The notes under the pieces are model-generated. The model did not search any database, was not told the DNA's origin, and saw only the letters and a program-made list of their open reading frames with translations. The position numbers and the translations under genes were made by a program. Shown here one piece after another: positions 1 to 64,000 of a DNA stretch of 64,000 bases (position 1 is its first letter; each line of letters begins with the position of its first letter). Source of the stretch: a bacterium (GTDB lineage: Bacteria > Hinthialibacterota > Hinthialibacteria > Hinthialibacterales > Hinthialibacteraceae); assembly GCA_963662285.2 (NCBI GenBank), contig CAXXMV010000006.1:192001-256000 (forward strand), in the 5' to 3' direction.

Positions 1-637
<637 letters not shown>

Positions 638-655
638 ATATACAGTGGATAAAAG

Positions 656-973
656 ATGTTTCGAGCGCTGAAAGCCTTGTTTCAGGATTCCGTATCCTGG
701 GGACTCATGTTGATCCTGCTCGTTATTGTAGCGGCTGGATTGACTACCGTCTTTGAGCGCTACGATAAGTTCGATCTGTATAGGGATAGACTTGTACAGA
801 TAGATTATGATATCATGCTCCTGAATCAGGAGTTAGATAATAAGGTGGAATGGGTTCGACGGCTTGAGTCGGACCCCACCGCCTGGGAACAAGTCGCACG
901 TGAAAAAATGAATTACTTAGGACCCGATGAATTGCTTGTAACTTTTGTATCTTCTAGAGAAAAGTTACGCTGA
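656..973 (+). CDS. ftsB: Septum formation initiator FtsB/DivIC family
   Basis: N-terminal TM helix, coiled coil, then L.SDP..WEQVAREKMNYLGPDE motif; canonical position directly after eno. Confidence 0.8.
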   Translation: MFRALKALFQDSVSWGLMLILLVIVAAGLTTVFERYDKFDLYRDRLVQIDYDIMLLNQELDNKVEWVRRLESDPTAWEQVAREKMNYLGPDELLVTFVSSREKLR

Positions 974-1060
974 AGGGGTTAGATTTACAAGGTTTTTGCG
1001 TTAACCTATTAAGAGTGAAATAAATACCTTGTTTTTTTTAACAAAAGTTGCGAAATTTCC

Positions 1061-1089
1061 TTGACAAGAAAACATGTATAGGTTAACTT
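1061..1089 (+). promoter_or_regulatory. Putative sigma70 promoter for tRNA-fMet/HU
   Basis: TTGACA (1061-1066), 17 nt spacer, TAACTT. Confidence 0.5.
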
Positions 1090-1162
1090 AATATCTTCTA
1101 ACTTTAGTAAATCTGTGAAACAAGGTCTTAAGTAGTTTATAAGTTAATACGATTATACTTGG

Positions 1163-1237
<75 letters not shown>

Positions 1238-1357
1238 ATTAGCCTTTTTATGCAAGCCAATAAAAATGAAGCATTAATACTTGATATGGCTTGGCTTTAG
1301 TAAGTGATCTTTTTTTAGTGTTTTTGCTTTAAATCTTTTGATTGGGAGTTAAATCGC

Positions 1358-1639
1358 ATGACGAAAAAAGAGATCATCGAGATCGTTTCTGAGCGAACCA
1401 AACTAAAGAAGAATCATACTAAAGCAATTGTTGAATGCGTCTTTGATGTCTTTATTGAAACTTTGGCTCGCGAAGGACGTATCGAGATAAGAAACTTCGG
1501 CGTCTTTAAGGTAAAGCGCACCCCGGCTAGAGTAGGACGTAATCCAGTCACTAAAGAGGCTGCGGATGTTCCCGCACGTAATATCGTTCAATTTAAAGCT
1601 GGGAAATATATGAAAGAGCACGTTTCTGCGGCGAAATAA
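1358..1639 (+). CDS. HU/IHF family DNA-binding protein
   Basis: MTKKEII..., IEIRNFGVFKVKRTPARVGRNPVT, FKAGK. Confidence 0.95.
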   Translation: MTKKEIIEIVSERTKLKKNHTKAIVECVFDVFIETLAREGRIEIRNFGVFKVKRTPARVGRNPVTKEAADVPARNIVQFKAGKYMKEHVSAAK

Positions 1640-2049
1640 TGATTGAACAAAATGGAGCGTCTGCTCGTGAACTTGGTGAAATTGGCGTTTCTAACGAAGT
1701 GTTTGAAGCGATTTCTGTAACTTGTACCAATAAAATTGCTGGTGTTGCAGGCTTGGAAATTTCCGATGGATTGGTTGACAGTCTATCAAAAGTATGGGGT
1801 CGTAGCGATGCGCCCAAAGGCGTTAAAGTTACGACCAGCGAAAATGACGTTACTTTGGATTTGACTGTTATAATGCAAGAGGGTTACTCCATTCCTCAAG
1901 TTACTAGCGTAATTCAGCAGGAAGTGAAGAGTATAATCGAAGATATGACCGGTCACTCAGTTAAAGCAGTTAATATTCTGATTGCTGACATGCAACCGGG
2001 TGATCCGGAAGCTGGAATGTCATCCTTGCCAAGTGCGGGTGAAGAATAA
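1639..2049 (+). CDS. Asp23/Gls24 family envelope stress protein
   Basis: LGEIGVSNEVFEAI, IAGVAG, KGVKV, GYSIPQV..IQQEVK..IEDMTG..V.AVNI.I. Confidence 0.88.
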   Translation: MIEQNGASARELGEIGVSNEVFEAISVTCTNKIAGVAGLEISDGLVDSLSKVWGRSDAPKGVKVTTSENDVTLDLTVIMQEGYSIPQVTSVIQQEVKSIIEDMTGHSVKAVNILIADMQPGDPEAGMSSLPSAGEE

Positions 2050-2322
2050 TTCTAACCCCTTTCTATGTTATAGAATGGGGAGTTTTTGTTTTAGATGTCT
2101 AATAACTAGAATTTTTGTTTTGTAAATAAAAAAAATATAAATTTTCGGAAAATATTTTAAAATCTGTGATATAGTGTCATAACGTGTATCTATTGCAATA
2201 CTTGATTATGGAATGTGCGGTAAGGTTAAACCTTGCCGATTTTGATAACAACAGTTTAAGGACCAACAGAGAACCCGTCTTCGGTTGGTTTTATGTAAGA
2301 CGGCATCGATAGAGGAGGATGC

Positions 2323-5300
2323 ATGATGTACCATAAAAACGGGCTGTTCTTTGCGGTTAATGTGTTAGTTGTTCTTATACTTTTTGCTGCGATTGCGCCC
2401 ACTACAGTTTCCGCTCAATCTGATTCCGCTGCACGAGTCGCCATTCAAGGGGATGCAGAGGAATTTGGTGACGTTCTGTTGGTTAAGGACGGTGATAATG
2501 TCATTATTTATGGTTTGGCCGGAGCGGTTTCCACCTCTGGTAAAGTAACCGTAACTGCTGATACTATTGAACCTATCATAGTTAATGCTTCTTTTATGGG
2601 TCATTTCCCTTCAAGAGAAAAATCACCCATAATCATCACTGACGGCGCCAATCTGGAATCGGCGCAGATTTCATTCGTGAAATCTGGTTCTCTGCAAACC
2701 GTTACGGGAACAATCCCGCTTAACATCAACAGTCCTGATGTTAAAAAGGCTCTTCAGGATTATTCCGAAGAATTAGGTAAAGTTATGCGCGGCGAAAAGG
2801 CCAGTATCGAAAAAGGTACTCCGCCCCATATTTTAGTCGACATTGTTCCTGAAACATCTGCAACGGCTTCTTCGGTCGGCAAAGTTCTGCTTACCCAGAG
2901 ATTAATTGTTCAGGGTGGCGGCGACAACGTAACCTACAATCTGGTTGATCAGATTGAAGGAATTTCCGGCGCAGGACTCGATCCGCCAATCCAAAGCTTC
3001 CCGGCATTCTCCAAAATCGGAGTCTATGGCGTTCCGGTTGATGTCGATAATCCAAACCTCCAACTGCGGGTTTATTCGATTGATACCACCGGGTTTGTAG
3101 CTGGACAATTTGCAAGCAACGGTTACTTTTACCCGTTTACTATCCAGAACGTCAATTCTTCCAATGTTGATGAAATTAAAAAAGGTAATGTGGATTCTGG
3201 AATCTCAACTCCACCTGTATCTGACATCTTCTATCTAAGAATCACAGATGGAGACAATGTATTTCTCGCTACTATTGCTAACGATATTACTGCAGCCATT
3301 GAAGGCGATGTCACTGTTGTTAACAATAATGCTGCTAATGCTGCAGGCGTGGATGCCATTGCTATTCTAAGCGGCGTAGCCGATCCTTATTCCGTCGTAA
3401 CCGCTTATGGTGGAAACGATGTTGAATCTGAATGGCTGGCGTCCGGTGAAGCAGATGGTTCCGGCGCTTTCAGTATTTCTATTCCATCAACCGCTCCTTT
3501 TAATATTGATACCAACGAATTTGGCGTATACGCTTCCCGTACTCAAGTATATTTGGGATTGTCTGATCCGTTTGGAAACGAAAGCAGCTCTCTGGTTGAA
3601 GTACTCACTGATAATGAATTAGTAGTTACCGAATCTCCCGTCGCTACTCCACAACCCGATGGAACCATGATCGTCGCTGGCAGAACTGAAGCAGGCGCTA
3701 TCATTCTGGTTGATGGACGCACTAAAGACGGTACCGAATACTACTTTTCCGGCGCCGCTAAAGCAGACGCGGATGGCGCTTATGCAATTATCAGCGCGAT
3801 TCCCTATTTTGATTATAAAGTGACTATCGTCGATCAGGCTGGAAATAGCATCACAACTTCCGCTGTCGCCGATCAGACTGCTGATGCTCCAAGCAACCTT
3901 ACAGCTACTGCTGACTTCCCTTATATCGTTGTTACAGGAACCGCTGAACCGTATTCCAGTATTATTACTTACGGTTTTGATGCTGGCGTTGTACCAGAAA
4001 ATCCTGTTGTTTCAGAAACGCTGCCTCTTGGCGCATTTTACCTGGGCGGTTCAAGCTTGGAATTTCCTGAAACAACAGCCAAGGCTGATGCCAATGGCGC
4101 TTTTTCCTTAAAAGTGCCTCATTCAGTTGGACGATACATATATCTGAAAGCATTTGATCCTGCCGGTAACGGTAGTTCATATGTTCCTCTTGAACTGAAT
4201 GATGCTGAAGGTGATCCTCTGGGCGAAGCATCTGTTGGATTTGATTCAATCGCGTTTATCAACAATATCTCAGGCGTCAAAGATATTATTACAGGCCGCA
4301 CGATCAATTTAACAAATAACCTGCCTGTATCAGGCGTCGTCGTGGGAATCTATCGAACAACCTCTCAAAACGCTGTTGGTCTGCCATTTGTTGATCAATT
4401 AGCCAAACCTGTTGCGGTTAATGCCGATGGGACGTTCTCTCTGACCATTCCTGATCGATCACTCGATACTAACGAGTTTATTGAACAATTCCTTCTAGTC
4501 GCGTTCACTAAAGCTGCTGATGGAACATTAACTGATGTTGGATACATATTAATTAATAAAAACGATGGGCTTGACCGTGTTGGTCCTTCCATTGGTTTTA
4601 CTATCCTTGCTTCCGACATCGTTCTTCGCCAAGGCGGCGCAGGCTTCCCGGATATGATGGATATAAGAGGCATACTTCCATCAGGATCAGGCAGTATGAA
4701 AGATATACCTGCTGACGCTTTAGCATATGTCTGTGTTCTGGCCGATGGCAATGCGGATGGTGACATCGACGTAAATTCCTCCAGCACTTATATTGTTGAT
4801 TTTAAGCCATTGAATGCCTCCATTCCTGGTATGGCGCTGCCAATTCCAGGCGTCAGCAATTTGAATCTTGGATATAATTACTGGAATGCAAAAACTCAAA
4901 AAGTCGTTGGTGAATCAGAAGTCTTCATCGCTTATATAGATGCGGTTGGTAATTTCAGTCCTTCCCCGGTTCGCGTAAAACTGGATGTTGAGATTGCTGA
5001 TCCTGATATCTCCAAGATCGCTGTAAACGGTTCGTCAATCTTCGCTGAAGAAGATGCTGTTGAAGAGACAAACTTAAAAATTGGAGAGACAACTGTTTCG
5101 ATCTTTGGTAGTTCAGATAAAACTTCCCTGATTGCAACAGCCAGAGCCTATATTAATGGCGGCTTTGCTGTGGTCGGTTTATCTATCGATCAGGATTATG
5201 TTTATATCGTTGCCACCGATTATGCTGGTAACCAGAGTAATGTTGTTAAAGTAAAAGTTACCGATCCTGTTAAGGACACTGATTTTATGGTTCTGGATAG

Positions 5301-6366
5301 TTTCGGTGTGATGCACACATCCTTAAATACCCTGGCATCAGCAGGTGATAATGCCCGTGCTATTTCTAAAGTAAACGAGACTGTCTACGCTCTATTGGGA
5401 GATGGTTCGATAGTTAAAGTTGCAGGTATTGGCAAATTGCCTAAAGATAGCAAAATCGTAAAAGCAAGTGCAGGCTCAGCACGGGACATTGAAGTTATTA
5501 GTGATGATCCTTTCGCAGCCTACGTCCTTTTTGGTAACGGTTTGGTAATTTCTTACGGAAATGCAACATTCTTCGGCGACATTGGAACCCCGGATGCAAG
5601 CATTCCTAGAGTTCCTATCGAAGAGGGCAGTTCCATAATGTTCCTTGACATAAACAATAACGGCGTGCGTGACACTGAAGATGCCGATGGAAATGGAATA
5701 CTTGACATCTCTGTTGGTCTTAACGGCGTTCTTGAGACTGAAGATACCGGCATCGAAGGCATTGCCGGCTCCGCAGGAAATGGCGTGCTGGATGAAGAAC
5801 AGATATTTAATATGTCGCAAACTGATCAAGGTTTCGGCTTTGATATCGCCCGCGACCTGGAACTTGTTATTGGAACAGATGGCGCTGTTACCGGCTATGT
5901 TATTATGGACGGTCTTGGCGTGATGTGGCCCTACGGTTCCGCCGTCAATAACGTAAATATCAGACCTCAGGATACTAATGGTATCGCTTTCAGTGATCAG
6001 TTCCGGTCTTTTGAATTGATCCTTGTGGATGGTCAGATTGTTGATTTCATCAGTCTAAAGGGTAATGGCGAGTTATTCGCTATGCCAAGCGATCAGGGCG
6101 GCGTCCTTGGCGCTGGTCCATCAACTGATGCAACTTCTTCAGGCTTCCTTTCATCTGATCAATATGGAATCACTACATTCGGATTCGACATTGCCCGTGA
6201 TCTGGAAATGTGTAAAACAGACAGCAATGGTGATGGCGTAATCGATTATAATGATGGATTCTATGTATTGGATGGTCTGGGCGGTATTCATGAATTAGGC
6301 GGAGCAGCTGCAATTGAAGGCGCGCCGTTCCTCGGATTGGATATTGCAGTTGACTTGGAATTCTAA
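2323..6366 (+). CDS. Large secreted/surface protein (1347 aa) with tandem Ig-like domains, DxDxDG Ca-binding loops and C-terminal FGFDIARDLE repeats
   Basis: Signal peptide ending VSA-Q; repeated G.A(D/E)PYS and D.AGN.S Ig-like motifs; DINNNG, DADGNG, DSNGDG; GGAGG RBS; own terminator. Confidence 0.75.
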   Translation: MMYHKNGLFFAVNVLVVLILFAAIAPTTVSAQSDSAARVAIQGDAEEFGDVLLVKDGDNVIIYGLAGAVSTSGKVTVTADTIEPIIVNASFMGHFPSREKSPIIITDGANLESAQISFVKSGSLQTVTGTIPLNINSPDVKKALQDYSEELGKVMRGEKASIEKGTPPHILVDIVPETSATASSVGKVLLTQRLIVQGGGDNVTYNLVDQIEGISGAGLDPPIQSFPAFSKIGVYGVPVDVDNPNLQLRVYSIDTTGFVAGQFASNGYFYPFTIQNVNSSNVDEIKKGNVDSGISTPPVSDIFYLRITDGDNVFLATIANDITAAIEGDVTVVNNNAANAAGVDAIAILSGVADPYSVVTAYGGNDVESEWLASGEADGSGAFSISIPSTAPFNIDTNEFGVYASRTQVYLGLSDPFGNESSSLVEVLTDNELVVTESPVATPQPDGTMIVAGRTEAGAIILVDGRTKDGTEYYFSGAAKADADGAYAIISAIPYFDYKVTIVDQAGNSITTSAVADQTADAPSNLTATADFPYIVVTGTAEPYSSIITYGFDAGVVPENPVVSETLPLGAFYLGGSSLEFPETTAKADANGAFSLKVPHSVGRYIYLKAFDPAGNGSSYVPLELNDAEGDPLGEASVGFDSIAFINNISGVKDIITGRTINLTNNLPVSGVVVGIYRTTSQNAVGLPFVDQLAKPVAVNADGTFSLTIPDRSLDTNEFIEQFLLVAFTKAADGTLTDVGYILINKNDGLDRVGPSIGFTILASDIVLRQGGAGFPDMMDIRGILPSGSGSMKDIPADALAYVCVLADGNADGDIDVNSSSTYIVDFKPLNASIPGMALPIPGVSNLNLGYNYWNAKTQKVVGESEVFIAYIDAVGNFSPSPVRVKLDVEIADPDISKIAVNGSSIFAEEDAVEETNLKIGETTVSIFGSSDKTSLIATARAYINGGFAVVGLSIDQDYVYIVATDYAGNQSNVVKVKVTDPVKDTDFMVLDSFGVMHTSLNTLASAGDNARAISKVNETVYALLGDGSIVKVAGIGKLPKDSKIVKASAGSARDIEVISDDPFAAYVLFGNGLVISYGNATFFGDIGTPDASIPRVPIEEGSSIMFLDINNNGVRDTEDADGNGILDISVGLNGVLETEDTGIEGIAGSAGNGVLDEEQIFNMSQTDQGFGFDIARDLELVIGTDGAVTGYVIMDGLGVMWPYGSAVNNVNIRPQDTNGIAFSDQFRSFELILVDGQIVDFISLKGNGELFAMPSDQGGVLGAGPSTDATSSGFLSSDQYGITTFGFDIARDLEMCKTDSNGDGVIDYNDGFYVLDGLGGIHELGGAAAIEGAPFLGLDIAVDLEF

Positions 6367-6388
6367 TCCACGCAAATAATATTATTAT

Positions 6389-6428
6389 GAGAGGCAAGGT
6401 TTAATAAACCTTGCCTCTCTTGTTTTTT
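6389..6428 (+). terminator. Rho-independent terminator
   Basis: GAGAGGCAAGGTTT-AAT-AAACCTTGCCTCTC perfect 14-bp stem followed by a T tract. Confidence 0.85.
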
Positions 6429-7150
6429 AAATGATTTTTAAAATCTCCTTATATTTAGGATTATCAAAATTATATTCAAGTATTATCATGTTTGGTTTTC
6501 TATAATTCAAATCTTTCCATCTTTTGAAATCTTCTATCAGAAAATTAATATGACAACTATCCAAACAATAAAATAAATAAAACTTATGAATACAAACCAT
6601 TTTTAAAGTATAGATATCATGTATTACTTACTAAAATAAATAATTGTTGTCATAAATAGATTTTTTTTAAGAAATAGTTTGTTTTAGGCATTTTGTTGTG
6701 CTATAGTAAATACTCTAAGTATATAGACTTGTCTTGATCTGGATGATAAATTACTATATGTTTATTATTCGGGTAGAGGGATAATGGAATATTATCATTT
6801 TTCGACCAGATTTTGGTTCAAACACCTCTTTGCAAATTCTATATATTCTTCCCTGACCTGAATTATTATATTTATATATATTTGTGTGGTTTTCAGAAAT
6901 GTTGGTTAATTATCACGGTTGATTTTGGAAAATGACTATGTATTATGGCATTTTCCAAAAGCGAATAATAACCGCATTAGGCAATCCACTCATAATAATA
7001 AATAAATTTTTTTGTTTATGAATATTTATAAAGATAGAATTGATAGCAAGAATATTCGTTTATGCTTTAGTTCCTGTTTATCTGCATATGTAACAATGAT
7101 AATTTTGGTAATCTGAATAATCTGATATTTTTGTAAATCGAGAGAATAAG

Positions 7151-9154
7151 ATGGCTATTTCTTACAGAAACCATAAAAAAAGGAACTTAAGGTTTAGAAT
7201 CTCATTTGTATGGGCTTTGGTTACCGCTTTGATCGTTTTTATGAGCGGATATGCTATACATTTAATTGTAAAAGTAAAACGTATCAATGATCTTGCTACC
7301 CATTCAATGCGTATTTCAACTCAGGTCTCTAACCTTTCCGCCATTAGAACATATCTTCTCGAAAAACCTGATGCTCCAGACAAAGAAGAAGCAGAAAGAT
7401 TATTGAAAATCCTACTGATTGGAGATCCATTTATTGAAAAAATGGTTCTGATAGATCAATTTGGTAAAATCCCCTTTACAATAATGCTGAGTGACAATGA
7501 AATGATGTTTCACCATGATAACCACTTGGCATCTTTACCCTTACAAGACCTGCTATCTGCATCAAAGCCGTCATTATCAGAAAAAGAATGGGAATATTTA
7601 ATACCCCTGTCTTTGGAATCGGATATTCCATGGGGCATGATGAAACTATACTGGCGGGCTGATGCAACATGGAAATTTTTCCATTTTATGAAATTGGGTA
7701 TAGCTTATATTACTTTGATATCATTTTTTATAGCTTATATACTGAGCTATTTTCTTATTGGAAGAACCTATGTTAAGGAATATCAAAGATTAAATAAAAC
7801 ATTAAGTATGATATGCGGCAGCGATTATTCTCAACGTATTGAGACGCAGACATATTCCAAGGGTATATCCGAAATCGGCGTACATATGAATCGCATCATC
7901 CATGAAATTGATGAAGAAAAGAAGAAAGCCGATATTCTTGATAATTCTTTGCGGCATATAGAACGCGGCGCCTCAGATTATAGGCGCGCATGTAATGATA
8001 AAACAACCGAATTAGAGTCTATGCGCCGTGAAATGCGCGAAGGGCTGCTGCAATTGTTCGATTTATTATGGTGTGGAATTATGGTTATTGATGATTCTTA
8101 TAATATCCATTTTATAAACCAACAAGCTGAACGATTGCTTCGCTTCGCCAGAATTGACGATTCAGTTTTGAATGATGAACGGGTAAAAGGCTGTTTGGCC
8201 TCTTTGGTCAATAATAGTGAAGTGGATGTCGTAGACGACCTTTGCGTATGGCCTCAGCCTTCTCTAGGACAATCAGTATCATGTCAACTACGCGCTTCTA
8301 AAATACCGACCGGCGCTAATGAACGCCTGTTTTTTGTTCTTCTACGTGAAGAATGCGGCTACCCCAAAAAACATAATTCTGCCTACTATTCAGAGCGGCT
8401 GGTCTTGGATTTCCTGGTGCATGATCAATCTATTGATAATCCCCAAACAGATTGCATGGGTTTTGAAAATGCCGATTTTAACGTAAAAGAAGATAGATTT
8501 AGAGCATGCCTGCGCAAATTAGAAACCTTCCATGCTTTAGAACAAGGAACTATGGGATCAGTCAGTTCAATCAGGTTGTCTACATGGCTGCGCCATCATT
8601 TCACCGATGAAGACTTATATTCCAATGGTCTGAAATTGGATGCCAACATGCCGGATATGGATATAACCTTGAAAATGCCTGAAAGAATGCTGCGGGAATT
8701 TATTGATTCTCTCTTAGTAATTGTAAGCCGCATGATTAATATTAATTCTACAACTAAAGCATCCAACTTTATGGTTCTTAGAACATCCATAGATTCCCGC
8801 GGTAAGCCGATGATTACTCTTTCTCTTCCCCGATTGAGGAAAATGCAGGCTAACCTGCTTCATGATGTTCTAAATGAACGTCTTTCACTACAAGCAATAG
8901 CTAATAATTCAGAAAGCAGTATGTTAGAAGATTTGGAATTGGATATCTGTTATTCCCTTTTCAGAAGCGTAAAACAACTATTGCATGCATTTATTGTCTG
9001 CGTATATTCAGAAAATAAAAAACTTGCTATGGTCCAATTAACTATTGAAAACCATATACTTACCAATAAACAAAATAAATCGGCTGAGGTAGAAGCCGAA
9101 GCTGAAGAATCTTTACAACCTAGACTTGTTCAGCAATTCTTAAGCAGATATTAA
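7151..9154 (+). CDS. Membrane sensor-like protein (TM-periplasmic-TM-HAMP-coiled coil-PAS) with degenerate kinase-like C-terminus
   Basis: Two TM helices; HAMP-like DYSQRI...EI..HMNRI; PAS-like GIMVIDDSYNIHFINQQAERLL; no H-box or G-boxes visible. Confidence 0.6.
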   Translation: MAISYRNHKKRNLRFRISFVWALVTALIVFMSGYAIHLIVKVKRINDLATHSMRISTQVSNLSAIRTYLLEKPDAPDKEEAERLLKILLIGDPFIEKMVLIDQFGKIPFTIMLSDNEMMFHHDNHLASLPLQDLLSASKPSLSEKEWEYLIPLSLESDIPWGMMKLYWRADATWKFFHFMKLGIAYITLISFFIAYILSYFLIGRTYVKEYQRLNKTLSMICGSDYSQRIETQTYSKGISEIGVHMNRIIHEIDEEKKKADILDNSLRHIERGASDYRRACNDKTTELESMRREMREGLLQLFDLLWCGIMVIDDSYNIHFINQQAERLLRFARIDDSVLNDERVKGCLASLVNNSEVDVVDDLCVWPQPSLGQSVSCQLRASKIPTGANERLFFVLLREECGYPKKHNSAYYSERLVLDFLVHDQSIDNPQTDCMGFENADFNVKEDRFRACLRKLETFHALEQGTMGSVSSIRLSTWLRHHFTDEDLYSNGLKLDANMPDMDITLKMPERMLREFIDSLLVIVSRMININSTTKASNFMVLRTSIDSRGKPMITLSLPRLRKMQANLLHDVLNERLSLQAIANNSESSMLEDLELDICYSLFRSVKQLLHAFIVCVYSENKKLAMVQLTIENHILTNKQNKSAEVEAEAEESLQPRLVQQFLSRY

Positions 9155-9364
9155 ATCGATTATCAATTTTTTTCGTTTATTATCAGAATTTTCTTTAAAA
9201 ACTGCATCTATACAGTCTTTTTCAATCATAAATCTGAACGATTTTATACTAACCGCTCTAATTCTTGGAATGATTTTCTGATATTTTTACATAATAAAAA
9301 GAAAATAATCTTTCGATAGAATGAACATAGGCTTCGGAAAATCAAGAACTTTTGAAAAAAAGTC

Positions 9365-9393
9365 TTGATTCTAATCGCGTGATACGGTATATT
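9365..9393 (+). promoter_or_regulatory. Putative sigma70 promoter for second HU gene
   Basis: TTGATT, 17 nt spacer, TATATT, with an A-tract upstream. Confidence 0.45.
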
Positions 9394-9474
9394 GATTGTA
9401 ATGTAAAGATTTCTATTTTCTTTGTTTTCATTTGAGTCTTATGTGTTGAGAGGTACTCTCTGTGGAGGGTTCTT

Positions 9475-9771
9475 ATGACCTGTACCAAAAAAGATATTGT
9501 TAAAGAAGTAGCCGCAAGGACAGGATTCGATATTTCCAGCGTTAAAGACATTGTTCAGACAATGTTTGACGCCATGGCCGAAGGTTTATCTGAGGATGGG
9601 AACATAGAAATTCGTAATTTTGGGATATTTAAAGTCAAGCAGACTCCTGAAAGACAAGCCAGGAATCCCAAAACCAGCGAGATAATTTCTGTACCCGCAA
9701 AAAAGCATATCAGTTTTAAGCCTGGTCAATTGATGAAAGAAAGGATTAATGATAACGGGGAAATAGAATAG
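9475..9771 (+). CDS. HU/IHF family DNA-binding protein (second copy)
   Basis: TKKDIV, IEIRNFGIFKVK, ARNPKT, FKPGQLMKERIN. Confidence 0.95.
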   Translation: MTCTKKDIVKEVAARTGFDISSVKDIVQTMFDAMAEGLSEDGNIEIRNFGIFKVKQTPERQARNPKTSEIISVPAKKHISFKPGQLMKERINDNGEIE

Positions 9772-9879
9772 ATGTTTAGCGATTAATCCAGTAAATTCTG
9801 ATTAACTGTTTGCATGGAAATTAATTTTTATTGTGATGAGCAGTGTTAAAAGTCCTGAGTACTTTTTGAAATACTAAAA

Positions 9880-10746
9880 ATGGATATCAAAAAAAAAATA
9901 CCTGACAGATTTCTTAGTATTATTGAAGAAATTCCCGCTATTCCGGATGTAGTGGTTAAAGTAATGCAACTCACTCGTAATCCGGATGTCACCGCTAAAG
10001 AACTTACCGACATGATATCCAATGATCCCGGTTTAACGGGAAATATCCTGCGTTTATGCAACTCAGCCTATTATGGAATTCCTCGAGTTGTTTCTTCTTT
10101 AAACCAGGCGGTAATGTATCTGGGATTTCATACTATTCGCAGCCTGGTTTTGACCTGCTCTATTAATAGTTTCTTTAATCCAAAACAGCCGGTCTATGGT
10201 TACGTCAATGGCGGCATCTGGCATCACTCGGTTGCATGCGCCATTACCAGCGAATTGATTTGCAACCATGTCCGGCCTGAATTGCATGATAGCGCTTTTA
10301 CTGCTGGTTTGCTGCATGATATAGGCCAGCTGATTCTGGGGATTTCCATAAAGGATACTTCAGAAACTATTATAGATATGATGATCAACGGCGGCGTCGA
10401 TGAACTTCAGGCGGAAAATGATTCCTTAGGATTCACTCATGAAGAATTAGGCGCTCATCTGGCTAATGCATGGAATTTTCCTGATGATCTTATTCATGCC
10501 ATCTGCCACCATCACCATCCTCTTGAATCTAAAACTCAAACTGAAATGACATCCATAATACACATTGCGGATGCCATGGCGCTTGAACTGGGTTTTGGTA
10601 TTGAACTGGAGCAGATGAAATTTAATGTTGATCCAGCTGCTTTAGCAAAGTTTGGCCTGAATCATGAGTGGCTCGCATCTATGCGTGAGGAGGCCTCTGC
10701 GCTTATCGACGAAAAAGCCACCCAGTTCATGGAAATCCTCAATTAA
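9880..10746 (+). CDS. HDOD domain protein
   Basis: IPAIPDVV, ISNDPGLTGNILRLCNSAYYG, W.HS, AFTAGLLHDIG, LA.AWNFP. Confidence 0.92.
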   Translation: MDIKKKIPDRFLSIIEEIPAIPDVVVKVMQLTRNPDVTAKELTDMISNDPGLTGNILRLCNSAYYGIPRVVSSLNQAVMYLGFHTIRSLVLTCSINSFFNPKQPVYGYVNGGIWHHSVACAITSELICNHVRPELHDSAFTAGLLHDIGQLILGISIKDTSETIIDMMINGGVDELQAENDSLGFTHEELGAHLANAWNFPDDLIHAICHHHHPLESKTQTEMTSIIHIADAMALELGFGIELEQMKFNVDPAALAKFGLNHEWLASMREEASALIDEKATQFMEILN

Positions 10747-10753
10747 TCAATGC

Positions 10754-11521
10754 CTAATCTATGATGTGAAACGCTTTTCGGGCATTGAGCCGGGTTTGTG
10801 CGGCTATTTGCTCAATCTCTTCTTCTCTTAATTCAGCTAATTTCTTCGCTGTTTCAACAATCATTTTCGGTTCGCACATTTTACCCCGGTAAGGAACCGG
10901 CGCCAGATAGGGTGAGTCTGTCTCTATCAGCAGGTTGCTTGAAGGAACCTTGGTCGCTATATCATGCAGGTCTTTGGCGTTCTTGAAGGTCAATATACCT
11001 GAAAACGATATGTAATAGCCCAACTCTACCGATTTTTCCATTACCTCAAACGAAGCAGTAAAACAATGTAGAATAGCGGCTTGGGGCGGCTCGGTCTGCA
11101 ATATATTCAGAAAATCTTCATCCGCTTCACGCAGGTGAATGATTAATATCTTACCTGAATCATTTGCCAGTTTTGATTGCTTAAGAAAATGCTCGATTTG
11201 GATATCCTTGGGTCCAGCTGGATAGTGATATTCGAGTCCGCATTCTCCAATGGCTGCCACTGATGGATGCTGAGCCAGCGTTTCAAGTTGTTGGTAATAA
11301 TCATTGGGCGCCTCAAGAATATCGTGGGGCGAAACTCCTACTGAGGCGTATAAGCCGGGCAGCGTTTCAGCTAGTTCAATAGCGCGTTGGCTGCTTGCTA
11401 GGTCGTAACCGACTACTATGGCCTGGTCTATGCCTGCTTGATTGGCCGAGCGCCATATCGCAGTTTCCTGGTTATGAAATTTCTCGTGGTTTAAGTGAAG
11501 GTGGCTGTCAAAAAGTTTCAT
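10754..11521 (-). CDS. tatD: TatD family deoxyribonuclease
   Basis: DSHLH, AIGECGLEY, IIHLRE, ILHCF, LLIETDSPYLAPVPYRG. Confidence 0.95.
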   Translation of the reverse strand: MKLFDSHLHLNHEKFHNQETAIWRSANQAGIDQAIVVGYDLASSQRAIELAETLPGLYASVGVSPHDILEAPNDYYQQLETLAQHPSVAAIGECGLEYHYPAGPKDIQIEHFLKQSKLANDSGKILIIHLREADEDFLNILQTEPPQAAILHCFTASFEVMEKSVELGYYISFSGILTFKNAKDLHDIATKVPSSNLLIETDSPYLAPVPYRGKMCEPKMIVETAKKLAELREEEIEQIAAQTRLNARKAFHIID

Positions 11522-11539
11522 GTTTTGTTTTATAATCTT

Positions 11540-12331
11540 CTAACTATTGGCTTGGATCAGATTGAAAATATACGATATCGGTTCGAATCCAATGGTTAAT
11601 TTCAGGCCTATGAGAAACAGAATGATGTAGATAATGGCGTTGAATATTTTTTCATTAATCCGCTGATTCATCCATACGCCCAGGTAGGTTCCAATGGGAA
11701 CCAGGGGCAGCAGGTAGAAACTCTGCTTCATGCTTTCGAAGCTGATCATGCCATGATAGGTGTAGGGGATCAGTTTGACTGCATTAACTATGGTGAAAAG
11801 CATCACAGTGGTTCCGACAAAAATCCTGCGTCCCAGATGCTGGGGGAACAAAAACATGGTTGCCGGGGGGCCGCCGGCATGAGCCAGAGTCGAGGTAAGG
11901 CCAACGCTGAATCCGAAAAACCAGCCATGCCACGGTTTTGGTTTATAGGCCTCCAGTCTATTCAGCACCCATATTTTTATCATTTCATATATAACGAAGG
12001 CGATGGAGATCACGCCGATCATGATTTTAAGGTAGTAATCCGCTTTCTGTTCGTGAACCAAACCCAGGAACAGGCCGCATACAAAGATGCCTGCAATGGC
12101 GCCGGGCGCGATGCGCATCAGATTGGTTCGGTCGAAGGTTTTGCGGTAGTGATAGATGGTGAACATGTCGCAAGCGCATAACAGCGGCAGCATTATGCCC
12201 AGAGACGCTTTTGAATCGCCGGTGGCAATGATAAACAGTGGAACGGCGGCGATGCCCACGCCTCCGCCAAAGCCTGCTTTGGCGATGCCCACCAGAACGA
12301 CGGCCAATGGGGCAAAGATATAATAAGTCAT
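11540..12331 (-). CDS. Sulfite exporter TauE/SafE family membrane protein
   Basis: GIAKAGFGGGVG, LPLLCACD, STLAHAGGPP, N.VKLIPY; multiple TM helices. Confidence 0.9.
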   Translation of the reverse strand: MTYYIFAPLAVVLVGIAKAGFGGGVGIAAVPLFIIATGDSKASLGIMLPLLCACDMFTIYHYRKTFDRTNLMRIAPGAIAGIFVCGLFLGLVHEQKADYYLKIMIGVISIAFVIYEMIKIWVLNRLEAYKPKPWHGWFFGFSVGLTSTLAHAGGPPATMFLFPQHLGRRIFVGTTVMLFTIVNAVKLIPYTYHGMISFESMKQSFYLLPLVPIGTYLGVWMNQRINEKIFNAIIYIILFLIGLKLTIGFEPISYIFNLIQANS

Positions 12332-12589
12332 AAAATTTCCTGAGATTATCTGAAATTATCCTATTAAAGAGGGTTGTATAATAGCGTTCTTATCCGTATT
12401 AGAGTAGTTTTAAGGATAACGTTCTGATTCGATATTTGCGGTCATGCCATTTGGCACCCGTGCGGGATTTATTGATTCGATTGATAGGGCGTCATTTTAT
12501 CTTTCTCTGCCACTTTCATTTTGTTGGCGTCTGTTTAATACTGATAAAGTGATTGTGACCAATATTCATGTGTATATAATTAAAACGAT

Positions 12590-14377
12590 ATGTTAAATCG
12601 CCTGGATGATTATAATCCACTATCCCAAAATTCGATTAACGCGCTTGATCGAACCAGGGGATATTATATCTATCGCGTCTTGCTGGGATTAGCCTGTCTA
12701 TTATCGGTATTTTCGATCATCTTGCAGTATGGTTTTGTTATACCTCCCGCTATGACCAGTAGTTTGATAGGGCTGAATATATTAACGGTTATTTTATTTT
12801 TCTCCCTTACGATATTTAGAATCGTGAAAACCTATAAAATTGAATCGCCATTTCGCCACGCTGCGCTGGAGATAATTTTAATAGCGTTTCTCATTATGGA
12901 ATTGATTGTCGTGAAATTGGCATTCCCGGAATCGAAACAAGTAATTCATCATCTGATCCCGGTTTATTTAATCAGTTTACAGGTCTATTTCATGTTTGCG
13001 CTGGGCAAGCGTATGTTTAAGGCGGGGAAACAATTATATCTGCTATCGTTTTCACCCGCGGCCACGGTAGCGATTTCATTTATTGTATTAATAATGGTTG
13101 GAACTCTTGCATTGCTGCTTCCTCAATCAACTCATGGAACCTTGACGCCGAACATATCTTTGATAGACGCATTGTTTACATCCACCTCAGCTGTCTGCGT
13201 GACAGGATTGACCACTGTCAATACGGCGTATGATTTTTCCCGCTTGGGGCAGGGCATAATACTGTTTTTGATTCAATTGGGCGCTTTTGGAATTATGATA
13301 TTCGTCGGTCTGTTCGCTTTCTCCTTTGGTTCTGGTTCCAGTTTAAGATCAAGGTTGGTGCTTCAGGATATTCTGGTTCGGGAAGGCGGTCAGCATGTTG
13401 CATCGCTTATGAGAGTAATGCTTATTACTACGCTTATTCTTGAGGGCGCCGGCGCTGTTTTGCTTATTCCAGGTTTCTACGAAGTTTCCGGCGTCTTAGG
13501 AGAATCCTGCTTCGACTCTATCTTTCATTCCGTATCCGCCTTTTGTAATGCGGGATTTTCCACTTTTCCAACCAGTCTTGAATTATTCTCAAATTCACCG
13601 CTGGTTATTATTACCATAAGCATTCTGATTGTATGCGGGGGAATCGGCTTCGGAGTAGTGTATGAAATCGGGCAGTGGATTCGGAAGCGTTTCATTCAAA
13701 AGAAACTAGCGGTTCGTTTAAGTCTTCATGCAATCATCGTAATTCAAACATCCGCCTTACTAATTGTGGTTGGTATGGCGGCTGTATTAATTGGCGGCGA
13801 TTGGAGTATGCGAAGCGGATTGGATGTATTCCTGTCGTCGCTGTTTCAATCCATAACCACGCGCACCGCTGGTTTTAACTCGATCCCGTTGCTTTCAATC
13901 GCGCCTTGGTGTTTGATCATGATGATGATCTGGATGTTGATTGGAGGGGCGCCTGGCGGAACGGCGGGAGGCATCAAGGTCTCGACGGTTGCTTTGCTGT
14001 TTCATACGGCGCGCAGCCTTCTCAAAGGCCGTAAACAGGTTGAAATTCGTCATCGAACTATTACGCAAGATGCGATTATGATGGCCTTTGTTATTTGCGG
14101 ACTGGCCATTTCGTATATTGCCGTCGCAACAATCGTTCTTGTATGGGCGGAACCGGATAAACTTATATTTAGATTATTGTTCGAAGTGATTTCCGCCTTT
14201 GGCACGGTCGGATTGTCTCTGGGCGTTACTCCTGAACTCAGTTCCATAGGAAAAATCATTATTATAATCACCATGTATGTCGGACGGGTCGGGCCATTGA
14301 CTGTTTTTCTAGGGATGATGAGAACCCGTGATGAAGCGAATTATGAATATCCAACCGGTTCGATTATCATAAGTTGA
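12590..14377 (+). CDS. trkH: TrkH/KtrB potassium uptake membrane subunit with extra N-terminal TM region
   Basis: Four pore motifs SAVCVTGL, SAFCNAGFS, TTRTAGFN and SAFGTVGLS; GGTAGGIK; MYVGRVGPLT. Confidence 0.93.
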   Translation: MLNRLDDYNPLSQNSINALDRTRGYYIYRVLLGLACLLSVFSIILQYGFVIPPAMTSSLIGLNILTVILFFSLTIFRIVKTYKIESPFRHAALEIILIAFLIMELIVVKLAFPESKQVIHHLIPVYLISLQVYFMFALGKRMFKAGKQLYLLSFSPAATVAISFIVLIMVGTLALLLPQSTHGTLTPNISLIDALFTSTSAVCVTGLTTVNTAYDFSRLGQGIILFLIQLGAFGIMIFVGLFAFSFGSGSSLRSRLVLQDILVREGGQHVASLMRVMLITTLILEGAGAVLLIPGFYEVSGVLGESCFDSIFHSVSAFCNAGFSTFPTSLELFSNSPLVIITISILIVCGGIGFGVVYEIGQWIRKRFIQKKLAVRLSLHAIIVIQTSALLIVVGMAAVLIGGDWSMRSGLDVFLSSLFQSITTRTAGFNSIPLLSIAPWCLIMMMIWMLIGGAPGGTAGGIKVSTVALLFHTARSLLKGRKQVEIRHRTITQDAIMMAFVICGLAISYIAVATIVLVWAEPDKLIFRLLFEVISAFGTVGLSLGVTPELSSIGKIIIIITMYVGRVGPLTVFLGMMRTRDEANYEYPTGSIIIS

Positions 14378-14390
14378 TTGGAGCGAAACA

Positions 14391-15056
14391 ATGAGCAAAA
14401 AAATCGTTGTGATCGGATTAGGGGTTCTGGGACGCAACATGGCGGTGCTGCTCGAATCGCGGGGCGCTGAAGTGATCGCTATCGATTCTGATATGGGGCC
14501 GGTTGAAGAAATCAAAGACAAGGTCACCATGGCCGTCGCCTTGGATTCGACCAATGAAAAGGCTTTGCTAGCGCTGGATATTGCCAACGTGGATGCGGCG
14601 GTTGTCTGCATCGGTGAGAATTTTCAGGCCAATCTTCTTACTACAGTGCTGCTTAAAAAGATGAAGGTTAAATACGTTATCACCCGCGCCGCCAATCCAA
14701 TCGAGAAGCAGATTTTAAGGGAACTGGGAGCGGATGAATTGATTTATCCCGAAGAAGACCTGGCCAGAGAACTTTCGGTGAGGTTAACGTCCAATTCTCT
14801 GCTTGATCTTGTGTCGCTCGGACCGAACCTGGGAGCGGCACGTCTTAAAGTACCCGTTGCTTTTATTGATAAAAAACTATTAGACTTAAATCTACGGGTC
14901 GAATATGGTATAAACATTATTTCAATTTACCGTCAAGAAGATATCCAGGAAACCGTAAATCCGTTTCCCAAACCGGATCATGTATTTGCAGAGGGTGAAA
15001 TAATGCTGGTCGTGGGCGCCAATAAGGATATCGCTAGAATAACGGAATTGCCGTGA
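14391..15056 (+). CDS. trkA: TrkA/KtrA potassium uptake RCK subunit
   Basis: VIGLGVLG Rossmann motif, GAD..IYPE, TrkA_C domain; directly after trkH. Confidence 0.93.
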   Translation: MSKKIVVIGLGVLGRNMAVLLESRGAEVIAIDSDMGPVEEIKDKVTMAVALDSTNEKALLALDIANVDAAVVCIGENFQANLLTTVLLKKMKVKYVITRAANPIEKQILRELGADELIYPEEDLARELSVRLTSNSLLDLVSLGPNLGAARLKVPVAFIDKKLLDLNLRVEYGINIISIYRQEDIQETVNPFPKPDHVFAEGEIMLVVGANKDIARITELP

Positions 15057-15078
15057 GCATCTTATTCTGTGAATCCCA

Positions 15079-15915
15079 CTATGTAATGGTTGGAATAGCT
15101 TGCACGTCCACCGCTTTGGTTTTGCCTCCCCCGCTATCTACGATCTTAAATTCAAGCACCATGTTGCGGTCGGTTAGTTTGCTGTTATCCAGGTCGTCGG
15201 GATACTCTGAACTATGGCAGAAAATGGTGGCGTAAGGCGACTCCATATCACGGGAGTCAGTATGCCACAGGTCGCCTTCAACGGTGGTGAGGTATCGCAG
15301 CCAGCCGAATCCTTTGGTCTCATCGTGCGTATAACAGACTCCTCTGGCGTAAGAGTTTACTTCACCCCATTTTAAGTTTGATGGTGCGCATTCGATGGGA
15401 AGAAGGTTCGGGATCAAATAGCCCGACATATAAAGATCCGCTTCTCCACGCAAATCCCGTGATACATTATCGAAAGCCACAATCTCAACCCGGCATCCAC
15501 GGTTTTGAAGAGCGCGAACCACCTGCACGAAGTCGCCGTCGCCCGTCGCCAGAATCACCCGGTCAAGATTCTCTGATTGCAATAACGCATCAACCGCCAG
15601 ATCCAGATCGACGTTTGCCTTGCCGAATCGATTGCCGGTATCGTCGGTATACCATTTCATATCCTTTTGGATAACTTTGTAGCCCACATCACGCAATGCG
15701 GCATGGAAGCGTCTTTGTTTGGTTCGATATTCGTGATCATTGTATGATCGTTCAGGATCAAAACTCACATAGGCGTTCAAACGGATCGGTTCAGCGCGGC
15801 CGCGACATGCGAACTCGCGCAGCACGTCATAGCGCATGCCGAAGCCGCCGTTCATGGCCAGATTCGCTACATCAATATATACGCCAACCTTGAGATGAGA
15901 GGATTTTTCAGGCAT
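15079..15915 (-). CDS. NYN (LabA/DUF88, PIN-like) domain protein with C-terminal cold-shock-like OB fold
   Basis: YIDVAN, K.NVDLDLAVD, ATGDGDF; C-terminal KGFGWL...FCHSS...FKI...KAVDV. Confidence 0.88.
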   Translation of the reverse strand: MPEKSSHLKVGVYIDVANLAMNGGFGMRYDVLREFACRGRAEPIRLNAYVSFDPERSYNDHEYRTKQRRFHAALRDVGYKVIQKDMKWYTDDTGNRFGKANVDLDLAVDALLQSENLDRVILATGDGDFVQVVRALQNRGCRVEIVAFDNVSRDLRGEADLYMSGYLIPNLLPIECAPSNLKWGEVNSYARGVCYTHDETKGFGWLRYLTTVEGDLWHTDSRDMESPYATIFCHSSEYPDDLDNSKLTDRNMVLEFKIVDSGGGKTKAVDVQAIPTIT

Positions 15916-16001
15916 GGTTTCATCCTTGTTATGTACAACGGTTTCTAAAAATATGTTGGTTTAGAGCAATTATCAAAAATATATTCTAATCAAAATCCCG
16001 C

Positions 16002-16115
16002 TAGAGCGATTATCAAAATTATGTTCGTTTATTATCACCTTTGGTCTTCGAAAAAGCCAATCTTTTCTGGCTTTTTCGAATCGCCAATCAGAACATTATT
16101 ATGAATACTACTCTA
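16002..16115. mobile_element. MITE-like element, family D
   Basis: Imperfect terminal inverted repeats TAGAGCGATTATCAAAAT / ATTATGAATACTACTCTA; internal hairpin TTCGAAAAAGCCA..TGGCTTTTTCGAA; related copies at 45659, 48762, 63958, 9152 and 12400. Confidence 0.7.
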
Positions 16116-16211
16116 AATGGATTTCGCTTAATAATACAATATACAACACCCACAGAAAATGAAAGATGAGTCAATGCGAAACTTAATTTTCTTATTTTGA
16201 AAGTTCATTGG

Positions 16212-16266
16212 AATCGGGGATGAAATGGGGATGAAATCGGGATGGTTGGTGGATGAAAAGGGGATG
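16212..16266 (+). repeat. Five phased 11-bp direct repeats each ending in GGATG
   Basis: GGATG ends at 16222, 16233, 16244, 16255 and 16266 (exact 11-nt period). Confidence 0.85.
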
Positions 16267-16323
16267 GTTTTGAGGTTAGACTTGTTGATATGAAAATCAA
16301 TCAATGTCAGCGAGGTATTAATC

Positions 16324-17139
16324 ATGCACAAAAACCTGTCTAAATTCGGAATACTGGGAAATAGCGAAGCAATGCTGGGATTGGCCGATATGACATACGC
16401 CGCCGCGCCTCATTGGGATTCAGTCCTGCTGAGCGGAGAGCGGGGTACTGGCAAGGAACTATTGGCCAAAGCGGTGCACCTGCTTGGTCCAACCAGAGGA
16501 GCGGCGCCGGTTATTATCGATTGCGCAACGCTGCATCCGGCTACGGTGGAAGCGACATTGTTCGGTCATGAACGCGGCGCCTTTACCGGCGCCGTGCACC
16601 GTAAAATAGGCTTTCTGGAAGCCGCCCATGAGGGCACGGTCTTTCTTGATGAGATAAGCGCCCTGCCCTTGGACGCCCAGGGGCGTCTGCTGCGCTTTCT
16701 GGAAATGCAGACCATTACCAGAATAGGCGCGTCGAAACCGATTCGCATTCAAACTCGAATTATTGCTGCGACCAACCGCGATTTGGCTATTGATATGGCC
16801 AATGGCGCCTTTCTGCCTGATCTATATGACCGGCTCAGCGTTTTGAATATCCAAGCTCCACCGCTGAGAGATCGTCATGGCGATCTACCTATACTGTTGG
16901 ATCATTTCATCGGCGCGAAGGAGAGAACGCGTTTTACGCAGGATGGTATGGCATTTCTGGATGAACATCCATTCTATGGCAATGTTCGCGAATTACGCAA
17001 CCTGTGCCGCCGCTTGGGCGTTTTTCATCCCAAAGGCCGCATAGATAGAAATATTGTTCAAACCCTGTTGCAGACAGAAACTAAGCAGTTAAAAATCTCA
17101 GTTATGCGTTCCAGGGATGCGCGTCAATTTACGTGTTGA
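16324..17139 (+). CDS. Sigma54-interacting AAA+ activator consisting of the central domain only
   Basis: Walker A GERGTGKE, LFGHERGAFTGA, Walker B FLDEI, RIIAATNRDL, GNVRELRN; no receiver/sensor domain and no evident Fis-type HTH. Confidence 0.88.
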   Translation: MHKNLSKFGILGNSEAMLGLADMTYAAAPHWDSVLLSGERGTGKELLAKAVHLLGPTRGAAPVIIDCATLHPATVEATLFGHERGAFTGAVHRKIGFLEAAHEGTVFLDEISALPLDAQGRLLRFLEMQTITRIGASKPIRIQTRIIAATNRDLAIDMANGAFLPDLYDRLSVLNIQAPPLRDRHGDLPILLDHFIGAKERTRFTQDGMAFLDEHPFYGNVRELRNLCRRLGVFHPKGRIDRNIVQTLLQTETKQLKISVMRSRDARQFTC

Positions 17140-17863
17140 AATGTTTATTGAAGCGCCTCAATAGATAAAGGTTGATTGATGCATGAACTATCACGCCGCC
17201 GATAAAATAGTTGACGAAATAGGATTGATTACCGGTGGCGATCCAGAATAGTTTCATAGGCCAGAAATTGGGAATGATCCATATAAGCATCTGATAACCC
17301 GGAGATATAAAATAGGCGACCAGCGGCAGGGCGATGATGGTTCCCATGCCCTTCATAATGGCGAATCCCTGCACTTTGTTTTTAGCGATCGGCACCATGC
17401 ATAATGCAAAAATGGGCGCTTCGGTCGATGCCAGTAAGGTTATTAACCAAAGGCGAGAAGCAGGCGTGGTGGTCAGTTGAGCGATGGGAACAATGAGCAT
17501 GGTTAGTATGATGCATATTACGCTGGGGAACATTATGCGGTAGAACAAATATATATTCATCGGAATGGGAGTCACTCTAAGGGCGGAGAGGGTGTCATCA
17601 TCCCTTTCGTCGAGCAGCAGAAAACCGATGACCATGCCGAACAGTATGGGCGGCACGCAGATTAAGAGATAACTGACAATGAGTGGATAGTAGAGCGTAA
17701 GATCAACTTTGTCAGCCAACGCACTGGTGATGGGCGGCACGGCCCAGCGCAAGGTAAAAGCATACACAAAAGGCAGTACGACCATCAAAAAGAGCAGGTT
17801 ATCGCGCCGCACGAGTTTCAAATCGTTCTTACCCATTACCTTGAACAAGGAGATTATATTCAT
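17129..17863 (-). CDS. ABC-2 exporter permease (fluoroquinolone-export Rv2686c-like)
   Basis: GFLLLDERDDDTL.ALRVTP, AKNKVQGFAIMK; multi-TM. Confidence 0.85.
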   Translation of the reverse strand: MNIISLFKVMGKNDLKLVRRDNLLFLMVVLPFVYAFTLRWAVPPITSALADKVDLTLYYPLIVSYLLICVPPILFGMVIGFLLLDERDDDTLSALRVTPIPMNIYLFYRIMFPSVICIILTMLIVPIAQLTTTPASRLWLITLLASTEAPIFALCMVPIAKNKVQGFAIMKGMGTIIALPLVAYFISPGYQMLIWIIPNFWPMKLFWIATGNQSYFVNYFIGGVIVHASINLYLLRRFNKHFNT

Positions 17864-17864
17864 C

Positions 17865-18566
17865 TTACGACATCTCCTTGCGGATAATAAATCGCTCGAA
17901 TGACCGATGCGCCAGGTAGAAAAATATAACGATAGCGATTACGGGATAAACAATCGCATAAATATATTGATAAAAGGTGATGGATTGAAAAGCGCCTTGA
18001 AACAGCAGCAATGGACCATAACTGGGCCAGGGGATGAACATCCACTGCGGGATTTTATCGATAAAATTAAAGAAGGGTAATTGAATAATAGTTGTGCATA
18101 GCACCGCAGGCATGATGAAATCGGTCACTGAATCGAACCGGGCGATAAGGATTAAACCGAGCAACGCGTATTGTACGGAGATCAATAACGCACCGGTCAG
18201 CAGAGTGATCCAGTATAAATCATAGCCATAAGAGCAGATGATAATGAAAAGGTTCTCGATCAGCATCATGGCGGTCAGCGTGATAATCTTGGAATAGAGA
18301 TATTCAGAGGTGCGAAGGGGTGAAACAACCATGCTTTCCAGGATTCCTTCTGATTTTTCGAGCAGCACCAGCCCGGCGATGAAAAAGAAGGCGATAGACA
18401 TGGCGATGTATAAAAAATAGGGTATAACCACTTTGAGCATTTCCGGGCTGAACATGTTGCGCATCACGATGATCATGGTGATAGCCACGAACAGGGAAGC
18501 GTAGTAGAAGCCATTGCGCCATTGCAGGGCGACGTCCAGTTTTAGCGTCGAAAGCAGCCGGTTCAT
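17865..18566 (-). CDS. ABC-2 exporter permease (Rv2687c-like)
   Basis: DV.LQWRNGFYY, FFIAGLVLLEKSEG.L....VSPL...EYL.SK. Confidence 0.85.
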   Translation of the reverse strand: MNRLLSTLKLDVALQWRNGFYYASLFVAITMIIVMRNMFSPEMLKVVIPYFLYIAMSIAFFFIAGLVLLEKSEGILESMVVSPLRTSEYLYSKIITLTAMMLIENLFIIICSYGYDLYWITLLTGALLISVQYALLGLILIARFDSVTDFIMPAVLCTTIIQLPFFNFIDKIPQWMFIPWPSYGPLLLFQGAFQSITFYQYIYAIVYPVIAIVIFFYLAHRSFERFIIRKEMS

Positions 18567-19417
18567 GACAGGCTCCTTCCGGTAACTTCGATAAATATTT
18601 TCTCCAGGGTGGTTTCCAGGGTGTGGATAGTTTCGATGTCGCGTTGGTTTAATAAAGTTAAAAAATCCTGGTTAGCGCCCAGGTTTTTTAAGGGAAATTC
18701 CTGAGCGGAGGTTTTGTCTTCAACATGATATTCAACCCGCACCTTGGCTTCTCCATAGCGCAGTTTTAATTGACGCGGCGAGTCGGTCAACGCGATTTTG
18801 CCATCGACCAGAAATGCCGCCCGGTCGCATAGTTGATCTGCCACGGTCATGTCATGAGTGGTGAGAAAGATAGTTGTTCCCTGATCTTTCTTCTGCTGTA
18901 TGATCTCTTTGATAAGATGGGCGTTGACCGGATCGAGACCCGCCGTAGGTTCATCGAGAAAGAGCAGATCGGGTTTATGCAGCAAAGCGCGGGCGAAATT
19001 CAAGCGGATTTTCATGCCCTTGGAGAATTGGGATACGCGCAGACGACCGTCATCGTTTAGATTAACCATATCGAGCAGCGCTTGCGGAGATTCTGTTTCG
19101 CCGCTGTATAAAGATCGGAAATATTGCAAATTTTCCAATGCGGTTAGTTTAAGAAAATGATTGGGAAATTCAAAACTGACTCCGATGCGTTCGTAGAGGT
19201 TCGAGCGCCATGAACTCAGGTCTTGGCCGAGGATTTCGATATCGCCCCGGTAATTCTTCAGCAGACCTATGAGGATTTTCTGCGTGGTGCTTTTTCCAGA
19301 ACCGCTGGGGCCGAGAAAGCCGAATATTTCACCTTTGGCAATTGAGAAGGAAATATCTTTAATCGTCGGCTGTTGCGCGGTTGGATAAGTAAAATCGAGC
19401 TGATTGACCTTGATCAT
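18563..19417 (-). CDS. ABC exporter ATP-binding protein (Rv2688c-like)
   Basis: Walker A GPSGSGKST, signature FSKGMK, Walker B LFLDEPTAGLDP, TTH. Confidence 0.93.
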   Translation of the reverse strand: MIKVNQLDFTYPTAQQPTIKDISFSIAKGEIFGFLGPSGSGKSTTQKILIGLLKNYRGDIEILGQDLSSWRSNLYERIGVSFEFPNHFLKLTALENLQYFRSLYSGETESPQALLDMVNLNDDGRLRVSQFSKGMKIRLNFARALLHKPDLLFLDEPTAGLDPVNAHLIKEIIQQKKDQGTTIFLTTHDMTVADQLCDRAAFLVDGKIALTDSPRQLKLRYGEAKVRVEYHVEDKTSAQEFPLKNLGANQDFLTLLNQRDIETIHTLETTLEKIFIEVTGRSLS

Positions 19418-19460
19418 GATTCAGATTGCCTCTTATTACTGTTATATTAACTTTGGTGGA

Positions 19461-19550
19461 TTCTCCCCCCAAGTTTGAGGGAGTTAGAGGGGGGTTGCGT
19501 CTCAACGAATCAACCTCCATCTAACCTCCACCCAGGCTTGAGTAAGGGAT
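19461..19550. repeat. GC-rich palindromic intergenic repeat, family A
   Basis: CTCCCCCCAAGTTTG.GGGAGTTAGAGGGGG...CTAACCTCC.CCCAGGCTTG; copies at 28154, 28338 and 29596; partial copies at 25078, 43898, 61670 and 61770. Confidence 0.8.
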
Positions 19551-19646
19551 AACGCACTAAAAATAGTTGATCTATTACATTTTATAAGTGAAACAACGCT
19601 TTCGCCTAATGATATCATCAAAAGAATGTGATACATTACAATTACT

Positions 19647-20882
19647 ATGAAAAGTACAATAAAAAAACAAATCCGCGCCTGGTACGTCTACGACCTGGCC
19701 AATACTATATTCTCTGCTTTATTCTTAACCTTCTTCTTTCCACCATATATTAAGGAATATCTTGGGGGGCATGAAGGCCACATCGGCACGGTCACCGGTA
19801 TATCAACCCTGCTGGCGGGATTAACCGTTCCATTCGCCGGGGCGCTGTCGGATTATATAGGCCGCCGTATGCCGTTTCTTATGATATTTACCATCGGTTG
19901 CTGCGTCGCCACAGCGTTAATCAGCATTTCGAACCTTTATTGGGCTTTGGGTTTAGCGGTTATGGCCAACTTTTTTTATGGTATATCGCTGGCTATATAT
20001 GACGCTCTGCTGCCCAAACTGGCGCCGCCCGATAAGCAGGGAACCATCAGCGGCTATGGGGTGGGCGTGGGTTACCTGGGAACGCCGATCTCCTTGATCG
20101 CTGTATCGATTCTATTGTACTTTCTAGGCTGGGAGAGTGAGATTGGCATACGGTCTGTTTTCGTCTTGACCGCCGTGCTGTTTCTAGGGATATCGATTTA
20201 CCCTTTCATGGTGATAAAAGAAGAGAAGAGTTCGGTAGATGGATCATTGACTGATCATATTGTTTCAATCCTGCGAGAGATTAAGCAGTCGGTGCGGCAG
20301 ATACCCGGCATCAAAGGTTTTTTGCCTTTTTTGCTATGCGCCTTCTTCTTTTATAACGCCATCATGGCGGTGGTTCTTTTCCTCTATTTATTCGGCCAGG
20401 AAGAATTGGGATTAACCAAGATGCAGTTCGTCCCCATCTACGCCGGGATGGCGTTCGCCGCAGCTATCGGCGCGGTAGCCAGTGGATATCTATCTGATAA
20501 GTTTTCGCCTAAGCAGATATTGAAATGGTCGGCGTGGGTGTGGATTGTTGTACTGACCTGTTTTATTTTCGTCGCCAACATGACGGTATTCGTGATTGGC
20601 GGCATGATAGGCGGTATGGCTATGGCCGCTTATCTGACCGCGGCGCGTCCTCAGTTGATTAAATTCGCTGATCCCCAAAAAATGGGAGAATATTTCGGCT
20701 TCATGGCGCTGACCAACAAAGCCAGCGGCTTCATGGGTCCAGCGGTTTTCGGATGGATCGTAGCAACCACCAATTATAAAATCGGCCTGGGCGTTTTGAT
20801 CGCCTTTTTTGTGATTGGATTGGTATTTCTAACCTGGGTGCCGGATGAAGAGAAAATTGTAATTACCAAAGTGGATTCGTAA
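19647..20882 (+). CDS. MFS transporter (UMF1/ATG22-like)
   Basis: AWYVYDLANT, GALSDYIGRR, YDALLP, ISGYG...GYLG, GEYFGF. Confidence 0.9.
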   Translation: MKSTIKKQIRAWYVYDLANTIFSALFLTFFFPPYIKEYLGGHEGHIGTVTGISTLLAGLTVPFAGALSDYIGRRMPFLMIFTIGCCVATALISISNLYWALGLAVMANFFYGISLAIYDALLPKLAPPDKQGTISGYGVGVGYLGTPISLIAVSILLYFLGWESEIGIRSVFVLTAVLFLGISIYPFMVIKEEKSSVDGSLTDHIVSILREIKQSVRQIPGIKGFLPFLLCAFFFYNAIMAVVLFLYLFGQEELGLTKMQFVPIYAGMAFAAAIGAVASGYLSDKFSPKQILKWSAWVWIVVLTCFIFVANMTVFVIGGMIGGMAMAAYLTAARPQLIKFADPQKMGEYFGFMALTNKASGFMGPAVFGWIVATTNYKIGLGVLIAFFVIGLVFLTWVPDEEKIVITKVDS

Positions 20883-20884
20883 TC

Positions 20885-20910
20885 GGGTAACCACAAGGGA
20901 TTACCCCTAC
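20885..20910 (-). repeat. GTAG-type REP palindrome
   Basis: Minus strand reads GTAGGGGTAATCCCTTGTGGTTACCC (GTAG plus hairpin), immediately after the MFS stop. Confidence 0.6.
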
Positions 20911-20924
20911 GGTTATTTGGTGAT

Positions 20925-21148
20925 GGGCGCCAAGGGCAGCGTCCTTTCTGCCCTTGACGACAACTATTTAGAAACTGAACAATTTCTCTTTTTTATCCTT
21001 TTTTATATAATTATTGATATATTGCTCCAATTGTCAAAACTTTATTGTTGATCATAATTCTGTTTATTGAGTGAAACGTAGATGAAAATTATAGAGATGA
21101 AATAAGTTAATTGAATCAAGGGCAGAAAATACACTGCCCTTGGCACCC
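20925..21148. repeat. REPIN-like doublet, family B
   Basis: GGGCGCCAAGGGCAGCGTCCTTTCTGCCCTTGA ... TCAAGGGCAGAAAATACACTGCCCTTGGCACCC in inverted orientation around an AT-rich spacer; near-identical ends at 34025-34173. Confidence 0.85.
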
Positions 21149-21226
21149 GTTATTGTCGTATCCTCAACCCATAAATATAATTAGTATTTCTGAGTAAAGA
21201 TCAGAAACTTGGGGTAGGGATTAGAA

Positions 21227-22090
21227 ATGTATTACATATATAGAAGGAAGAAACCAATGTCATTAAAAAAATTATTTAATCGTCAAGTTATCGGTTGTTG
21301 CGCTATGTTCCTGCTGGTGTCTGCTTCAGCGATGGCGGAGGCTGATTGGCCTGGAACCAAGAAACTCTGGAATGGTTTTGATTGCTATGAATTTGAAATG
21401 GCTGGACGCGCTTGCAAAGTTGTGACGCCCCAGACGCCGCACGAAACGCATCCCTGGATTTGGCGGGCGCGTTTTTGGGGACATGAACCGCAAACCGATA
21501 TTGTTTTGCTCGAAAAGGGATTCCATCTGGTCTATATGGATGTGGCTGATCTTTATGGATCGCCTAAAGCAGTGGCATTGTGGAACAAGTTTTATGACTT
21601 TCTACGCAGCAAAGGCTTGTCGGAAAAATGCGTCCTGGAAGGAATGAGCCGGGGTGGATTGATTATCTATAACTGGGCGGCGGACAATCCAACCAAGGTG
21701 GCATGTATCTATGGTGACGCGCCGGTGTGCGACGTTAAAAGCTGGCCGGGCGGCAAAGGCGATGGGCCGGGCAGCGCTGGAGACTGGCAACGTTGTCTCA
21801 AAGCTTATGGCATGAATGAAGCGGAGATGATGGCGTTTAAGGGTAATCCCATCGATCGTCTGAAACCATTGGCGAAAGCCAAAATTCCTCTGATCAATGT
21901 ATGCGGCGCGGCGGATAAAGTTGTACCTATCAAAGAGAATACTCACATCTTGCAAGAACGTTACTTGAAATTAGGCGGCCTGATTCTCGTAATCGAAAAG
22001 GAAGGCGTGGGGCATCACCCGCATTCACTCAAGGATCCTAAACCCATTGTGGATTTTATTCTGGAGCATACAATTCCTAGTCGTATCTAG
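21227..22090 (+). CDS. Secreted alpha/beta hydrolase (start possibly 21257)
   Basis: Signal peptide; PWIWRARFWGH; nucleophile G-M-S-R-G-G; D.VVP; GHHPH. Confidence 0.85.
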   Translation: MYYIYRRKKPMSLKKLFNRQVIGCCAMFLLVSASAMAEADWPGTKKLWNGFDCYEFEMAGRACKVVTPQTPHETHPWIWRARFWGHEPQTDIVLLEKGFHLVYMDVADLYGSPKAVALWNKFYDFLRSKGLSEKCVLEGMSRGGLIIYNWAADNPTKVACIYGDAPVCDVKSWPGGKGDGPGSAGDWQRCLKAYGMNEAEMMAFKGNPIDRLKPLAKAKIPLINVCGAADKVVPIKENTHILQERYLKLGGLILVIEKEGVGHHPHSLKDPKPIVDFILEHTIPSRI

Positions 22091-22136
22091 TATATTGTAC
22101 TCAGCTGACTGGTTGGTAAAAATATTGGAGGAACTA

Positions 22137-22712
22137 ATGAACAACAAGGGATTTACTCTAATTGAACTTCTGATTGTTGTTGCTATTATCGGTATCCTGG
22201 CTGCTATCGCCGTCCCGAATTTTTTGAATGCGCAGGTCAGAGCGAAAATCGCGCGGGCGCAAAGCGATGTTCGCAGCATCGATCAATCGATCCGCATGTA
22301 TCAACTGGATAACAATATGTTCCCGGTGCGGGGCGGATGGATGGACGAACGCTTTATTCCATTGACTACTCCTGTTTCGTATATGTCGTCGATTCCGATT
22401 GATCCGTTTAATCCCAATCCTACTGATACAGCAGGAGGCCGGGCCAAAGATAGCAACAATCGCTTGGGGAATTATGATTACTGGACCCGATTTTGGGCTA
22501 ATGGCAATTCAAAGTCGGGCAACTATTGGGGGCCGCAGACAGCTTTCCCTCTAGGTAAGTATGAATGGCAATTAAGGGGCTTTGGCCCGACTCAGACCTG
22601 GATTCCCAGTCTGGTATATCCCCAGGGGCATCCCAATGCGGGCGAATATATGAGTTATGATATGTCCAATGGTTTGATAAGCGAAGGCAATATTATAAAG
22701 TATGGTCCATGA
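22137..22712 (+). CDS. Prepilin-type N-terminal cleavage/methylation protein
   Basis: GGAGG RBS then MNNKG|FTLIELLIVVAIIGILAAIAVPNF class III signal; LTTPVSYMSSIP.DPF. Confidence 0.92.
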   Translation: MNNKGFTLIELLIVVAIIGILAAIAVPNFLNAQVRAKIARAQSDVRSIDQSIRMYQLDNNMFPVRGGWMDERFIPLTTPVSYMSSIPIDPFNPNPTDTAGGRAKDSNNRLGNYDYWTRFWANGNSKSGNYWGPQTAFPLGKYEWQLRGFGPTQTWIPSLVYPQGHPNAGEYMSYDMSNGLISEGNIIKYGP

Positions 22713-22742
22713 GTTATGTGTATAAAAAATGAGGAGATCAAG

Positions 22743-25004
22743 ATGAATCGTATCAAATTTATTGCACTTTTAGTTGGGGTATTGATTATGGCTGTTTCGA
22801 GTAGGGCATCAGCCCTTCAGCCGCGAGCTGAACACCCCATGCCGAACATGCAGAGGGCGCAATGGCTTAATCTTAATGGCCTGTGGGATTTCGCCGAGAC
22901 TGATGACGATAGCGACGAGTCGTTTTTAAGCGCAGAATCTTTCCCTGATAAGATTGTGGTTCCGTTTTGCCGTGAAAGTAAACTGTCCGGATTGGAACGC
23001 AAAGGTTTTGTCAACAATGTATGGTACCGCCGCAAGTTTTCCGCGCCCGGCAACTGGAATGCGGATCGCATCAGGCTGCATATCGGCGCCTGCGACTGGA
23101 TTACGCGGGTATGGGTTAATGGTAAGTATATTGGAAAACACGAAGGCGGCTATTCAGCCTTTGCATTCGATATAACCAAAGCATTATGCAGCGGCGAAAA
23201 CACTGTGATTATCCATGCTTATGATAACGCCCGCAGCGGCTTGCAGCCTTTGGGCAAGCAGTCGCGCCGCGAGAAGAGCCACGGCATCTTCTATACCCGC
23301 ACCACCGGGATATGGCAGACGGTATGGCTCGAAGGCGTGGCTTCCAGTTTTGTCCGCGATTTTAAGTTAACTCTTGATCCCGATCATTCCCGCATCCTGC
23401 TTCAGGCTGAAGTGGATGGCCCGTCTCAGGGATTAACCGTATGCGCCACCGCCAGCGCCAATGGTGAAAAAGTGGGTTACGCCGAATGCGATGCGTCCTG
23501 GCGGAATAATATACTGGTAGTCGATTTGTCGGAAAAACATCTCTGGGCGGTCGATGATCCATTTCTGTATGATCTGAAAGTCGTGCTGAAAAAAGGCGGT
23601 CAAGCCATAGACGCTATCAATAGTTATTTCGGTTTGCGCAAAGTGACTATCGAAGGCGGGGCTATTTTGATTAATGATAAACCAGTCTTCCAACGGCTGG
23701 TGCTGGATCAGGGCTTTTATCCCGACGGCGTTTGGACTGCTCCCAGCGACGCCCAATTGAAAGGCGATATCACATTATCAAAATCAGTCGGTTTCAATGG
23801 CGCCCGATTGCATCAGAAAGTTTTTGAACCAAGATTCCTCTATTGGGCGGATAAATTGGGCTACCTGGTCTGGGGAGAGTATCCCAGTTATGGCGCCGAC
23901 TATGATAATCCAGCGGTTAACCGTCCGCTGATTGATGAGTGGGTCAACCTGGTGCGGCGCGACCGCAACCACCCGTCGATTATCGGCTGGTGCACCTTCA
24001 ATGAGACTCCGGGAGACGCCGGAGATCTGCAAAACACCATTGTCACCATCAACCGGACGCTTGATCCGTCGCGGCCCGTGATTGATACCAGCGGCTGGGT
24101 GCATCAGGCGCCTGACCCTGAAGTTATGGACGCCCATGATTACAACCAGGATCCGAAAGCGCTCCGGGAACGCTGGGAAAACTATTTCACCTCAGCGCCG
24201 CTTCCATCTCAATATGGCGAAAGCACAGGTCGGGGCATCCCCTTTTATTTAAGTGAATTCGGCGGGATAGGCTGGTTTGAACATCAAGAAGGCGATTCAT
24301 GGGGCTATGGGAACAATCCCAAAACCTTAGACGAATTCTACCAACGTTTCGCCGGACTTATTAATGCGCAGATGGATAACCCGAATCTATTCGGATATTG
24401 CTACACCCAGCTGACCGATATCGAGCAGGAAAAGAACGGCGTTTTTTATTATGACCGCTCAGCCAAATTCGATGCGGACAAGTTGCACGCCATTCAATCG
24501 CGTAAGGCCGCTTATGAGATTGACCCGCCACTGCAAACCAAGACGTTAACCGCCAATTATCAGGTTCTTATGGGCGCTGCGCCGGATGGTAAGTACGTCT
24601 GGAAATATGCATTAGAAAAACCTGCTGATGAGTGGATGAATATCAAGTTTGATGATGCAGCATGGCGACAAGGTCCAGGCGGCTTCGGCCAGAAGGGCGG
24701 CGTTGAGAAATATATCGCAACCAAATGGAATAGCAAAAATATCTGGCTGCGCCGTGAATTCCAATATGATGGAACCGCTTTTGATAATGCCATGTTAGTA
24801 ATTCATTTCGACAATGATACGAAAGTATATGTCAATGGAAAGTTAGTCTGGCAAAAGACGGGTTGGAACGACCGCTACATGGGCTATGAAATAACTGAAA
24901 AACTGCGTAGCGCATTGAGCAAGGGCGACAATACAATCGCCATACACTGCGCTCAGGATACCGGCGGTCAGTTTATTGATGCTGCTATATTGCTGCAACG
25001 ATAG
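22743..25004 (+). CDS. Secreted GH2 glycoside hydrolase (beta-galactosidase/glucuronidase-like) with C-terminal beta-sandwich
   Basis: WLNLNGLWDF, HEGGY, YT.TTGIWQTVWLE, LDQGFYPDG, RDRNHPSIIGW..FNE, SEFGG, YTQLTDIEQEKNG; GAGGAG RBS before 22743. Confidence 0.92.
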   Translation: MNRIKFIALLVGVLIMAVSSRASALQPRAEHPMPNMQRAQWLNLNGLWDFAETDDDSDESFLSAESFPDKIVVPFCRESKLSGLERKGFVNNVWYRRKFSAPGNWNADRIRLHIGACDWITRVWVNGKYIGKHEGGYSAFAFDITKALCSGENTVIIHAYDNARSGLQPLGKQSRREKSHGIFYTRTTGIWQTVWLEGVASSFVRDFKLTLDPDHSRILLQAEVDGPSQGLTVCATASANGEKVGYAECDASWRNNILVVDLSEKHLWAVDDPFLYDLKVVLKKGGQAIDAINSYFGLRKVTIEGGAILINDKPVFQRLVLDQGFYPDGVWTAPSDAQLKGDITLSKSVGFNGARLHQKVFEPRFLYWADKLGYLVWGEYPSYGADYDNPAVNRPLIDEWVNLVRRDRNHPSIIGWCTFNETPGDAGDLQNTIVTINRTLDPSRPVIDTSGWVHQAPDPEVMDAHDYNQDPKALRERWENYFTSAPLPSQYGESTGRGIPFYLSEFGGIGWFEHQEGDSWGYGNNPKTLDEFYQRFAGLINAQMDNPNLFGYCYTQLTDIEQEKNGVFYYDRSAKFDADKLHAIQSRKAAYEIDPPLQTKTLTANYQVLMGAAPDGKYVWKYALEKPADEWMNIKFDDAAWRQGPGGFGQKGGVEKYIATKWNSKNIWLRREFQYDGTAFDNAMLVIHFDNDTKVYVNGKLVWQKTGWNDRYMGYEITEKLRSALSKGDNTIAIHCAQDTGGQFIDAAILLQR

Positions 25005-25023
25005 AAGAACAAACCACCAAAGC

Positions 25024-25052
25024 GTAGGATGGGTCAGCCTCACCGACCCATC
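25024..25052 (+). repeat. GTAG-type REP palindrome
   Basis: GTAG-GATGGGTC-n9-GACCCATC; relatives at 37925, 39038, 39094 (reverse) and 43841. Confidence 0.7.
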
Positions 25053-25144
25053 AAAAATCCACCCAATCAATCCAAAATCCTCTCCCCCAACTAGGGAGAG
25101 GATTTTTATTTGCCTCATATATTCAAATATCTATTAAGGATAAT

Positions 25145-26278
25145 CTAACGCCATATAAAATTCCGAATTTCCTGATAGGCGCTTTTTACGATAACCGAGC
25201 GGTCGAATTCCTGCAATTGGGGGCAGTTGACGCATGGTTCGGGGATATCGCCTTCAAAGAGCCTACGGCGCATATCTGTGATGAATGGATGATTGCGCCA
25301 TTCGGTTGAATGGGGATTATCCAATCTGCCCAGGTGGATATTGGTAATGTAACAGCAGGGGAAGAGATCGCCTTCGCCTTGAATCATAGCGTTGCGCCAT
25401 AGGAAAAAGCAGAAATGCGGCGTCTTGTTATGCTCGCAGGTGCACTCATGTTTGGTAACTAATCCGCGCTGTTCGTTGACGTATTGGATAGCCTTGAGGA
25501 ATGACAGAGTATCGAGGTCCCAGAAATAGAAAGGTATGCCAAGTTGCTCAGCCCGTTGCCGGGCAAGTTCAACAGGTTCTTTCATCTCTTCTTTATCAAC
25601 CCATAGTTCATTGCGCTTCCGGGCGCTCATGAAGATTACTGGATGTACTATTATCTCTTCGCATCCGGTTTCATGGGCGATATCGGGAAACTCCGGTAAT
25701 TCATCCAGGTTTTGCGGCATGATGCCATACGACAGGCGCAGCATGGGGAGAGTCGACCCCATCTCTTTTTTCAAGCGGGTCAGGCATTTGATGTTTTCAA
25801 TGATTCGGGGCAGTCCGCCGGGGGGGCGCACCGCGTCAAAGGTCTCAGGCCGCGCCGCATCCAGCGATATACCGACCGATTTAACCCCCGATTCAATCAG
25901 CTCGCGGCAGCGCTTTTCGTCCATCAAGGTTCCATTAGTGGACAGGCTGACGTCGGCGCCGAATGAAGTGACGTAATTCACCTTGTCGATATAATGGCGG
26001 TCGATCATCGGTTCGCCCAGGCCGTAGAGGCTGACGTCTTTGGCGCGTTTGAGCAGCGGTTCCAAAGTCTTGTAATAATCCAACTCAAGTTTCTCGTTAT
26101 AGGGCAGCAGGTTGCCGTCGTGCCCCTCGCGCGGGCATTGGATGCATCTGAGGTTGCAATGCGATGTTGTCCCGACGGATAATTCCACTGGAAAAGCCTG
26201 GGTCTTGCTTCTGGCCAACAGCAGATCGATATAGGCGTGTATTAGGTTGAATAGTTTAAAAAGTTTAAGAATTTTCAT
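25145..26278 (-). CDS. Radical SAM protein with SPASM/twitch domain
   Basis: CNLRCIQC (CxxxCxxC), GLGEP, STNG, ISLD; C-terminal C...G...PCC...CxxC. Confidence 0.92.
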   Translation of the reverse strand: MKILKLFKLFNLIHAYIDLLLARSKTQAFPVELSVGTTSHCNLRCIQCPREGHDGNLLPYNEKLELDYYKTLEPLLKRAKDVSLYGLGEPMIDRHYIDKVNYVTSFGADVSLSTNGTLMDEKRCRELIESGVKSVGISLDAARPETFDAVRPPGGLPRIIENIKCLTRLKKEMGSTLPMLRLSYGIMPQNLDELPEFPDIAHETGCEEIIVHPVIFMSARKRNELWVDKEEMKEPVELARQRAEQLGIPFYFWDLDTLSFLKAIQYVNEQRGLVTKHECTCEHNKTPHFCFFLWRNAMIQGEGDLFPCCYITNIHLGRLDNPHSTEWRNHPFITDMRRRLFEGDIPEPCVNCPQLQEFDRSVIVKSAYQEIRNFIWR

Positions 26279-26339
26279 GAATGCTCCTGAATATAATTCT
26301 ATTGCGAATAGGAAAATCGAAACAGTGGTTCAGCATCAT

Positions 26340-28019
26340 CTAAGGGATGGGAATGATATTGGTGGCATCATAATAGACCACCTGATCGCCGGGCAGGGGG
26401 TTTTTGATACGGACGGTGAATTGCCTGCGCTGAAAATCTATGAAATCGAAGGCGGTCTGATCAGCCTTGGTATTTCCTTTTCTGATGAACCTGGTTGTAG
26501 GTCCACTGGCGGTTACTTGATAGGTATGTTGATCAATTTGTTTAACCTGTACGCCGTCGCTTTCCGAGTAAATAGTCTGAAAAACAGCGGGGCGTATATC
26601 TTCAAATAACACTGAATCTGAATACTGATCTACAGCTGGTTTGATCCCATTGCGCAGCATATAGGCGCCATTAAAGGTGTCAGGGATATTCAATACTATC
26701 AGCCTGTGGCTGTTGGGTAGTTTTTTGATGTCTTGAATGATTTGTTTGGTGTAGGTTCCTGCAAATAGCCATTCGCGGTTTGCATTAAATAGTAGTCCTG
26801 CGCATATAATGATAAGAACGGACAGAGTTCCCAAGGCAATCTTGGGTTGATATGTGAATATCAGGTCGATAATGCAGCAAAATAATAACAGCGTAAATAC
26901 GCTGGGCCAATAGATCAACCGTTCGCCCAGCGAGGTTCCCAGGTGTATGCCCAGGTTCAATACAGGCAGCAGGGCAATGACATAAAATATAATCGGCGCC
27001 AGCATCCAATCGGGTGCCTCAAAGCGCAATGGAAGCGCATGTCCGGTAAGTCTTCTGGAAAGTCGATTGAGTATGGTGAACAGAATCAGAGCGGTTGAAG
27101 CGTATAGCAGATAAGCGCCATATTGCAATATAACCGCATTGTAACCACCGATGGGCGGCAGCAATGTTCGCGTGGTATGAAAGATGATGTTGCGTTGCAT
27201 AAATGCTAAATCGAAGCGCAGATGAATCGATTGCCCATAACCGCCGATAAGGTTGCCCAGCATAATCCAGCGCAGCATAAAACAGCCTGTCAGGATAACG
27301 AAATATCCCAAGACGGGCGACCATTTTCTCAGCGATCTCCAGTCGTCATTGCGCAGGAAAATTTCAAGCGCTGCGATAATCAATGGAAAGGTGATGACCG
27401 ACTCTTTGGTCAGCGCTGCGCAGGCGAAAAGCGCTAATGACGTTGCGAGCATTGCATATTTATTAGATTCCCTGAATTTCATATATGACAGAAGCGCGGC
27501 CAGCATCCAGAAGGTTGCTATGACGTCTGAGCGGCCTGATATCCAACTGACGGCTTCAGTGTGGCTGGGGTGCAGCAGAAAGAGCAAGCCGCAGGCGTAG
27601 GCCAGCAGGTGAATTCGTCCGCTAGGCCATTGGTTCCATTTGAGCCAGATTTTTGCTATGCAGAAAATCAAAAAGGCATTGGTTGCATGAACCATTATAT
27701 TGGTTAAATGAAATCCAATCGATTGATAATTCCATAGGCTATGGTCAATCCAGAAACTCAGCATAACTAGTGGACGGAAGAAACTGCGTGGAAATACTAT
27801 CCACACTGCTTTGACGCCATGCAATGTGGTATCATGGATGAAATGGAAATCATCGGCTAGAAAGAAAGCCCCTAAAGCGGGAAGATATGCGATAAAACCC
27901 AAGAGCCAAAAGAGGCTTATCTGTTGAAGTGATCGCCTGATATCCGCCATAGTCAAATGAGCATCCATTTCTGATATACAATTATGAACCGTAATATGCA
28001 CATTAAAGTAAGCGTCCAT
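26340..28019 (-). CDS. Multi-pass membrane GT-C fold glycosyltransferase-like protein (ArnT/TMTC-like)
   Basis: F.ADDF, FFRPL, FHLTN..VH, LF.LHP.HTEAVSWISGR, ALTKES, ERLIYWP. Confidence 0.75.
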   Translation of the reverse strand: MDAYFNVHITVHNCISEMDAHLTMADIRRSLQQISLFWLLGFIAYLPALGAFFLADDFHFIHDTTLHGVKAVWIVFPRSFFRPLVMLSFWIDHSLWNYQSIGFHLTNIMVHATNAFLIFCIAKIWLKWNQWPSGRIHLLAYACGLLFLLHPSHTEAVSWISGRSDVIATFWMLAALLSYMKFRESNKYAMLATSLALFACAALTKESVITFPLIIAALEIFLRNDDWRSLRKWSPVLGYFVILTGCFMLRWIMLGNLIGGYGQSIHLRFDLAFMQRNIIFHTTRTLLPPIGGYNAVILQYGAYLLYASTALILFTILNRLSRRLTGHALPLRFEAPDWMLAPIIFYVIALLPVLNLGIHLGTSLGERLIYWPSVFTLLLFCCIIDLIFTYQPKIALGTLSVLIIICAGLLFNANREWLFAGTYTKQIIQDIKKLPNSHRLIVLNIPDTFNGAYMLRNGIKPAVDQYSDSVLFEDIRPAVFQTIYSESDGVQVKQIDQHTYQVTASGPTTRFIRKGNTKADQTAFDFIDFQRRQFTVRIKNPLPGDQVVYYDATNIIPIP

Positions 28020-28153
28020 GTTGTCAAGACATATTGTTTTAGGTCGATTTGTCTTGATTCATTTTTATGATAGGTTAATCTCAATTATAGGATTAACCTA
28101 TTAGATTAGTGATATGTCATCATATTATAATGATATGACGTATTGATGATGAT

Positions 28154-28398
28154 ATTCTCCCCCCAAGTTTGGGGGGAGTTAGAGGGGGGTTGCGTTTCAA
28201 CCCCCTCCTAACCTCCCTCAGGCTTGGGGGAGGAATATTGCGCCAATAACACTGGGCGCCATGGGCAAGACTGCAATGCGGTCAGCACTTGATCAAACCA
28301 CCAACGATAGGGTGAAATTCCTTAACTTAATGACAGTGGAGTTAGAGGGGGTTGCGCTACAACCCCCTCCTAACCTCCCCCAGGCTTGGGGGAGGAAT
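28154..28398. repeat. Nested repeat cluster (families A + B + C + A)
   Basis: Two family-A palindromes, a family-B hairpin at 28254-28293 and a family-C end CTTAACTTAATGACAGTG at 28321. Confidence 0.8.
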
Positions 28399-28466
28399 AA
28401 TGCGCCAATTACGAGTTTGCAATATACATGATTATGACTCTCCATACGGATGGTGAATGAAATTAA

Positions 28467-29309
28467 ATGGATTTTTTTGAAGCGCTTTTTTCTCAATCTT
28501 TTATTCAACGCGCGCTCTTGATGGGTTTGCTGGCCAGTTTCGCCTGCGGCGTTATCGGTTCTTATGTAGTAGTAAAACGGATCGTGTTTATCAGCGGCGG
28601 CATCGCTCATGCTGTGTTGGGCGGGATGGGCATCGCTTATTACATGGGTTTTCACCCTTTGATCGGAGCGATTATTTTTGCCATATTGTCGGCCCTGTTG
28701 ATTGGCATCATCAGCCTGAAAACCCGGCAGCGCGAGGATACCATCATCGGCGCCTTCTGGGCGATAGGCATGGCGGTCGGATTGATCTTTATTTCCCGCA
28801 CTCCGGGGTATAACGCCGACCTGATGAGTTATCTGTTCGGCAATATCCTGCTGGCTTCATCGCAGGATATTTATATCATTATCGCTTTGGATGTAGTGAT
28901 CGCGGTTATGGTATTTCTGTTCTACAAACAGTTTCTGGCGGTTTGCTTTGATGAAGAATACGCCCGTTTGCAAGGCGTTAATGTCGAGGCGATTTATCTT
29001 CTGCTGCTCTGCCTGATAGCATTAACCGTTGTAATATTGATTCAGGTAGTGGGCATCATCATGGTGATTGCGCTGTTAACGCTGCCAGCTGGAGTCGCCG
29101 CTCATTACGTCCGTAATCTGGCTGGCATGATGCTGCTGTCGGTTATACTTGGTTCAATGTTCACATCAGGCGGAATTTATTTGTCTTACGAACCAAATCT
29201 TCCCGCCGGGGCGACCATTATCATACTAGCCGGCGCTGCATATCTGCTTTCGTCTATATATAAGGAATGGCGCATCCGCGAAAATAAGAAGACGTCCATC
29301 AATGCTTAA
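28467..29309 (+). CDS. Zn/Mn ABC transporter permease (ZnuB/MntB family), orphan
   Basis: G.IGSYVVVKRIVFISGGIAHAVLGG, DLMSYLFGNIL, FDEEYA, VVGIIMVIALLTLPA, GATII. Confidence 0.92.
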   Translation: MDFFEALFSQSFIQRALLMGLLASFACGVIGSYVVVKRIVFISGGIAHAVLGGMGIAYYMGFHPLIGAIIFAILSALLIGIISLKTRQREDTIIGAFWAIGMAVGLIFISRTPGYNADLMSYLFGNILLASSQDIYIIIALDVVIAVMVFLFYKQFLAVCFDEEYARLQGVNVEAIYLLLLCLIALTVVILIQVVGIIMVIALLTLPAGVAAHYVRNLAGMMLLSVILGSMFTSGGIYLSYEPNLPAGATIIILAGAAYLLSSIYKEWRIRENKKTSINA

Positions 29310-29363
29310 TCAAATCTCACTTTCCCCTATTTTGATCTGCATGTAAGATATATCCAGAGAGGG

Positions 29364-29453
29364 CAATGTCATTAAGTTAACCTTATTGTCCCCTCTCCCT
29401 CCGGAAGGGTTAGGGTGAGGGGAATGTTCAAACAACTTAAGTTAATGACATTG
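29364..29453. mobile_element. MITE-like element, family C
   Basis: Terminal inverted repeats CAATGTCATTAA.TTAA / TTAA.TTAATGACATTG enclosing a CCCCTCTCCCT..GGGTTAGGGTGAGGGG palindrome. Confidence 0.7.
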
Positions 29454-29456
29454 GCT

Positions 29457-29650
29457 GGGTGGCAAGGGCAAGACCGCATCGCGGTCAGCCCTTGATGCGA
29501 TCACCTACGTATCTCAAAACTACGCTGAGAAGATCAGCCTACCGAGTTAGAGTGAGGAAAGTTTAAAAACTTAAGTTAATGACATTGAGTTATACAGGGG
29601 GGTTGCGCTTCAACCCCCTCCTAACCTCCCCCAATCTTGGGGGAGGGATT
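29457..29650. repeat. Composite repeat (B-C-A), direct-repeat counterpart of 28254-28398
   Basis: GGCAAGGGCAAGACCGCATCGCGGTCAGCCCTTGAT ... CTTAAGTTAATGACATTG ... GGGGGTTGCGCTTCAACCCCCTCCTAACCTCCCCCA. Confidence 0.75.
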
Positions 29651-29700
29651 ATACGTTGCAATTGGATGATCTGTAAAAAAAAATTAACAAGAGAAAATTA

Positions 29701-30642
29701 ATGAGCGATACGCATACCATAGAAGGCATTACCCTGCATCTGGCCAATCCTGATACCACCAAGTGTGAATGGATCGGCCAGGGAGAAACCTTGGAACAAC
29801 TGATGGCTTGTTGGATGGTGGTTGATGACAAGGATATTCCCCTGTCGCCAAAATTAGTTGGTCCTCCGGGGGTCGGAAAAACTCTGCTGGGCATGGACGC
29901 CGCCCAACAACGCAAACAGAATCTTTATATTTTTCAATGCACCAGCGACACCCGACCCGAAGATTTACTGGTGACTCCGGTATTATCCGAGTCGGGCAAG
30001 ATAACCTATCGCGCATCACAGGTGGTTACCGCCATGCTGACCGGCGGCGTTTGCGTGCTTGATGAAGGCAACCGGATGCATGAAAAGAGTTGGGCTTCGC
30101 TGGCGCCATTGTTGGATCAACGCCGCTATGTCGAATCTATCATCGCCGGCATTACCATTGCTGCGCATGAAGATTTTAGAATCTGCGTCACCATGAATGA
30201 AGATGAGTCAACTTTCGAGGTGCCCGATTATATAGAATCACGCTTGCAGCCTACTATCCGCATACCTTTCCCATGCCGGAGTGATGAATTTGCAATCTTA
30301 AAGTATCATCTTCCCTTCGCGGAAGACGCCATATTATCCATGACGGTTGATTTCTTGCAGCAGGCGCATGGATTGGATCTCAATTTCTCCAGCCGGGACG
30401 GCATCCATATTATACGCTACGCCATCAAACGCTTACGGCAGAAATTATCTCATCCATTATCGCAAGATCAGGCCTGGGCTGAATCTCTATTGGCCGTGTT
30501 GGGAGAAGATGCGCTTGATCTGGAAATGCTGGCTGAAAAACGTTATCGCTCTGCGGAAGATTTGACTCCACCTATGGGGCTGTCGGATTTCTTTTTTGAC
30601 GACGATGATCCTCTACGACCCGACGAAGAAGATGACGAATAA
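29701..30642 (+). CDS. MoxR/CbbQ-like AAA+ ATPase
   Basis: Walker A GPPGVGKT, Walker [20 protein letters not shown]; acidic tail. Confidence 0.9.
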
Positions 30643-30644
30643 AT

Positions 30645-32483
30645 ATGAACTTTGCCTCAAATCCCGTTTTTTCTATTGATGAAAACGTTACCATATTGCC
30701 AGTGGTGCATGGCAGCGGCGACTATGCCCTCGAAGTGCGCCGCATTATGCTGCAATCGCATTGGGATTGCATAGCGATTCCGCTGCCTTCGTCATTTCGT
30801 GAACCGGTGCTCCATGCGGTGCGCGATCTCCCCCGCATACAGATTGCCGCTATGGAAGAACCGGGCGAATCTAGTTGGAATTTCGTCCCCATCGATCCAT
30901 GCCAGCCGGTTATTATGGCCATACGCATCGCTATGGAAGAATACATCCCCATTGAATTTATTGACCGGGAAACTGCCGTATATGAATCTGAAGCATTTAT
31001 CAGCCCGGACACATTCGCCTTAAAAAAAACTTCTCTGGATCAGTTCTGCGCCGCCATTCTTCCCACTATCCCTCCTCCTGAGCCGGATAGCCAGTTGGAA
31101 TACCGCATCTTTACCATGGCCGATGAACTGCGTCAGTTGCAAGGCAATTATAAGAATATCCTCGCCCTGTGTCCTATCGCACATTGGCCTTGGCTGCGTG
31201 AAGCCTATCGCGCCCGGAAGAAGGCGCCGCCGGTTGAGCCTCATTATGCTCCAGTTATTACCGCGCCGGTTCGGGAACGCTCTCTGGTTTTTATTTTGGG
31301 AGAGTTGCCCTTTATCACTTATTTATATGAAAAATCCCGGCAGGAACTGTTGTCCGACGATAATCTGGCGGTGGATGGCGTAAAAGAACTTTTACTGCAA
31401 TCCAGGGAAGAGTGGTTAAGAAAATTCGAACCGCTGCATAATTGGGCGACGCCGCAGAGGCTGCAAATCCTATTGCAATACGTCCGCAATCTGGCGTTGC
31501 TCGATTCGCGCATGACGCCTGATTTATATACTCTTGCTATCGCGGCCAAACAGGTGATCGGCGATACTTACGCCATTTCAATGGTGGATACCGCAAAACA
31601 GTATCCCTATCAACATATCGCCGAAAAAGATGGCGTGGCCTTTGGCGTGGATAGAGCGGTTTTCCCTTCAGGCGGCGGTGGATTCATGAAGAACCGGCTG
31701 CTGGGTATGCCGTTTGAATGGCGTAATCTGCCTCTCAAGCGGCCTCCAGAAAAGGACAAGCAGAAAAAATGGAAGCAATTATGGAATCCATTCGGCATCT
31801 GCTCCTGGCCTCCTGAAGATGAGCGCATCGAGAGTTTTAACACCCATGTGCGCGACGCCGCCAAAGCCATTATCGGCGAGGGTTTGGTGCGTTCTGAAAA
31901 ATTCACCTCATCTCTCAAAGATGGCCTGGATATCCGGGAAACCATACGCAACTGGTATACCAAGGACCTGTACGTTAAAGAGATTCCTCCGTCGCGCGGG
32001 GGGATCGAGGTGGTCATTTTCCTGTTTGATACGCCCGCGGATAATACCAAGTACAGCCTGCGCACCACATGGTACGCCGAACATAAAGATGAATCGACGC
32101 TCAGTTTTTATTCAACGCCTATCGGTGAGAAATTTGTTGGTCCTGGCATCGCCCAATGCCTCTACGGTGGCTGCTTCTTCCTCTTTCCGCCCCGTTCGAT
32201 TCCAGAAATTTGGAATGATCCACGTTTCGCTCAATACCGCACCCTGGAAGAACGCCTGATCGCCGGAGCGCTGTTTCATTCCAAAGAGAAGACCGTGGCT
32301 ATTGTAAGTCCGCATTCTCCGCTTATGTCATGGAAGCAGATCGCCCGGCGTTTCAAGAAGAAACTGGTCTATATTCCCATGTCGCGCTTCTCGCATCAGA
32401 CCATTGACCGTATGCGAATTTTTCATATCCTAAACGGTAAATCAATCCGTTCCTACGCTTCAAAATTTATCCAGGAGATGTAA
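30645..32483 (+). CDS. Hypothetical protein, possible YehM/DUF5682(TraB-like) N-terminus and VWA/CoxE-like C-terminus
   Basis: ILPVVHGS...ALEVRR, ILALCPIAHWPWL, GLDIRETIRNW; 2 nt after the ATPase stop. Confidence 0.55.
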   Translation: MNFASNPVFSIDENVTILPVVHGSGDYALEVRRIMLQSHWDCIAIPLPSSFREPVLHAVRDLPRIQIAAMEEPGESSWNFVPIDPCQPVIMAIRIAMEEYIPIEFIDRETAVYESEAFISPDTFALKKTSLDQFCAAILPTIPPPEPDSQLEYRIFTMADELRQLQGNYKNILALCPIAHWPWLREAYRARKKAPPVEPHYAPVITAPVRERSLVFILGELPFITYLYEKSRQELLSDDNLAVDGVKELLLQSREEWLRKFEPLHNWATPQRLQILLQYVRNLALLDSRMTPDLYTLAIAAKQVIGDTYAISMVDTAKQYPYQHIAEKDGVAFGVDRAVFPSGGGGFMKNRLLGMPFEWRNLPLKRPPEKDKQKKWKQLWNPFGICSWPPEDERIESFNTHVRDAAKAIIGEGLVRSEKFTSSLKDGLDIRETIRNWYTKDLYVKEIPPSRGGIEVVIFLFDTPADNTKYSLRTTWYAEHKDESTLSFYSTPIGEKFVGPGIAQCLYGGCFFLFPPRSIPEIWNDPRFAQYRTLEERLIAGALFHSKEKTVAIVSPHSPLMSWKQIARRFKKKLVYIPMSRFSHQTIDRMRIFHILNGKSIRSYASKFIQEM

Positions 32484-32489
32484 TCCGCT

Positions 32490-32819
32490 ATGCAGGATGA
32501 AGCCACCAAACTGCTGCCCGCCAGTTATGAATCCATTGCGCGCTTGCAAGAGGAATTCAACCGATATCAGCAATCTGCTTTCCCGGTGCGGGGCGCAAAC
32601 TTCTTCGCCCTCGAACTAAACGGCGAAGCGGGAGAATTAGCCAACCTGGAAAAAAAAGCCTGGAAGGGCAGGGAAATCGCCCATGATGATTTCTCTGACG
32701 AAGCGGCTGACGTAATGATCGCCATCCTCAACTACGCCAATTCACGCAAAATTGATTTAGCCGCATCAGTGCAAAAGAAAATGCAAATCATCGATCAACG
32801 GCGTCTGGCTGAGGACTAA
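32490..32819 (+). CDS. MazG-like nucleotide pyrophosphohydrolase
   Basis: ALELNGEAGELANLEKK...DEAADV (ExxE...ExxD). Confidence 0.85.
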   Translation: MQDEATKLLPASYESIARLQEEFNRYQQSAFPVRGANFFALELNGEAGELANLEKKAWKGREIAHDDFSDEAADVMIAILNYANSRKIDLAASVQKKMQIIDQRRLAED

Positions 32820-32844
32820 GTTTTTATTTATTCCAGACCAAACT

Positions 32845-32877
32845 GGGCGCCAAGGGCAGTGTATTTTCTGCCCTTGA
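32845..32877. repeat. Single family-B hairpin between convergent genes
   Basis: GGGCGCCAAGGGCAGTGTATTTTCTGCCCTTGA. Confidence 0.75.
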
Positions 32878-32916
32878 TTAAGTTCACATCATTGAATCCT
32901 CACAAAAATCCATCCT

Positions 32917-33870
32917 TCATCCGTTGGCTTGTTTGATTGTTTTGCGAAGGTGCGTCAAGGCGGCTTTATATGTATCCGGCCCGACGTATTCCAAAAACAG
33001 CGGCGCATCGGGCGTGCGTTCGGCGGCCAGTTTGACGAACTTGATATAGTCCAGGTCGCCTTGTCCGGCGGGAACGCCGCGGTCAACGTGCAACTTGCGG
33101 TCTTTGGCGTGCAGGCAATCGATGTAAGGCGTGAGCTGATCGAACATCTCTTGCAGATCATTCATCTCCAGCAGGTTGGCCGGGTCTAATAGCGCCCGCA
33201 GCCGGGGTGAGCCGACTTCCTCCAGGAACACTCTCGTCCTTTTGGCGCTGCAGAAGAAATGGCGGTAAAACGGCTCGAATAGAACGATGGCTTTGTACTG
33301 TTCAGCCAATTCGGCCAGTTCTTGCGCTGTGGCCAGCATTTGCTTCCAAATTTCTTCTTGCAGATGATATTCCACCGTAGGCGCCGGTTTCTTGGCGTCA
33401 TGAAAATGTCCCGCTTCGGTGATAAAAGTATTTACCTTCATATAAGCGCCGATTTTCATCATCGCTTCAAAGTAGGCCAAATTCTTTTTGCGTTCAGCGG
33501 GATCGGGGTGAATCAGGTTGGTGTAAACCCCGATGCTATGGATCGAGATTCCAGCATCGCGGTATGTATCAGCGATTTCGCGGCATCGATCAGCCGTCAT
33601 ATCAGAGACGTCATTGCGGAAATTATATTTCCAGTAGTTGCTGTCAGTTTGGGTCAGAAAGAGTTGAATGGTATCAACGTCTTCAGCGGCCAGTTCCTTA
33701 GCCAGCCGGGCGTTGGTGTAGGTGCGGAATTCTGTAGTTGCAATGCCGATAGTCAGGTCGCGCGGCGTCTTGTTAGCCTTGCGGGCGAATGCAGTTGATG
33801 AAGCGGCCAGCGTGGCAGCTACTGCTCCGGTCTTGAAAAGGTCGCGGCGTTTTATGATAGTCTGATTCAT
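32917..33870 (-). CDS. Tat-exported sugar phosphate isomerase/epimerase (xylose-isomerase-like TIM barrel)
   Basis: KRRDLFK twin-arginine signal; YTNLIHPD, LFEP, LLDPANL, LHAKD, G.GDLDY, LEY. Confidence 0.88.
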   Translation of the reverse strand: MNQTIIKRRDLFKTGAVAATLAASSTAFARKANKTPRDLTIGIATTEFRTYTNARLAKELAAEDVDTIQLFLTQTDSNYWKYNFRNDVSDMTADRCREIADTYRDAGISIHSIGVYTNLIHPDPAERKKNLAYFEAMMKIGAYMKVNTFITEAGHFHDAKKPAPTVEYHLQEEIWKQMLATAQELAELAEQYKAIVLFEPFYRHFFCSAKRTRVFLEEVGSPRLRALLDPANLLEMNDLQEMFDQLTPYIDCLHAKDRKLHVDRGVPAGQGDLDYIKFVKLAAERTPDAPLFLEYVGPDTYKAALTHLRKTIKQANG

Positions 33871-34024
33871 GATATCACCTCTGATTTGGGCTGATGTTCT
33901 AGTAGTACGATCAGTTTCTTTATAGTGTGTTTTGTTAATCTATAATTTTTTTTTCACCCTAGTCCTCTTCCCGGCTGGCGGATCTTTACCCACAATTTTT
34001 ATGTGGCTACTTAGATATCAATAC

Positions 34025-34173
34025 GGGTGCCAAGGGCAGCGTCCTTTCTGCCCTTGACGACAACTATAGAGAAACTGAATAATTTCTATAAATATTTATC
34101 TTTTTTAATTGAATTATCGAAAGATATTAGGTGACCTGAATCAAGGGCAGAAAATACACTGCCCTTGGCACCC
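34025..34173. repeat. REPIN-like doublet, family B (shorter spacer)
   Basis: Same inverted ends and flanking CGACAACTAT..GAAACTGAA as 20925-21148. Confidence 0.85.
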
Positions 34174-34267
34174 AATATTGTCCTATATTCAGATAATTTA
34201 ATTTCTCATAATCTCCCTTATTGATATTTGTGGGTCAAGATTAGCCCTGGTTGGAGAGGGGATATAC

Positions 34268-35707
34268 TTACAATGACCATCCATCCCGGTACGTGCGATG
34301 TAAGAACTTATTAGCATCCTTGTCATTGGTGATTTTCATGTTTGGTCCATCCCAATCAATCCTGCGGCCAGCCCGTAATGCGACGTTGCCTAACAGGGGC
34401 GTCTCTGTGAGTATTCCTCCGTGATCTACAAAGTTCGATCCGGGCGCCTCTCCACCCCGGCAGGCATTGACCCATTCATCAAAGTGTCCCGGAGAGCGGG
34501 GCAGCGTCTTGGGCGGCTGCTTGTAGGCTTTCATTTTTGCATCGGTGAATATTTGGCGTCCCATCATTGTGCCCTTATCTCCGACGTATATTATGCCTGA
34601 CGCGCTGCGCCCCGGTTCAAGGTCTTTAGGACGGGCTGGCTTCAAACCGCCGTCATACCAATGCAGCGTAACCGGAGGCATATCGCCGCGCGCCGCGAAT
34701 TCGTAATGCGCCAGAACTCCCAGCGGGTATACATCAGGAAACATCTTGGTAGAACTGGCTTCAACGCTGATGGGATGGGTTAGATTCAAGGCCTTGAACA
34801 CGGTTGATAATGTATGGCAGCCCAGATCGCCCAATTGGCCGTTGGCGAAGTCCATCCAGTTGCGCCAGACCCAGGGATGATATTCGGGGTGATAGGGGCG
34901 CTCCGGCGCAGGTCCAAGCCATAAATCCCAATCCAGCCCGTCGGGAACCGGCGGCGTCTCATCGGGGCGTCTTAGAAACGCAGGCCAATGCCAGAACCGG
35001 GCGGAGATCGAAACATGCACTTCATGCACATTACCAATGGCGCCGTCGGCGATTATCTCTCTGGTCAGGCGGTCTTCTTCGGTGGCTTGTCCCTGGTTGC
35101 CCAGCTGGGTGGCAACTCCAGCGCGTTTGGCTTCCCGGGCGATCATCCGCGCTTCCTGCACCGACCAGGTCAGCGGCTTCTCGCAATAGACATGCTTGCG
35201 TTTTTTCAGCGCCGCCATAGTGACTACTGCATGAGAGTGATCCGGCGTGGCTACCATAACGGCGTCAACGTCTTCCTTCTCCAGCAGTTCGCGGTAATTG
35301 GCGTATGCGCGGCAGGCTTTGTATTGGGCTTGATCTTTTTGTTCAGAATAGAATTCATCAACCATACGTCGCGCCGGTTCGCGTCCTGAAATCTTGGTTT
35401 GTTTACCTTGCTCCCAGTCCCACGAAATATAGCCGTCGCTCTCGCGGTTCACATCGCAGACCGCCGCAACCTGGATTTCATCGAAGCGCAGGAATGTACG
35501 CAGGTTTTGACGTCCCCGTCCTCCCACGCCAATGCAGGCCAAGGTGGTTTTATCATTCGGCGCCACTCCGGTTGTCTGCGCTAGAACATGAGCAGGAACA
35601 ATGGAGAACGCCGGGGCAGCCATAGCCTTGTGCAGAAACGTGCGACGGGAAACTACATGATTGGATTTGCCCGCTTCATTATTGATTGGTAAACCAGTAT
35701 TTTTCAT
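34268..35707 (-). CDS. Tat-exported Gfo/Idh/MocA oxidoreductase
   Basis: SRRTFL, IGVGGRG, VATPDHSH, HVYCEKPL, LDWDLWLGPAP, GQLGDLGCH, YRDGWSL. Confidence 0.93.
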   Translation of the reverse strand: MKNTGLPINNEAGKSNHVVSRRTFLHKAMAAPAFSIVPAHVLAQTTGVAPNDKTTLACIGVGGRGRQNLRTFLRFDEIQVAAVCDVNRESDGYISWDWEQGKQTKISGREPARRMVDEFYSEQKDQAQYKACRAYANYRELLEKEDVDAVMVATPDHSHAVVTMAALKKRKHVYCEKPLTWSVQEARMIAREAKRAGVATQLGNQGQATEEDRLTREIIADGAIGNVHEVHVSISARFWHWPAFLRRPDETPPVPDGLDWDLWLGPAPERPYHPEYHPWVWRNWMDFANGQLGDLGCHTLSTVFKALNLTHPISVEASSTKMFPDVYPLGVLAHYEFAARGDMPPVTLHWYDGGLKPARPKDLEPGRSASGIIYVGDKGTMMGRQIFTDAKMKAYKQPPKTLPRSPGHFDEWVNACRGGEAPGSNFVDHGGILTETPLLGNVALRAGRRIDWDGPNMKITNDKDANKFLHRTYRDGWSL

Positions 35708-35888
35708 CGCCGAACCTCACATGATTTATTGAGTTATTCTACCAAAAATTATTCTATATTTATACCCGAAGATTATTATTCCCTGGATTGTCTTTGAGTC
35801 ATATAATACTTTACTGAAGCCGACTGTATTGCGAAGCCGATATCTTGATGATAATCTACCAGTATAAATATCGACAAGTGCGAAAGGA

Positions 35889-37202
35889 ATGACGATGGAT
35901 ATTCGTTTGGCCTATGGAAAAGATGGATTGAATGTAAGCGTACCGGATGAAAATATCGCCGGAGTAATTCACATGAATCAGATGCCTCCGGTTGAAAATT
36001 TGAAAGAGTCTATTCTGGAATCCCTGCAAAATCCCATCCAGAGCGCTCCACTATCAGAAATCGCCCAGGGGCGCGAGTCGGCGGTAATTGTAATTTCCGA
36101 TATCAGCCGTCCGGTTCCCAACCAGGTGATCCTTCCGGTTATTCTGGATACTATCGAACAGTCTGGCATCCCCCGCGATAAGATTACCATCCTGATCGCA
36201 ACCGGCATTCATCGCCCTAATCTCGGTGATGAACTGATCGAGTTGGTAGGCGAGGATATAGCCAAGAACTACCGTTGCGAGAACCATTACTCCGAAGACC
36301 CAAACGCTACTGAGTACGTCGGCGACATCGGCGACGGCATCCCCATATATATCAATAAACATTACCTGGCCGCTGACTTGAAAATCGCTACCGGTCTGGT
36401 CGAATTGCATTTAATGGCGGGATTCTCCGGAGGCCGTAAAGCCATCCTGCCCGGCATCGCTTCACTGGAAACCATGAAGCATCTGCATGGATACCGCATG
36501 ATCCAGAAAGATACCGTCTGCAACGGTCTGCTCAAGGGCAATCCCTTCCACGAAGGATCGGTTGAAGTGGCGCGTAAAGTCGGGGTTGATTTCATCGTCA
36601 ATGTAACGCTCGACGAAGAGCGGCGCATCACCGGCGTCTTCAGCGGAGACCTCGAAGCAGCCCATGAACAGGCCTGCGAGCTGATCAGAAAGAGCGCGTT
36701 GGTCGAGATCGAAGCCGAAGCCGATATCGTCATCACCAACGGCGGCGGTTACCCGCTGGACAAGACGCTCTATCAATCCATCAAAGGTCTGGTCGGAGCA
36801 TTGGACGCGGTCAAATCAGGCGGCACGGTCATCATCGCCACCCTCAATGAAGAGGGCGCGGGCAGCGAAGATTTCGAAAAACTACTGCGCAGCCTGGATG
36901 ATCCAATGCAGTTTTATGATATCGTCATGGGGCCGGATTACGTCGCCAAAGATCAATGGATGATTCAGGAACTGGTTAACGGATTGCATCATTGCGAGGT
37001 GCTCTATTGCACCGAAAACATCAGCGATGAGGATTTGCGCGCTTACAACCTCAAACCAATCTCTACGGTAGAAGAAGGCATCGAGCAGGCCCTGGCCCGT
37101 CATGGTAAAGACGCCAGCATCCTGGTGTTGCCCGAAGGTCCATACGTGATTCCCAAGTCGCCCAATCCCAAACAGAACCTGTATTCATGGCAAACCGCCT
37201 AA
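35889..37202 (+). CDS. larA: Nickel-pincer-dependent lactate racemase family protein
   Basis: SDISRPVP, ATGIHR, HLMAGFSGGRKAILPG, GNPFH, GGYPLDKTLYQSIKG. Confidence 0.88.
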   Translation: MTMDIRLAYGKDGLNVSVPDENIAGVIHMNQMPPVENLKESILESLQNPIQSAPLSEIAQGRESAVIVISDISRPVPNQVILPVILDTIEQSGIPRDKITILIATGIHRPNLGDELIELVGEDIAKNYRCENHYSEDPNATEYVGDIGDGIPIYINKHYLAADLKIATGLVELHLMAGFSGGRKAILPGIASLETMKHLHGYRMIQKDTVCNGLLKGNPFHEGSVEVARKVGVDFIVNVTLDEERRITGVFSGDLEAAHEQACELIRKSALVEIEAEADIVITNGGGYPLDKTLYQSIKGLVGALDAVKSGGTVIIATLNEEGAGSEDFEKLLRSLDDPMQFYDIVMGPDYVAKDQWMIQELVNGLHHCEVLYCTENISDEDLRAYNLKPISTVEEGIEQALARHGKDASILVLPEGPYVIPKSPNPKQNLYSWQTA

Positions 37203-37221
37203 TGCGTCATTAGAAAACATG

Positions 37222-37250
37222 TTGCATTGATTAGAATTTGATATTATACT
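37222..37250 (+). promoter_or_regulatory. Putative sigma70 promoter
   Basis: TTGCAT, 17 nt spacer, TATACT, upstream of 37301. Confidence 0.5.
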
Positions 37251-37300
37251 GAATATAATCTTAATAGAACTACAGAATCATCAGAAAGGACTTCGAAAAA

Positions 37301-37819
37301 ATGCCGGTCAAACCAAGTGAACAAACCATCTTGAAAACTTACACGCTTGATGAACTGATCGATTTAACAAAACAAAGAGCGCAGATGGAAGTTCGGGAAC
37401 AAATGAATGAAGCTCGAAGTCATCTAGATGCGCTATCTCTGTCCATGGGCGAGAAGACAAAAAGCGCTGTCAGCCTCCCTGTCAAAGCAAAAGGCAAGGT
37501 TGCGAAATCCAAAGCCAAAAAAACCAAATCACGACGCGCGGCGAAAGCAGCTGTTGAAAAAGTCACAGCGGCGCCAGCCGCAAAAGACTCTGACGCCGGC
37601 GCCGCAACGAAAATGTCCCTGGGCAATCACCTGACAGCAGTACTGCGCGCCAAACCGATGGATATCAAAACCATCACAGCTGCTCTGGCTGAAAATGGCT
37701 ATACCAGCGAATCCAAAGACCCACGGCGCATCCTATATCTAGAATTAAAAAAGCAGATATTAAAAGGAACCGTGGCCAAAGTTGGACGCGGCAAATATAA
37801 GAAAACCAAAAAGAAATAA
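37301..37819 (+). CDS. Basic nucleoid-associated-protein candidate (N-terminal helix, Lys/Ala linker, C-terminal winged helix)
   Basis: LKTYTLDELIDL helix; KAKGKVAKSKAKKTKSRRAAK; PMDIKTITAAL..NGY.S...KVGRGKY. Confidence 0.6.
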   Translation: MPVKPSEQTILKTYTLDELIDLTKQRAQMEVREQMNEARSHLDALSLSMGEKTKSAVSLPVKAKGKVAKSKAKKTKSRRAAKAAVEKVTAAPAAKDSDAGAATKMSLGNHLTAVLRAKPMDIKTITAALAENGYTSESKDPRRILYLELKKQILKGTVAKVGRGKYKKTKKK

Positions 37820-37855
37820 TTTCTTGTAACGCTTAAACAGATAAACTCGTTAATC

Positions 37856-37900
37856 AGGGTATAGACCGTGTTTGATTACATGGTCTATACCCTTTGTTTT
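37856..37900. terminator. Rho-independent terminator
   Basis: AGGGTATAGACC...GGTCTATACCCT followed by TTGTTTT, between convergent genes. Confidence 0.75.
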
Positions 37901-37991
37901 TGTTATGATTTTGCCTTGCAACACGTCGGGTGGTTCACGCTTCACCGACCCACCGAATCAATATTGTAGAACATTACCAAACTCTCTAATG

Positions 37992-38957
37992 CTATTCGTT
38001 CTCAGGAAACCAAGAGCGTATGAACGACGCTTCGGTTCCTGCATAGGATGCTTTGGCGAGGAATTCCACGCCATGTTGGTTCCCCCACGAGTAGAGAATT
38101 ACGGTTTGTCCCCGGAATTCGCAGAAATCGATATCGGAGTTGTTTATATTCTTTGCTTCTGCGATCAATTTTCGTTGTTCAACAGTCAGTTTCGGATTAG
38201 CAATTTTTTTATCATCTTCGCTGTGACGCAGTACGGGATTGAGTGGACTTGGTTCCCAGTGCATCAAGTCCTTGGAACGAACCACGCGCATCTCGTATCC
38301 CTGGTAGGCTTCCAGGTAGAAATCGTAATAGTAGCCTTCGAGGTAACGCAGGCAATGCGGCGCTGTGTAGCGGTCTTTGGAGTATACGCATTCGGGAGGC
38401 GTTACTGTCCATGAGATTAAATCTTTTGAAGTTGCGAAACGGGCGGTGAATCCTGCTCCAGTCTCTTCTTTGGGAGCGCCGATTTCGAACATCAATACAT
38501 AACCGTTTTTATCCCGGCACATTGATGTGTTGAAAATCTCGTATTTTGAAATATCCAGTACGGTTCGCGACTGCCAGTTTATCATATCCGTGGAATAAAA
38601 TAATTCGATCCGGCTGCCGCCCCATTTATCAACCCCGGTAACATAGACCGTTTTACCATCCACAAACGCACTGCCCAAATGATAGCCCTTGGCGAAACCT
38701 TTGGTTGGTTCTTGCGCTTCTACATCGATAAACCGGAAATACGAATCTCCTGTTGTGTTAGGTTTATATTTTGCGCGGACATATTCGAACCAGTAGAGAC
38801 GGTCTTGGAAAACAACAGGCGTACATTCAACCAGATCGAGATCAATGGTTCCATGTTTCACTATCAAAGGTTTTTGCAGTAATCCCGTTTCATCCGCTAA
38901 GCCAAAGGGTATTACCTGAAACATCAGCAGCAATAATAAAGCATATCGCAATATCAT
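37992..38957 (-). CDS. Secreted five-bladed beta-propeller glycoside-hydrolase-like protein
   Basis: Signal peptide; repeated S.DL..W Asp-box-like motifs (STDMINW, SKDLISW, SKDLMHW); SPLNPVL; INNSDID; YSWGNQHG. Confidence 0.7.
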   Translation of the reverse strand: MILRYALLLLLMFQVIPFGLADETGLLQKPLIVKHGTIDLDLVECTPVVFQDRLYWFEYVRAKYKPNTTGDSYFRFIDVEAQEPTKGFAKGYHLGSAFVDGKTVYVTGVDKWGGSRIELFYSTDMINWQSRTVLDISKYEIFNTSMCRDKNGYVLMFEIGAPKEETGAGFTARFATSKDLISWTVTPPECVYSKDRYTAPHCLRYLEGYYYDFYLEAYQGYEMRVVRSKDLMHWEPSPLNPVLRHSEDDKKIANPKLTVEQRKLIAEAKNINNSDIDFCEFRGQTVILYSWGNQHGVEFLAKASYAGTEASFIRSWFPENE

Positions 38958-39037
38958 GGTTTTCTCCTCATAAAAATTGTGATTGGTATTTTAATGTAGA
39001 AACATAATAGAGTATCAAATTAGCGTTATGAAGTCAT

Positions 39038-39121
39038 GTAGGGTGAGTCGCGCTTTATCGACCCACTGCAAGCCACTATAGTCCACCATAATCGGTGGAT
39101 CATAAAACGCGACATCTCTAT
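39038..39121. repeat. Inverted pair of GTAG-type REPs
   Basis: GTAGGGTGAGTCGCGCTTTATCGACCCAC and reverse copy GGTGGATCATAAAACGCGACATCTCTAT; borders the AT-rich island. Confidence 0.65.
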
Positions 39122-39142
39122 GGGGCTAGATAAGACGATGGA

Positions 39143-40933
39143 TTAGAATATATTTCTGAAATAATCATGATTCAAACCCATTAAAGTTACAGCTTCTTTA
39201 ACATGCTTTTGTCGTAAGGAATTTGAATTATTAAGATCGGCAATTGTTCTGCTTACTAATAATAGTTTAACTTCCATCCTTTTTGTCAAATCAAGTCTTT
39301 TATAAATATCATTTAAATAATTCTTTGTTTCATCTGGAATGGCATTGGAATATTTTTTGAATTGTGCTTTGTCTTGAACTTCTGAATTAGTGTTTATATC
39401 ACTAGATTCAAGGAATCTTGCTCTTTGATATTGCCTTGCTTTAGTGATATTGCTTTTTATTGTGACCGTTGCGTAATTCTTGGCTTCTTCAAATGAATCA
39501 TCACATGATGATACAAAGACTTTCAAATCGATTCTGTCCATTAGAGGTTGGCTCAATTTGTTACGGTATTTATATATCTCTCTTCCTGAACATTTGCATT
39601 TTTTATACAGTTTCTTGTCAGGGTGATCTCTACATTGGGAATCTTTCCCAAAAAATGCTTTATTGCATACAGGGCAACAATAGTGACCTAACCAACCACA
39701 CTTACAAGGATTCATGGCTGCCACAAATATAAAACTACAAGGATATTCTAGTGTGCTGTGAACTCGTTGTACTTTGTTAACACGGTCATTTAATATGTTT
39801 CTTAATTTGTCAAGAGTATCTGGTTGAAGTAAGTTTATCTCATCGAATAATAGAATCCCATTATGTGCTAGTGAAACAAGGCCAGGAGCCGGGTATGGAG
39901 TTCCTCCTCCAAATAATGCGGCAGGAGTAGCGTTATGTACTTCTTGATATGGACGATTATTAATTATTTCATTCTCTTTTAAGTCTCCTTTTGCACTATA
40001 TATTTTATTAACTTCAAATATTTCTGATAGACTCATTTCAGGAAGAAGCTTCGTTGCAGCTTTTGCTAACATCGTTTTTCCGTGGCCTGGAGGACCTACT
40101 AGAAGAATATTATGACCACCAGCAAGAGCTACGGTCATTGCGCGTTTTGCAATTGATATTCCTTCAATATCTTTTAAATCAGGAACCTGACGTAAAATCC
40201 CTTTTTTTATAATATTCCTATTTTTTATCCTTGTTTTTCTTACAGATTTTATTCCTAAAATAACATTCCATACTTCCTGTAAATCATATGCCTTATAACT
40301 TTTTACATTTTTCTTAGTACTAGTCACAATGGAAGCATGAACTTCTGCATCTTCCGGTACAATTAAAGTAAATCCTTCTTTAACACATGAAATCATACCA
40401 AACATGCCTACCTCAGGTGAGATTATGCAACCTGAAGTTATTTCTAAAGTGCCAATTAACAAGTATTTATTTTTGTTTTCTGATAGCCTCTTTTTGTATT
40501 GTTCCACTCTATTTTTTTGGTTTATTAAGGCTTCTATATTTTTTATAATGCATGCTTTTTTATCTAAATCTCTTGGATTTTCTCCTAAATTTGTAATCTT
40601 TGTCTCGAATTCTTTGATCTTATCATTAATTTTATCTAAATTTTGTAAGATGCTTGCATGCAATAGTTGAATAGCTATTGGCAAATCTAGTCCAGAGGAA
40701 TTTTTAGGCGTCCCTGCTGGACTTAATGCTAATGTATAACCCTGATTATCTAATATATCAGACCAATCACCGTCTAATGTTTCAATCGCTTTAGATGCTC
40801 TTATAAAACCTTCTTTTACTACTTTACTTGCAAGACCTAGAATGCTAACACTGCTTCTATTCTCATCTTTTGTAGCCGTGAATCGTACTAAGTTTCCTTC
40901 TATACCGTGAATATCTGCACCATATATTTCCAT
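39143..40933 (-). CDS. Divergent ComM/YifB (Mg-chelatase-related, MCM-like) AAA+ ATPase
   Basis: ILGL...VKEG..R, LALSPA..PK..SGLDLPIA, AKRA..VALAGGHNILLVGPPGHGKTMLA, GGG..P.PGLVSLAHNGILLFDE, AAMNPCKCG, LSQPLMDRIDL, VSRTIADL...HVKEA. Confidence 0.9.
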   Translation of the reverse strand: MEIYGADIHGIEGNLVRFTATKDENRSSVSILGLASKVVKEGFIRASKAIETLDGDWSDILDNQGYTLALSPAGTPKNSSGLDLPIAIQLLHASILQNLDKINDKIKEFETKITNLGENPRDLDKKACIIKNIEALINQKNRVEQYKKRLSENKNKYLLIGTLEITSGCIISPEVGMFGMISCVKEGFTLIVPEDAEVHASIVTSTKKNVKSYKAYDLQEVWNVILGIKSVRKTRIKNRNIIKKGILRQVPDLKDIEGISIAKRAMTVALAGGHNILLVGPPGHGKTMLAKAATKLLPEMSLSEIFEVNKIYSAKGDLKENEIINNRPYQEVHNATPAALFGGGTPYPAPGLVSLAHNGILLFDEINLLQPDTLDKLRNILNDRVNKVQRVHSTLEYPCSFIFVAAMNPCKCGWLGHYCCPVCNKAFFGKDSQCRDHPDKKLYKKCKCSGREIYKYRNKLSQPLMDRIDLKVFVSSCDDSFEEAKNYATVTIKSNITKARQYQRARFLESSDINTNSEVQDKAQFKKYSNAIPDETKNYLNDIYKRLDLTKRMEVKLLLVSRTIADLNNSNSLRQKHVKEAVTLMGLNHDYFRNIF

Positions 40934-40934
40934 G

Positions 40935-41432
40935 TTATTTCCTCATATGTGGATGTTTTAAAGAATGATGATATTCGCAAAGAGTAATCAAATTATCAAT
41001 AGCATTTGTTCCGCCTTTAGACAAAGGAATAATATGATGTACATGGAGTGTGTCACTGCAATAAGCGTTAAACTCTTGGCATTCAAAATTATCTCTCTCT
41101 AAAACATTATTCCTTATTGAAATCCAATCTTCACCATAATCTTCTTTATTCAGTACATTTTGAGTAGGAATATTAATACTGCTAATACGACTCCCATCGA
41201 AATCTTTTAAGTCATTTAATTGTTTGTCTATGAGTTCGTTTTTTTCAATTAGAGAGTTATAAGTATCTGATTGCTGTACACAAGATTTATAAATAATCTG
41301 CGCATTATGAATTTCATTCTTATTATTTAAAAATCCAAATGAAAATAATCTGAGCCAAAAATCTTTATTTTTTGCCTGTTCTAATTTCTTATGGGCGCTT
41401 TTAATAGACTTTACTAATTGTTGTTTAGCCAT
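40935..41432 (-). CDS. HNH endonuclease with N-terminal helical/coiled-coil extension
   Basis: W..IR..VLERDNFECQ, LHVHHIIPLSKGGTNAIDNLITLCEYHH..KH. Confidence 0.9.
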   Translation of the reverse strand: MAKQQLVKSIKSAHKKLEQAKNKDFWLRLFSFGFLNNKNEIHNAQIIYKSCVQQSDTYNSLIEKNELIDKQLNDLKDFDGSRISSINIPTQNVLNKEDYGEDWISIRNNVLERDNFECQEFNAYCSDTLHVHHIIPLSKGGTNAIDNLITLCEYHHSLKHPHMRK

Positions 41433-41439
41433 TTTTTGT

Positions 41440-42534
41440 TCATAGATTAAAACTGTCTTGTATTAGAATTGCTTCTGAAAGAACATTTTTAAGAATTTTG
41501 AGTATTTGAGTTGAATCTATATCAGAGTATTTGATGTTTTTCTTTATTATGAAATGTTTAATACGATGAGTTTTCTCTATACAAATTATACTTGTAAGAT
41601 TTTTTGTTCCATGAAATTCTAGTATTTCAGATGAGATGTTTTCTTGAAAAGGAAGATTAATTTTTATGCATAATAATTCACTTTCAAAATTAAATATTAA
41701 ATTACCAATAATCTGATATTCACTATGATTAAATTTTATCTTGATTTTATCGAAATGCTTTTCTAATTCGAACGTAAGTTGTGAATCGATATTCATGTCA
41801 TGATAAATCTTATCTATTATATTGATTGATGCATTAGATTTAAGTTCGTTTATGGACGCTTCGTCATTGTTCATTGTTTCAAAATTTTTGTTTTGGGTAG
41901 GAGTATTATTTAAATCAATATTTTCATCATCATTGTTATCATCGAAATTAATAAACAAAGAATAAGGATCTTCTTCATCTTCTTCCAATGGTTTATTGGA
42001 TAAACCTTGAAGAAATCCATCATCACTATGATCTAAAACAGGATTATTATCTTCGTTGATATCATTGAAATTTTCATCTGGTAATTCAGGTAGATTAACT
42101 ATTTCAAATTCATTATCCTCATTTTCTATATTGATAGATTTAGTAGTCTCGGGATTTCTTGGATTGTTGATTTTTTTGTAGATTTTATCACATAATTTAT
42201 CATAAGAATCAGAAAAATTTCTATGGATTTTTAGGCGATTATTATGTTCTGTTTCATACGAGGTTACAATATTGGCTCTTTTAAGGCTTGCAATAGCTTT
42301 ATTTAAAAGAGTTGTTAATTCCTGTCTTTTCTTGCCCAGTGGAATAGTATCAACAAATAGGGTTAAATAATGTGAAACATGTTTTGTAATATCCGTGGAT
42401 TTACAACTCTTATGTTTGAAATCTAGAAGTGTTCCGACTATTGCAACTTTAGCAATGTCAATCGAAATATCTTGCATTTCAACGTTATTTAGTGAAAAAT
42501 AATCATCAAGGATTTCAAATGTATCCATTTGCAT
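41440..42534 (-). CDS. Hypothetical protein (helical N-domain, Asp/Glu/Asn-rich linker, YbjN/T3SS-chaperone-like C-domain)
   Basis: 364-aa ORF in very AT-rich DNA, GAGG RBS, 7 nt from the HNH gene; domain guesses come from sequence pattern only. Confidence 0.6.
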   Translation of the reverse strand: MQMDTFEILDDYFSLNNVEMQDISIDIAKVAIVGTLLDFKHKSCKSTDITKHVSHYLTLFVDTIPLGKKRQELTTLLNKAIASLKRANIVTSYETEHNNRLKIHRNFSDSYDKLCDKIYKKINNPRNPETTKSINIENEDNEFEIVNLPELPDENFNDINEDNNPVLDHSDDGFLQGLSNKPLEEDEEDPYSLFINFDDNNDDENIDLNNTPTQNKNFETMNNDEASINELKSNASINIIDKIYHDMNIDSQLTFELEKHFDKIKIKFNHSEYQIIGNLIFNFESELLCIKINLPFQENISSEILEFHGTKNLTSIICIEKTHRIKHFIIKKNIKYSDIDSTQILKILKNVLSEAILIQDSFNL

Positions 42535-42781
42535 TAATTCCTCGAACTGCTTATAAATTATTAAATTTTATAAAATACGAAATCACCGAATATTCAGTAT
42601 CGCATATTTTTTTTACATTTTCAATGATATTAATTACTTATTTCACATTATAATATTATGATGTGACGTATGTGGATTGATTAATTGGTCTTTAATCTAA
42701 TCCACATATCCCCCATAGACGGTTCGTTTATCAAGTAGATATGATATTATTATCCAAACACATTTCACGGGAGAACGAGCG

Positions 42782-43813
42782 ATGCTGGCAGCGGTTTTGA
42801 AGGATTTTAATCAATTGGTGTTGGAAGATGTTCCGGTTCCTCAGCCGGGGCCGGGGCAGGTTTTGGTGAAGATTAAATCGTGCGGCATCTGCGCCACCGA
42901 TTTTAAGGCTATTACGGGAATAAGGCGTAATGTCGAGTTCCCCATAATCACGGGACACGAACCATCCGGTATTGTCGAGAAGACCGGCGCCGGGGTGACT
43001 CATGTTAAACAAGGCGACGCGGTTATCGTGCAGCCCAGCGGCTTCTGCGGTTACTGCCAGCATTGCCGCATGGGAAACACCCACTACTGCGAAGGCTCGT
43101 TCACCACTGGAGGCGACGGTCCCCCCGACACCCGCAATGGCAGTTTCGCCGAGTACACCCTTTGTCAGGTCGAGCAACTTTATCTCAAACCGGACAACCT
43201 CTCTTTTGACGAAGCCTGCCAAACCGAACCGCTCAGCGGCGCCTGGAAAGGCGTGATCAACTTTTCTGAAATGAAAGTGGGCGATGATGTAGTAGTGGTT
43301 GGTTCCGGTGGAATCGGCATGTACTGCCTGATGGTCGCCAAAGCGGCTGGCGCGGGACGTCTGATCGCGGTCGATATCAGCGATTACGCCCTCAATACCG
43401 CCAAAAAACTGGGCGCCACCCATATTGTTAATCCCAAAAACTGCGACGCCAAACAGGCGGTATACGATATTATCCCTGGAGGCCCGGATTTGATCGTCGA
43501 GGCGGCGGGACCAATCGATGCGGTTAAACTGATGGTCAGCCTATTGCGCCGGGGAACCCGGTGGAACGTTTTCGGCATCACCACCCACGAGAAATTTGAA
43601 CTGGACGGCGGCTTAACCCACTTCCTCGAAGCGCGGATGGATTCCAGTTTCGGAACCAACCCGCTAGCCATGCAGAACGCCATCCGTTTGATGGAGCGGG
43701 GATTAGTCAATCCCGAAGACGCCATCTCGCACCGCTTCCCCCTAAGCGAAATTCACGCCGCGATGGAGGTAATGGCATCGCCGGAACGCAATAAAGTAGT
43801 CATCAATCCTTGA
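42782..43813 (+). CDS. Zinc-dependent (MDR family) alcohol/sugar dehydrogenase
   Basis: CGICATD, GHEPSG, CGYCQHC..G..HYC, GSGGIG Rossmann. Confidence 0.93.
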   Translation: MLAAVLKDFNQLVLEDVPVPQPGPGQVLVKIKSCGICATDFKAITGIRRNVEFPIITGHEPSGIVEKTGAGVTHVKQGDAVIVQPSGFCGYCQHCRMGNTHYCEGSFTTGGDGPPDTRNGSFAEYTLCQVEQLYLKPDNLSFDEACQTEPLSGAWKGVINFSEMKVGDDVVVVGSGGIGMYCLMVAKAAGAGRLIAVDISDYALNTAKKLGATHIVNPKNCDAKQAVYDIIPGGPDLIVEAAGPIDAVKLMVSLLRRGTRWNVFGITTHEKFELDGGLTHFLEARMDSSFGTNPLAMQNAIRLMERGLVNPEDAISHRFPLSEIHAAMEVMASPERNKVVINP

Positions 43814-43840
43814 TCTAATATAATGTGAATTATAAGAATT

Positions 43841-43870
43841 GTAGAGTGGGTCGCGCTTGATCGATCCACC
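43841..43870 (+). repeat. GTAG-type REP palindrome
   Basis: GTAGAGTGGGTCGCGCTTGATCGATCCACC. Confidence 0.65.
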
Positions 43871-44267
43871 GAAGACATGCCTTGTTATTTCCCAAAATTC
43901 CTCTCCCCCAATTTGGGAGAGAATACAAGATGTGGTTGTTTGCTGCAACCATAGATTTTCCAATTGACTTTAGGATTATATATCATGGATAATAAACAAG
44001 TTAAATCGGATTACGCTGTCTAAGTCAAAAATGATGGGTATCAGATTTCATTGGAGACGTGGAAGATATTCCGTATTATCCCCGACCGGGATTCTTATTC
44101 CCTAAGAGGATACGGGTAATGGATGAGTCCGGTGAAGGGCGCCCTGCGTTTTTTCGATCCACAGATAATAATGAATTGATGCGATATATTCATTGACATG
44201 CTTTACAATTCATGAGATAAATATTTGGAATTAATTTTATCTTTATAGAAGACAGGAGAAAAAAAGA

Positions 44268-45284
44268 ATGAAAAAAAAACATTTATGCGTCGTATTATTT
44301 TTGACCGTCGCGTGCACCGTATCGCTGACAGGGTGGTCGGATCCCTTCACTCCGGGCAACCTGGTCCTGGCGGATTGCAAACTGGACCGCTTGATCGAAG
44401 TCAAAATGGGGGATGCGGAATGCGAAGTTGTCCAGGTGGTAACATGGCCGCTGGGTGACATGAAGCGGCGTCGACCCCTGGGCGTTGCTTTCGACTCGGT
44501 TGGCAACTGCTACGTCGGTTGCACCGGCGTTCCCCAATCCGCTACCGAACTGGTCGACTATCCAACGGGACTTGCGGAAATTCTACGCATCACACCGGAT
44601 GGATCTCAACAGTTTTATCGCATGCCCAACACGATTGAGAAAATCTGTTGGACGAAAAGTTTCGGCCCCAACGAAGTGTTTGTGATGAGCAACGCCTTCT
44701 CATCTCATCCCACTTATCATTTCCGCGTTCGCTTTGACGGCGATACGATGCTGGAGCCAACACTTTTCGAAGTCTGCAAGGAAGCCGACGGCGATGGTAC
44801 CGCACTCCTGCTTGCCGACGGTCGGATATTGATCGCGAACGACGCCGAAAGCGTTATCAACATCTATGACGAAAACGGCGGCGAGCCTGTCGGTCAGATT
44901 CCCACCGAAGCAAACTACAATTCATTGGATTATTTGGAAGGAGCTCAATTCCTGGTTTGTTTAACCAATGATCAGCGTAGTGTGCATTTGGTCGATTTCG
45001 ATGGCGCCATTCACGACAGTTGGAATTTTATCGATGACGGGATTCAGCAGGTCTTCAACGTGCTCTTCATCCCCGGCGATCCAGACCACTTCGTCTGCCT
45101 GGATAAAAATCCAACCGCCGACACAATCAACAAAGTTTTCGTATATAATGCCAACGATTTCTTTGAACTACCCAAAGTTCTGCCGCTCGTTGGTTTGGAA
45201 GCATTCGGTTCGACGGACGAATCCTATTTCGATTACGCCTTTGTAAGCGAACCGGTTTCCGTTCCTGAATGGTCGATTTATTAA
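44268..45284 (+). CDS. Secreted beta-propeller-like protein with C-terminal PVSVPEWSIY motif
   Basis: Signal peptide; RPLGVAFDSVGNCYV and DGRILIA NHL-like blades; own terminator. Confidence 0.65.
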   Translation: MKKKHLCVVLFLTVACTVSLTGWSDPFTPGNLVLADCKLDRLIEVKMGDAECEVVQVVTWPLGDMKRRRPLGVAFDSVGNCYVGCTGVPQSATELVDYPTGLAEILRITPDGSQQFYRMPNTIEKICWTKSFGPNEVFVMSNAFSSHPTYHFRVRFDGDTMLEPTLFEVCKEADGDGTALLLADGRILIANDAESVINIYDENGGEPVGQIPTEANYNSLDYLEGAQFLVCLTNDQRSVHLVDFDGAIHDSWNFIDDGIQQVFNVLFIPGDPDHFVCLDKNPTADTINKVFVYNANDFFELPKVLPLVGLEAFGSTDESYFDYAFVSEPVSVPEWSIY

Positions 45285-45301
45285 TTCTCTTTTAAATTCA
45301 A

Positions 45302-45342
45302 AAAACCGGGGAGTATGGGCGACGCTCATCTCCCCGGTTTTG
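45302..45342 (+). terminator. Rho-independent terminator
   Basis: AAAACCGGGGAG...CTCCCCGGTTTT. Confidence 0.75.
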
Positions 45343-45391
45343 TATATAAATTAGGATTATTTTTTGGCAAAACCGGATTTTTCGTAATATA

Positions 45392-45661
45392 ATGGATAAG
45401 AGAATCGCCATTCAAATGGAGAATATAATTGTGAATGCCACCGAAGAGATTATAGCGAAGATGGAAAAACTTCCTCCGGAAGAAATACGTGAGATTATTC
45501 AGCACTTTCAACCTGAAGATAAATTTTCGGACAAAATCACCCGTCAACTTCTTCAAGCAAAAAAAGACTCTGATGAAGGAATCAACATGAGTCCGGTTTA
45601 TAAAACCAAAGAAGAGGTTCAAGCCCATTTTGATCGCTTGGAAAGTAAAATTACTGTTTAA
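45392..45661 (+). CDS. Putative type II antitoxin
   Basis: Small ORF directly upstream of the YafQ-type toxin; C-terminal A..D...G....Y.T.EEV..H pattern resembles RelB/DinJ C-termini. Confidence 0.65.
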   Translation: MDKRIAIQMENIIVNATEEIIAKMEKLPPEEIREIIQHFQPEDKFSDKITRQLLQAKKDSDEGINMSPVYKTKEEVQAHFDRLESKITV

Positions 45662-45744
45662 AGCGATTATCAAAAATATGTTCGTTTATTATCACGTTTG
45701 GTTTTCAAATCGCAAATCAGAACATTATTATGAAAACTACTCCA
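45659..45744. mobile_element. MITE-like element, family D, between antitoxin and toxin
   Basis: AGCGATTATCAAAAATATGTTCGTTTATTATCAC...AATCGCAAATCAGAACATTATTATGAAAACTACTC matches 16002-16115 without the internal hairpin. Confidence 0.75.
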
Positions 45745-45745
45745 A

Positions 45746-46009
45746 ATGGATATAACTTTTCACAAGGACTTTGATAAGGCTCTTGAGAAATTCCCTCCGA
45801 AGACAAGAGATAAAGTTAGAAAAGTCCTTGATACTTTTCAAGATGATCCGCATGATCCCCAACTCGACAATCACGCCCTTCATGGCAATTTGCAGGATTT
45901 CCGATCAATTTCTGCAGGAGGAGACTTACGATTGGTTTTTGTGCAAGAAGATAACTACGAGTATGTACATTTCTATTTGGTTGGAACCCATAGTCAATTA
46001 TACGAATAA
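45746..46009 (+). CDS. Type II toxin, RelE/YafQ family mRNA interferase
   Basis: I.FHKDFDKAL, L.NHAL.G, RSIS..GDLRLVF, VGTHSQLY. Confidence 0.9.
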   Translation: MDITFHKDFDKALEKFPPKTRDKVRKVLDTFQDDPHDPQLDNHALHGNLQDFRSISAGGDLRLVFVQEDNYEYVHFYLVGTHSQLYE

Positions 46010-46172
46010 ACAATCGGCAAAAGGAACAAAGAAGATGGTAAAGGAAATGACAAAAGCCTTCTTGGACCTATTGAACAAGGCAGCGGATCAAGCGAACAAG
46101 AAAAATCCTGACGAACCCCCAATACCAAATAAAAGAGTATCACCGGAGATGCCAACCAAAAAACCCAAAAAA

Positions 46173-46199
46173 ATAACCCCTTGATTACCAAGGGGTTAT
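46173..46199 (-). terminator. Hairpin/terminator downstream of tRNA-Ala
   Basis: ATAACCCCTTG-ATTAC-CAAGGGGTTAT with an A tract on the left (U tract on the minus strand). Confidence 0.65.
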
Positions 46200-46209
46200 G
46201 GATTTTCTA

Positions 46210-46282
46210 TGGAGCGCATGGGACTCGAACCCACGACTTCTACCTTGCGAAGGTAGCGCTCTCCCAGCTGAGCTAGCGCCCC
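46210..46282 (-). tRNA. tRNA-Ala (anticodon CGC), CCA not encoded
   Basis: Minus strand GGGGCGCTAGCTCAGCTGGGAGAGCGCTACCTTCGCAAGGTAGAAGTCGTGGGTTCGAGTCCCATGCGCTCCA; G3:U70 alanine identity pair. Confidence 0.96.
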
Positions 46283-46436
46283 GGACAGATGAAAATTATA
46301 GCGCATTTGAAAACACGGAAAAGCCCTTAGTTCTTTATCGAAAATAATTGACTGAAATTGATTTGCTTATAATGTTTAAATGTGATATAATATGTCCATA
46401 AGTTGTGAGCGATTTTAATTGGAAGAGAGCGATATC

Positions 46437-46895
46437 ATGGTTGCTGAATTAATGTCTCCCCTACAGTCTGGACAACCACCAGCGCCGAATGCCGCGCCAG
46501 CTCCGGCTGCTGCGCCTATGCAGCGTACCGGACCGGCTGCTCCACCGATTCAGCAGCAAATTCCAAGCGCGCCGCCTCTACCAGGAACTTCAGCCGCTCA
46601 AGGAACCGCAGCTCGCACCCAGAGCAATGGCATAGACCGCGTCGAAATCAGTCAACAAGCAGTAAACGCAATGCCCAAAAACGCCCCTGGAGCTCCGAGC
46701 GTTTCCATTTTTAATTTAGATAATATGGAAAATCCTGCAACTGCGCCTGTACAGCCTAATGTAGGTGGATCGCCCAGTGCCGCGCCGAATAATAATTCCG
46801 GAGTTCCCGGAATGCTATACCCGCCAGCGGGAGGCCCACCGCCTCCCCCTCAAGATTACCAGTCTTCAGGTCAATTTCTCGATTTAACCGCTTAA
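46437..46895 (+). CDS. Pro/Ala-rich hypothetical protein with DRVEIS and C-terminal GQFLDLTA motifs
   Basis: Low-complexity ORF; motifs resemble those of small flagellum-associated proteins (FlgM N-terminus, YjfB-like C-terminus). Confidence 0.55.
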   Translation: MVAELMSPLQSGQPPAPNAAPAPAAAPMQRTGPAAPPIQQQIPSAPPLPGTSAAQGTAARTQSNGIDRVEISQQAVNAMPKNAPGAPSVSIFNLDNMENPATAPVQPNVGGSPSAAPNNNSGVPGMLYPPAGGPPPPPQDYQSSGQFLDLTA

Positions 46896-47035
46896 TATTC
46901 CTATGTTTTTATGACGGTCAGGGCTGTCTTCCAGTCCCTTGGGACGTCTGTGTTCCCAAGTATAATGTATTCTAAGAACATTTCTGAGATTAACTTTAGC
47001 CGCATCGATACTATAATATTGGAATAGCATTAGTT

Positions 47036-47668
47036 ATGAGTACTATTGAATACAAAGGGATCATTCTGGCAAGTCAGTCGCCCCGGCGAAAAACTTTGCT
47101 GGAGATGTTAGGCATATCATTTACAGTGATACCGAGTCATATTACGGAATTGCCGCCCATGGGAGAAACTCCCGGATCATATTCCGCGCGTCTTGCTTTA
47201 GAAAAAGCAATGGAAATTGCGCACGACAATCCGGATGATGTGGTTATCGGCGCTGATACGGTTGTTGCTATTAATGATGTGATAATGGGTAAGCCCGGTT
47301 CGCCCAATGAGGCTTCGGTAATGTTGAGCCGTTTGTCTGGCGAATGGCACGAAGTATGGACGGGATTATGCCTTTATCACAAAAACAGCAACACTCAGCA
47401 TGTAAAAGCCGTTTGCTCTCAAGTGCGGTTCAAAAACCTGTCTACCGAAGAGATTGACGCTTATGTGAAAACCGGCGAACCAATGGATAAAGCCGGCGCC
47501 TACGCCATTCAAGGAAAAGGGCAGTCTCTGGTTAAAGAACTTAAAGGTTCTTTCCATAATGTAATCGGTCTGCCCACTTTGGAATTAGCCAAAATGCTGG
47601 AAGATATCGGCGTGAGCATTGACGATCAGTCGCAAAAGCATATACCGAATAAATGGAATGAGAATTAA
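47036..47668 (+). CDS. maf: Maf family nucleoside triphosphate pyrophosphatase
   Basis: ILASQSPRR, IGADTVV, GKP, EPMDKAGAYAIQG, GSFHNVIGLP. Confidence 0.96.
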   Translation: MSTIEYKGIILASQSPRRKTLLEMLGISFTVIPSHITELPPMGETPGSYSARLALEKAMEIAHDNPDDVVIGADTVVAINDVIMGKPGSPNEASVMLSRLSGEWHEVWTGLCLYHKNSNTQHVKAVCSQVRFKNLSTEEIDAYVKTGEPMDKAGAYAIQGKGQSLVKELKGSFHNVIGLPTLELAKMLEDIGVSIDDQSQKHIPNKWNEN

Positions 47669-47789
47669 GAATAGATTTTTTGTTCATTATATTATTTATT
47701 GGTGATGGCAGGCCATAAACCATCTATAGCAATTGAAGGATGTTGTTAAAAAGATGATGCGGGAATAAAAAGATATAGAGGATAATTCC

Positions 47790-48188
47790 ATGATTGAAAT
47801 GGATTTTTATGAATTGCGTTTAGATGAAACCGGAGCTGATCAGATTATCATACTGAAGGAGAAGAACGGCGAACGTATGATGCCCATTCTGATCGGTTAT
47901 TATGAAGCGCAATCGATCCACCTCGCCTTAAATGATATCCACATCCAACGTCCACTGACGCACGATTTATCGGTTAATATTATTGATGCGCTCAAAGCCA
48001 AGGTTGAACGCGTGGTTGTTAACGATCTACGTGAATCAACCTTCTACGCCCGTATACATTTCTCGACCTCCAACGGTCCAATCGACGTCGATTCACGTCC
48101 CAGTGATGCTATCGCTATTGCGGTGCGCATCAATGCTCCCATTTTCGTAGCAAAGGATTTACTCGAGCAGATCACCAAAGGAAATTAA
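47790..48188 (+). CDS. Bifunctional nuclease family (DUF151) protein
   Basis: MPILIG..EA..I, RPLTHDL, TFYARI, DSRPSDAIAIAVR..APIFV. Confidence 0.93.
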   Translation: MIEMDFYELRLDETGADQIIILKEKNGERMMPILIGYYEAQSIHLALNDIHIQRPLTHDLSVNIIDALKAKVERVVVNDLRESTFYARIHFSTSNGPIDVDSRPSDAIAIAVRINAPIFVAKDLLEQITKGN

Positions 48189-48476
48189 ATTCGAGTGGTT
48201 TTCATTATCGAAGATATTACACCATAATGAAGGCGAATAGTGTTGATAGCCTTTCTAGTGATTTGAACATAAGTGCAATGATAAAAATATGTTATATGAC
48301 TTAAGGAAACAGTGCTATTAACCGATAATTAAACTACGTCTTTATATGGCGTTGGAGTGATTATGAAAATCACTCTATATATAATGTTATTTTTATGCGC
48401 GAGCGCACAGGTTCGTTAGAGCATATTAGTTGGGTTAGAGGGCGTTGAAGATACCTTGAAGAAAGAGGTGCTACCA

Positions 48477-48764
48477 ATGCCCCATGATAAAACGAGTACG
48501 GTATGTATTAGATGTGGTAAAACCTCGAAGACCGTGGTTTGCATGAGTTGCTTTTTTAAATATCAACATTCATCTTATGAGGTTGAAGAAGAGGCCAAGG
48601 TTTCTTTTTCTTCGCGTCTTCCAAAGATGGATAAACATGATGGTCCTGAAATGGAAATTATCTGGGATGATGATGTTCTGCAAGAATTGGATTTAACCAA
48701 AAAAAATCCACCTCAAGAGCCGGATCAATCAACTTCCTGGTTTTCCCGTCTACCCCGGTTCTAG
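48477..48764 (+). CDS. Small hypothetical protein with CxxC-x8-CxxC motif
   Basis: GAGGTG RBS; CIRC...CMSC; stop codon overlaps the family-D element. Confidence 0.5.
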   Translation: MPHDKTSTVCIRCGKTSKTVVCMSCFFKYQHSSYEVEEEAKVSFSSRLPKMDKHDGPEMEIIWDDDVLQELDLTKKNPPQEPDQSTSWFSRLPRF

Positions 48765-48878
48765 AGCGGTTCTTGAAAAATAGCGTTTGTATACAGGAAA
48801 ACTTTGTCTTCAAAAGAGGCAGAGTTTTTTTTGCTTTTGGGAATCGCCAATCAGAACATTATTATGAAAACTACTATA
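48762..48878. mobile_element. MITE-like element, family D
   Basis: TAGAGCGGTTCTTGAAAAAT ... GAATCGCCAATCAGAACATTATTATGAAAACTACTATA. Confidence 0.65.
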
Positions 48879-48882
48879 GTAC

Positions 48883-48915
48883 AAAAAAAGAGACCAGTTG
48901 ACGCTGGTCTCTTTT
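48883..48915 (-). terminator. Terminator of the sigma factor gene (probably bidirectional)
   Basis: AAAAGAGACCAG-TTGACG-CTGGTCTCTTTT. Confidence 0.8.
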
Positions 48916-48942
48916 GATTTCTATGATATTAATAATATTTAC

Positions 48943-50586
48943 TTATGAAGCCAATCCGTCCAAAAAGCCTTTTAAGCGCTGAGCGCGTAAGGGGTGGCGT
49001 AATTTACGGATGGCTTTGGTCTCGATCTGCCGGACGCGTTCGCGCGTAATGCCGAAACGGTTGCCTACTTCTTCCAATTTTCGCGGCTGGCCGTCATCCA
49101 GACCATAGCGCAGGCGAAGCACAGCTTCTTCACGCTCGGTTAGAGTTTCGAGAGCTTGTTCAATCTCGCCTTCAAGCGAATGATGGCTGGCGTTATCGAC
49201 TGGTGAATCGACTGATTGATCTTCAATGAAATCGCCCAGGAAACTATCTTCGCTTTCATTGATGGGCGTTTCCATGGAAACCGCCCGCTGAACGACGCGC
49301 GCCAGTTTCATGTATTTCTTCAAGGGGATATCCACGCGATTGGATATCTCTTCCGGCGTAGGGTCGCGTCCCAGTTCCTGTTGCAGTTCTTCGGATGCTT
49401 TAGTAATGCGGTGCCAGGTTCCCTGCAACCCAACGGGGATGCGAATGTCATGAGCCTGACTGGCGCAAGCGCGGGAAATGGCCTGACGAATCCACCAGGT
49501 GGCGTAGGTGCTGAATTTGAAGCCCAGCAGATGGTCGAATTTCTCCGCAGCGCGCATCAATCCGATATTGCCTTCCTGAACCAAATCCAACAGATGAACT
49601 CCGCGATGCCGGAATCCTTTGGCAACCGAAACTACCAGTCTGAGGTTGGCGCGAACCAAGTCCATCTTGGCGCGTTGCGCTTCTTTTTCGCCTCGGCGGA
49701 TAATTTTTACAGCGCGAAACAGACGAAACGGGTCGTCATTCTCTTCATATACGGTATTTAAAATAGATTTAGCTTTGACTAATTTTTCAATTTCATGCAG
49801 TACTTCTTCTTTCTTTTTATGTGATTTACGGCTCAAAGAAAGCAGCGTCTTATCAGTTATACGAACTCGATTTGCTAAACGGTCAATTTCTTTAGGGGTA
49901 ATGTTAAAAGATTTTTCAACGCGGTTAACGATTTTTAGGGCTTTGTCCGCTTTAATGGCATTTCTTTTAAGGCCGTTAGCTATTTCCTGAATAGTTTCCG
50001 GGGCGAATCCAATCTTGTATAAATCCTCGCCTGATTTTCTGAATAAATCTCTGGATATTGCTACATCATCATTTAATGACTCAATTGCATTGGTAGACTT
50101 CTGGATGACTCGTTCTACTTTTCGCTTGAGGTTTGATATATATCGCGCAACATCTTTTTCTGTATTAAGATCATCGGGAGCATTGTTCATGATCACGTCA
50201 AGCCGGCGCATGCCTTGTTTGACGTCTTCTACTAGTTTGGTTAGATTTACTAAGGAAGGCAGGCTGCGCACGACGCCCAGGCAAATCCTTTTACGTCCAT
50301 CCTGCATTCTTTGAGAAATTTCTTGTTCATTCTCTTTGGTTAAAAGAGGGATGCTGCCAATTTCACGGAGATATAAACGTAAACTGTTATGAACTGCACG
50401 ACGTCGTGAAACGCGATCATCAAACCGACCTGCTTCAGGTTCTGTTAATTGCAAATGTCGGGCTGCCGGGGGATAAAAAAGACTATCCTCCTCTTCTTCC
50501 TCAAGTTCCAATCCAATCCCCAATGATTTGTCTTCGAGGATATCATCGTCCTCAAACAAATTGGGGGTTGCAAGAGTATAACTCAT
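48943..50586 (-). CDS. RpoD/SigA-like sigma-70 factor (group 1/2, atypical region 2.4-3.0)
   Basis: [14 protein letters not shown] (1.2), [64 protein letters not shown]; AAGGAG RBS before MSY. Confidence 0.9.
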
Positions 50587-50785
50587 TTTTATATTTACTC
50601 CTTCGCCAGATGGTTTCATAAGAGAACCCTTCCCTCGTTTTCACCTGGTAAGTATTAAACGGTTCCATCAACAAAATGTTATGCTGATATCGCTGATATC
50701 TATGTATTCCTAAGTTGTCTTTTTTAGCGCCAAGTTTCACTTGGTTTTTTACGCCATTTTTCTTGTTATGAGATATTTCAATATT

Positions 50786-51238
50786 CTATGAGTTAATGGT
50801 CTTGGTTTCTTCTTCGCAGAACAATGTTTTGCAATGTGGAGAATTGGCTATGTCCTTTATGGTCATACTTCTCAAAACAGCCAACATTTGCTCTTGCGCT
50901 TCCTTAAATAAATTTCGTAAAGTACATTCCTTAGATTGATCGCAGTTCCTGATTTCCCAAGAACAGTTAAATTCAGCTACATCTTGATCCATTGCTATAA
51001 CAACATCAGCGATAGTGATTGTGTGGGGTGGTTTTTTAAAAACAAATCCACCGTGTTTTCCACGTATCGATTTTATTAATCCTGTTTTAACTAGATTTAG
51101 CATAATTCGAGCTAAATAGCTCTCTGAAGCTTGCACTGAATTAGCCAACTTACGGATCATAATCGGCTCATCAGTTGGTTGCTCCGCCATTGTGATTAGA
51201 GCATGTATTGCAAGATCAATGCTTTGGGAAAATTTCAT
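50786..51238 (-). CDS. Rrf2 family transcriptional regulator (three Cys, probably Fe-S)
   Basis: A.HAL, SESYL.RI, GLIKS.RG.HGGF, ITIADVV, C-x6-C-x5-C. Confidence 0.93.
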   Translation of the reverse strand: MKFSQSIDLAIHALITMAEQPTDEPIMIRKLANSVQASESYLARIMLNLVKTGLIKSIRGKHGGFVFKKPPHTITIADVVIAMDQDVAEFNCSWEIRNCDQSKECTLRNLFKEAQEQMLAVLRSMTIKDIANSPHCKTLFCEEETKTINS

Positions 51239-51247
51239 AGTCTTTTT

Positions 51248-51297
51248 ATAACCTGACTCTTTTTATCAAGTTATCATGAATCTTAAATCAATGTCAA
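51248..51297 (-). promoter_or_regulatory. Rrf2 gene promoter with overlapping palindromic operator
   Basis: Minus strand TTGACA...TGnTAACTT; ATAACCTGA-n9-TCAAGTTAT palindrome at 51248-51274. Confidence 0.6.
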
Positions 51298-51740
51298 GAC
51301 CGTTTTCCCATATATATAATCATTAATATCACTTGATGAACTACTGGATACGGATGCGATAACCTAACATATATAATTTAAGGTGATTACATAGTTTTTC
51401 TGGGCTTTTTTTGGCTCACGATATAATATGGAGTCAAATAATATAATTTCGCATAAATGAGGAAAAACCTTAAATTTAAAACCGTCTTTTGAATGTTGTT
51501 TATAAATCATGTTGAATTTATCTAGAAATTACGACAGTAGTATACCTAAAATGTCGGTGAATGTAACCCATAATATCATATTATTCAACTATATTTTAGA
51601 TTATCCATGTATATAATAATTTAGGCGCCCGGATGAGGACTAACATTGGCAATAAACATAGGTTACAATCTTTAACAATCAGTATTGCATCGGTGGGGTT
51701 TCAATTCTGAATCGAACATTCGAGCGATTCGATATATAAT

Positions 51741-52604
51741 ATGAGAAATATTCCCGGATATTTATTTAAGCGATTCTTTTTGCCTGTTATCATGTCCTTG
51801 TCGCTTGTCGTTTTGGATTCTGCGTCCGCCTATTCTGAATCATCGAGTGGAGACCGTCCTACTGCAAAAACTTTCCATTTTCTGCTTTGGCAGGGGCCTG
51901 CATCTTTTAATAAAAGCGCGACCAGTACGATAAATGATAAGTTGCCTCTGGAGAACGCATGGCATGATGGAAGGCTATTGTCGTATACCGGGCGGGAAAT
52001 TCGCATACTCAGCCCTAAAGGTGAGCCTTTGGAGAAATATCTTCGTATTGTTCTTAATTCTCATCCAGAATGCATCGAAGGCGATCCCGGACTAATTGAA
52101 CGCGTCGTCAATCAACAGAATAGAGAATATATACCTATTCTTCAGGTTAATTTTCAATCAGATAAACAACTGCCCGCCTTGCAGGGGGAGATTATATTTC
52201 TGGAGCAAAGTGATTTATGGCGGGGCCGTTTGGGAGTGGTTCATCCTGAATATGACATTGGCGGTCGCAGTCAAATTGAGTATTGGGCTAATAAGACCGG
52301 GCAAAATCCTGATACAGTAACCTTGTATTCTTCCAATGAAGCATTAAGGCACCTGTTTGTTGGTAGTATTGAGGCCGCCGCTATCCCTGAAGGCGTTTTG
52401 GAAACGTTCCTTCACGAACATAATAAAGATGGATTACTTGATAAAATTATTCGCGTTCCAATGCCCTATAAAGGTCATCCATCGGTGATTTTTCTAAGGC
52501 AGGATCTTTATCATGATCCACTTATGCGTACTCTGATCAGTGAAACCTGGCTAAGGGATCATTTTCCGGATAAATTACAACTGATTCCAGCCGTTACAAA
52601 TTGA
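51741..52604 (+). CDS. Exported hypothetical protein, possibly periplasmic-binding-protein type II fold
   Basis: Signal peptide; QGEII...DL.RGRLGVV, EALRHLFVGSIEAAAI resembles PhnD/SsuA-type binding proteins; upstream of a kinase. Confidence 0.45.
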   Translation: MRNIPGYLFKRFFLPVIMSLSLVVLDSASAYSESSSGDRPTAKTFHFLLWQGPASFNKSATSTINDKLPLENAWHDGRLLSYTGREIRILSPKGEPLEKYLRIVLNSHPECIEGDPGLIERVVNQQNREYIPILQVNFQSDKQLPALQGEIIFLEQSDLWRGRLGVVHPEYDIGGRSQIEYWANKTGQNPDTVTLYSSNEALRHLFVGSIEAAAIPEGVLETFLHEHNKDGLLDKIIRVPMPYKGHPSVIFLRQDLYHDPLMRTLISETWLRDHFPDKLQLIPAVTN

Positions 52605-52722
52605 ACAAATATCTACCCCTTTATCAATAACGATTATAATTATAGGGTTAACAACGCATTGACGCTCGTTATTTTGGTAATCGCTCTATCTTAAAATCTT
52701 TGGGATAATTCAAGAAAATATT

Positions 52723-54222
52723 ATGAATTCTGTAAAATTATTATCAGGAAATGCTTATTCGTTGTGGCGTGTTTCTATGGAGCCACTACTGATTCTGGAT
52801 GCCAAGGGAAATATCCAGGATTGCAATATCGTCGCTAAAGACTGCTTGCCGCTCAAAAAAGGCATAAGTTTGCTTGATATAGTACAAGAGAAATCTGATT
52901 TGCAGCATGCTTTACAAAACTCTGGTGATCAAGAAGATCCCAGGGTTATTGATCTCCTGACAATTGTTATTGATAATATGGAAATACGAACCAGGGCGCA
53001 AATAATATCTTTGCAGGATTCTGCGTCTCATAATGCCCCATGCTTCATTGTCAGCCTGAACCAGAACTCTCCTGAATTGGAATCGCTCGAAATAGCAGCA
53101 AAATTAAATGATCAGCGCGTGGAAAACCTGCGTGATAACCTGACTATCGTAACCAAGAAACTGCTCGAAAAAACTCTCCAGCTGGCCGAACAGAAAAATA
53201 AAGTTTCCACTATTATAAATGGCATGGGAGAAGGATTGATTGGATGCGATGATAACGGCGCCATCATCCATATAAATCAAGCGGCGCTTAATTTGTTTGA
53301 TTTGTCAGAACAAGAAATTATTGGCGCTTCCTTTGCCGAATACTTCTCTGAATTGACTAAATATATCGAATATCATCCTGGCAGCTCAATGCTCGTCGAA
53401 CAGAAAATATTCGATGTTCGGTATAATGTCAAAGATTTGCGCATCAGTGTTTCTCCAATTTTTGATGAAGAAGAACAGCGTAATGACGGATTCGTTCTAA
53501 TCGTGCAGGATCGTACGGAACAGGCTGAACTGGATCGTATGCGTTCTGACCTGATTTCTATTGTGTCGCACGAACTTCGTTCACCCCTCACTTCAATAAA
53601 AGGGTACTTGGATTTAATGATTTCCGGCGACCTGGGTGTTTTTCCACTGGAGATGAAGAGCTATATTGATATCATTTCCTCCAATACCAATCGTTTGGCC
53701 ACCTTGATAGATGATATGCTCGATCTGTCACGCATCGAATCAGGTAAATTGAATATGTCATTTGGCAAAGTCGAAATCAAATATCTCTGTGATCTGGTAT
53801 TCCTCACCATGAAACCACAGGCTGAGAAGAAAAAATTAAAATTCTCATTGGATGTGGAAGAAGGGCTGGCCATATCGGGCGACATAGACCGTATGCAGCA
53901 GGCTTTGACCAACTTGGTTTCAAATGCAATTAAATATACTCCCGAAGAAGGTTCTGTCATTATACATGCCATTCGCACCAAGGAATTTATTACAATCTCT
54001 GTTAAAGATAGTGGTTTTGGCATCAGTAATGATAACCAGAATCGTCTTTTCCAGAAATTCTTCCGGATTAAAAACGAAAAAACCAGAAATATCGGCGGTA
54101 CCGGCTTGGGTCTTTGCATTACTAAGTCGATAGTGGAAGCGCATGACGGCAAAATAATCGTTGATTCTGAAGAAGGCCAGGGATCAAATTTTATCCTTGA
54201 AATTCCTGCTTATCACTCTTAA
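52723..54222 (+). CDS. Cytoplasmic PAS-domain sensor histidine kinase
   Basis: H-box VSHELRSPLTSI, N-box NLVSNAIKYT, D.G.GI, GGTGLGL; two PAS-like regions. Confidence 0.95.
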   Translation: MNSVKLLSGNAYSLWRVSMEPLLILDAKGNIQDCNIVAKDCLPLKKGISLLDIVQEKSDLQHALQNSGDQEDPRVIDLLTIVIDNMEIRTRAQIISLQDSASHNAPCFIVSLNQNSPELESLEIAAKLNDQRVENLRDNLTIVTKKLLEKTLQLAEQKNKVSTIINGMGEGLIGCDDNGAIIHINQAALNLFDLSEQEIIGASFAEYFSELTKYIEYHPGSSMLVEQKIFDVRYNVKDLRISVSPIFDEEEQRNDGFVLIVQDRTEQAELDRMRSDLISIVSHELRSPLTSIKGYLDLMISGDLGVFPLEMKSYIDIISSNTNRLATLIDDMLDLSRIESGKLNMSFGKVEIKYLCDLVFLTMKPQAEKKKLKFSLDVEEGLAISGDIDRMQQALTNLVSNAIKYTPEEGSVIIHAIRTKEFITISVKDSGFGISNDNQNRLFQKFFRIKNEKTRNIGGTGLGLCITKSIVEAHDGKIIVDSEEGQGSNFILEIPAYHS

Positions 54223-54353
54223 TTAGAGTAGTTTACATGATTATGTTTATACTTGATGATAGTGAAAACAGGAAAAGATTGGTTTTTCATTGACCACACG
54301 CCATCATAAACCAATATTTATGTAATAACCGTGCGAAACCGGAAAATTTTTCC

Positions 54354-54382
54354 TTGACCAAAAAAACAGTATAACATATACT
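54354..54382 (+). promoter_or_regulatory. Putative sigma70 promoter for the flgN-like/kinase/regulator operon
   Basis: TTGACC, 17 nt spacer, TATACT. Confidence 0.6.
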
Positions 54383-54554
54383 GGCCTAAGGAGATATCTA
54401 CGATTATCTCAAGCCATTTCTATTTTGAGCCTTTATAAACTCGGTATTTGGGCAAGTAGGGTGAATTTTAATCTATTGACCTATTGTCGCCTGATTGACA
54501 GGCTTATGGATTAGGAATGATTGGATATCTATTTTGTTTTATAGAGTGAGAAAA

Positions 54555-55013
54555 ATGAACGACGCTTGTCTATTCCGTTTGATGAATGACGCCCTTCAAG
54601 AAGAGCATGATAAATATCTGGAAATGCTTGAACTCTCTAATGAACAAATATCTTTTTTAAGAGAGACGGAACCGGATACTATTAGAATAGCCGACTTGAT
54701 GAATAGAAAAATACAAATTGTGGAAGAGTTGCAGTTATTAGAACAAAAGCACCAACAGGTAAAGGATCAATGGCGTCTTGAATATCAGAATTATTCATCC
54801 GATGAACGGAACGTTATTAAGCAGATACGTGATTCAAGTATAGAGATGATAGAGCGCTTAAATAATTCTGAAGGAATTATTGCCAAGTCGATTAAGCGTC
54901 ACCAAGTGGATATCAATCAACAACTGTCTAAACTTAAGCAAGGCCGGAACGCTAATCAGGCTTATTTTGCGTATGAGAATTTACCGCCGCGCTATATCGA
55001 TAAAAAGAAATAA
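54555..55013 (+). CDS. FlgN-like flagellar export chaperone
   Basis: All-helical L..E...Y..ML.LS.EQ...L; ends GR.A..AY...PRYIDKKK; near the flagellar operon. Confidence 0.6.
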   Translation: MNDACLFRLMNDALQEEHDKYLEMLELSNEQISFLRETEPDTIRIADLMNRKIQIVEELQLLEQKHQQVKDQWRLEYQNYSSDERNVIKQIRDSSIEMIERLNNSEGIIAKSIKRHQVDINQQLSKLKQGRNANQAYFAYENLPPRYIDKKK

Positions 55014-55047
55014 TGCACAGAATGCGATCTACAATGGGGATGAGGAA

Positions 55048-56277
55048 ATGATCGTGGCTGAACCGGATTCTAAAAACAATCCTGTGGAACTTTACTCAGG
55101 CGGAGAAACCGATCCTCAGGTTCTTCAGCGCCTTATTTCGCATTATACCGAAAGTATCGAGAAACTTAGTTTATCCTTCGAGCAGCTGGAAAAACGTTTT
55201 CAGGTTTTGGATTCCAAAAACATATACAACTCCATCACCGAAGCGCTGATTACTATTGATCCGGATGATAATATTCTGACGTTTAACCGCGCCGCTGAAT
55301 GCATCTTCGAAGTGCAGGAGCAGGATGCCATCAATCAACCGTTTTGCCAGTTTCTGCCAGTCTGCGCCAAGGCATTTACTGATTACCGCGAGTCCTGCGA
55401 ATCTCATAACAAATATGAATTCTCTTTTACTAATCAGCAGGGTGATCCGGTGGTATTACAGAGCCGCTTCTCTGAATTATTTGATCGCGACGGCGCCAGG
55501 ATCGGCGTAACGTGCCTTCTGCTTGATCTTACAGAAGTTAGGCTGCTGGAAGAAAAAGCCCGGCGTTCCGACCGATTGACCGCCCTGGGTGAACTGGCTG
55601 CTGGCGTGGCCCATGAAATGCGCAATCCGCTGACTACTATCCGGGGCTACCTTCAGATCCTTCCAGACAACAAGGATGATGAAGAGTTTATTCAGGAGTT
55701 TTCTGAAAACCTTATTCGTGAAATTGACCGGCTCACCCGTCTGACTGATGATCTTCTCAATATGGCTAAACCAATTTCACCTGAACGGAAAACAGAGCAA
55801 CTTTCCAAACTTATTGAGGAGATTGCCGCTTTTCTCAGTGAGAAATTTACCTTATCGAATATACAATTGAGTATAGAACCGGATCAAGTAGGCACTGCTG
55901 TTTTGATAGATGCTGACCGTATGAAGCAGGTCTTCATCAATCTATTCGTCAATGCCATCGAAGCTAGTAACGAAATTGATGGCAAGATTGATGGGCGTAT
56001 TGCAGTCAGGTTTTTTCAGCGGATGGAGAAATTATCTCCCGATGAAGAACCACGGGCCTACGCCGTTGCTGAAATTGCCGACAATGGGCCGGGTGTACCC
56101 AAGCATATTCAAGAACGTCTCTTTGATCCGTTCTTTACTACTAAAGACAGCGGAACAGGTTTAGGTCTTGCTTTATCTCATCGGATTGTGGAAGAGCATG
56201 GCGGTTTTTTAAGGATTAATGACAGCAGCGAAAAGGGAACGGCTTTCTGGGTAATGCTTCCTTTAACCGACAGTTGA
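55048..56277 (+). CDS. PAS sensor histidine kinase (NtrB/AtoS/FlgS-like)
   Basis: LGELAAGVAHEMRNPL, QVFINLFVNAIEA, DNGPG, FDPFFTTK..GTGLGL. Confidence 0.94.
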   Translation: MIVAEPDSKNNPVELYSGGETDPQVLQRLISHYTESIEKLSLSFEQLEKRFQVLDSKNIYNSITEALITIDPDDNILTFNRAAECIFEVQEQDAINQPFCQFLPVCAKAFTDYRESCESHNKYEFSFTNQQGDPVVLQSRFSELFDRDGARIGVTCLLLDLTEVRLLEEKARRSDRLTALGELAAGVAHEMRNPLTTIRGYLQILPDNKDDEEFIQEFSENLIREIDRLTRLTDDLLNMAKPISPERKTEQLSKLIEEIAAFLSEKFTLSNIQLSIEPDQVGTAVLIDADRMKQVFINLFVNAIEASNEIDGKIDGRIAVRFFQRMEKLSPDEEPRAYAVAEIADNGPGVPKHIQERLFDPFFTTKDSGTGLGLALSHRIVEEHGGFLRINDSSEKGTAFWVMLPLTDS

Positions 56278-56295
56278 TTTATTTGGAAAAGAAAA

Positions 56296-57678
56296 ATGGC
56301 GCAAAAAAAGATTCTGATTGTGGATGATGAACTCGGGATTCGAAACCTGCTCAAGCGGGTTTTGAAAGGGGAAGGCTATGATATCCGTGAAGCGGATAAT
56401 GGAGAAGCGGCCATCGAAATGGCGATGGAAGACCTTCCCGATCTGGTTCTGTGCGATATCAAAATGCCCATCAAAGACGGCATCGCCACTCTGCAGGAAC
56501 TCAAGGATATTTCGCTGAATGTTGAAGTTATCATGTTGACTGCGCATTCAACAGTTGAAAACGCCGTCCAGGCCATGAAACTGGGCGCGGCGGATTATAT
56601 CAAGAAGCCTTTCGATGTTGAAGAACTGAAAGTGGTGATTGAAAAGACTTTAGGCGTGGCTGAACTAAAACGGGAAAATAATGCGCTACGCGAGCAAGTC
56701 GGCTTGAAATACGGTATTGATCATATCATTGGCAATGATCCCAAGATGTTGGATATTTTTGATCTGATTAGAACTGTGGCCCCGACTCCCAGTACGGTGT
56801 TGATCCATGGCGAAAGTGGAACAGGTAAGGAACTCATCGCCGGAGCGATTCACTATCATAGTCCAAGACGTAACAAGCCATTTATCAAAGTGAACTGCGC
56901 CGCCATTTCTGAAGAGTTGCTGGAAAGCGAACTGTTCGGCCACGAAAAAGGCGCTTTCACCGGCGCTATCCGCACCAGTGAAGGCAAGTTCGTTATGGCC
57001 GACGGCGGTTCGATTCTGCTGGATGAAGTCAGTGAAATGAGCCCCAAACTTCAGGCCAAACTGTTGCGCGTTCTGCAGGAGCGTGAAGTGGACAAGGTTG
57101 GCGGGCGTCTGCCGGTTAAAGTCGATGTCCGGGTGATGGCTACAACCAACCGCAATCTTGAAGAGGAAATTAAAAAAGGCTCTTTCCGCCAAGACCTCTA
57201 TTATCGACTTAATGTAGTTACTATAGCTTTTCCCCCATTACGGGAGCGCAAAAGCGATATCTCTGATCTATGCAGTTTCTTTATAGAAAAATTTAACCAG
57301 GAAATGAATCGCCGCATCCAAGGGCTTAACAAAGAGGCTGAACAAACGTTGCTCAGTTTCAATTGGCCGGGGAACGTCCGCCAACTGGAAAATTGCATTG
57401 AACGGGCGGTTGTGCTTTGTCAGGATTCCATGATTGGTATGGAACATCTCCCACTGGAATTGAAACGCGTCTCGACTCAATCAGATTCCGATAAAATAAC
57501 CGGTATTCAAGCCGGGGGTACAGTTGCCGAGATGGAAAAGCAACTAATCATGCAAACTTTGAAACTGACTAATAACAACAGGACGCGGGCAGCTGAACTG
57601 CTGGGCATCAGCATTCGGACGCTTCGTAATAAATTGAATGAATATCGAGAAAAAAGCGTTGAAGAGATTTCTGCGTAA
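56296..57678 (+). CDS. Sigma54-dependent response regulator (NtrC/FleR-like)
   Basis: Receiver domain (VDDE, CDIKMP, KP), GESGTGKE, GAFTGA, C-terminal NRTRAAELLGISIRTLRNKL HTH. Confidence 0.96.
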   Translation: MAQKKILIVDDELGIRNLLKRVLKGEGYDIREADNGEAAIEMAMEDLPDLVLCDIKMPIKDGIATLQELKDISLNVEVIMLTAHSTVENAVQAMKLGAADYIKKPFDVEELKVVIEKTLGVAELKRENNALREQVGLKYGIDHIIGNDPKMLDIFDLIRTVAPTPSTVLIHGESGTGKELIAGAIHYHSPRRNKPFIKVNCAAISEELLESELFGHEKGAFTGAIRTSEGKFVMADGGSILLDEVSEMSPKLQAKLLRVLQEREVDKVGGRLPVKVDVRVMATTNRNLEEEIKKGSFRQDLYYRLNVVTIAFPPLRERKSDISDLCSFFIEKFNQEMNRRIQGLNKEAEQTLLSFNWPGNVRQLENCIERAVVLCQDSMIGMEHLPLELKRVSTQSDSDKITGIQAGGTVAEMEKQLIMQTLKLTNNNRTRAAELLGISIRTLRNKLNEYREKSVEEISA

Positions 57679-57763
57679 TCTTCCTGGTTAATCTGATATA
57701 GCGGTCAACAACCGCATTGACGAAGGTTATTTTGAGAATCGCTCTATAGTGGTTTAGAGAATT

Positions 57764-60700
57764 ATGAATCCATCGGCTGATAAAAAACCAATCCTTAATC
57801 TTGCCCTGGAGTTGGGAGTGAGAACTGAAACTCTCCAACAGGCCATGCGGGATATGGGTCTGTCCGCCGATGAATTTGCTTCTTTTGATGCAGACGAAGA
57901 ATCCGTTATTATTGAACAATTAGTATCGACCGGCGTCGTTGCTGAAAATCTTATAAAAGGAAAAGGCCGCAGAAAACTATCCGATGAACCGGTAATTGAC
58001 GACAGTATACTTACCGAAGCCTTGGGGGCCAGCGAATCCGGGTTTTCCGACGCAAATATACCGCGCCAGATACTATTTGAATCCAGTTTTGAAAAGAAAC
58101 CCTTCTTACAGCGTATCTTCAGTAAAAAGAAGGATATTGTAAATTCCCTGGCGGAATCTTCTTTCAGTTCGGAGGACCTTGAAAGTATCTTCAACGCTCC
58201 TTCAGAACGTGGGCAGGATAGAGAACAATCTCCTTTTCAAGAGATTGAAGAAAAAGATTCTAAATCATCGAAAAAAGTAGCTGAAAAACAGCCCGAATCT
58301 ATTGAAGAACTCGAAGAAATCACGGCTGATGAGATTTCCGATGATGATGGATTAAGCCGTGAAAGTTTGCTTGCTGCCGGCATCTCGGCAGAAGATCTGG
58401 ATGAAATCGAAGAGATTGATGAGTCGCTTCTGGGCGACATTGAAGGCGTCGATCTTGATGATGCTGAAGGACTGGATGATATCTCAGCAGATGATCTTGA
58501 AGACCTGGGAGAAATACCTGAAGACGAAAGCTTTGAGATCGACGAAGATATCGAAGCCATTGATAGTGAAGATGGCTTGGATGAAATGGATATCGAACTG
58601 GATGAAGCCGATCTTGAAGGCGTCGAAGATGAAGAAGGTATACCCGATGATGAAGATGAAGATGAATACGTCCCCGGTTATATCGAAAAATTATTCGCCC
58701 GCATCCAACTGACCCAGCAGGAAATGTGGACCATAATGATCGGTTCGCTGGCTATCATGCTGCTTTTGCTGGGCGTGACTGTCTATTGGTGGTTATACAC
58801 CAGCCCGAAAGCCAGGTTGGAATTGTTGGAAGAAGCAAACAAGAGTTACATAAAGGCTACAGATTATAATAATAATTTTAATGAAAAAAAGATGACTTGG
58901 GGTAAACCTCGTGCAACTCTTCAAAATACAATAACGCTATATAAGGATTTTATTAAACGATTCGATAATCATCCCAAGTTAACTGAAGCATATAAGAATA
59001 TGTGTGATTGTTATTACATGACCGCTCTTGGTGATAAAAAAGAAGGTAAATCTGAGTTGAGCGATGATTCTTTTAGACAAATGGCCACTTATTATGAAAA
59101 GTATCTGGCTTTGTTGGAAAGAGAAGCAGATAAAAACGTCGGTGGGGATAATCCTGCTGAATCTTTTCCCAATGTTATTGAGCAGCGTAATGCGCTGCTC
59201 AAAATCGCCAACGCGAAACGTGAACTCAAACAATATGATGCCGCTGTAAAAAGTCTTGAAGACTTCGTTGAGCGTTTCAGAGAAACCAAAGAAGCGCTGC
59301 AGGCTATAGTCGATATTGGCGATGCCTATGAGCAATGGGCTGATACCAAAAATGATATGGAGTTGGAACTGCTTGGTAAAGCAACTACTGCTTATACGCA
59401 GGCGCTTCGTCGAATTCCTGCCGATGACCATGAGTTACGTATGGCGCTCTATGCCAAAATCGGAGATGTTCGTAAAAAACTCTATGACAATAGTCTGAAA
59501 AACAAGAGGGATGATGAAGCCAATCAGTATCTTGATGAAGTTATCGCCAATTATGAAAAGGGAGAAGAAGAAGGTAATAAAATTGATACTAGAGACTTGC
59601 TTCCGACAGAATTCAAAATCCTTAAGCCCAAAATCCAAAAAGTAGCCAAAAAACTTGGCGACCTTTATCTACTTCGTGGGCGCGAAGCAGGCAAGCAATG
59701 GCTAGAGTATGAGAAAACGGCTGAACCTTATCCGGATGCTATAGCTGAAAAACAGCGACTTCTTGATGCCGCCGACCGGGAAAGAATAATCACTGAGAAT
59801 TTCTTAAACAAAGCCAATGCTCTTTATGATCAACTGTTGGTTGATAGTGAATTGCTTTCACCGGAAGAATATGAAGACATTCTTTATAATAAAGCTGATT
59901 GCTTCTATATCGTGAGAGATTACCCAAAAGCCATCAAGGCCGGTGAACTATTATTGAAATCAGAACGTTCTCCCAGTGATGAAGCTAAAACCAAGATATT
60001 ATACCTCCTGGGACATTCGGCATGGGAGGATGCCAAAGTCACTCTAGATTATACCAAAGTTAAAGATTATTATTCGCAAGCTCTTGCGATGAATCCACTT
60101 TATCCTCCCGAACAGAATGGCAAGTATAGTAATCTGGCCGATATCAGGTTGATTAATTCGTATTACCTTTACGGTAATAACAAAAAATACCCGGAAGCGA
60201 TTGAACGCTTTAAAGCAATGATAGAAAGGTTTCCCAAATCCGGTTATACATATCTCTCAGTTTATTTCTATGCTGATACGCTTGAAAAATATGGCGATGA
60301 TTTGAGCGCTAAGGCTCAAAAACTGGAGGATGAAGCAGTTAATTCCAGTATTGCCAATGCATTATTAGGGCAAGCCAGGAAACTGCGTAAAAAAGCTCGC
60401 GATGATGGTTATGAAATGGCTATTACTCAATATGAGAAAGCTATCATCGCACGGGAGTATTCCGAGGAGGTAGATACTCTGAATCAGAGATTTTTGAAGC
60501 AAATTATGTATAACCAAGGGCACAACGCCTTTAAGGCTGGTCAATATACAAAGGCGGAAGAATATTTCAATAAAGCGTTAAAAAAATTTGGTAATGATAA
60601 AACCGCTGAGCATTTTATTCCCCCTGCCATTGAGCGATTGGGGGACATCAACGCGCGTCTAACCAATTATAGTCAAGCTGTGCGATATTATAAAGAATAT

Positions 60701-61507
60701 TTAGATAAAGCTTATGAAAATAATGATATGCGCGTATCCCAAAAATTAGCCGACGCATACCTGAAACAATACTCCTGGGATAAAGCACGGCAAGAATACA
60801 ACAAAATAGTCAGCAATGATCTAACCGTTCCTTCCGAAAGGCAGGTTGAGCGATTGCTGAAAAACTCCGAGAAAGCCAAAAAAGGGCCTGGTTTTGATTC
60901 TTTGAAAAAAATCGCTCAATCCTATTGGTCAGAAGCTCTTTATAATTTTGATGAACGGGACGCCAAAATTGCTGATGCTCTCAAAGCTTATCAAAACCTT
61001 GCCAGCCATTATCCTTTAGACGCCGACAATATGGACCTGCCTGACGATGGAGATTCTCTTCGCATGATTGGCATGATTAATTTTGAGTTGCAGAATTACA
61101 AAGACGCAATCAGGAGTTATGAAGCCTTCCTGAAGAAGGATCCCGAGTTCCCTCGAAAGGGGCAAATATCATATCGTATTGGTCAATCTTATATGAAACA
61201 GGGTAACTTTGATAAAGCAATTGAGGTGTTGACGGAAATTTCCCAGGATTCTTTGGATAATTCAATGCAATACGCTGATATGTTGATTATGCTAGGGCAG
61301 GCCTATCAAAACAAAGCTGATTACATCAAAGAAAATGAAGCCGATGATGTAATGTATCGGCAATACTTAAAACGCGCTCAGCGCATCTATTCCCGTGTTA
61401 CGCTCACTAATCAACCGACCAAAATTCTTGAAGCCAGTACGCTTAGCGCTGCTATTGAATCAATGATTCAAAACCAGCAGGAATTTTCTGTATCCTCGCC
61501 GGGATAA
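57764..61507 (+). CDS. Large single-pass membrane protein: IF2_N-like N-terminus, acidic tract, TM helix, long TPR domain
   Basis: ILNLALELGV...L...MRDMGL; D/E-rich tract at about 58300-58670; TM IMIGSLAIMLLLLGVTVYWWLY; many TPR-like helix pairs. Confidence 0.75.
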   Translation: MNPSADKKPILNLALELGVRTETLQQAMRDMGLSADEFASFDADEESVIIEQLVSTGVVAENLIKGKGRRKLSDEPVIDDSILTEALGASESGFSDANIPRQILFESSFEKKPFLQRIFSKKKDIVNSLAESSFSSEDLESIFNAPSERGQDREQSPFQEIEEKDSKSSKKVAEKQPESIEELEEITADEISDDDGLSRESLLAAGISAEDLDEIEEIDESLLGDIEGVDLDDAEGLDDISADDLEDLGEIPEDESFEIDEDIEAIDSEDGLDEMDIELDEADLEGVEDEEGIPDDEDEDEYVPGYIEKLFARIQLTQQEMWTIMIGSLAIMLLLLGVTVYWWLYTSPKARLELLEEANKSYIKATDYNNNFNEKKMTWGKPRATLQNTITLYKDFIKRFDNHPKLTEAYKNMCDCYYMTALGDKKEGKSELSDDSFRQMATYYEKYLALLEREADKNVGGDNPAESFPNVIEQRNALLKIANAKRELKQYDAAVKSLEDFVERFRETKEALQAIVDIGDAYEQWADTKNDMELELLGKATTAYTQALRRIPADDHELRMALYAKIGDVRKKLYDNSLKNKRDDEANQYLDEVIANYEKGEEEGNKIDTRDLLPTEFKILKPKIQKVAKKLGDLYLLRGREAGKQWLEYEKTAEPYPDAIAEKQRLLDAADRERIITENFLNKANALYDQLLVDSELLSPEEYEDILYNKADCFYIVRDYPKAIKAGELLLKSERSPSDEAKTKILYLLGHSAWEDAKVTLDYTKVKDYYSQALAMNPLYPPEQNGKYSNLADIRLINSYYLYGNNKKYPEAIERFKAMIERFPKSGYTYLSVYFYADTLEKYGDDLSAKAQKLEDEAVNSSIANALLGQARKLRKKARDDGYEMAITQYEKAIIAREYSEEVDTLNQRFLKQIMYNQGHNAFKAGQYTKAEEYFNKALKKFGNDKTAEHFIPPAIERLGDINARLTNYSQAVRYYKEYLDKAYENNDMRVSQKLADAYLKQYSWDKARQEYNKIVSNDLTVPSERQVERLLKNSEKAKKGPGFDSLKKIAQSYWSEALYNFDERDAKIADALKAYQNLASHYPLDADNMDLPDDGDSLRMIGMINFELQNYKDAIRSYEAFLKKDPEFPRKGQISYRIGQSYMKQGNFDKAIEVLTEISQDSLDNSMQYADMLIMLGQAYQNKADYIKENEADDVMYRQYLKRAQRIYSRVTLTNQPTKILEASTLSAAIESMIQNQQEFSVSSPG

Positions 61508-61667
61508 GTCATTCCTTGCCGTTACGGCATTTTTTTCCTGCAATTTCTCCTTCAATGCAATATCATAAAACGTCTTGATAATAATCGCCGATGAAATAGT
61601 GGATTATGCTGAAAAAGGCGGTTTCATTATTATATCGTCAATTGAGAACTCAAAGGTTTTTGATAAC

Positions 61668-61812
61668 AACCCCCTCTTGAATTATCCCCCAACTTGGGGG
61701 AGAGGGGTTATGGTGGCATAAATAGTTGTATAGTTATGGTTTAGGTGCACGGAGTACCGTTGATAAACATTCCTCTCCCAAGATTGGGAGAGGTTAGGAG
61801 AGGGTTGTTATC
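61668..61812. repeat. Family-A-like palindromes
   Basis: CCCCCAACTTGGGGG and CCTCTCCCAAGATTGGGAGAGGTTAGGAGAGGG. Confidence 0.6.
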
Positions 61813-62030
61813 AGTAATCTTTGCAGAATAATAACCAACAATATCAAATTTACTTTTCAAGTGAGTTGCTTTATGGGATTATTGTAGTTTATCATATTGA
61901 TTATAAGAGACTTATGGCAGACATTCATAAAGCCGCCGCCTTATCAGGATTATAGGCAATACAATGCCCTTGTGAATAAAAATGTAAAAGTGGTGGATAA
62001 GTCTATTGTCCTGGAGTCGGTGATATTGTT

Positions 62031-62046
62031 TGGTATATAAATTGCT
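62031..62046 (+). promoter_or_regulatory. Sigma54 (-24/-12) promoter of the flgB operon
   Basis: TGGTAT-ATAAA-TTGCT with GG and GC at the canonical 12-nt spacing, 43 nt before the flgB start. Confidence 0.75.
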
Positions 62047-62089
62047 TATTAATTGTTGGAAAATTACTATTTTTATTTAAGAATGAACT

Positions 62090-62515
62090 ATGATAATTGG
62101 AAGAATTTTTAATAATACGACTCTCAACGTGCTCAAAAAGGGCATTGAGGGAACTAATCAGCGCCATAAGGCGATATCAAACAATATCGCTAATGTTGAT
62201 ACGCCTAATTATCAGCGGGCTACTGTCGGGTTCGAAGATCAACTTAAACGGGTGCTTCGAGGACAGGGAGTTAAAGGGGTGCGAAATCATCCCGACCATT
62301 TCATTATTGGCGGTCCAGAGGAAATCCCTCTTATACGGCCCCGCGTTGATATTGATGATGGAACCCGTTTTCGTCCGGATCATAATAATGTCAATATAGA
62401 CCAGGAAATGGCTGATTTAGCTGAGAATACCCAGCGTAACCTGGAATTTACCGAGTTGCTTAAACGGCGCTATGCCTCAATGAAACGAGTGATTCAGACC
62501 GCCGGACAAGTATAA
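62090..62515 (+). CDS. flgB: Flagellar basal body rod protein FlgB
   Basis: R..AISNNIANVDTPNY, F...L, RPD.NNVNID.EMA.L.EN. Confidence 0.95.
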   Translation: MIIGRIFNNTTLNVLKKGIEGTNQRHKAISNNIANVDTPNYQRATVGFEDQLKRVLRGQGVKGVRNHPDHFIIGGPEEIPLIRPRVDIDDGTRFRPDHNNVNIDQEMADLAENTQRNLEFTELLKRRYASMKRVIQTAGQV

Positions 62516-62550
62516 TCAAGTGATGGTAAGATAGTAGCGGGAGCAACTTA

Positions 62551-62988
62551 ATGAGTTATCAGATTTCCACTTCGGGCATGACAGCCCAACGCATACGCAT
62601 GGATGTAATATCCAATAATATTGCGAATGCCAATACAATGGTGACTGCCGAAGGTTCGCCTTTCCGCCGCCGTCAGGTTCTTTTCGAAGCGCCGGGGCGC
62701 ACTTTTGCTGAATCCATGACAACCGCCCGCCGTCGTTTGAATCGTATGATTGGTTGCGGAGTAAAAGTGCAGAAAATTGTTGAAGACCGTTCGGAAGCAG
62801 CTTATACTAAGATATTCGATCCGGGGCATCCATTCGCCGATGAAAATGGTCTGGTGCTTAGGCCTAACATCAACGTCACTACTGAGATGGTTAACATTAT
62901 CGATGCTTCCAGATCTTACGAAGCCAACTTGACTGCTTTTAACTCTTTTAAGAAGATGGAAGAGCGCGCTCTACAAATTGGAACTTAA
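62551..62988 (+). CDS. flgC: Flagellar basal body rod protein FlgC
   Basis: SGMTAQR.RMDVISNNIANA, PFRRRQV, DPGHPFAD..G.V..PNIN..EMV..I.ASRSYEAN. Confidence 0.97.
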   Translation: MSYQISTSGMTAQRIRMDVISNNIANANTMVTAEGSPFRRRQVLFEAPGRTFAESMTTARRRLNRMIGCGVKVQKIVEDRSEAAYTKIFDPGHPFADENGLVLRPNINVTTEMVNIIDASRSYEANLTAFNSFKKMEERALQIGT

Positions 62989-63041
62989 AGCGTTGTATAA
63001 ATAATATTGCTTTTATTGAAAACTCATAGGAAATTTGTATT

Positions 63042-63398
63042 ATGACTGACTTCAATTCTATTCCTATACCGCCACGCGGCATTGAATCGATCGATACTGG
63101 GAAACTGGATGGGATACAACCCAAACAAAATCAGCCGCAGAGCGGTGATTTTCAGAATCAGCTGCTGCAAGCGTTAGGGCAAATTAGCGCTGACGCCGAT
63201 CAAGTGGCCAATGCAGCATCTTCTAATTATGAAAATGTAGAGCAGGCCATGGGCATAGCAAAAAATGTCTTCGCCGATACTATGCAAATGCACCAAATGA
63301 TGCAAGAATTGATTCATCCTAATGCTAACGATGACTCCGATGGAGATAAAGAGGCTCCCGGAGACAAAGGCGCTAACGGAGATAAAGGAATCGGTTAA
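63042..63398 (+). CDS. FliE-like hypothetical protein (divergent paralogue)
   Basis: GDFQNQLLQALGQI...AD..A..ENVEQAM..A...F aligns by eye with the FliE core; lacks the RN.L..AY.E C-terminus. Confidence 0.5.
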   Translation: MTDFNSIPIPPRGIESIDTGKLDGIQPKQNQPQSGDFQNQLLQALGQISADADQVANAASSNYENVEQAMGIAKNVFADTMQMHQMMQELIHPNANDDSDGDKEAPGDKGANGDKGIG

Positions 63399-63403
63399 AT
63401 GCT

Positions 63404-63727
63404 ATGGTAGATCCGTTGCGGGGAAGTCCCTCAGGGCCAATTGGTCCTGGACCAACCGAACAAGGTCAGCCTGGGCCAAGCGGTTTAAGAGAACCGTCTG
63501 CTCCCGGGCAATCTTTCGTTGATTTGCTCAAAAATTCCATTTGGGAAGTGAATAATCTGCAAGTTTCCGCTGCTGATAAAGTCCAAAAACTTGTAACTGG
63601 CGAGATCAGCAGCGTCCACGAAGTTATGGCCGCCACCGAAGAAGCCGGAATTGCTTTTAACTTACTTATGCAAGTTCGAAACCAGCTTGTTAAGGCCTGG
63701 GATGAACTGCGGCGCACTCCCGTCTAA
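63404..63727 (+). CDS. fliE: Flagellar hook-basal body protein FliE
   Basis: SFVDLLKNSI.EVN.LQ..A, TGE...VHEVM.A.EEA..AF.L..QVRNQLV.AWDEL.R. Confidence 0.93.
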   Translation: MVDPLRGSPSGPIGPGPTEQGQPGPSGLREPSAPGQSFVDLLKNSIWEVNNLQVSAADKVQKLVTGEISSVHEVMAATEEAGIAFNLLMQVRNQLVKAWDELRRTPV

Positions 63728-63957
63728 TAATAATTCCTGAATTCTTGGATTTTTTGAGATAATCACCAAGATAATCTCATAAGAATCACTGGGAAATGTT
63801 GAAAAAATCAAATACTTCAATAATTTTAAAAAGTTTTTGAAAAAAAAGCTTGATTTTTCTGCCGTGATGCGATTCAATATAGCGGTTCAAGACTTAGATT
63901 AATTCTAGTTTATGAATCATAAGGCGATTAATTATTGACTTTTACAGATTTATTTGC

Positions 63958-64000
63958 TAGAGTAATTTTAATGAAAACGTTCTGATTTGTGATAATAAAC
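63958..64000. mobile_element. Family-D element end (reverse orientation, cut by window edge)
   Basis: TAGAGTAATTTTAATGAAAACGTTCTGATTTGTGAT matches the reverse complement of the family-D right end. Confidence 0.55.

What the first reader, a model, noticed from the sequence alone, without database searches (positions are those of the whole stretch)
39143..42534. AT-rich three-gene island: chaperone-like protein + HNH nuclease + remodelled ComM/MCM-like ATPase (candidate new helicase-nuclease or defence system)
Seen: three minus-strand ORFs (364, 165 and 596 aa) separated by only 7 and 1 nt. The DNA is far more AT-rich than its neighbours; hand counts give 11/60 GC at 40201-40260 against 37/60 at 36601-36660 (single illustrative lines). 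The block is bounded by a REP doublet (39038-39121) and a hairpin (42668-42709) and sits among unrelated sugar-metabolism genes. Known: ComM/YifB is a hexameric MCM-related helicase, normally encoded near yraN (a nuclease) and dprA, and ATPase+HNH pairs are a recurring anti-phage architecture (e.g. Septu PtuAB). Neither yraN nor dprA is in this window. Inference: a horizontally acquired module in which a ComM paralogue has recruited an HNH nuclease and a third adaptor/sensor protein, acting in phage/plasmid defence or DNA processing. I know of no named system with this composition.
Basis: partly seen in the sequence, partly recalled or inferred. Interest (0 to 1): 0.88.

Follow-up and report, generated by a model that had tools for sequence, protein, structure and literature searches.

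The report
ComM-like helicase, HNH nuclease, adaptor operon
A foreign, AT-rich three-gene operon pairs a remodelled copy of the DNA-uptake helicase ComM with a small HNH nuclease and a DNA-binding adaptor that carries a chaperone-like domain; the same trio recurs in unrelated environmental bacteria and looks like an undescribed restriction-type defence system.

Summary
Three tightly packed minus-strand genes (364, 165 and 596 aa; gaps of 7 and 1 nt) form a 30% GC island in a 44% GC genome, in the lowest 0.12% of 3.6-kb windows.

The 596-aa protein is a ComM/YifB-type AAA+ helicase (fold match to solved ComM). It scores below the family's curated cut-off and is a second copy. A canonical comM lies on another contig, and 0 of 34 genomes of the same phylum carry this form.

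It belongs to a distinct ~590-aa subfamily (at least 119 relatives, 44-60% identical). The subfamily has a helical-hairpin insert in the Lon-like domain and an enlarged zinc finger.

In 17 metagenome loci holding this subfamily, the HNH gene lies directly upstream in 16. The 17th locus is cut. A co-directional first gene precedes the HNH gene in all 15 loci with room, and 14 of these share the window protein's C-terminal domain.

That domain has the type III secretion chaperone/YbjN fold (Z 10-12.8). It follows an acidic disordered linker and an N-terminal reader that varies: winged helix, Mrr_N, EVE or NusA_N.

No PADLOC model, paper or named system matched. Best reading: a new sensor-nuclease-motor defence cassette. 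Function is inferred, not shown.

The parts
39030..39125 (.). Host dispersed repeat (REP-like) that marks the left edge of the AT-rich island. It is not part of the cassette itself.
   Evidence: 25 matches in the own genome, including itself, at 73-96% identity. The fold is not significant (z -1.57).
39143..40933 (-). Gene C: 596-aa ComM/YifB-like AAA+ helicase of a distinct ~590-aa subfamily.
   Evidence: Pfam Mg_chelatase 1.3e-63, ChlI N-domain and Mg_chelatase_C. TIGR00368 302 bits, below the cut-off of 362.4. AF2 model pLDDT 87.5. Foldseek hit to ComM 8rxt_A: E 1.6e-35, TM 0.87. 119 relatives at 44-60% identity.
40478..40639 (-). Subfamily-specific insert in the Lon-like N-domain of gene C (residues 99-152), modelled as an antiparallel helical hairpin.
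   Evidence: Absent from the genome's canonical ComM in alignment A1. Helices 99-115 and 120-152 in the model.
40073..40096 (-). Walker A motif GPPGHGKT of gene C (residues 280-287). Walker B D364/E365 lies at 39839-39844.
   Evidence: G280, P281, G283, G285, K286, D364 and E365 are invariant in 20 subfamily members and in the canonical ComM.
39590..39706 (-). Enlarged embedded zinc finger of gene C (residues 410-448), about 26 residues longer than in canonical ComM.
   Evidence: C410, C420, C423, C434, C446 and C448 are invariant in the subfamily. C420, C423 and C434 lie in the stretch that the canonical ComM lacks.
40935..41432 (-). Gene B: 165-aa HNH nuclease with a helical N-terminal half.
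   Evidence: Pfam HNH 5.5e-10. 16 orthologues are aligned in A5. It lies directly upstream of the ATPase in 16 of 17 loci.
40947..41081 (-). HNH catalytic and zinc core of gene B (residues 118-162).
   Evidence: C118, C125, H132, H133, N143, N147, C152, H155, H156, H160 and H162 are invariant in 16 sequences.
41440..42534 (-). Gene A: 364-aa adaptor/sensor protein, built as winged helix, acidic linker and chaperone-like domain.
   Evidence: No Pfam, NCBIfam or PADLOC hit. AF2 model built with 13 homologues. Fold matches.
42160..42477 (-). Winged-helix domain of gene A (residues 20-125).
   Evidence: pLDDT about 90. VIA-align Z 8-8.9 to PadR-like proteins and F93.
41860..42156 (-). Acidic disordered linker of gene A (residues 127-225), carrying the LPELPDE motif.
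   Evidence: pLDDT below 50. 30 D/E against 3 K/R in 99 residues. The [LI]Px[LI]P[DE]-type motif can be seen in most rows of A4.
41446..41862 (-). C-terminal domain of gene A (residues 225-363) with the type III secretion chaperone / YbjN fold.
   Evidence: VIA-align Z 10-12.8, rmsd 2.5-3.4 over 110-123 residues; the top 20 rows are all such chaperones or YbjN-like proteins. Foldseek ExsC 5.7e-4. The profile finds 96 representatives in 1.84 billion.
42643..42708 (.). Upstream control region of the operon. It holds a palindrome at 42643-42666 and a strong hairpin at 42669-42708, overlapping the best minus-strand promoter-like site (42676..42647).
   Evidence: Hairpin z -5.06 and palindrome z -2.16. 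The site TCCACA-18-TATAAT matches 10 of 12, but the number of promoter-like sites in the region equals chance. The hairpin is unique in the genome.

Best explanation
This is a self-contained, horizontally moving three-gene operon that most likely acts as a restriction-type defence against invading DNA. It splits the job into three proteins: sensor, nuclease and motor.

**Gene C.** It is a ComM-derived AAA+ ring helicase. Like ComM, it should assemble on DNA with ATP and translocate along it.

**Gene B.** It is a small, catalytically intact HNH nuclease. Its gene is translationally coupled to gene C, and it is inferred to ride on the motor. The subfamily-specific helical arm or the enlarged zinc finger could be the docking site. 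On this reading, translocation is turned into DNA cutting.

**Gene A.** It supplies the specificity and the safety catch.
- Its N-terminal reader varies: winged helix here; Mrr_N, EVE or NusA_N in relatives. It is inferred to bind a DNA feature or the transcription complex.
- Its C-terminal domain has a peptide-binding chaperone fold.
- Its strongly acidic linker may mimic DNA.

**Shown here:** the gene order and its conservation, the domain content, the intact motifs and the foreign origin.

**Inferred:** complex formation, the order of events and the defence role.
For: 1. **Foreign origin.** GC is 30.2% against 44.0% for the genome, in the lowest 0.12% of windows. 0 of 34 genomes of the same phylum hold the ATPase at E<=1e-100.
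2. **Second paralogue.** A canonical comM (645 bits) lies elsewhere; the island copy scores 302 bits, below the cut-off of 362.4.
3. **Distinct clade with its own inserts**. Named members come from Planctomycetota/Sedimentisphaerales, Acidobacteriota, Hydrogenedentes, Thermodesulfovibrionales and Ca. Electronema.
4. **Conserved operon.** HNH lies directly upstream of the ATPase in 16 of 17 loci, and the 17th starts inside the ATPase. The two genes overlap by 20 nt in 11 of 16 loci and lie within 4 nt in the rest. A co-directional first gene is present in 15 of 15 loci with room. 14 of these 15 share the C-terminal domain.
5. **No conserved fourth gene.** Neighbours differ from locus to locus.
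6. **Active-site residues are invariant** in both enzymes.
7. **Gene A carries readers typical of restriction enzymes.**
   - Among the 13 loci proteins: NusA_N in 3, Mrr_N in 1, EVE in 1.
   - Among 83 family representatives: Mrr_N in 7, NusA_N in 3, plus single HARE-HTH and DUF4357.
8. **The chaperone fold is well supported**. This fold class has been proposed as a peptide-binding part of other conflict systems (PMC9503650, passages read).
9. **Some defence or toxin neighbours.** One locus has a complete IetA/IetS defence pair directly downstream (2.8e-72 and 7.9e-29). Another has a PIN toxin. The window has a YafQ-type toxin 3 kb away.
10. **ComM is a DNA-encircling hexameric motor** (PMC11612176, passages read).
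Against: - No experiment and no expression data bear on this.
- Only 1 of the 8 loci whose neighbours were scanned (L116, L118, L119, L120, L122, L126, L128, L129) showed a recognised defence system next to the trio. The others had housekeeping genes or genes with no family hit. In the window itself the wider surroundings are rpoD, maf and metabolic genes. Defence-island enrichment is therefore not shown.
- NusA_N, and one weak CarD/TRCF RNA-polymerase-interacting domain (3.6e-4), point to the transcription machinery rather than to foreign DNA.
- One locus (L124) has a first gene without the chaperone-like domain.
- The 83 family representatives scanned for readers have no known genomic context.
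- The family is rare. It was not found in 401 sampled Acidobacteriota genomes or in 93 genomes of another phylum. In one search only 3 candidates per genome were scored.
Confidence: 0.55

Rival explanations
1. It is the replication or maintenance module of a small mobile element. Gene A would be a winged-helix origin binder and helicase loader, gene C the MCM-like replicative helicase, and gene B a nicking or processing nuclease.
For: - ComM is structurally close to MCM helicases.
- The cassette is foreign and moves between phyla.
- One related locus carries a Rep ORF2/G2P-like protein and another a DnaB-like helicase nearby.
- Unique palindromes lie upstream of the operon.
Against: - No integrase, partition or transfer gene accompanies the trio in the window or in the loci scanned.
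- No terminal direct or inverted repeats of note bound the island.
- No subfamily member turned up in 50,697 phage records, 72,556 plasmid records or IMG/VR. All hits there were at or below 39% identity.
- Mrr_N, EVE and NusA_N readers are not what origin binders carry.
Confidence: 0.13
2. It is an accessory DNA-repair or transcription-coupled genome-maintenance module. The helicase-nuclease would be brought to stalled RNA polymerase or to damaged or recombining DNA by gene A.
For: - ComM acts in recombination (PMC11612176, passages read).
- 3 of 13 first-gene proteins carry NusA_N (6e-16), and one family representative carries a weak CarD/TRCF RNA-polymerase-interacting domain.
- One locus sits next to dinB.
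Against: - The distribution is sporadic and rare, and the composition is foreign.
- The genome already has canonical comM, dprA and yraN elsewhere.
- Swapping of reader domains is a trait of conflict systems rather than of housekeeping repair. This last point rests on general knowledge, not on a call.
Confidence: 0.15
3. It is an addiction or toxin-antitoxin-like module. The HNH nuclease would be the toxin and the acidic, chaperone-like gene A its antidote, with the ATPase as a regulator. It would have no role against phages.
For: - The operon is tight, small and mobile.
- Gene A combines a possible autoregulatory winged helix, a very acidic linker and a chaperone fold.
- Palindromes lie at the promoter.
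- Toxin genes lie nearby in the window and in L116.
Against: - A 596-aa, fully conserved ring helicase with invariant catalytic residues is a costly part for a simple addiction module.
- DNA-modification readers (Mrr_N, EVE) on the first gene suggest that a target is being recognised.
Confidence: 0.1

Closest known systems
ComM / YifB (natural-transformation branch-migration helicase; solved structures 8RXD, 8RXT)
   Same: [quoted passage not shown]
- Fold match E 1.6e-35, TM 0.87.
- Walker A and B motifs and other invariant residues are kept.
   Different: - Only 26-34% identical, and below the curated family cut-off.
- A 54-residue helical hairpin is inserted in the Lon-like domain, and the zinc finger is about 26 residues longer with three more invariant cysteines.
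- It is a second, foreign copy, always paired with an HNH gene.
McrBC and other type IV (modification-dependent) restriction systems
   Same: - Same logic: a ring AAA+ motor, a separate nuclease, and a swappable N-terminal DNA reader.
- Mrr_N and EVE readers occur on gene A relatives.
- The HNH protein weakly matches PADLOC type IV restriction enzyme models (1.8e-6) and McrA (8.2e-5).
   Different: - The motor is ComM-like, not McrB.
- The nuclease is HNH, not the McrC type.
- The comparison with McrBC's architecture rests on my own knowledge, not on a call.
Septu (PtuA ATPase + PtuB HNH) and Zorya type II (ZorE HNH)
   Same: - An ATPase is paired with a small HNH nuclease in one operon.
- The HNH protein gives weak hits to ZorE models (1.5e-8).
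   Different: - No PtuA or PtuB model matched.
- The ZorE equivalog scored 14.5 bits against a cut-off of 600.
- The ATPase here is an AAA+ ring helicase, not an ABC/SMC-type ATPase (the class of PtuA is recalled).
- No ZorAB-like genes are present.
BrxL of BREX (MCM-like AAA+ DNA-binding ring with a Lon-like domain)
   Same: It is a defence factor that is an MCM-related AAA+ ring combined with a Lon-like domain and that binds DNA with ATP (PMC10164562, passages read).
   Different: - The domain order differs, and BrxL is part of a large BREX operon with a methyltransferase and PglZ.
- No BREX gene lies beside the trio.
- No BrxL model matched in PADLOC.
Type III secretion class I chaperones / YbjN superfamily ('TY-chaperones')
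   Same: The C-terminal domain of gene A has this fold: Z 10-12.8 over the whole domain. Feature-based leads point the same way: YbjN, DUF2170, CesT and TY-Chap1 at 0.85-0.88, which is a lead only.
   Different: - No sequence-level match to any Pfam model or solved chain.
- It is fused to a DNA-binding domain through an acidic linker.
- It is linked to a helicase-nuclease pair, not to a secretion system.

Membership tests
ComM/YifB (TIGR00368) | Score above the curated whole-protein cut-off of the family model | tested here: not met
   302.3 bits against a cut-off of 362.4. PRK09862 gives 194 against 530. The genome's other copy scores 645 bits.
ComM/YifB (TIGR00368) | Domain architecture: Lon-like N-domain, AAA+ core with embedded zinc finger, Mg-chelatase C-domain | tested here: met
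   Pfam ChlI, Mg_chelatase and Mg_chelatase_C. The model superposes on ComM 8rxt_A with TM 0.87.
ComM/YifB (TIGR00368) | Intact ATPase motifs (Walker A, Walker B) | tested here: met
   G280-K286 and D364/E365 are invariant across 20 subfamily members and the canonical ComM.
ComM/YifB (TIGR00368) | Vertically inherited single-copy gene acting in natural transformation | tested here: not met
   It is a second copy. It is absent from 34 of 34 other genomes of the phylum at E<=1e-100. Its composition is foreign. Its role in transformation cannot be tested with these tools.
HNH endonuclease (PF01844) | Pfam score above cut-off and conserved His/Asn/Cys core | tested here: met
   39.7 bits against a cut-off of 21.4. 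H132, H133, N143, N147, H155, H156, C118, C125 and C152 are invariant in 16 sequences.
Septu (PtuAB) | Matches to PtuA and PtuB models | tested here: not met
   No PtuA or PtuB model appears among the PADLOC hits at E<=0.1 for any of the three proteins.
Zorya type II (ZorE) | ZorE equivalog score and ZorAB partners | tested here: not met
   NF041791 gives 14.5 bits against a cut-off of 600. The PADLOC ZorE hit (1.5e-8) covers only the HNH part of the model. The only other genes in the operon are gene A and the ATPase.
Type III secretion chaperone / YbjN superfamily | Alpha-beta fold of the class I chaperones covering the whole domain | tested here: met
   VIA-align Z 10-12.8 with 110-123 aligned residues; the top 20 rows are all of this class. 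Foldseek probability 1.0, TM 0.58-0.67.
Type III secretion chaperone / YbjN superfamily | Sequence-level membership (Pfam CesT, YbjN, TY-Chap1) | tested here: not met
   No Pfam family at E<=0.1, and no solved chain at E<0.3 with the domain profile.
Type III secretion chaperone / YbjN superfamily | Binds an extended peptide of a partner protein | not testable with these tools
   This needs binding assays or a structure of the complex.
Known anti-phage systems in PADLOC-DB 2.0.0 | Any full-length model match to the ATPase or to gene A | tested here: not met
   The best ATPase hit is 1.8e-4 (RtcR, P-loop region only). Gene A has none.

The most novel reading that the evidence does not exclude
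This is a previously undescribed family of anti-phage or anti-plasmid systems in which a recombination helicase of the natural-transformation pathway (ComM) has been converted into the motor of a restriction machine. A chaperone-fold adaptor with swappable readers (winged helix, Mrr_N, EVE, NusA_N) would license an HNH nuclease only on marked or actively transcribed invader DNA. It would be the first case of a ComM-type motor in immunity, and of a type III secretion chaperone-like domain acting as the safety catch of a nuclease.
Probability: 0.4. Interest if true: 0.8.

Novelty: new variant of a known kind. Interest (0 to 1): 0.62.

Why it matters
- **A second use for ComM.** ComM has so far been known only as the branch-migration helicase of natural transformation. 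A distinct, mobile ComM subfamily that is always wired to a nuclease would show that this motor has a second career, much as DprA-like and MCM-like proteins have been found in defence systems (recalled).
- **A test bed for target selection.** The first gene offers a natural series of reader swaps on one constant chassis. That makes it a convenient system for asking how motor-nuclease systems choose their targets.
- **A testable prediction.** The chaperone-fold domain plus acidic linker should act as a built-in inhibitor of the nuclease or motor.
- **Limits.** The family is rare, is found mostly in uncultured environmental bacteria, and nothing about its function has been measured.

Tried and rejected
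- **Phage records, plasmid records and IMG/VR.** All hits were canonical-like, at or below 39% identity. L094 (39%, IMG/VR) has no HNH gene upstream.
- **Phylum-wide genome searches.** Nothing was found in 401 and 93 genomes. In one search only 3 candidates per genome were scored, so this shows rarity at most.
- **Empty-site test.** The left neighbour has orthologues at 72% and 57% identity in two relatives. The other window genes are not beside them, so no empty site could be compared.
- **Terminal repeats of the island.** Nothing stood out. A 9-nt inverted match (39113-39121 / 42711-42719, read by eye) may be chance.
- **Promoter and terminator scan.** The count of promoter-like sites equals chance, and no terminator-like site was found.
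- **Complex prediction.** I submitted the gene A C-domain, the ATPase and the HNH protein as partner. The verdict was 'no answer': scores 0.31, 0.30 and 0.32 against a mark of 0.32, with controls at 0.00. I use it neither for nor against binding.
- **The look-up of sequencing runs.** No RNA holder is listed. The two full holders come from one sample and may be the source of the assembly. I laid no reads.
- **Word-based homologue search with gene A.** It found only the protein itself. Its relatives were found through the loci and the profile search instead.
- **Tree.** The careful search did not finish in 288 s, so only the quick tree is reported. One row (L071) is a rogue long branch and lowers the support of the split.
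- **Literature.** These searches used ComM, YifB, Mg/magnesium chelatase, HNH, anti-phage, defense and related words. They found no paper that describes a ComM-like ATPase paired with HNH. One search was swamped because 'comm' matched journal names. Supplements of papers were not seen.
- **The search of earlier findings.** It was closed.

Full report
**What is there**

The gaps between them are 7 and 1 nt.

Sliding GC drops to 0.24-0.36 across 39000-42750, between flanks of about 0.45-0.56.

Against the whole 7.29-Mb genome (44.0% GC), the island at 39123-42720 has 30.2% GC. That puts it in the lowest 0.12% of 24,195 windows of 3.6 kb, as the seventh lowest distinct region. Third-position GC of the three genes is 0.19-0.22, against 0.48-0.65 in the neighbouring genes.

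The boundaries are as follows.
- **Left edge.** It abuts a dispersed repeat of the host, with 25 matches in the genome including itself.
- **Right edge.** It holds a strong hairpin at 42669-42708 (z -5.06, 0 of 200 shuffles as good) and a smaller palindrome at 42643-42666.
- **Uniqueness.** That stretch is unique in the genome. It overlaps the best minus-strand promoter-like site, although the number of promoter-like sites in the region is no more than chance.

The neighbours are a LarA-type racemase, a weak GH32-like protein, a zinc alcohol dehydrogenase and, 3 kb away, a YafQ-type toxin. Further out lie maf, rpoD and an HDOD protein.

**Gene C, the motor**

Pfam finds the three ComM/YifB domains: the ChlI N-domain, Mg_chelatase at 1.3e-63, and Mg_chelatase_C. 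The curated YifB model gives 302 bits against a cut-off of 362.4.

The genome has a canonical comM on another contig (645 bits). dprA and yraN also lie elsewhere. Gene C is therefore an extra, divergent copy.

A word-based search listed 119 other proteins of about 590 aa at 44-60% identity. They are named only 'magnesium chelatase family' or 'ATP-binding protein'. The named rows come from Sedimentisphaerales/Planctomycetota, Acidobacteriota, Hydrogenedentes, Thermodesulfovibrionales and Ca. Electronema.

Twenty of these were aligned with the genome's own canonical ComM, which is 34% identical. The subfamily shows:
- a 54-residue insert inside the Lon-like N-domain;
- a zinc finger about 26 residues longer, with three more invariant cysteines;
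- unchanged Walker A and B motifs and other catalytic residues.

The AlphaFold model is confident (pLDDT 87.5, pTM 0.84) and shows the insert as an antiparallel helical hairpin. Its best structural match is the solved ComM hexamer subunit (8rxt_A, E 1.6e-35, TM 0.87, 26% identity). MCM subunits follow at about 1e-12. By sequence, ComM is also the best solved relative (1.3e-51).

A quick maximum-likelihood tree puts the 20 subfamily members on one side of a long branch. The 23 canonical ComMs, including the genome's own, are on the other side (length 1.7; SH-aLRT 94 for 22 canonical rows). The careful search did not finish, and one rogue row weakens the split.

None of the 34 other genomes of the phylum has this form at E<=1e-100.

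**Conserved trio**

A first scan of genome contigs with the whole ATPase returned only canonical ComMs. I then built an alignment of a subfamily-specific segment and scanned metagenome contigs with it. This gave 17 loci.

The results by gene are:
- **ATPase.** It is present in all 17 loci.
- **HNH gene.** A homologue (E 1e-31 to 1e-40) lies directly upstream in 16. The 17th locus begins inside the ATPase.
- **Coupling.** The HNH and ATPase genes overlap by 20 nt in 11 of the 16, and lie within 4 nt in the rest.
- **First gene.** A co-directional ORF of 300-500 aa precedes the HNH gene in all 15 loci that have room. A simple sequence search links 8 of them to gene A. Alignment shows a shared C-terminal domain in 14. 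One locus, L124, has a different first gene (hhalign probability 0.2).
- **Beyond the trio.** Nothing else is conserved. One locus has a complete IetA/IetS defence pair directly downstream, one has a PIN toxin and a DnaB-like helicase, and one has dinB and a Rep-like protein. The rest have housekeeping genes or genes with no family hit.

The HNH search found 18 other small proteins of 160-173 aa. Seven share the exact contig length of an ATPase hit, which hints at more linked pairs.

**Gene B, the nuclease**

Pfam HNH scores 5.5e-10. In 16 orthologues the whole His/Asn/Cys core is invariant, so the enzyme looks active. The invariant residues are C118, C125, H132, H133, N143, N147, C152, H155, H156, H160 and H162.

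The N-terminal half is helical, with a conserved hydrophobic stretch.

The nearest solved HNH proteins by sequence are only weakly similar, at about 1e-5 to 1e-4. They are a phage HNH enzyme, Cas8f-HNH fusions, McrA and IscB.

**Gene A, the adaptor**

It has no hit in Pfam, NCBIfam or PADLOC. The model built with 13 homologues has three parts.

1. **Winged helix (residues 20-125).** pLDDT is about 90.
2. **Disordered linker (residues 127-225).** It has 30 acidic and 3 basic residues in 99. It carries an [LI]Px[LI]P[DE]-type motif that most homologues share.
3. **Alpha-beta domain (residues 225-363).** pLDDT is about 86.

Two independent structure comparisons assign the third part to the fold of type III secretion class I chaperones and YbjN.
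- Foldseek: ExsC 5.7e-4, TM 0.58-0.67.
- VIA-align: Z 10-12.8 over the whole domain, with all of the top 20 rows in this class.

The same comparisons assign the first part to winged-helix DNA binders (Z 8-8.9).

A profile of the C-terminal domain finds just 96 representatives among 1.84 billion proteins. The domain is almost always at the C-terminus of proteins of 300-600 aa.

The N-terminal parts vary.
- **Among the 13 loci proteins:** NusA_N in 3, Mrr_N in 1, EVE in 1.
- **Among 83 of the 96 representatives:** Mrr_N in 7, NusA_N in 3, receiver domains in 2. Single cases include HARE-HTH, DUF4357, topoisomerase-type zinc ribbons and a weak CarD/TRCF domain.
- **Dropped from that scan:** twelve fragments and one 1981-aa protein.
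- **Caveat:** the genomic context of these 83 is not known.

**How it most likely works**

Several features together fit a mobile conflict system built as sensor, nuclease and motor:
- a foreign, rare, phylum-hopping cassette;
- tight translational coupling of the three genes;
- intact catalytic residues in both enzymes;
- a first gene whose reader domains are swapped among types known from modification-dependent restriction enzymes.

ComM encircles double-stranded DNA as an ATP-dependent hexamer, and its Lon-like domain forms a ring (PMC11612176, passages read). The subfamily's helical arm sits on that domain and is a plausible docking site.

I infer that the HNH protein rides on the ring. 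I also infer that gene A both directs the machine, through its reader, and restrains it. The restraint would come from the peptide-binding chaperone fold and the DNA-like acidic linker.

The closest working analogy is McrBC and other type IV restriction. The closest defence relative of the motor is BrxL (PMC10164562, passages read).

None of these contacts is shown. The defence role rests on architecture and on one clear defence neighbour.

**Rivals**

The rival readings are a mobile-element replication module, a transcription-coupled repair module and an addiction module. Each explains part of the picture and is scored lower, for the reasons given under its entry.

**What is known**

PADLOC models (2023) gave only P-loop or HNH-motif level hits. 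Six literature searches found no description of a ComM-like ATPase paired with HNH. Chaperones of this fold class have been proposed as parts of other conflict systems (PMC9503650, passages read).

I therefore rate this as a new variant of a known kind, the motor-nuclease defence system, with a new motor and a new adaptor.

**Verdict**

The function remains to be tested.

Noticed in passing
window 45392-46009: A YafQ-type toxin ORF lies at 45746-46009 (Pfam 2.5e-8). An 89-aa ORF with no family hit sits just upstream at 45392-45661. Both are in a second AT-poor-GC patch (0.35-0.41) and probably form a toxin-antitoxin pair.
   Followed up: partly
window 39030-39125 and 24 other places in G000: A dispersed repeat family of about 80 nt, with partial copies of about 25-30 nt, is spread over contigs C1, C2, C3, C4, C6 and C8. 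Two copies lie 174 nt apart on C4.
   Followed up: partly
L120:9582-13061: A complete IetA/IetS defence pair (PADLOC 2.8e-72 and 7.9e-29) lies directly downstream of the trio on an 86-kb metagenome contig.
   Followed up: partly
L124:308-1537: In one locus the first gene differs: an N-terminal zinc ribbon plus PCI/winged-helix hits, with no chaperone-like domain. The HNH ORF there starts late (115 aa). This may be a variant form of the system.
   Followed up: partly
L094:4439-5790 (IMG/VR contig): A ComM-like ATPase on a viral contig is 39% identical to gene C, higher than typical canonical ComMs. It has no HNH gene upstream and may be an intermediate lineage.
   Followed up: no
window 6000-10000 and 51000-55000: These are further stretches of lower GC (0.33-0.40) in the window. 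The 667-aa ORF at 7151-9154 has no Pfam family.
   Followed up: no
G000:C2:761401, C8:620701, C6:1453501, C8:114601, C1:505201, C8:1174801: Six regions of the genome are even more AT-rich than this island (24-30% GC over 3.6 kb). They are candidate foreign islands and were not examined.
   Followed up: no
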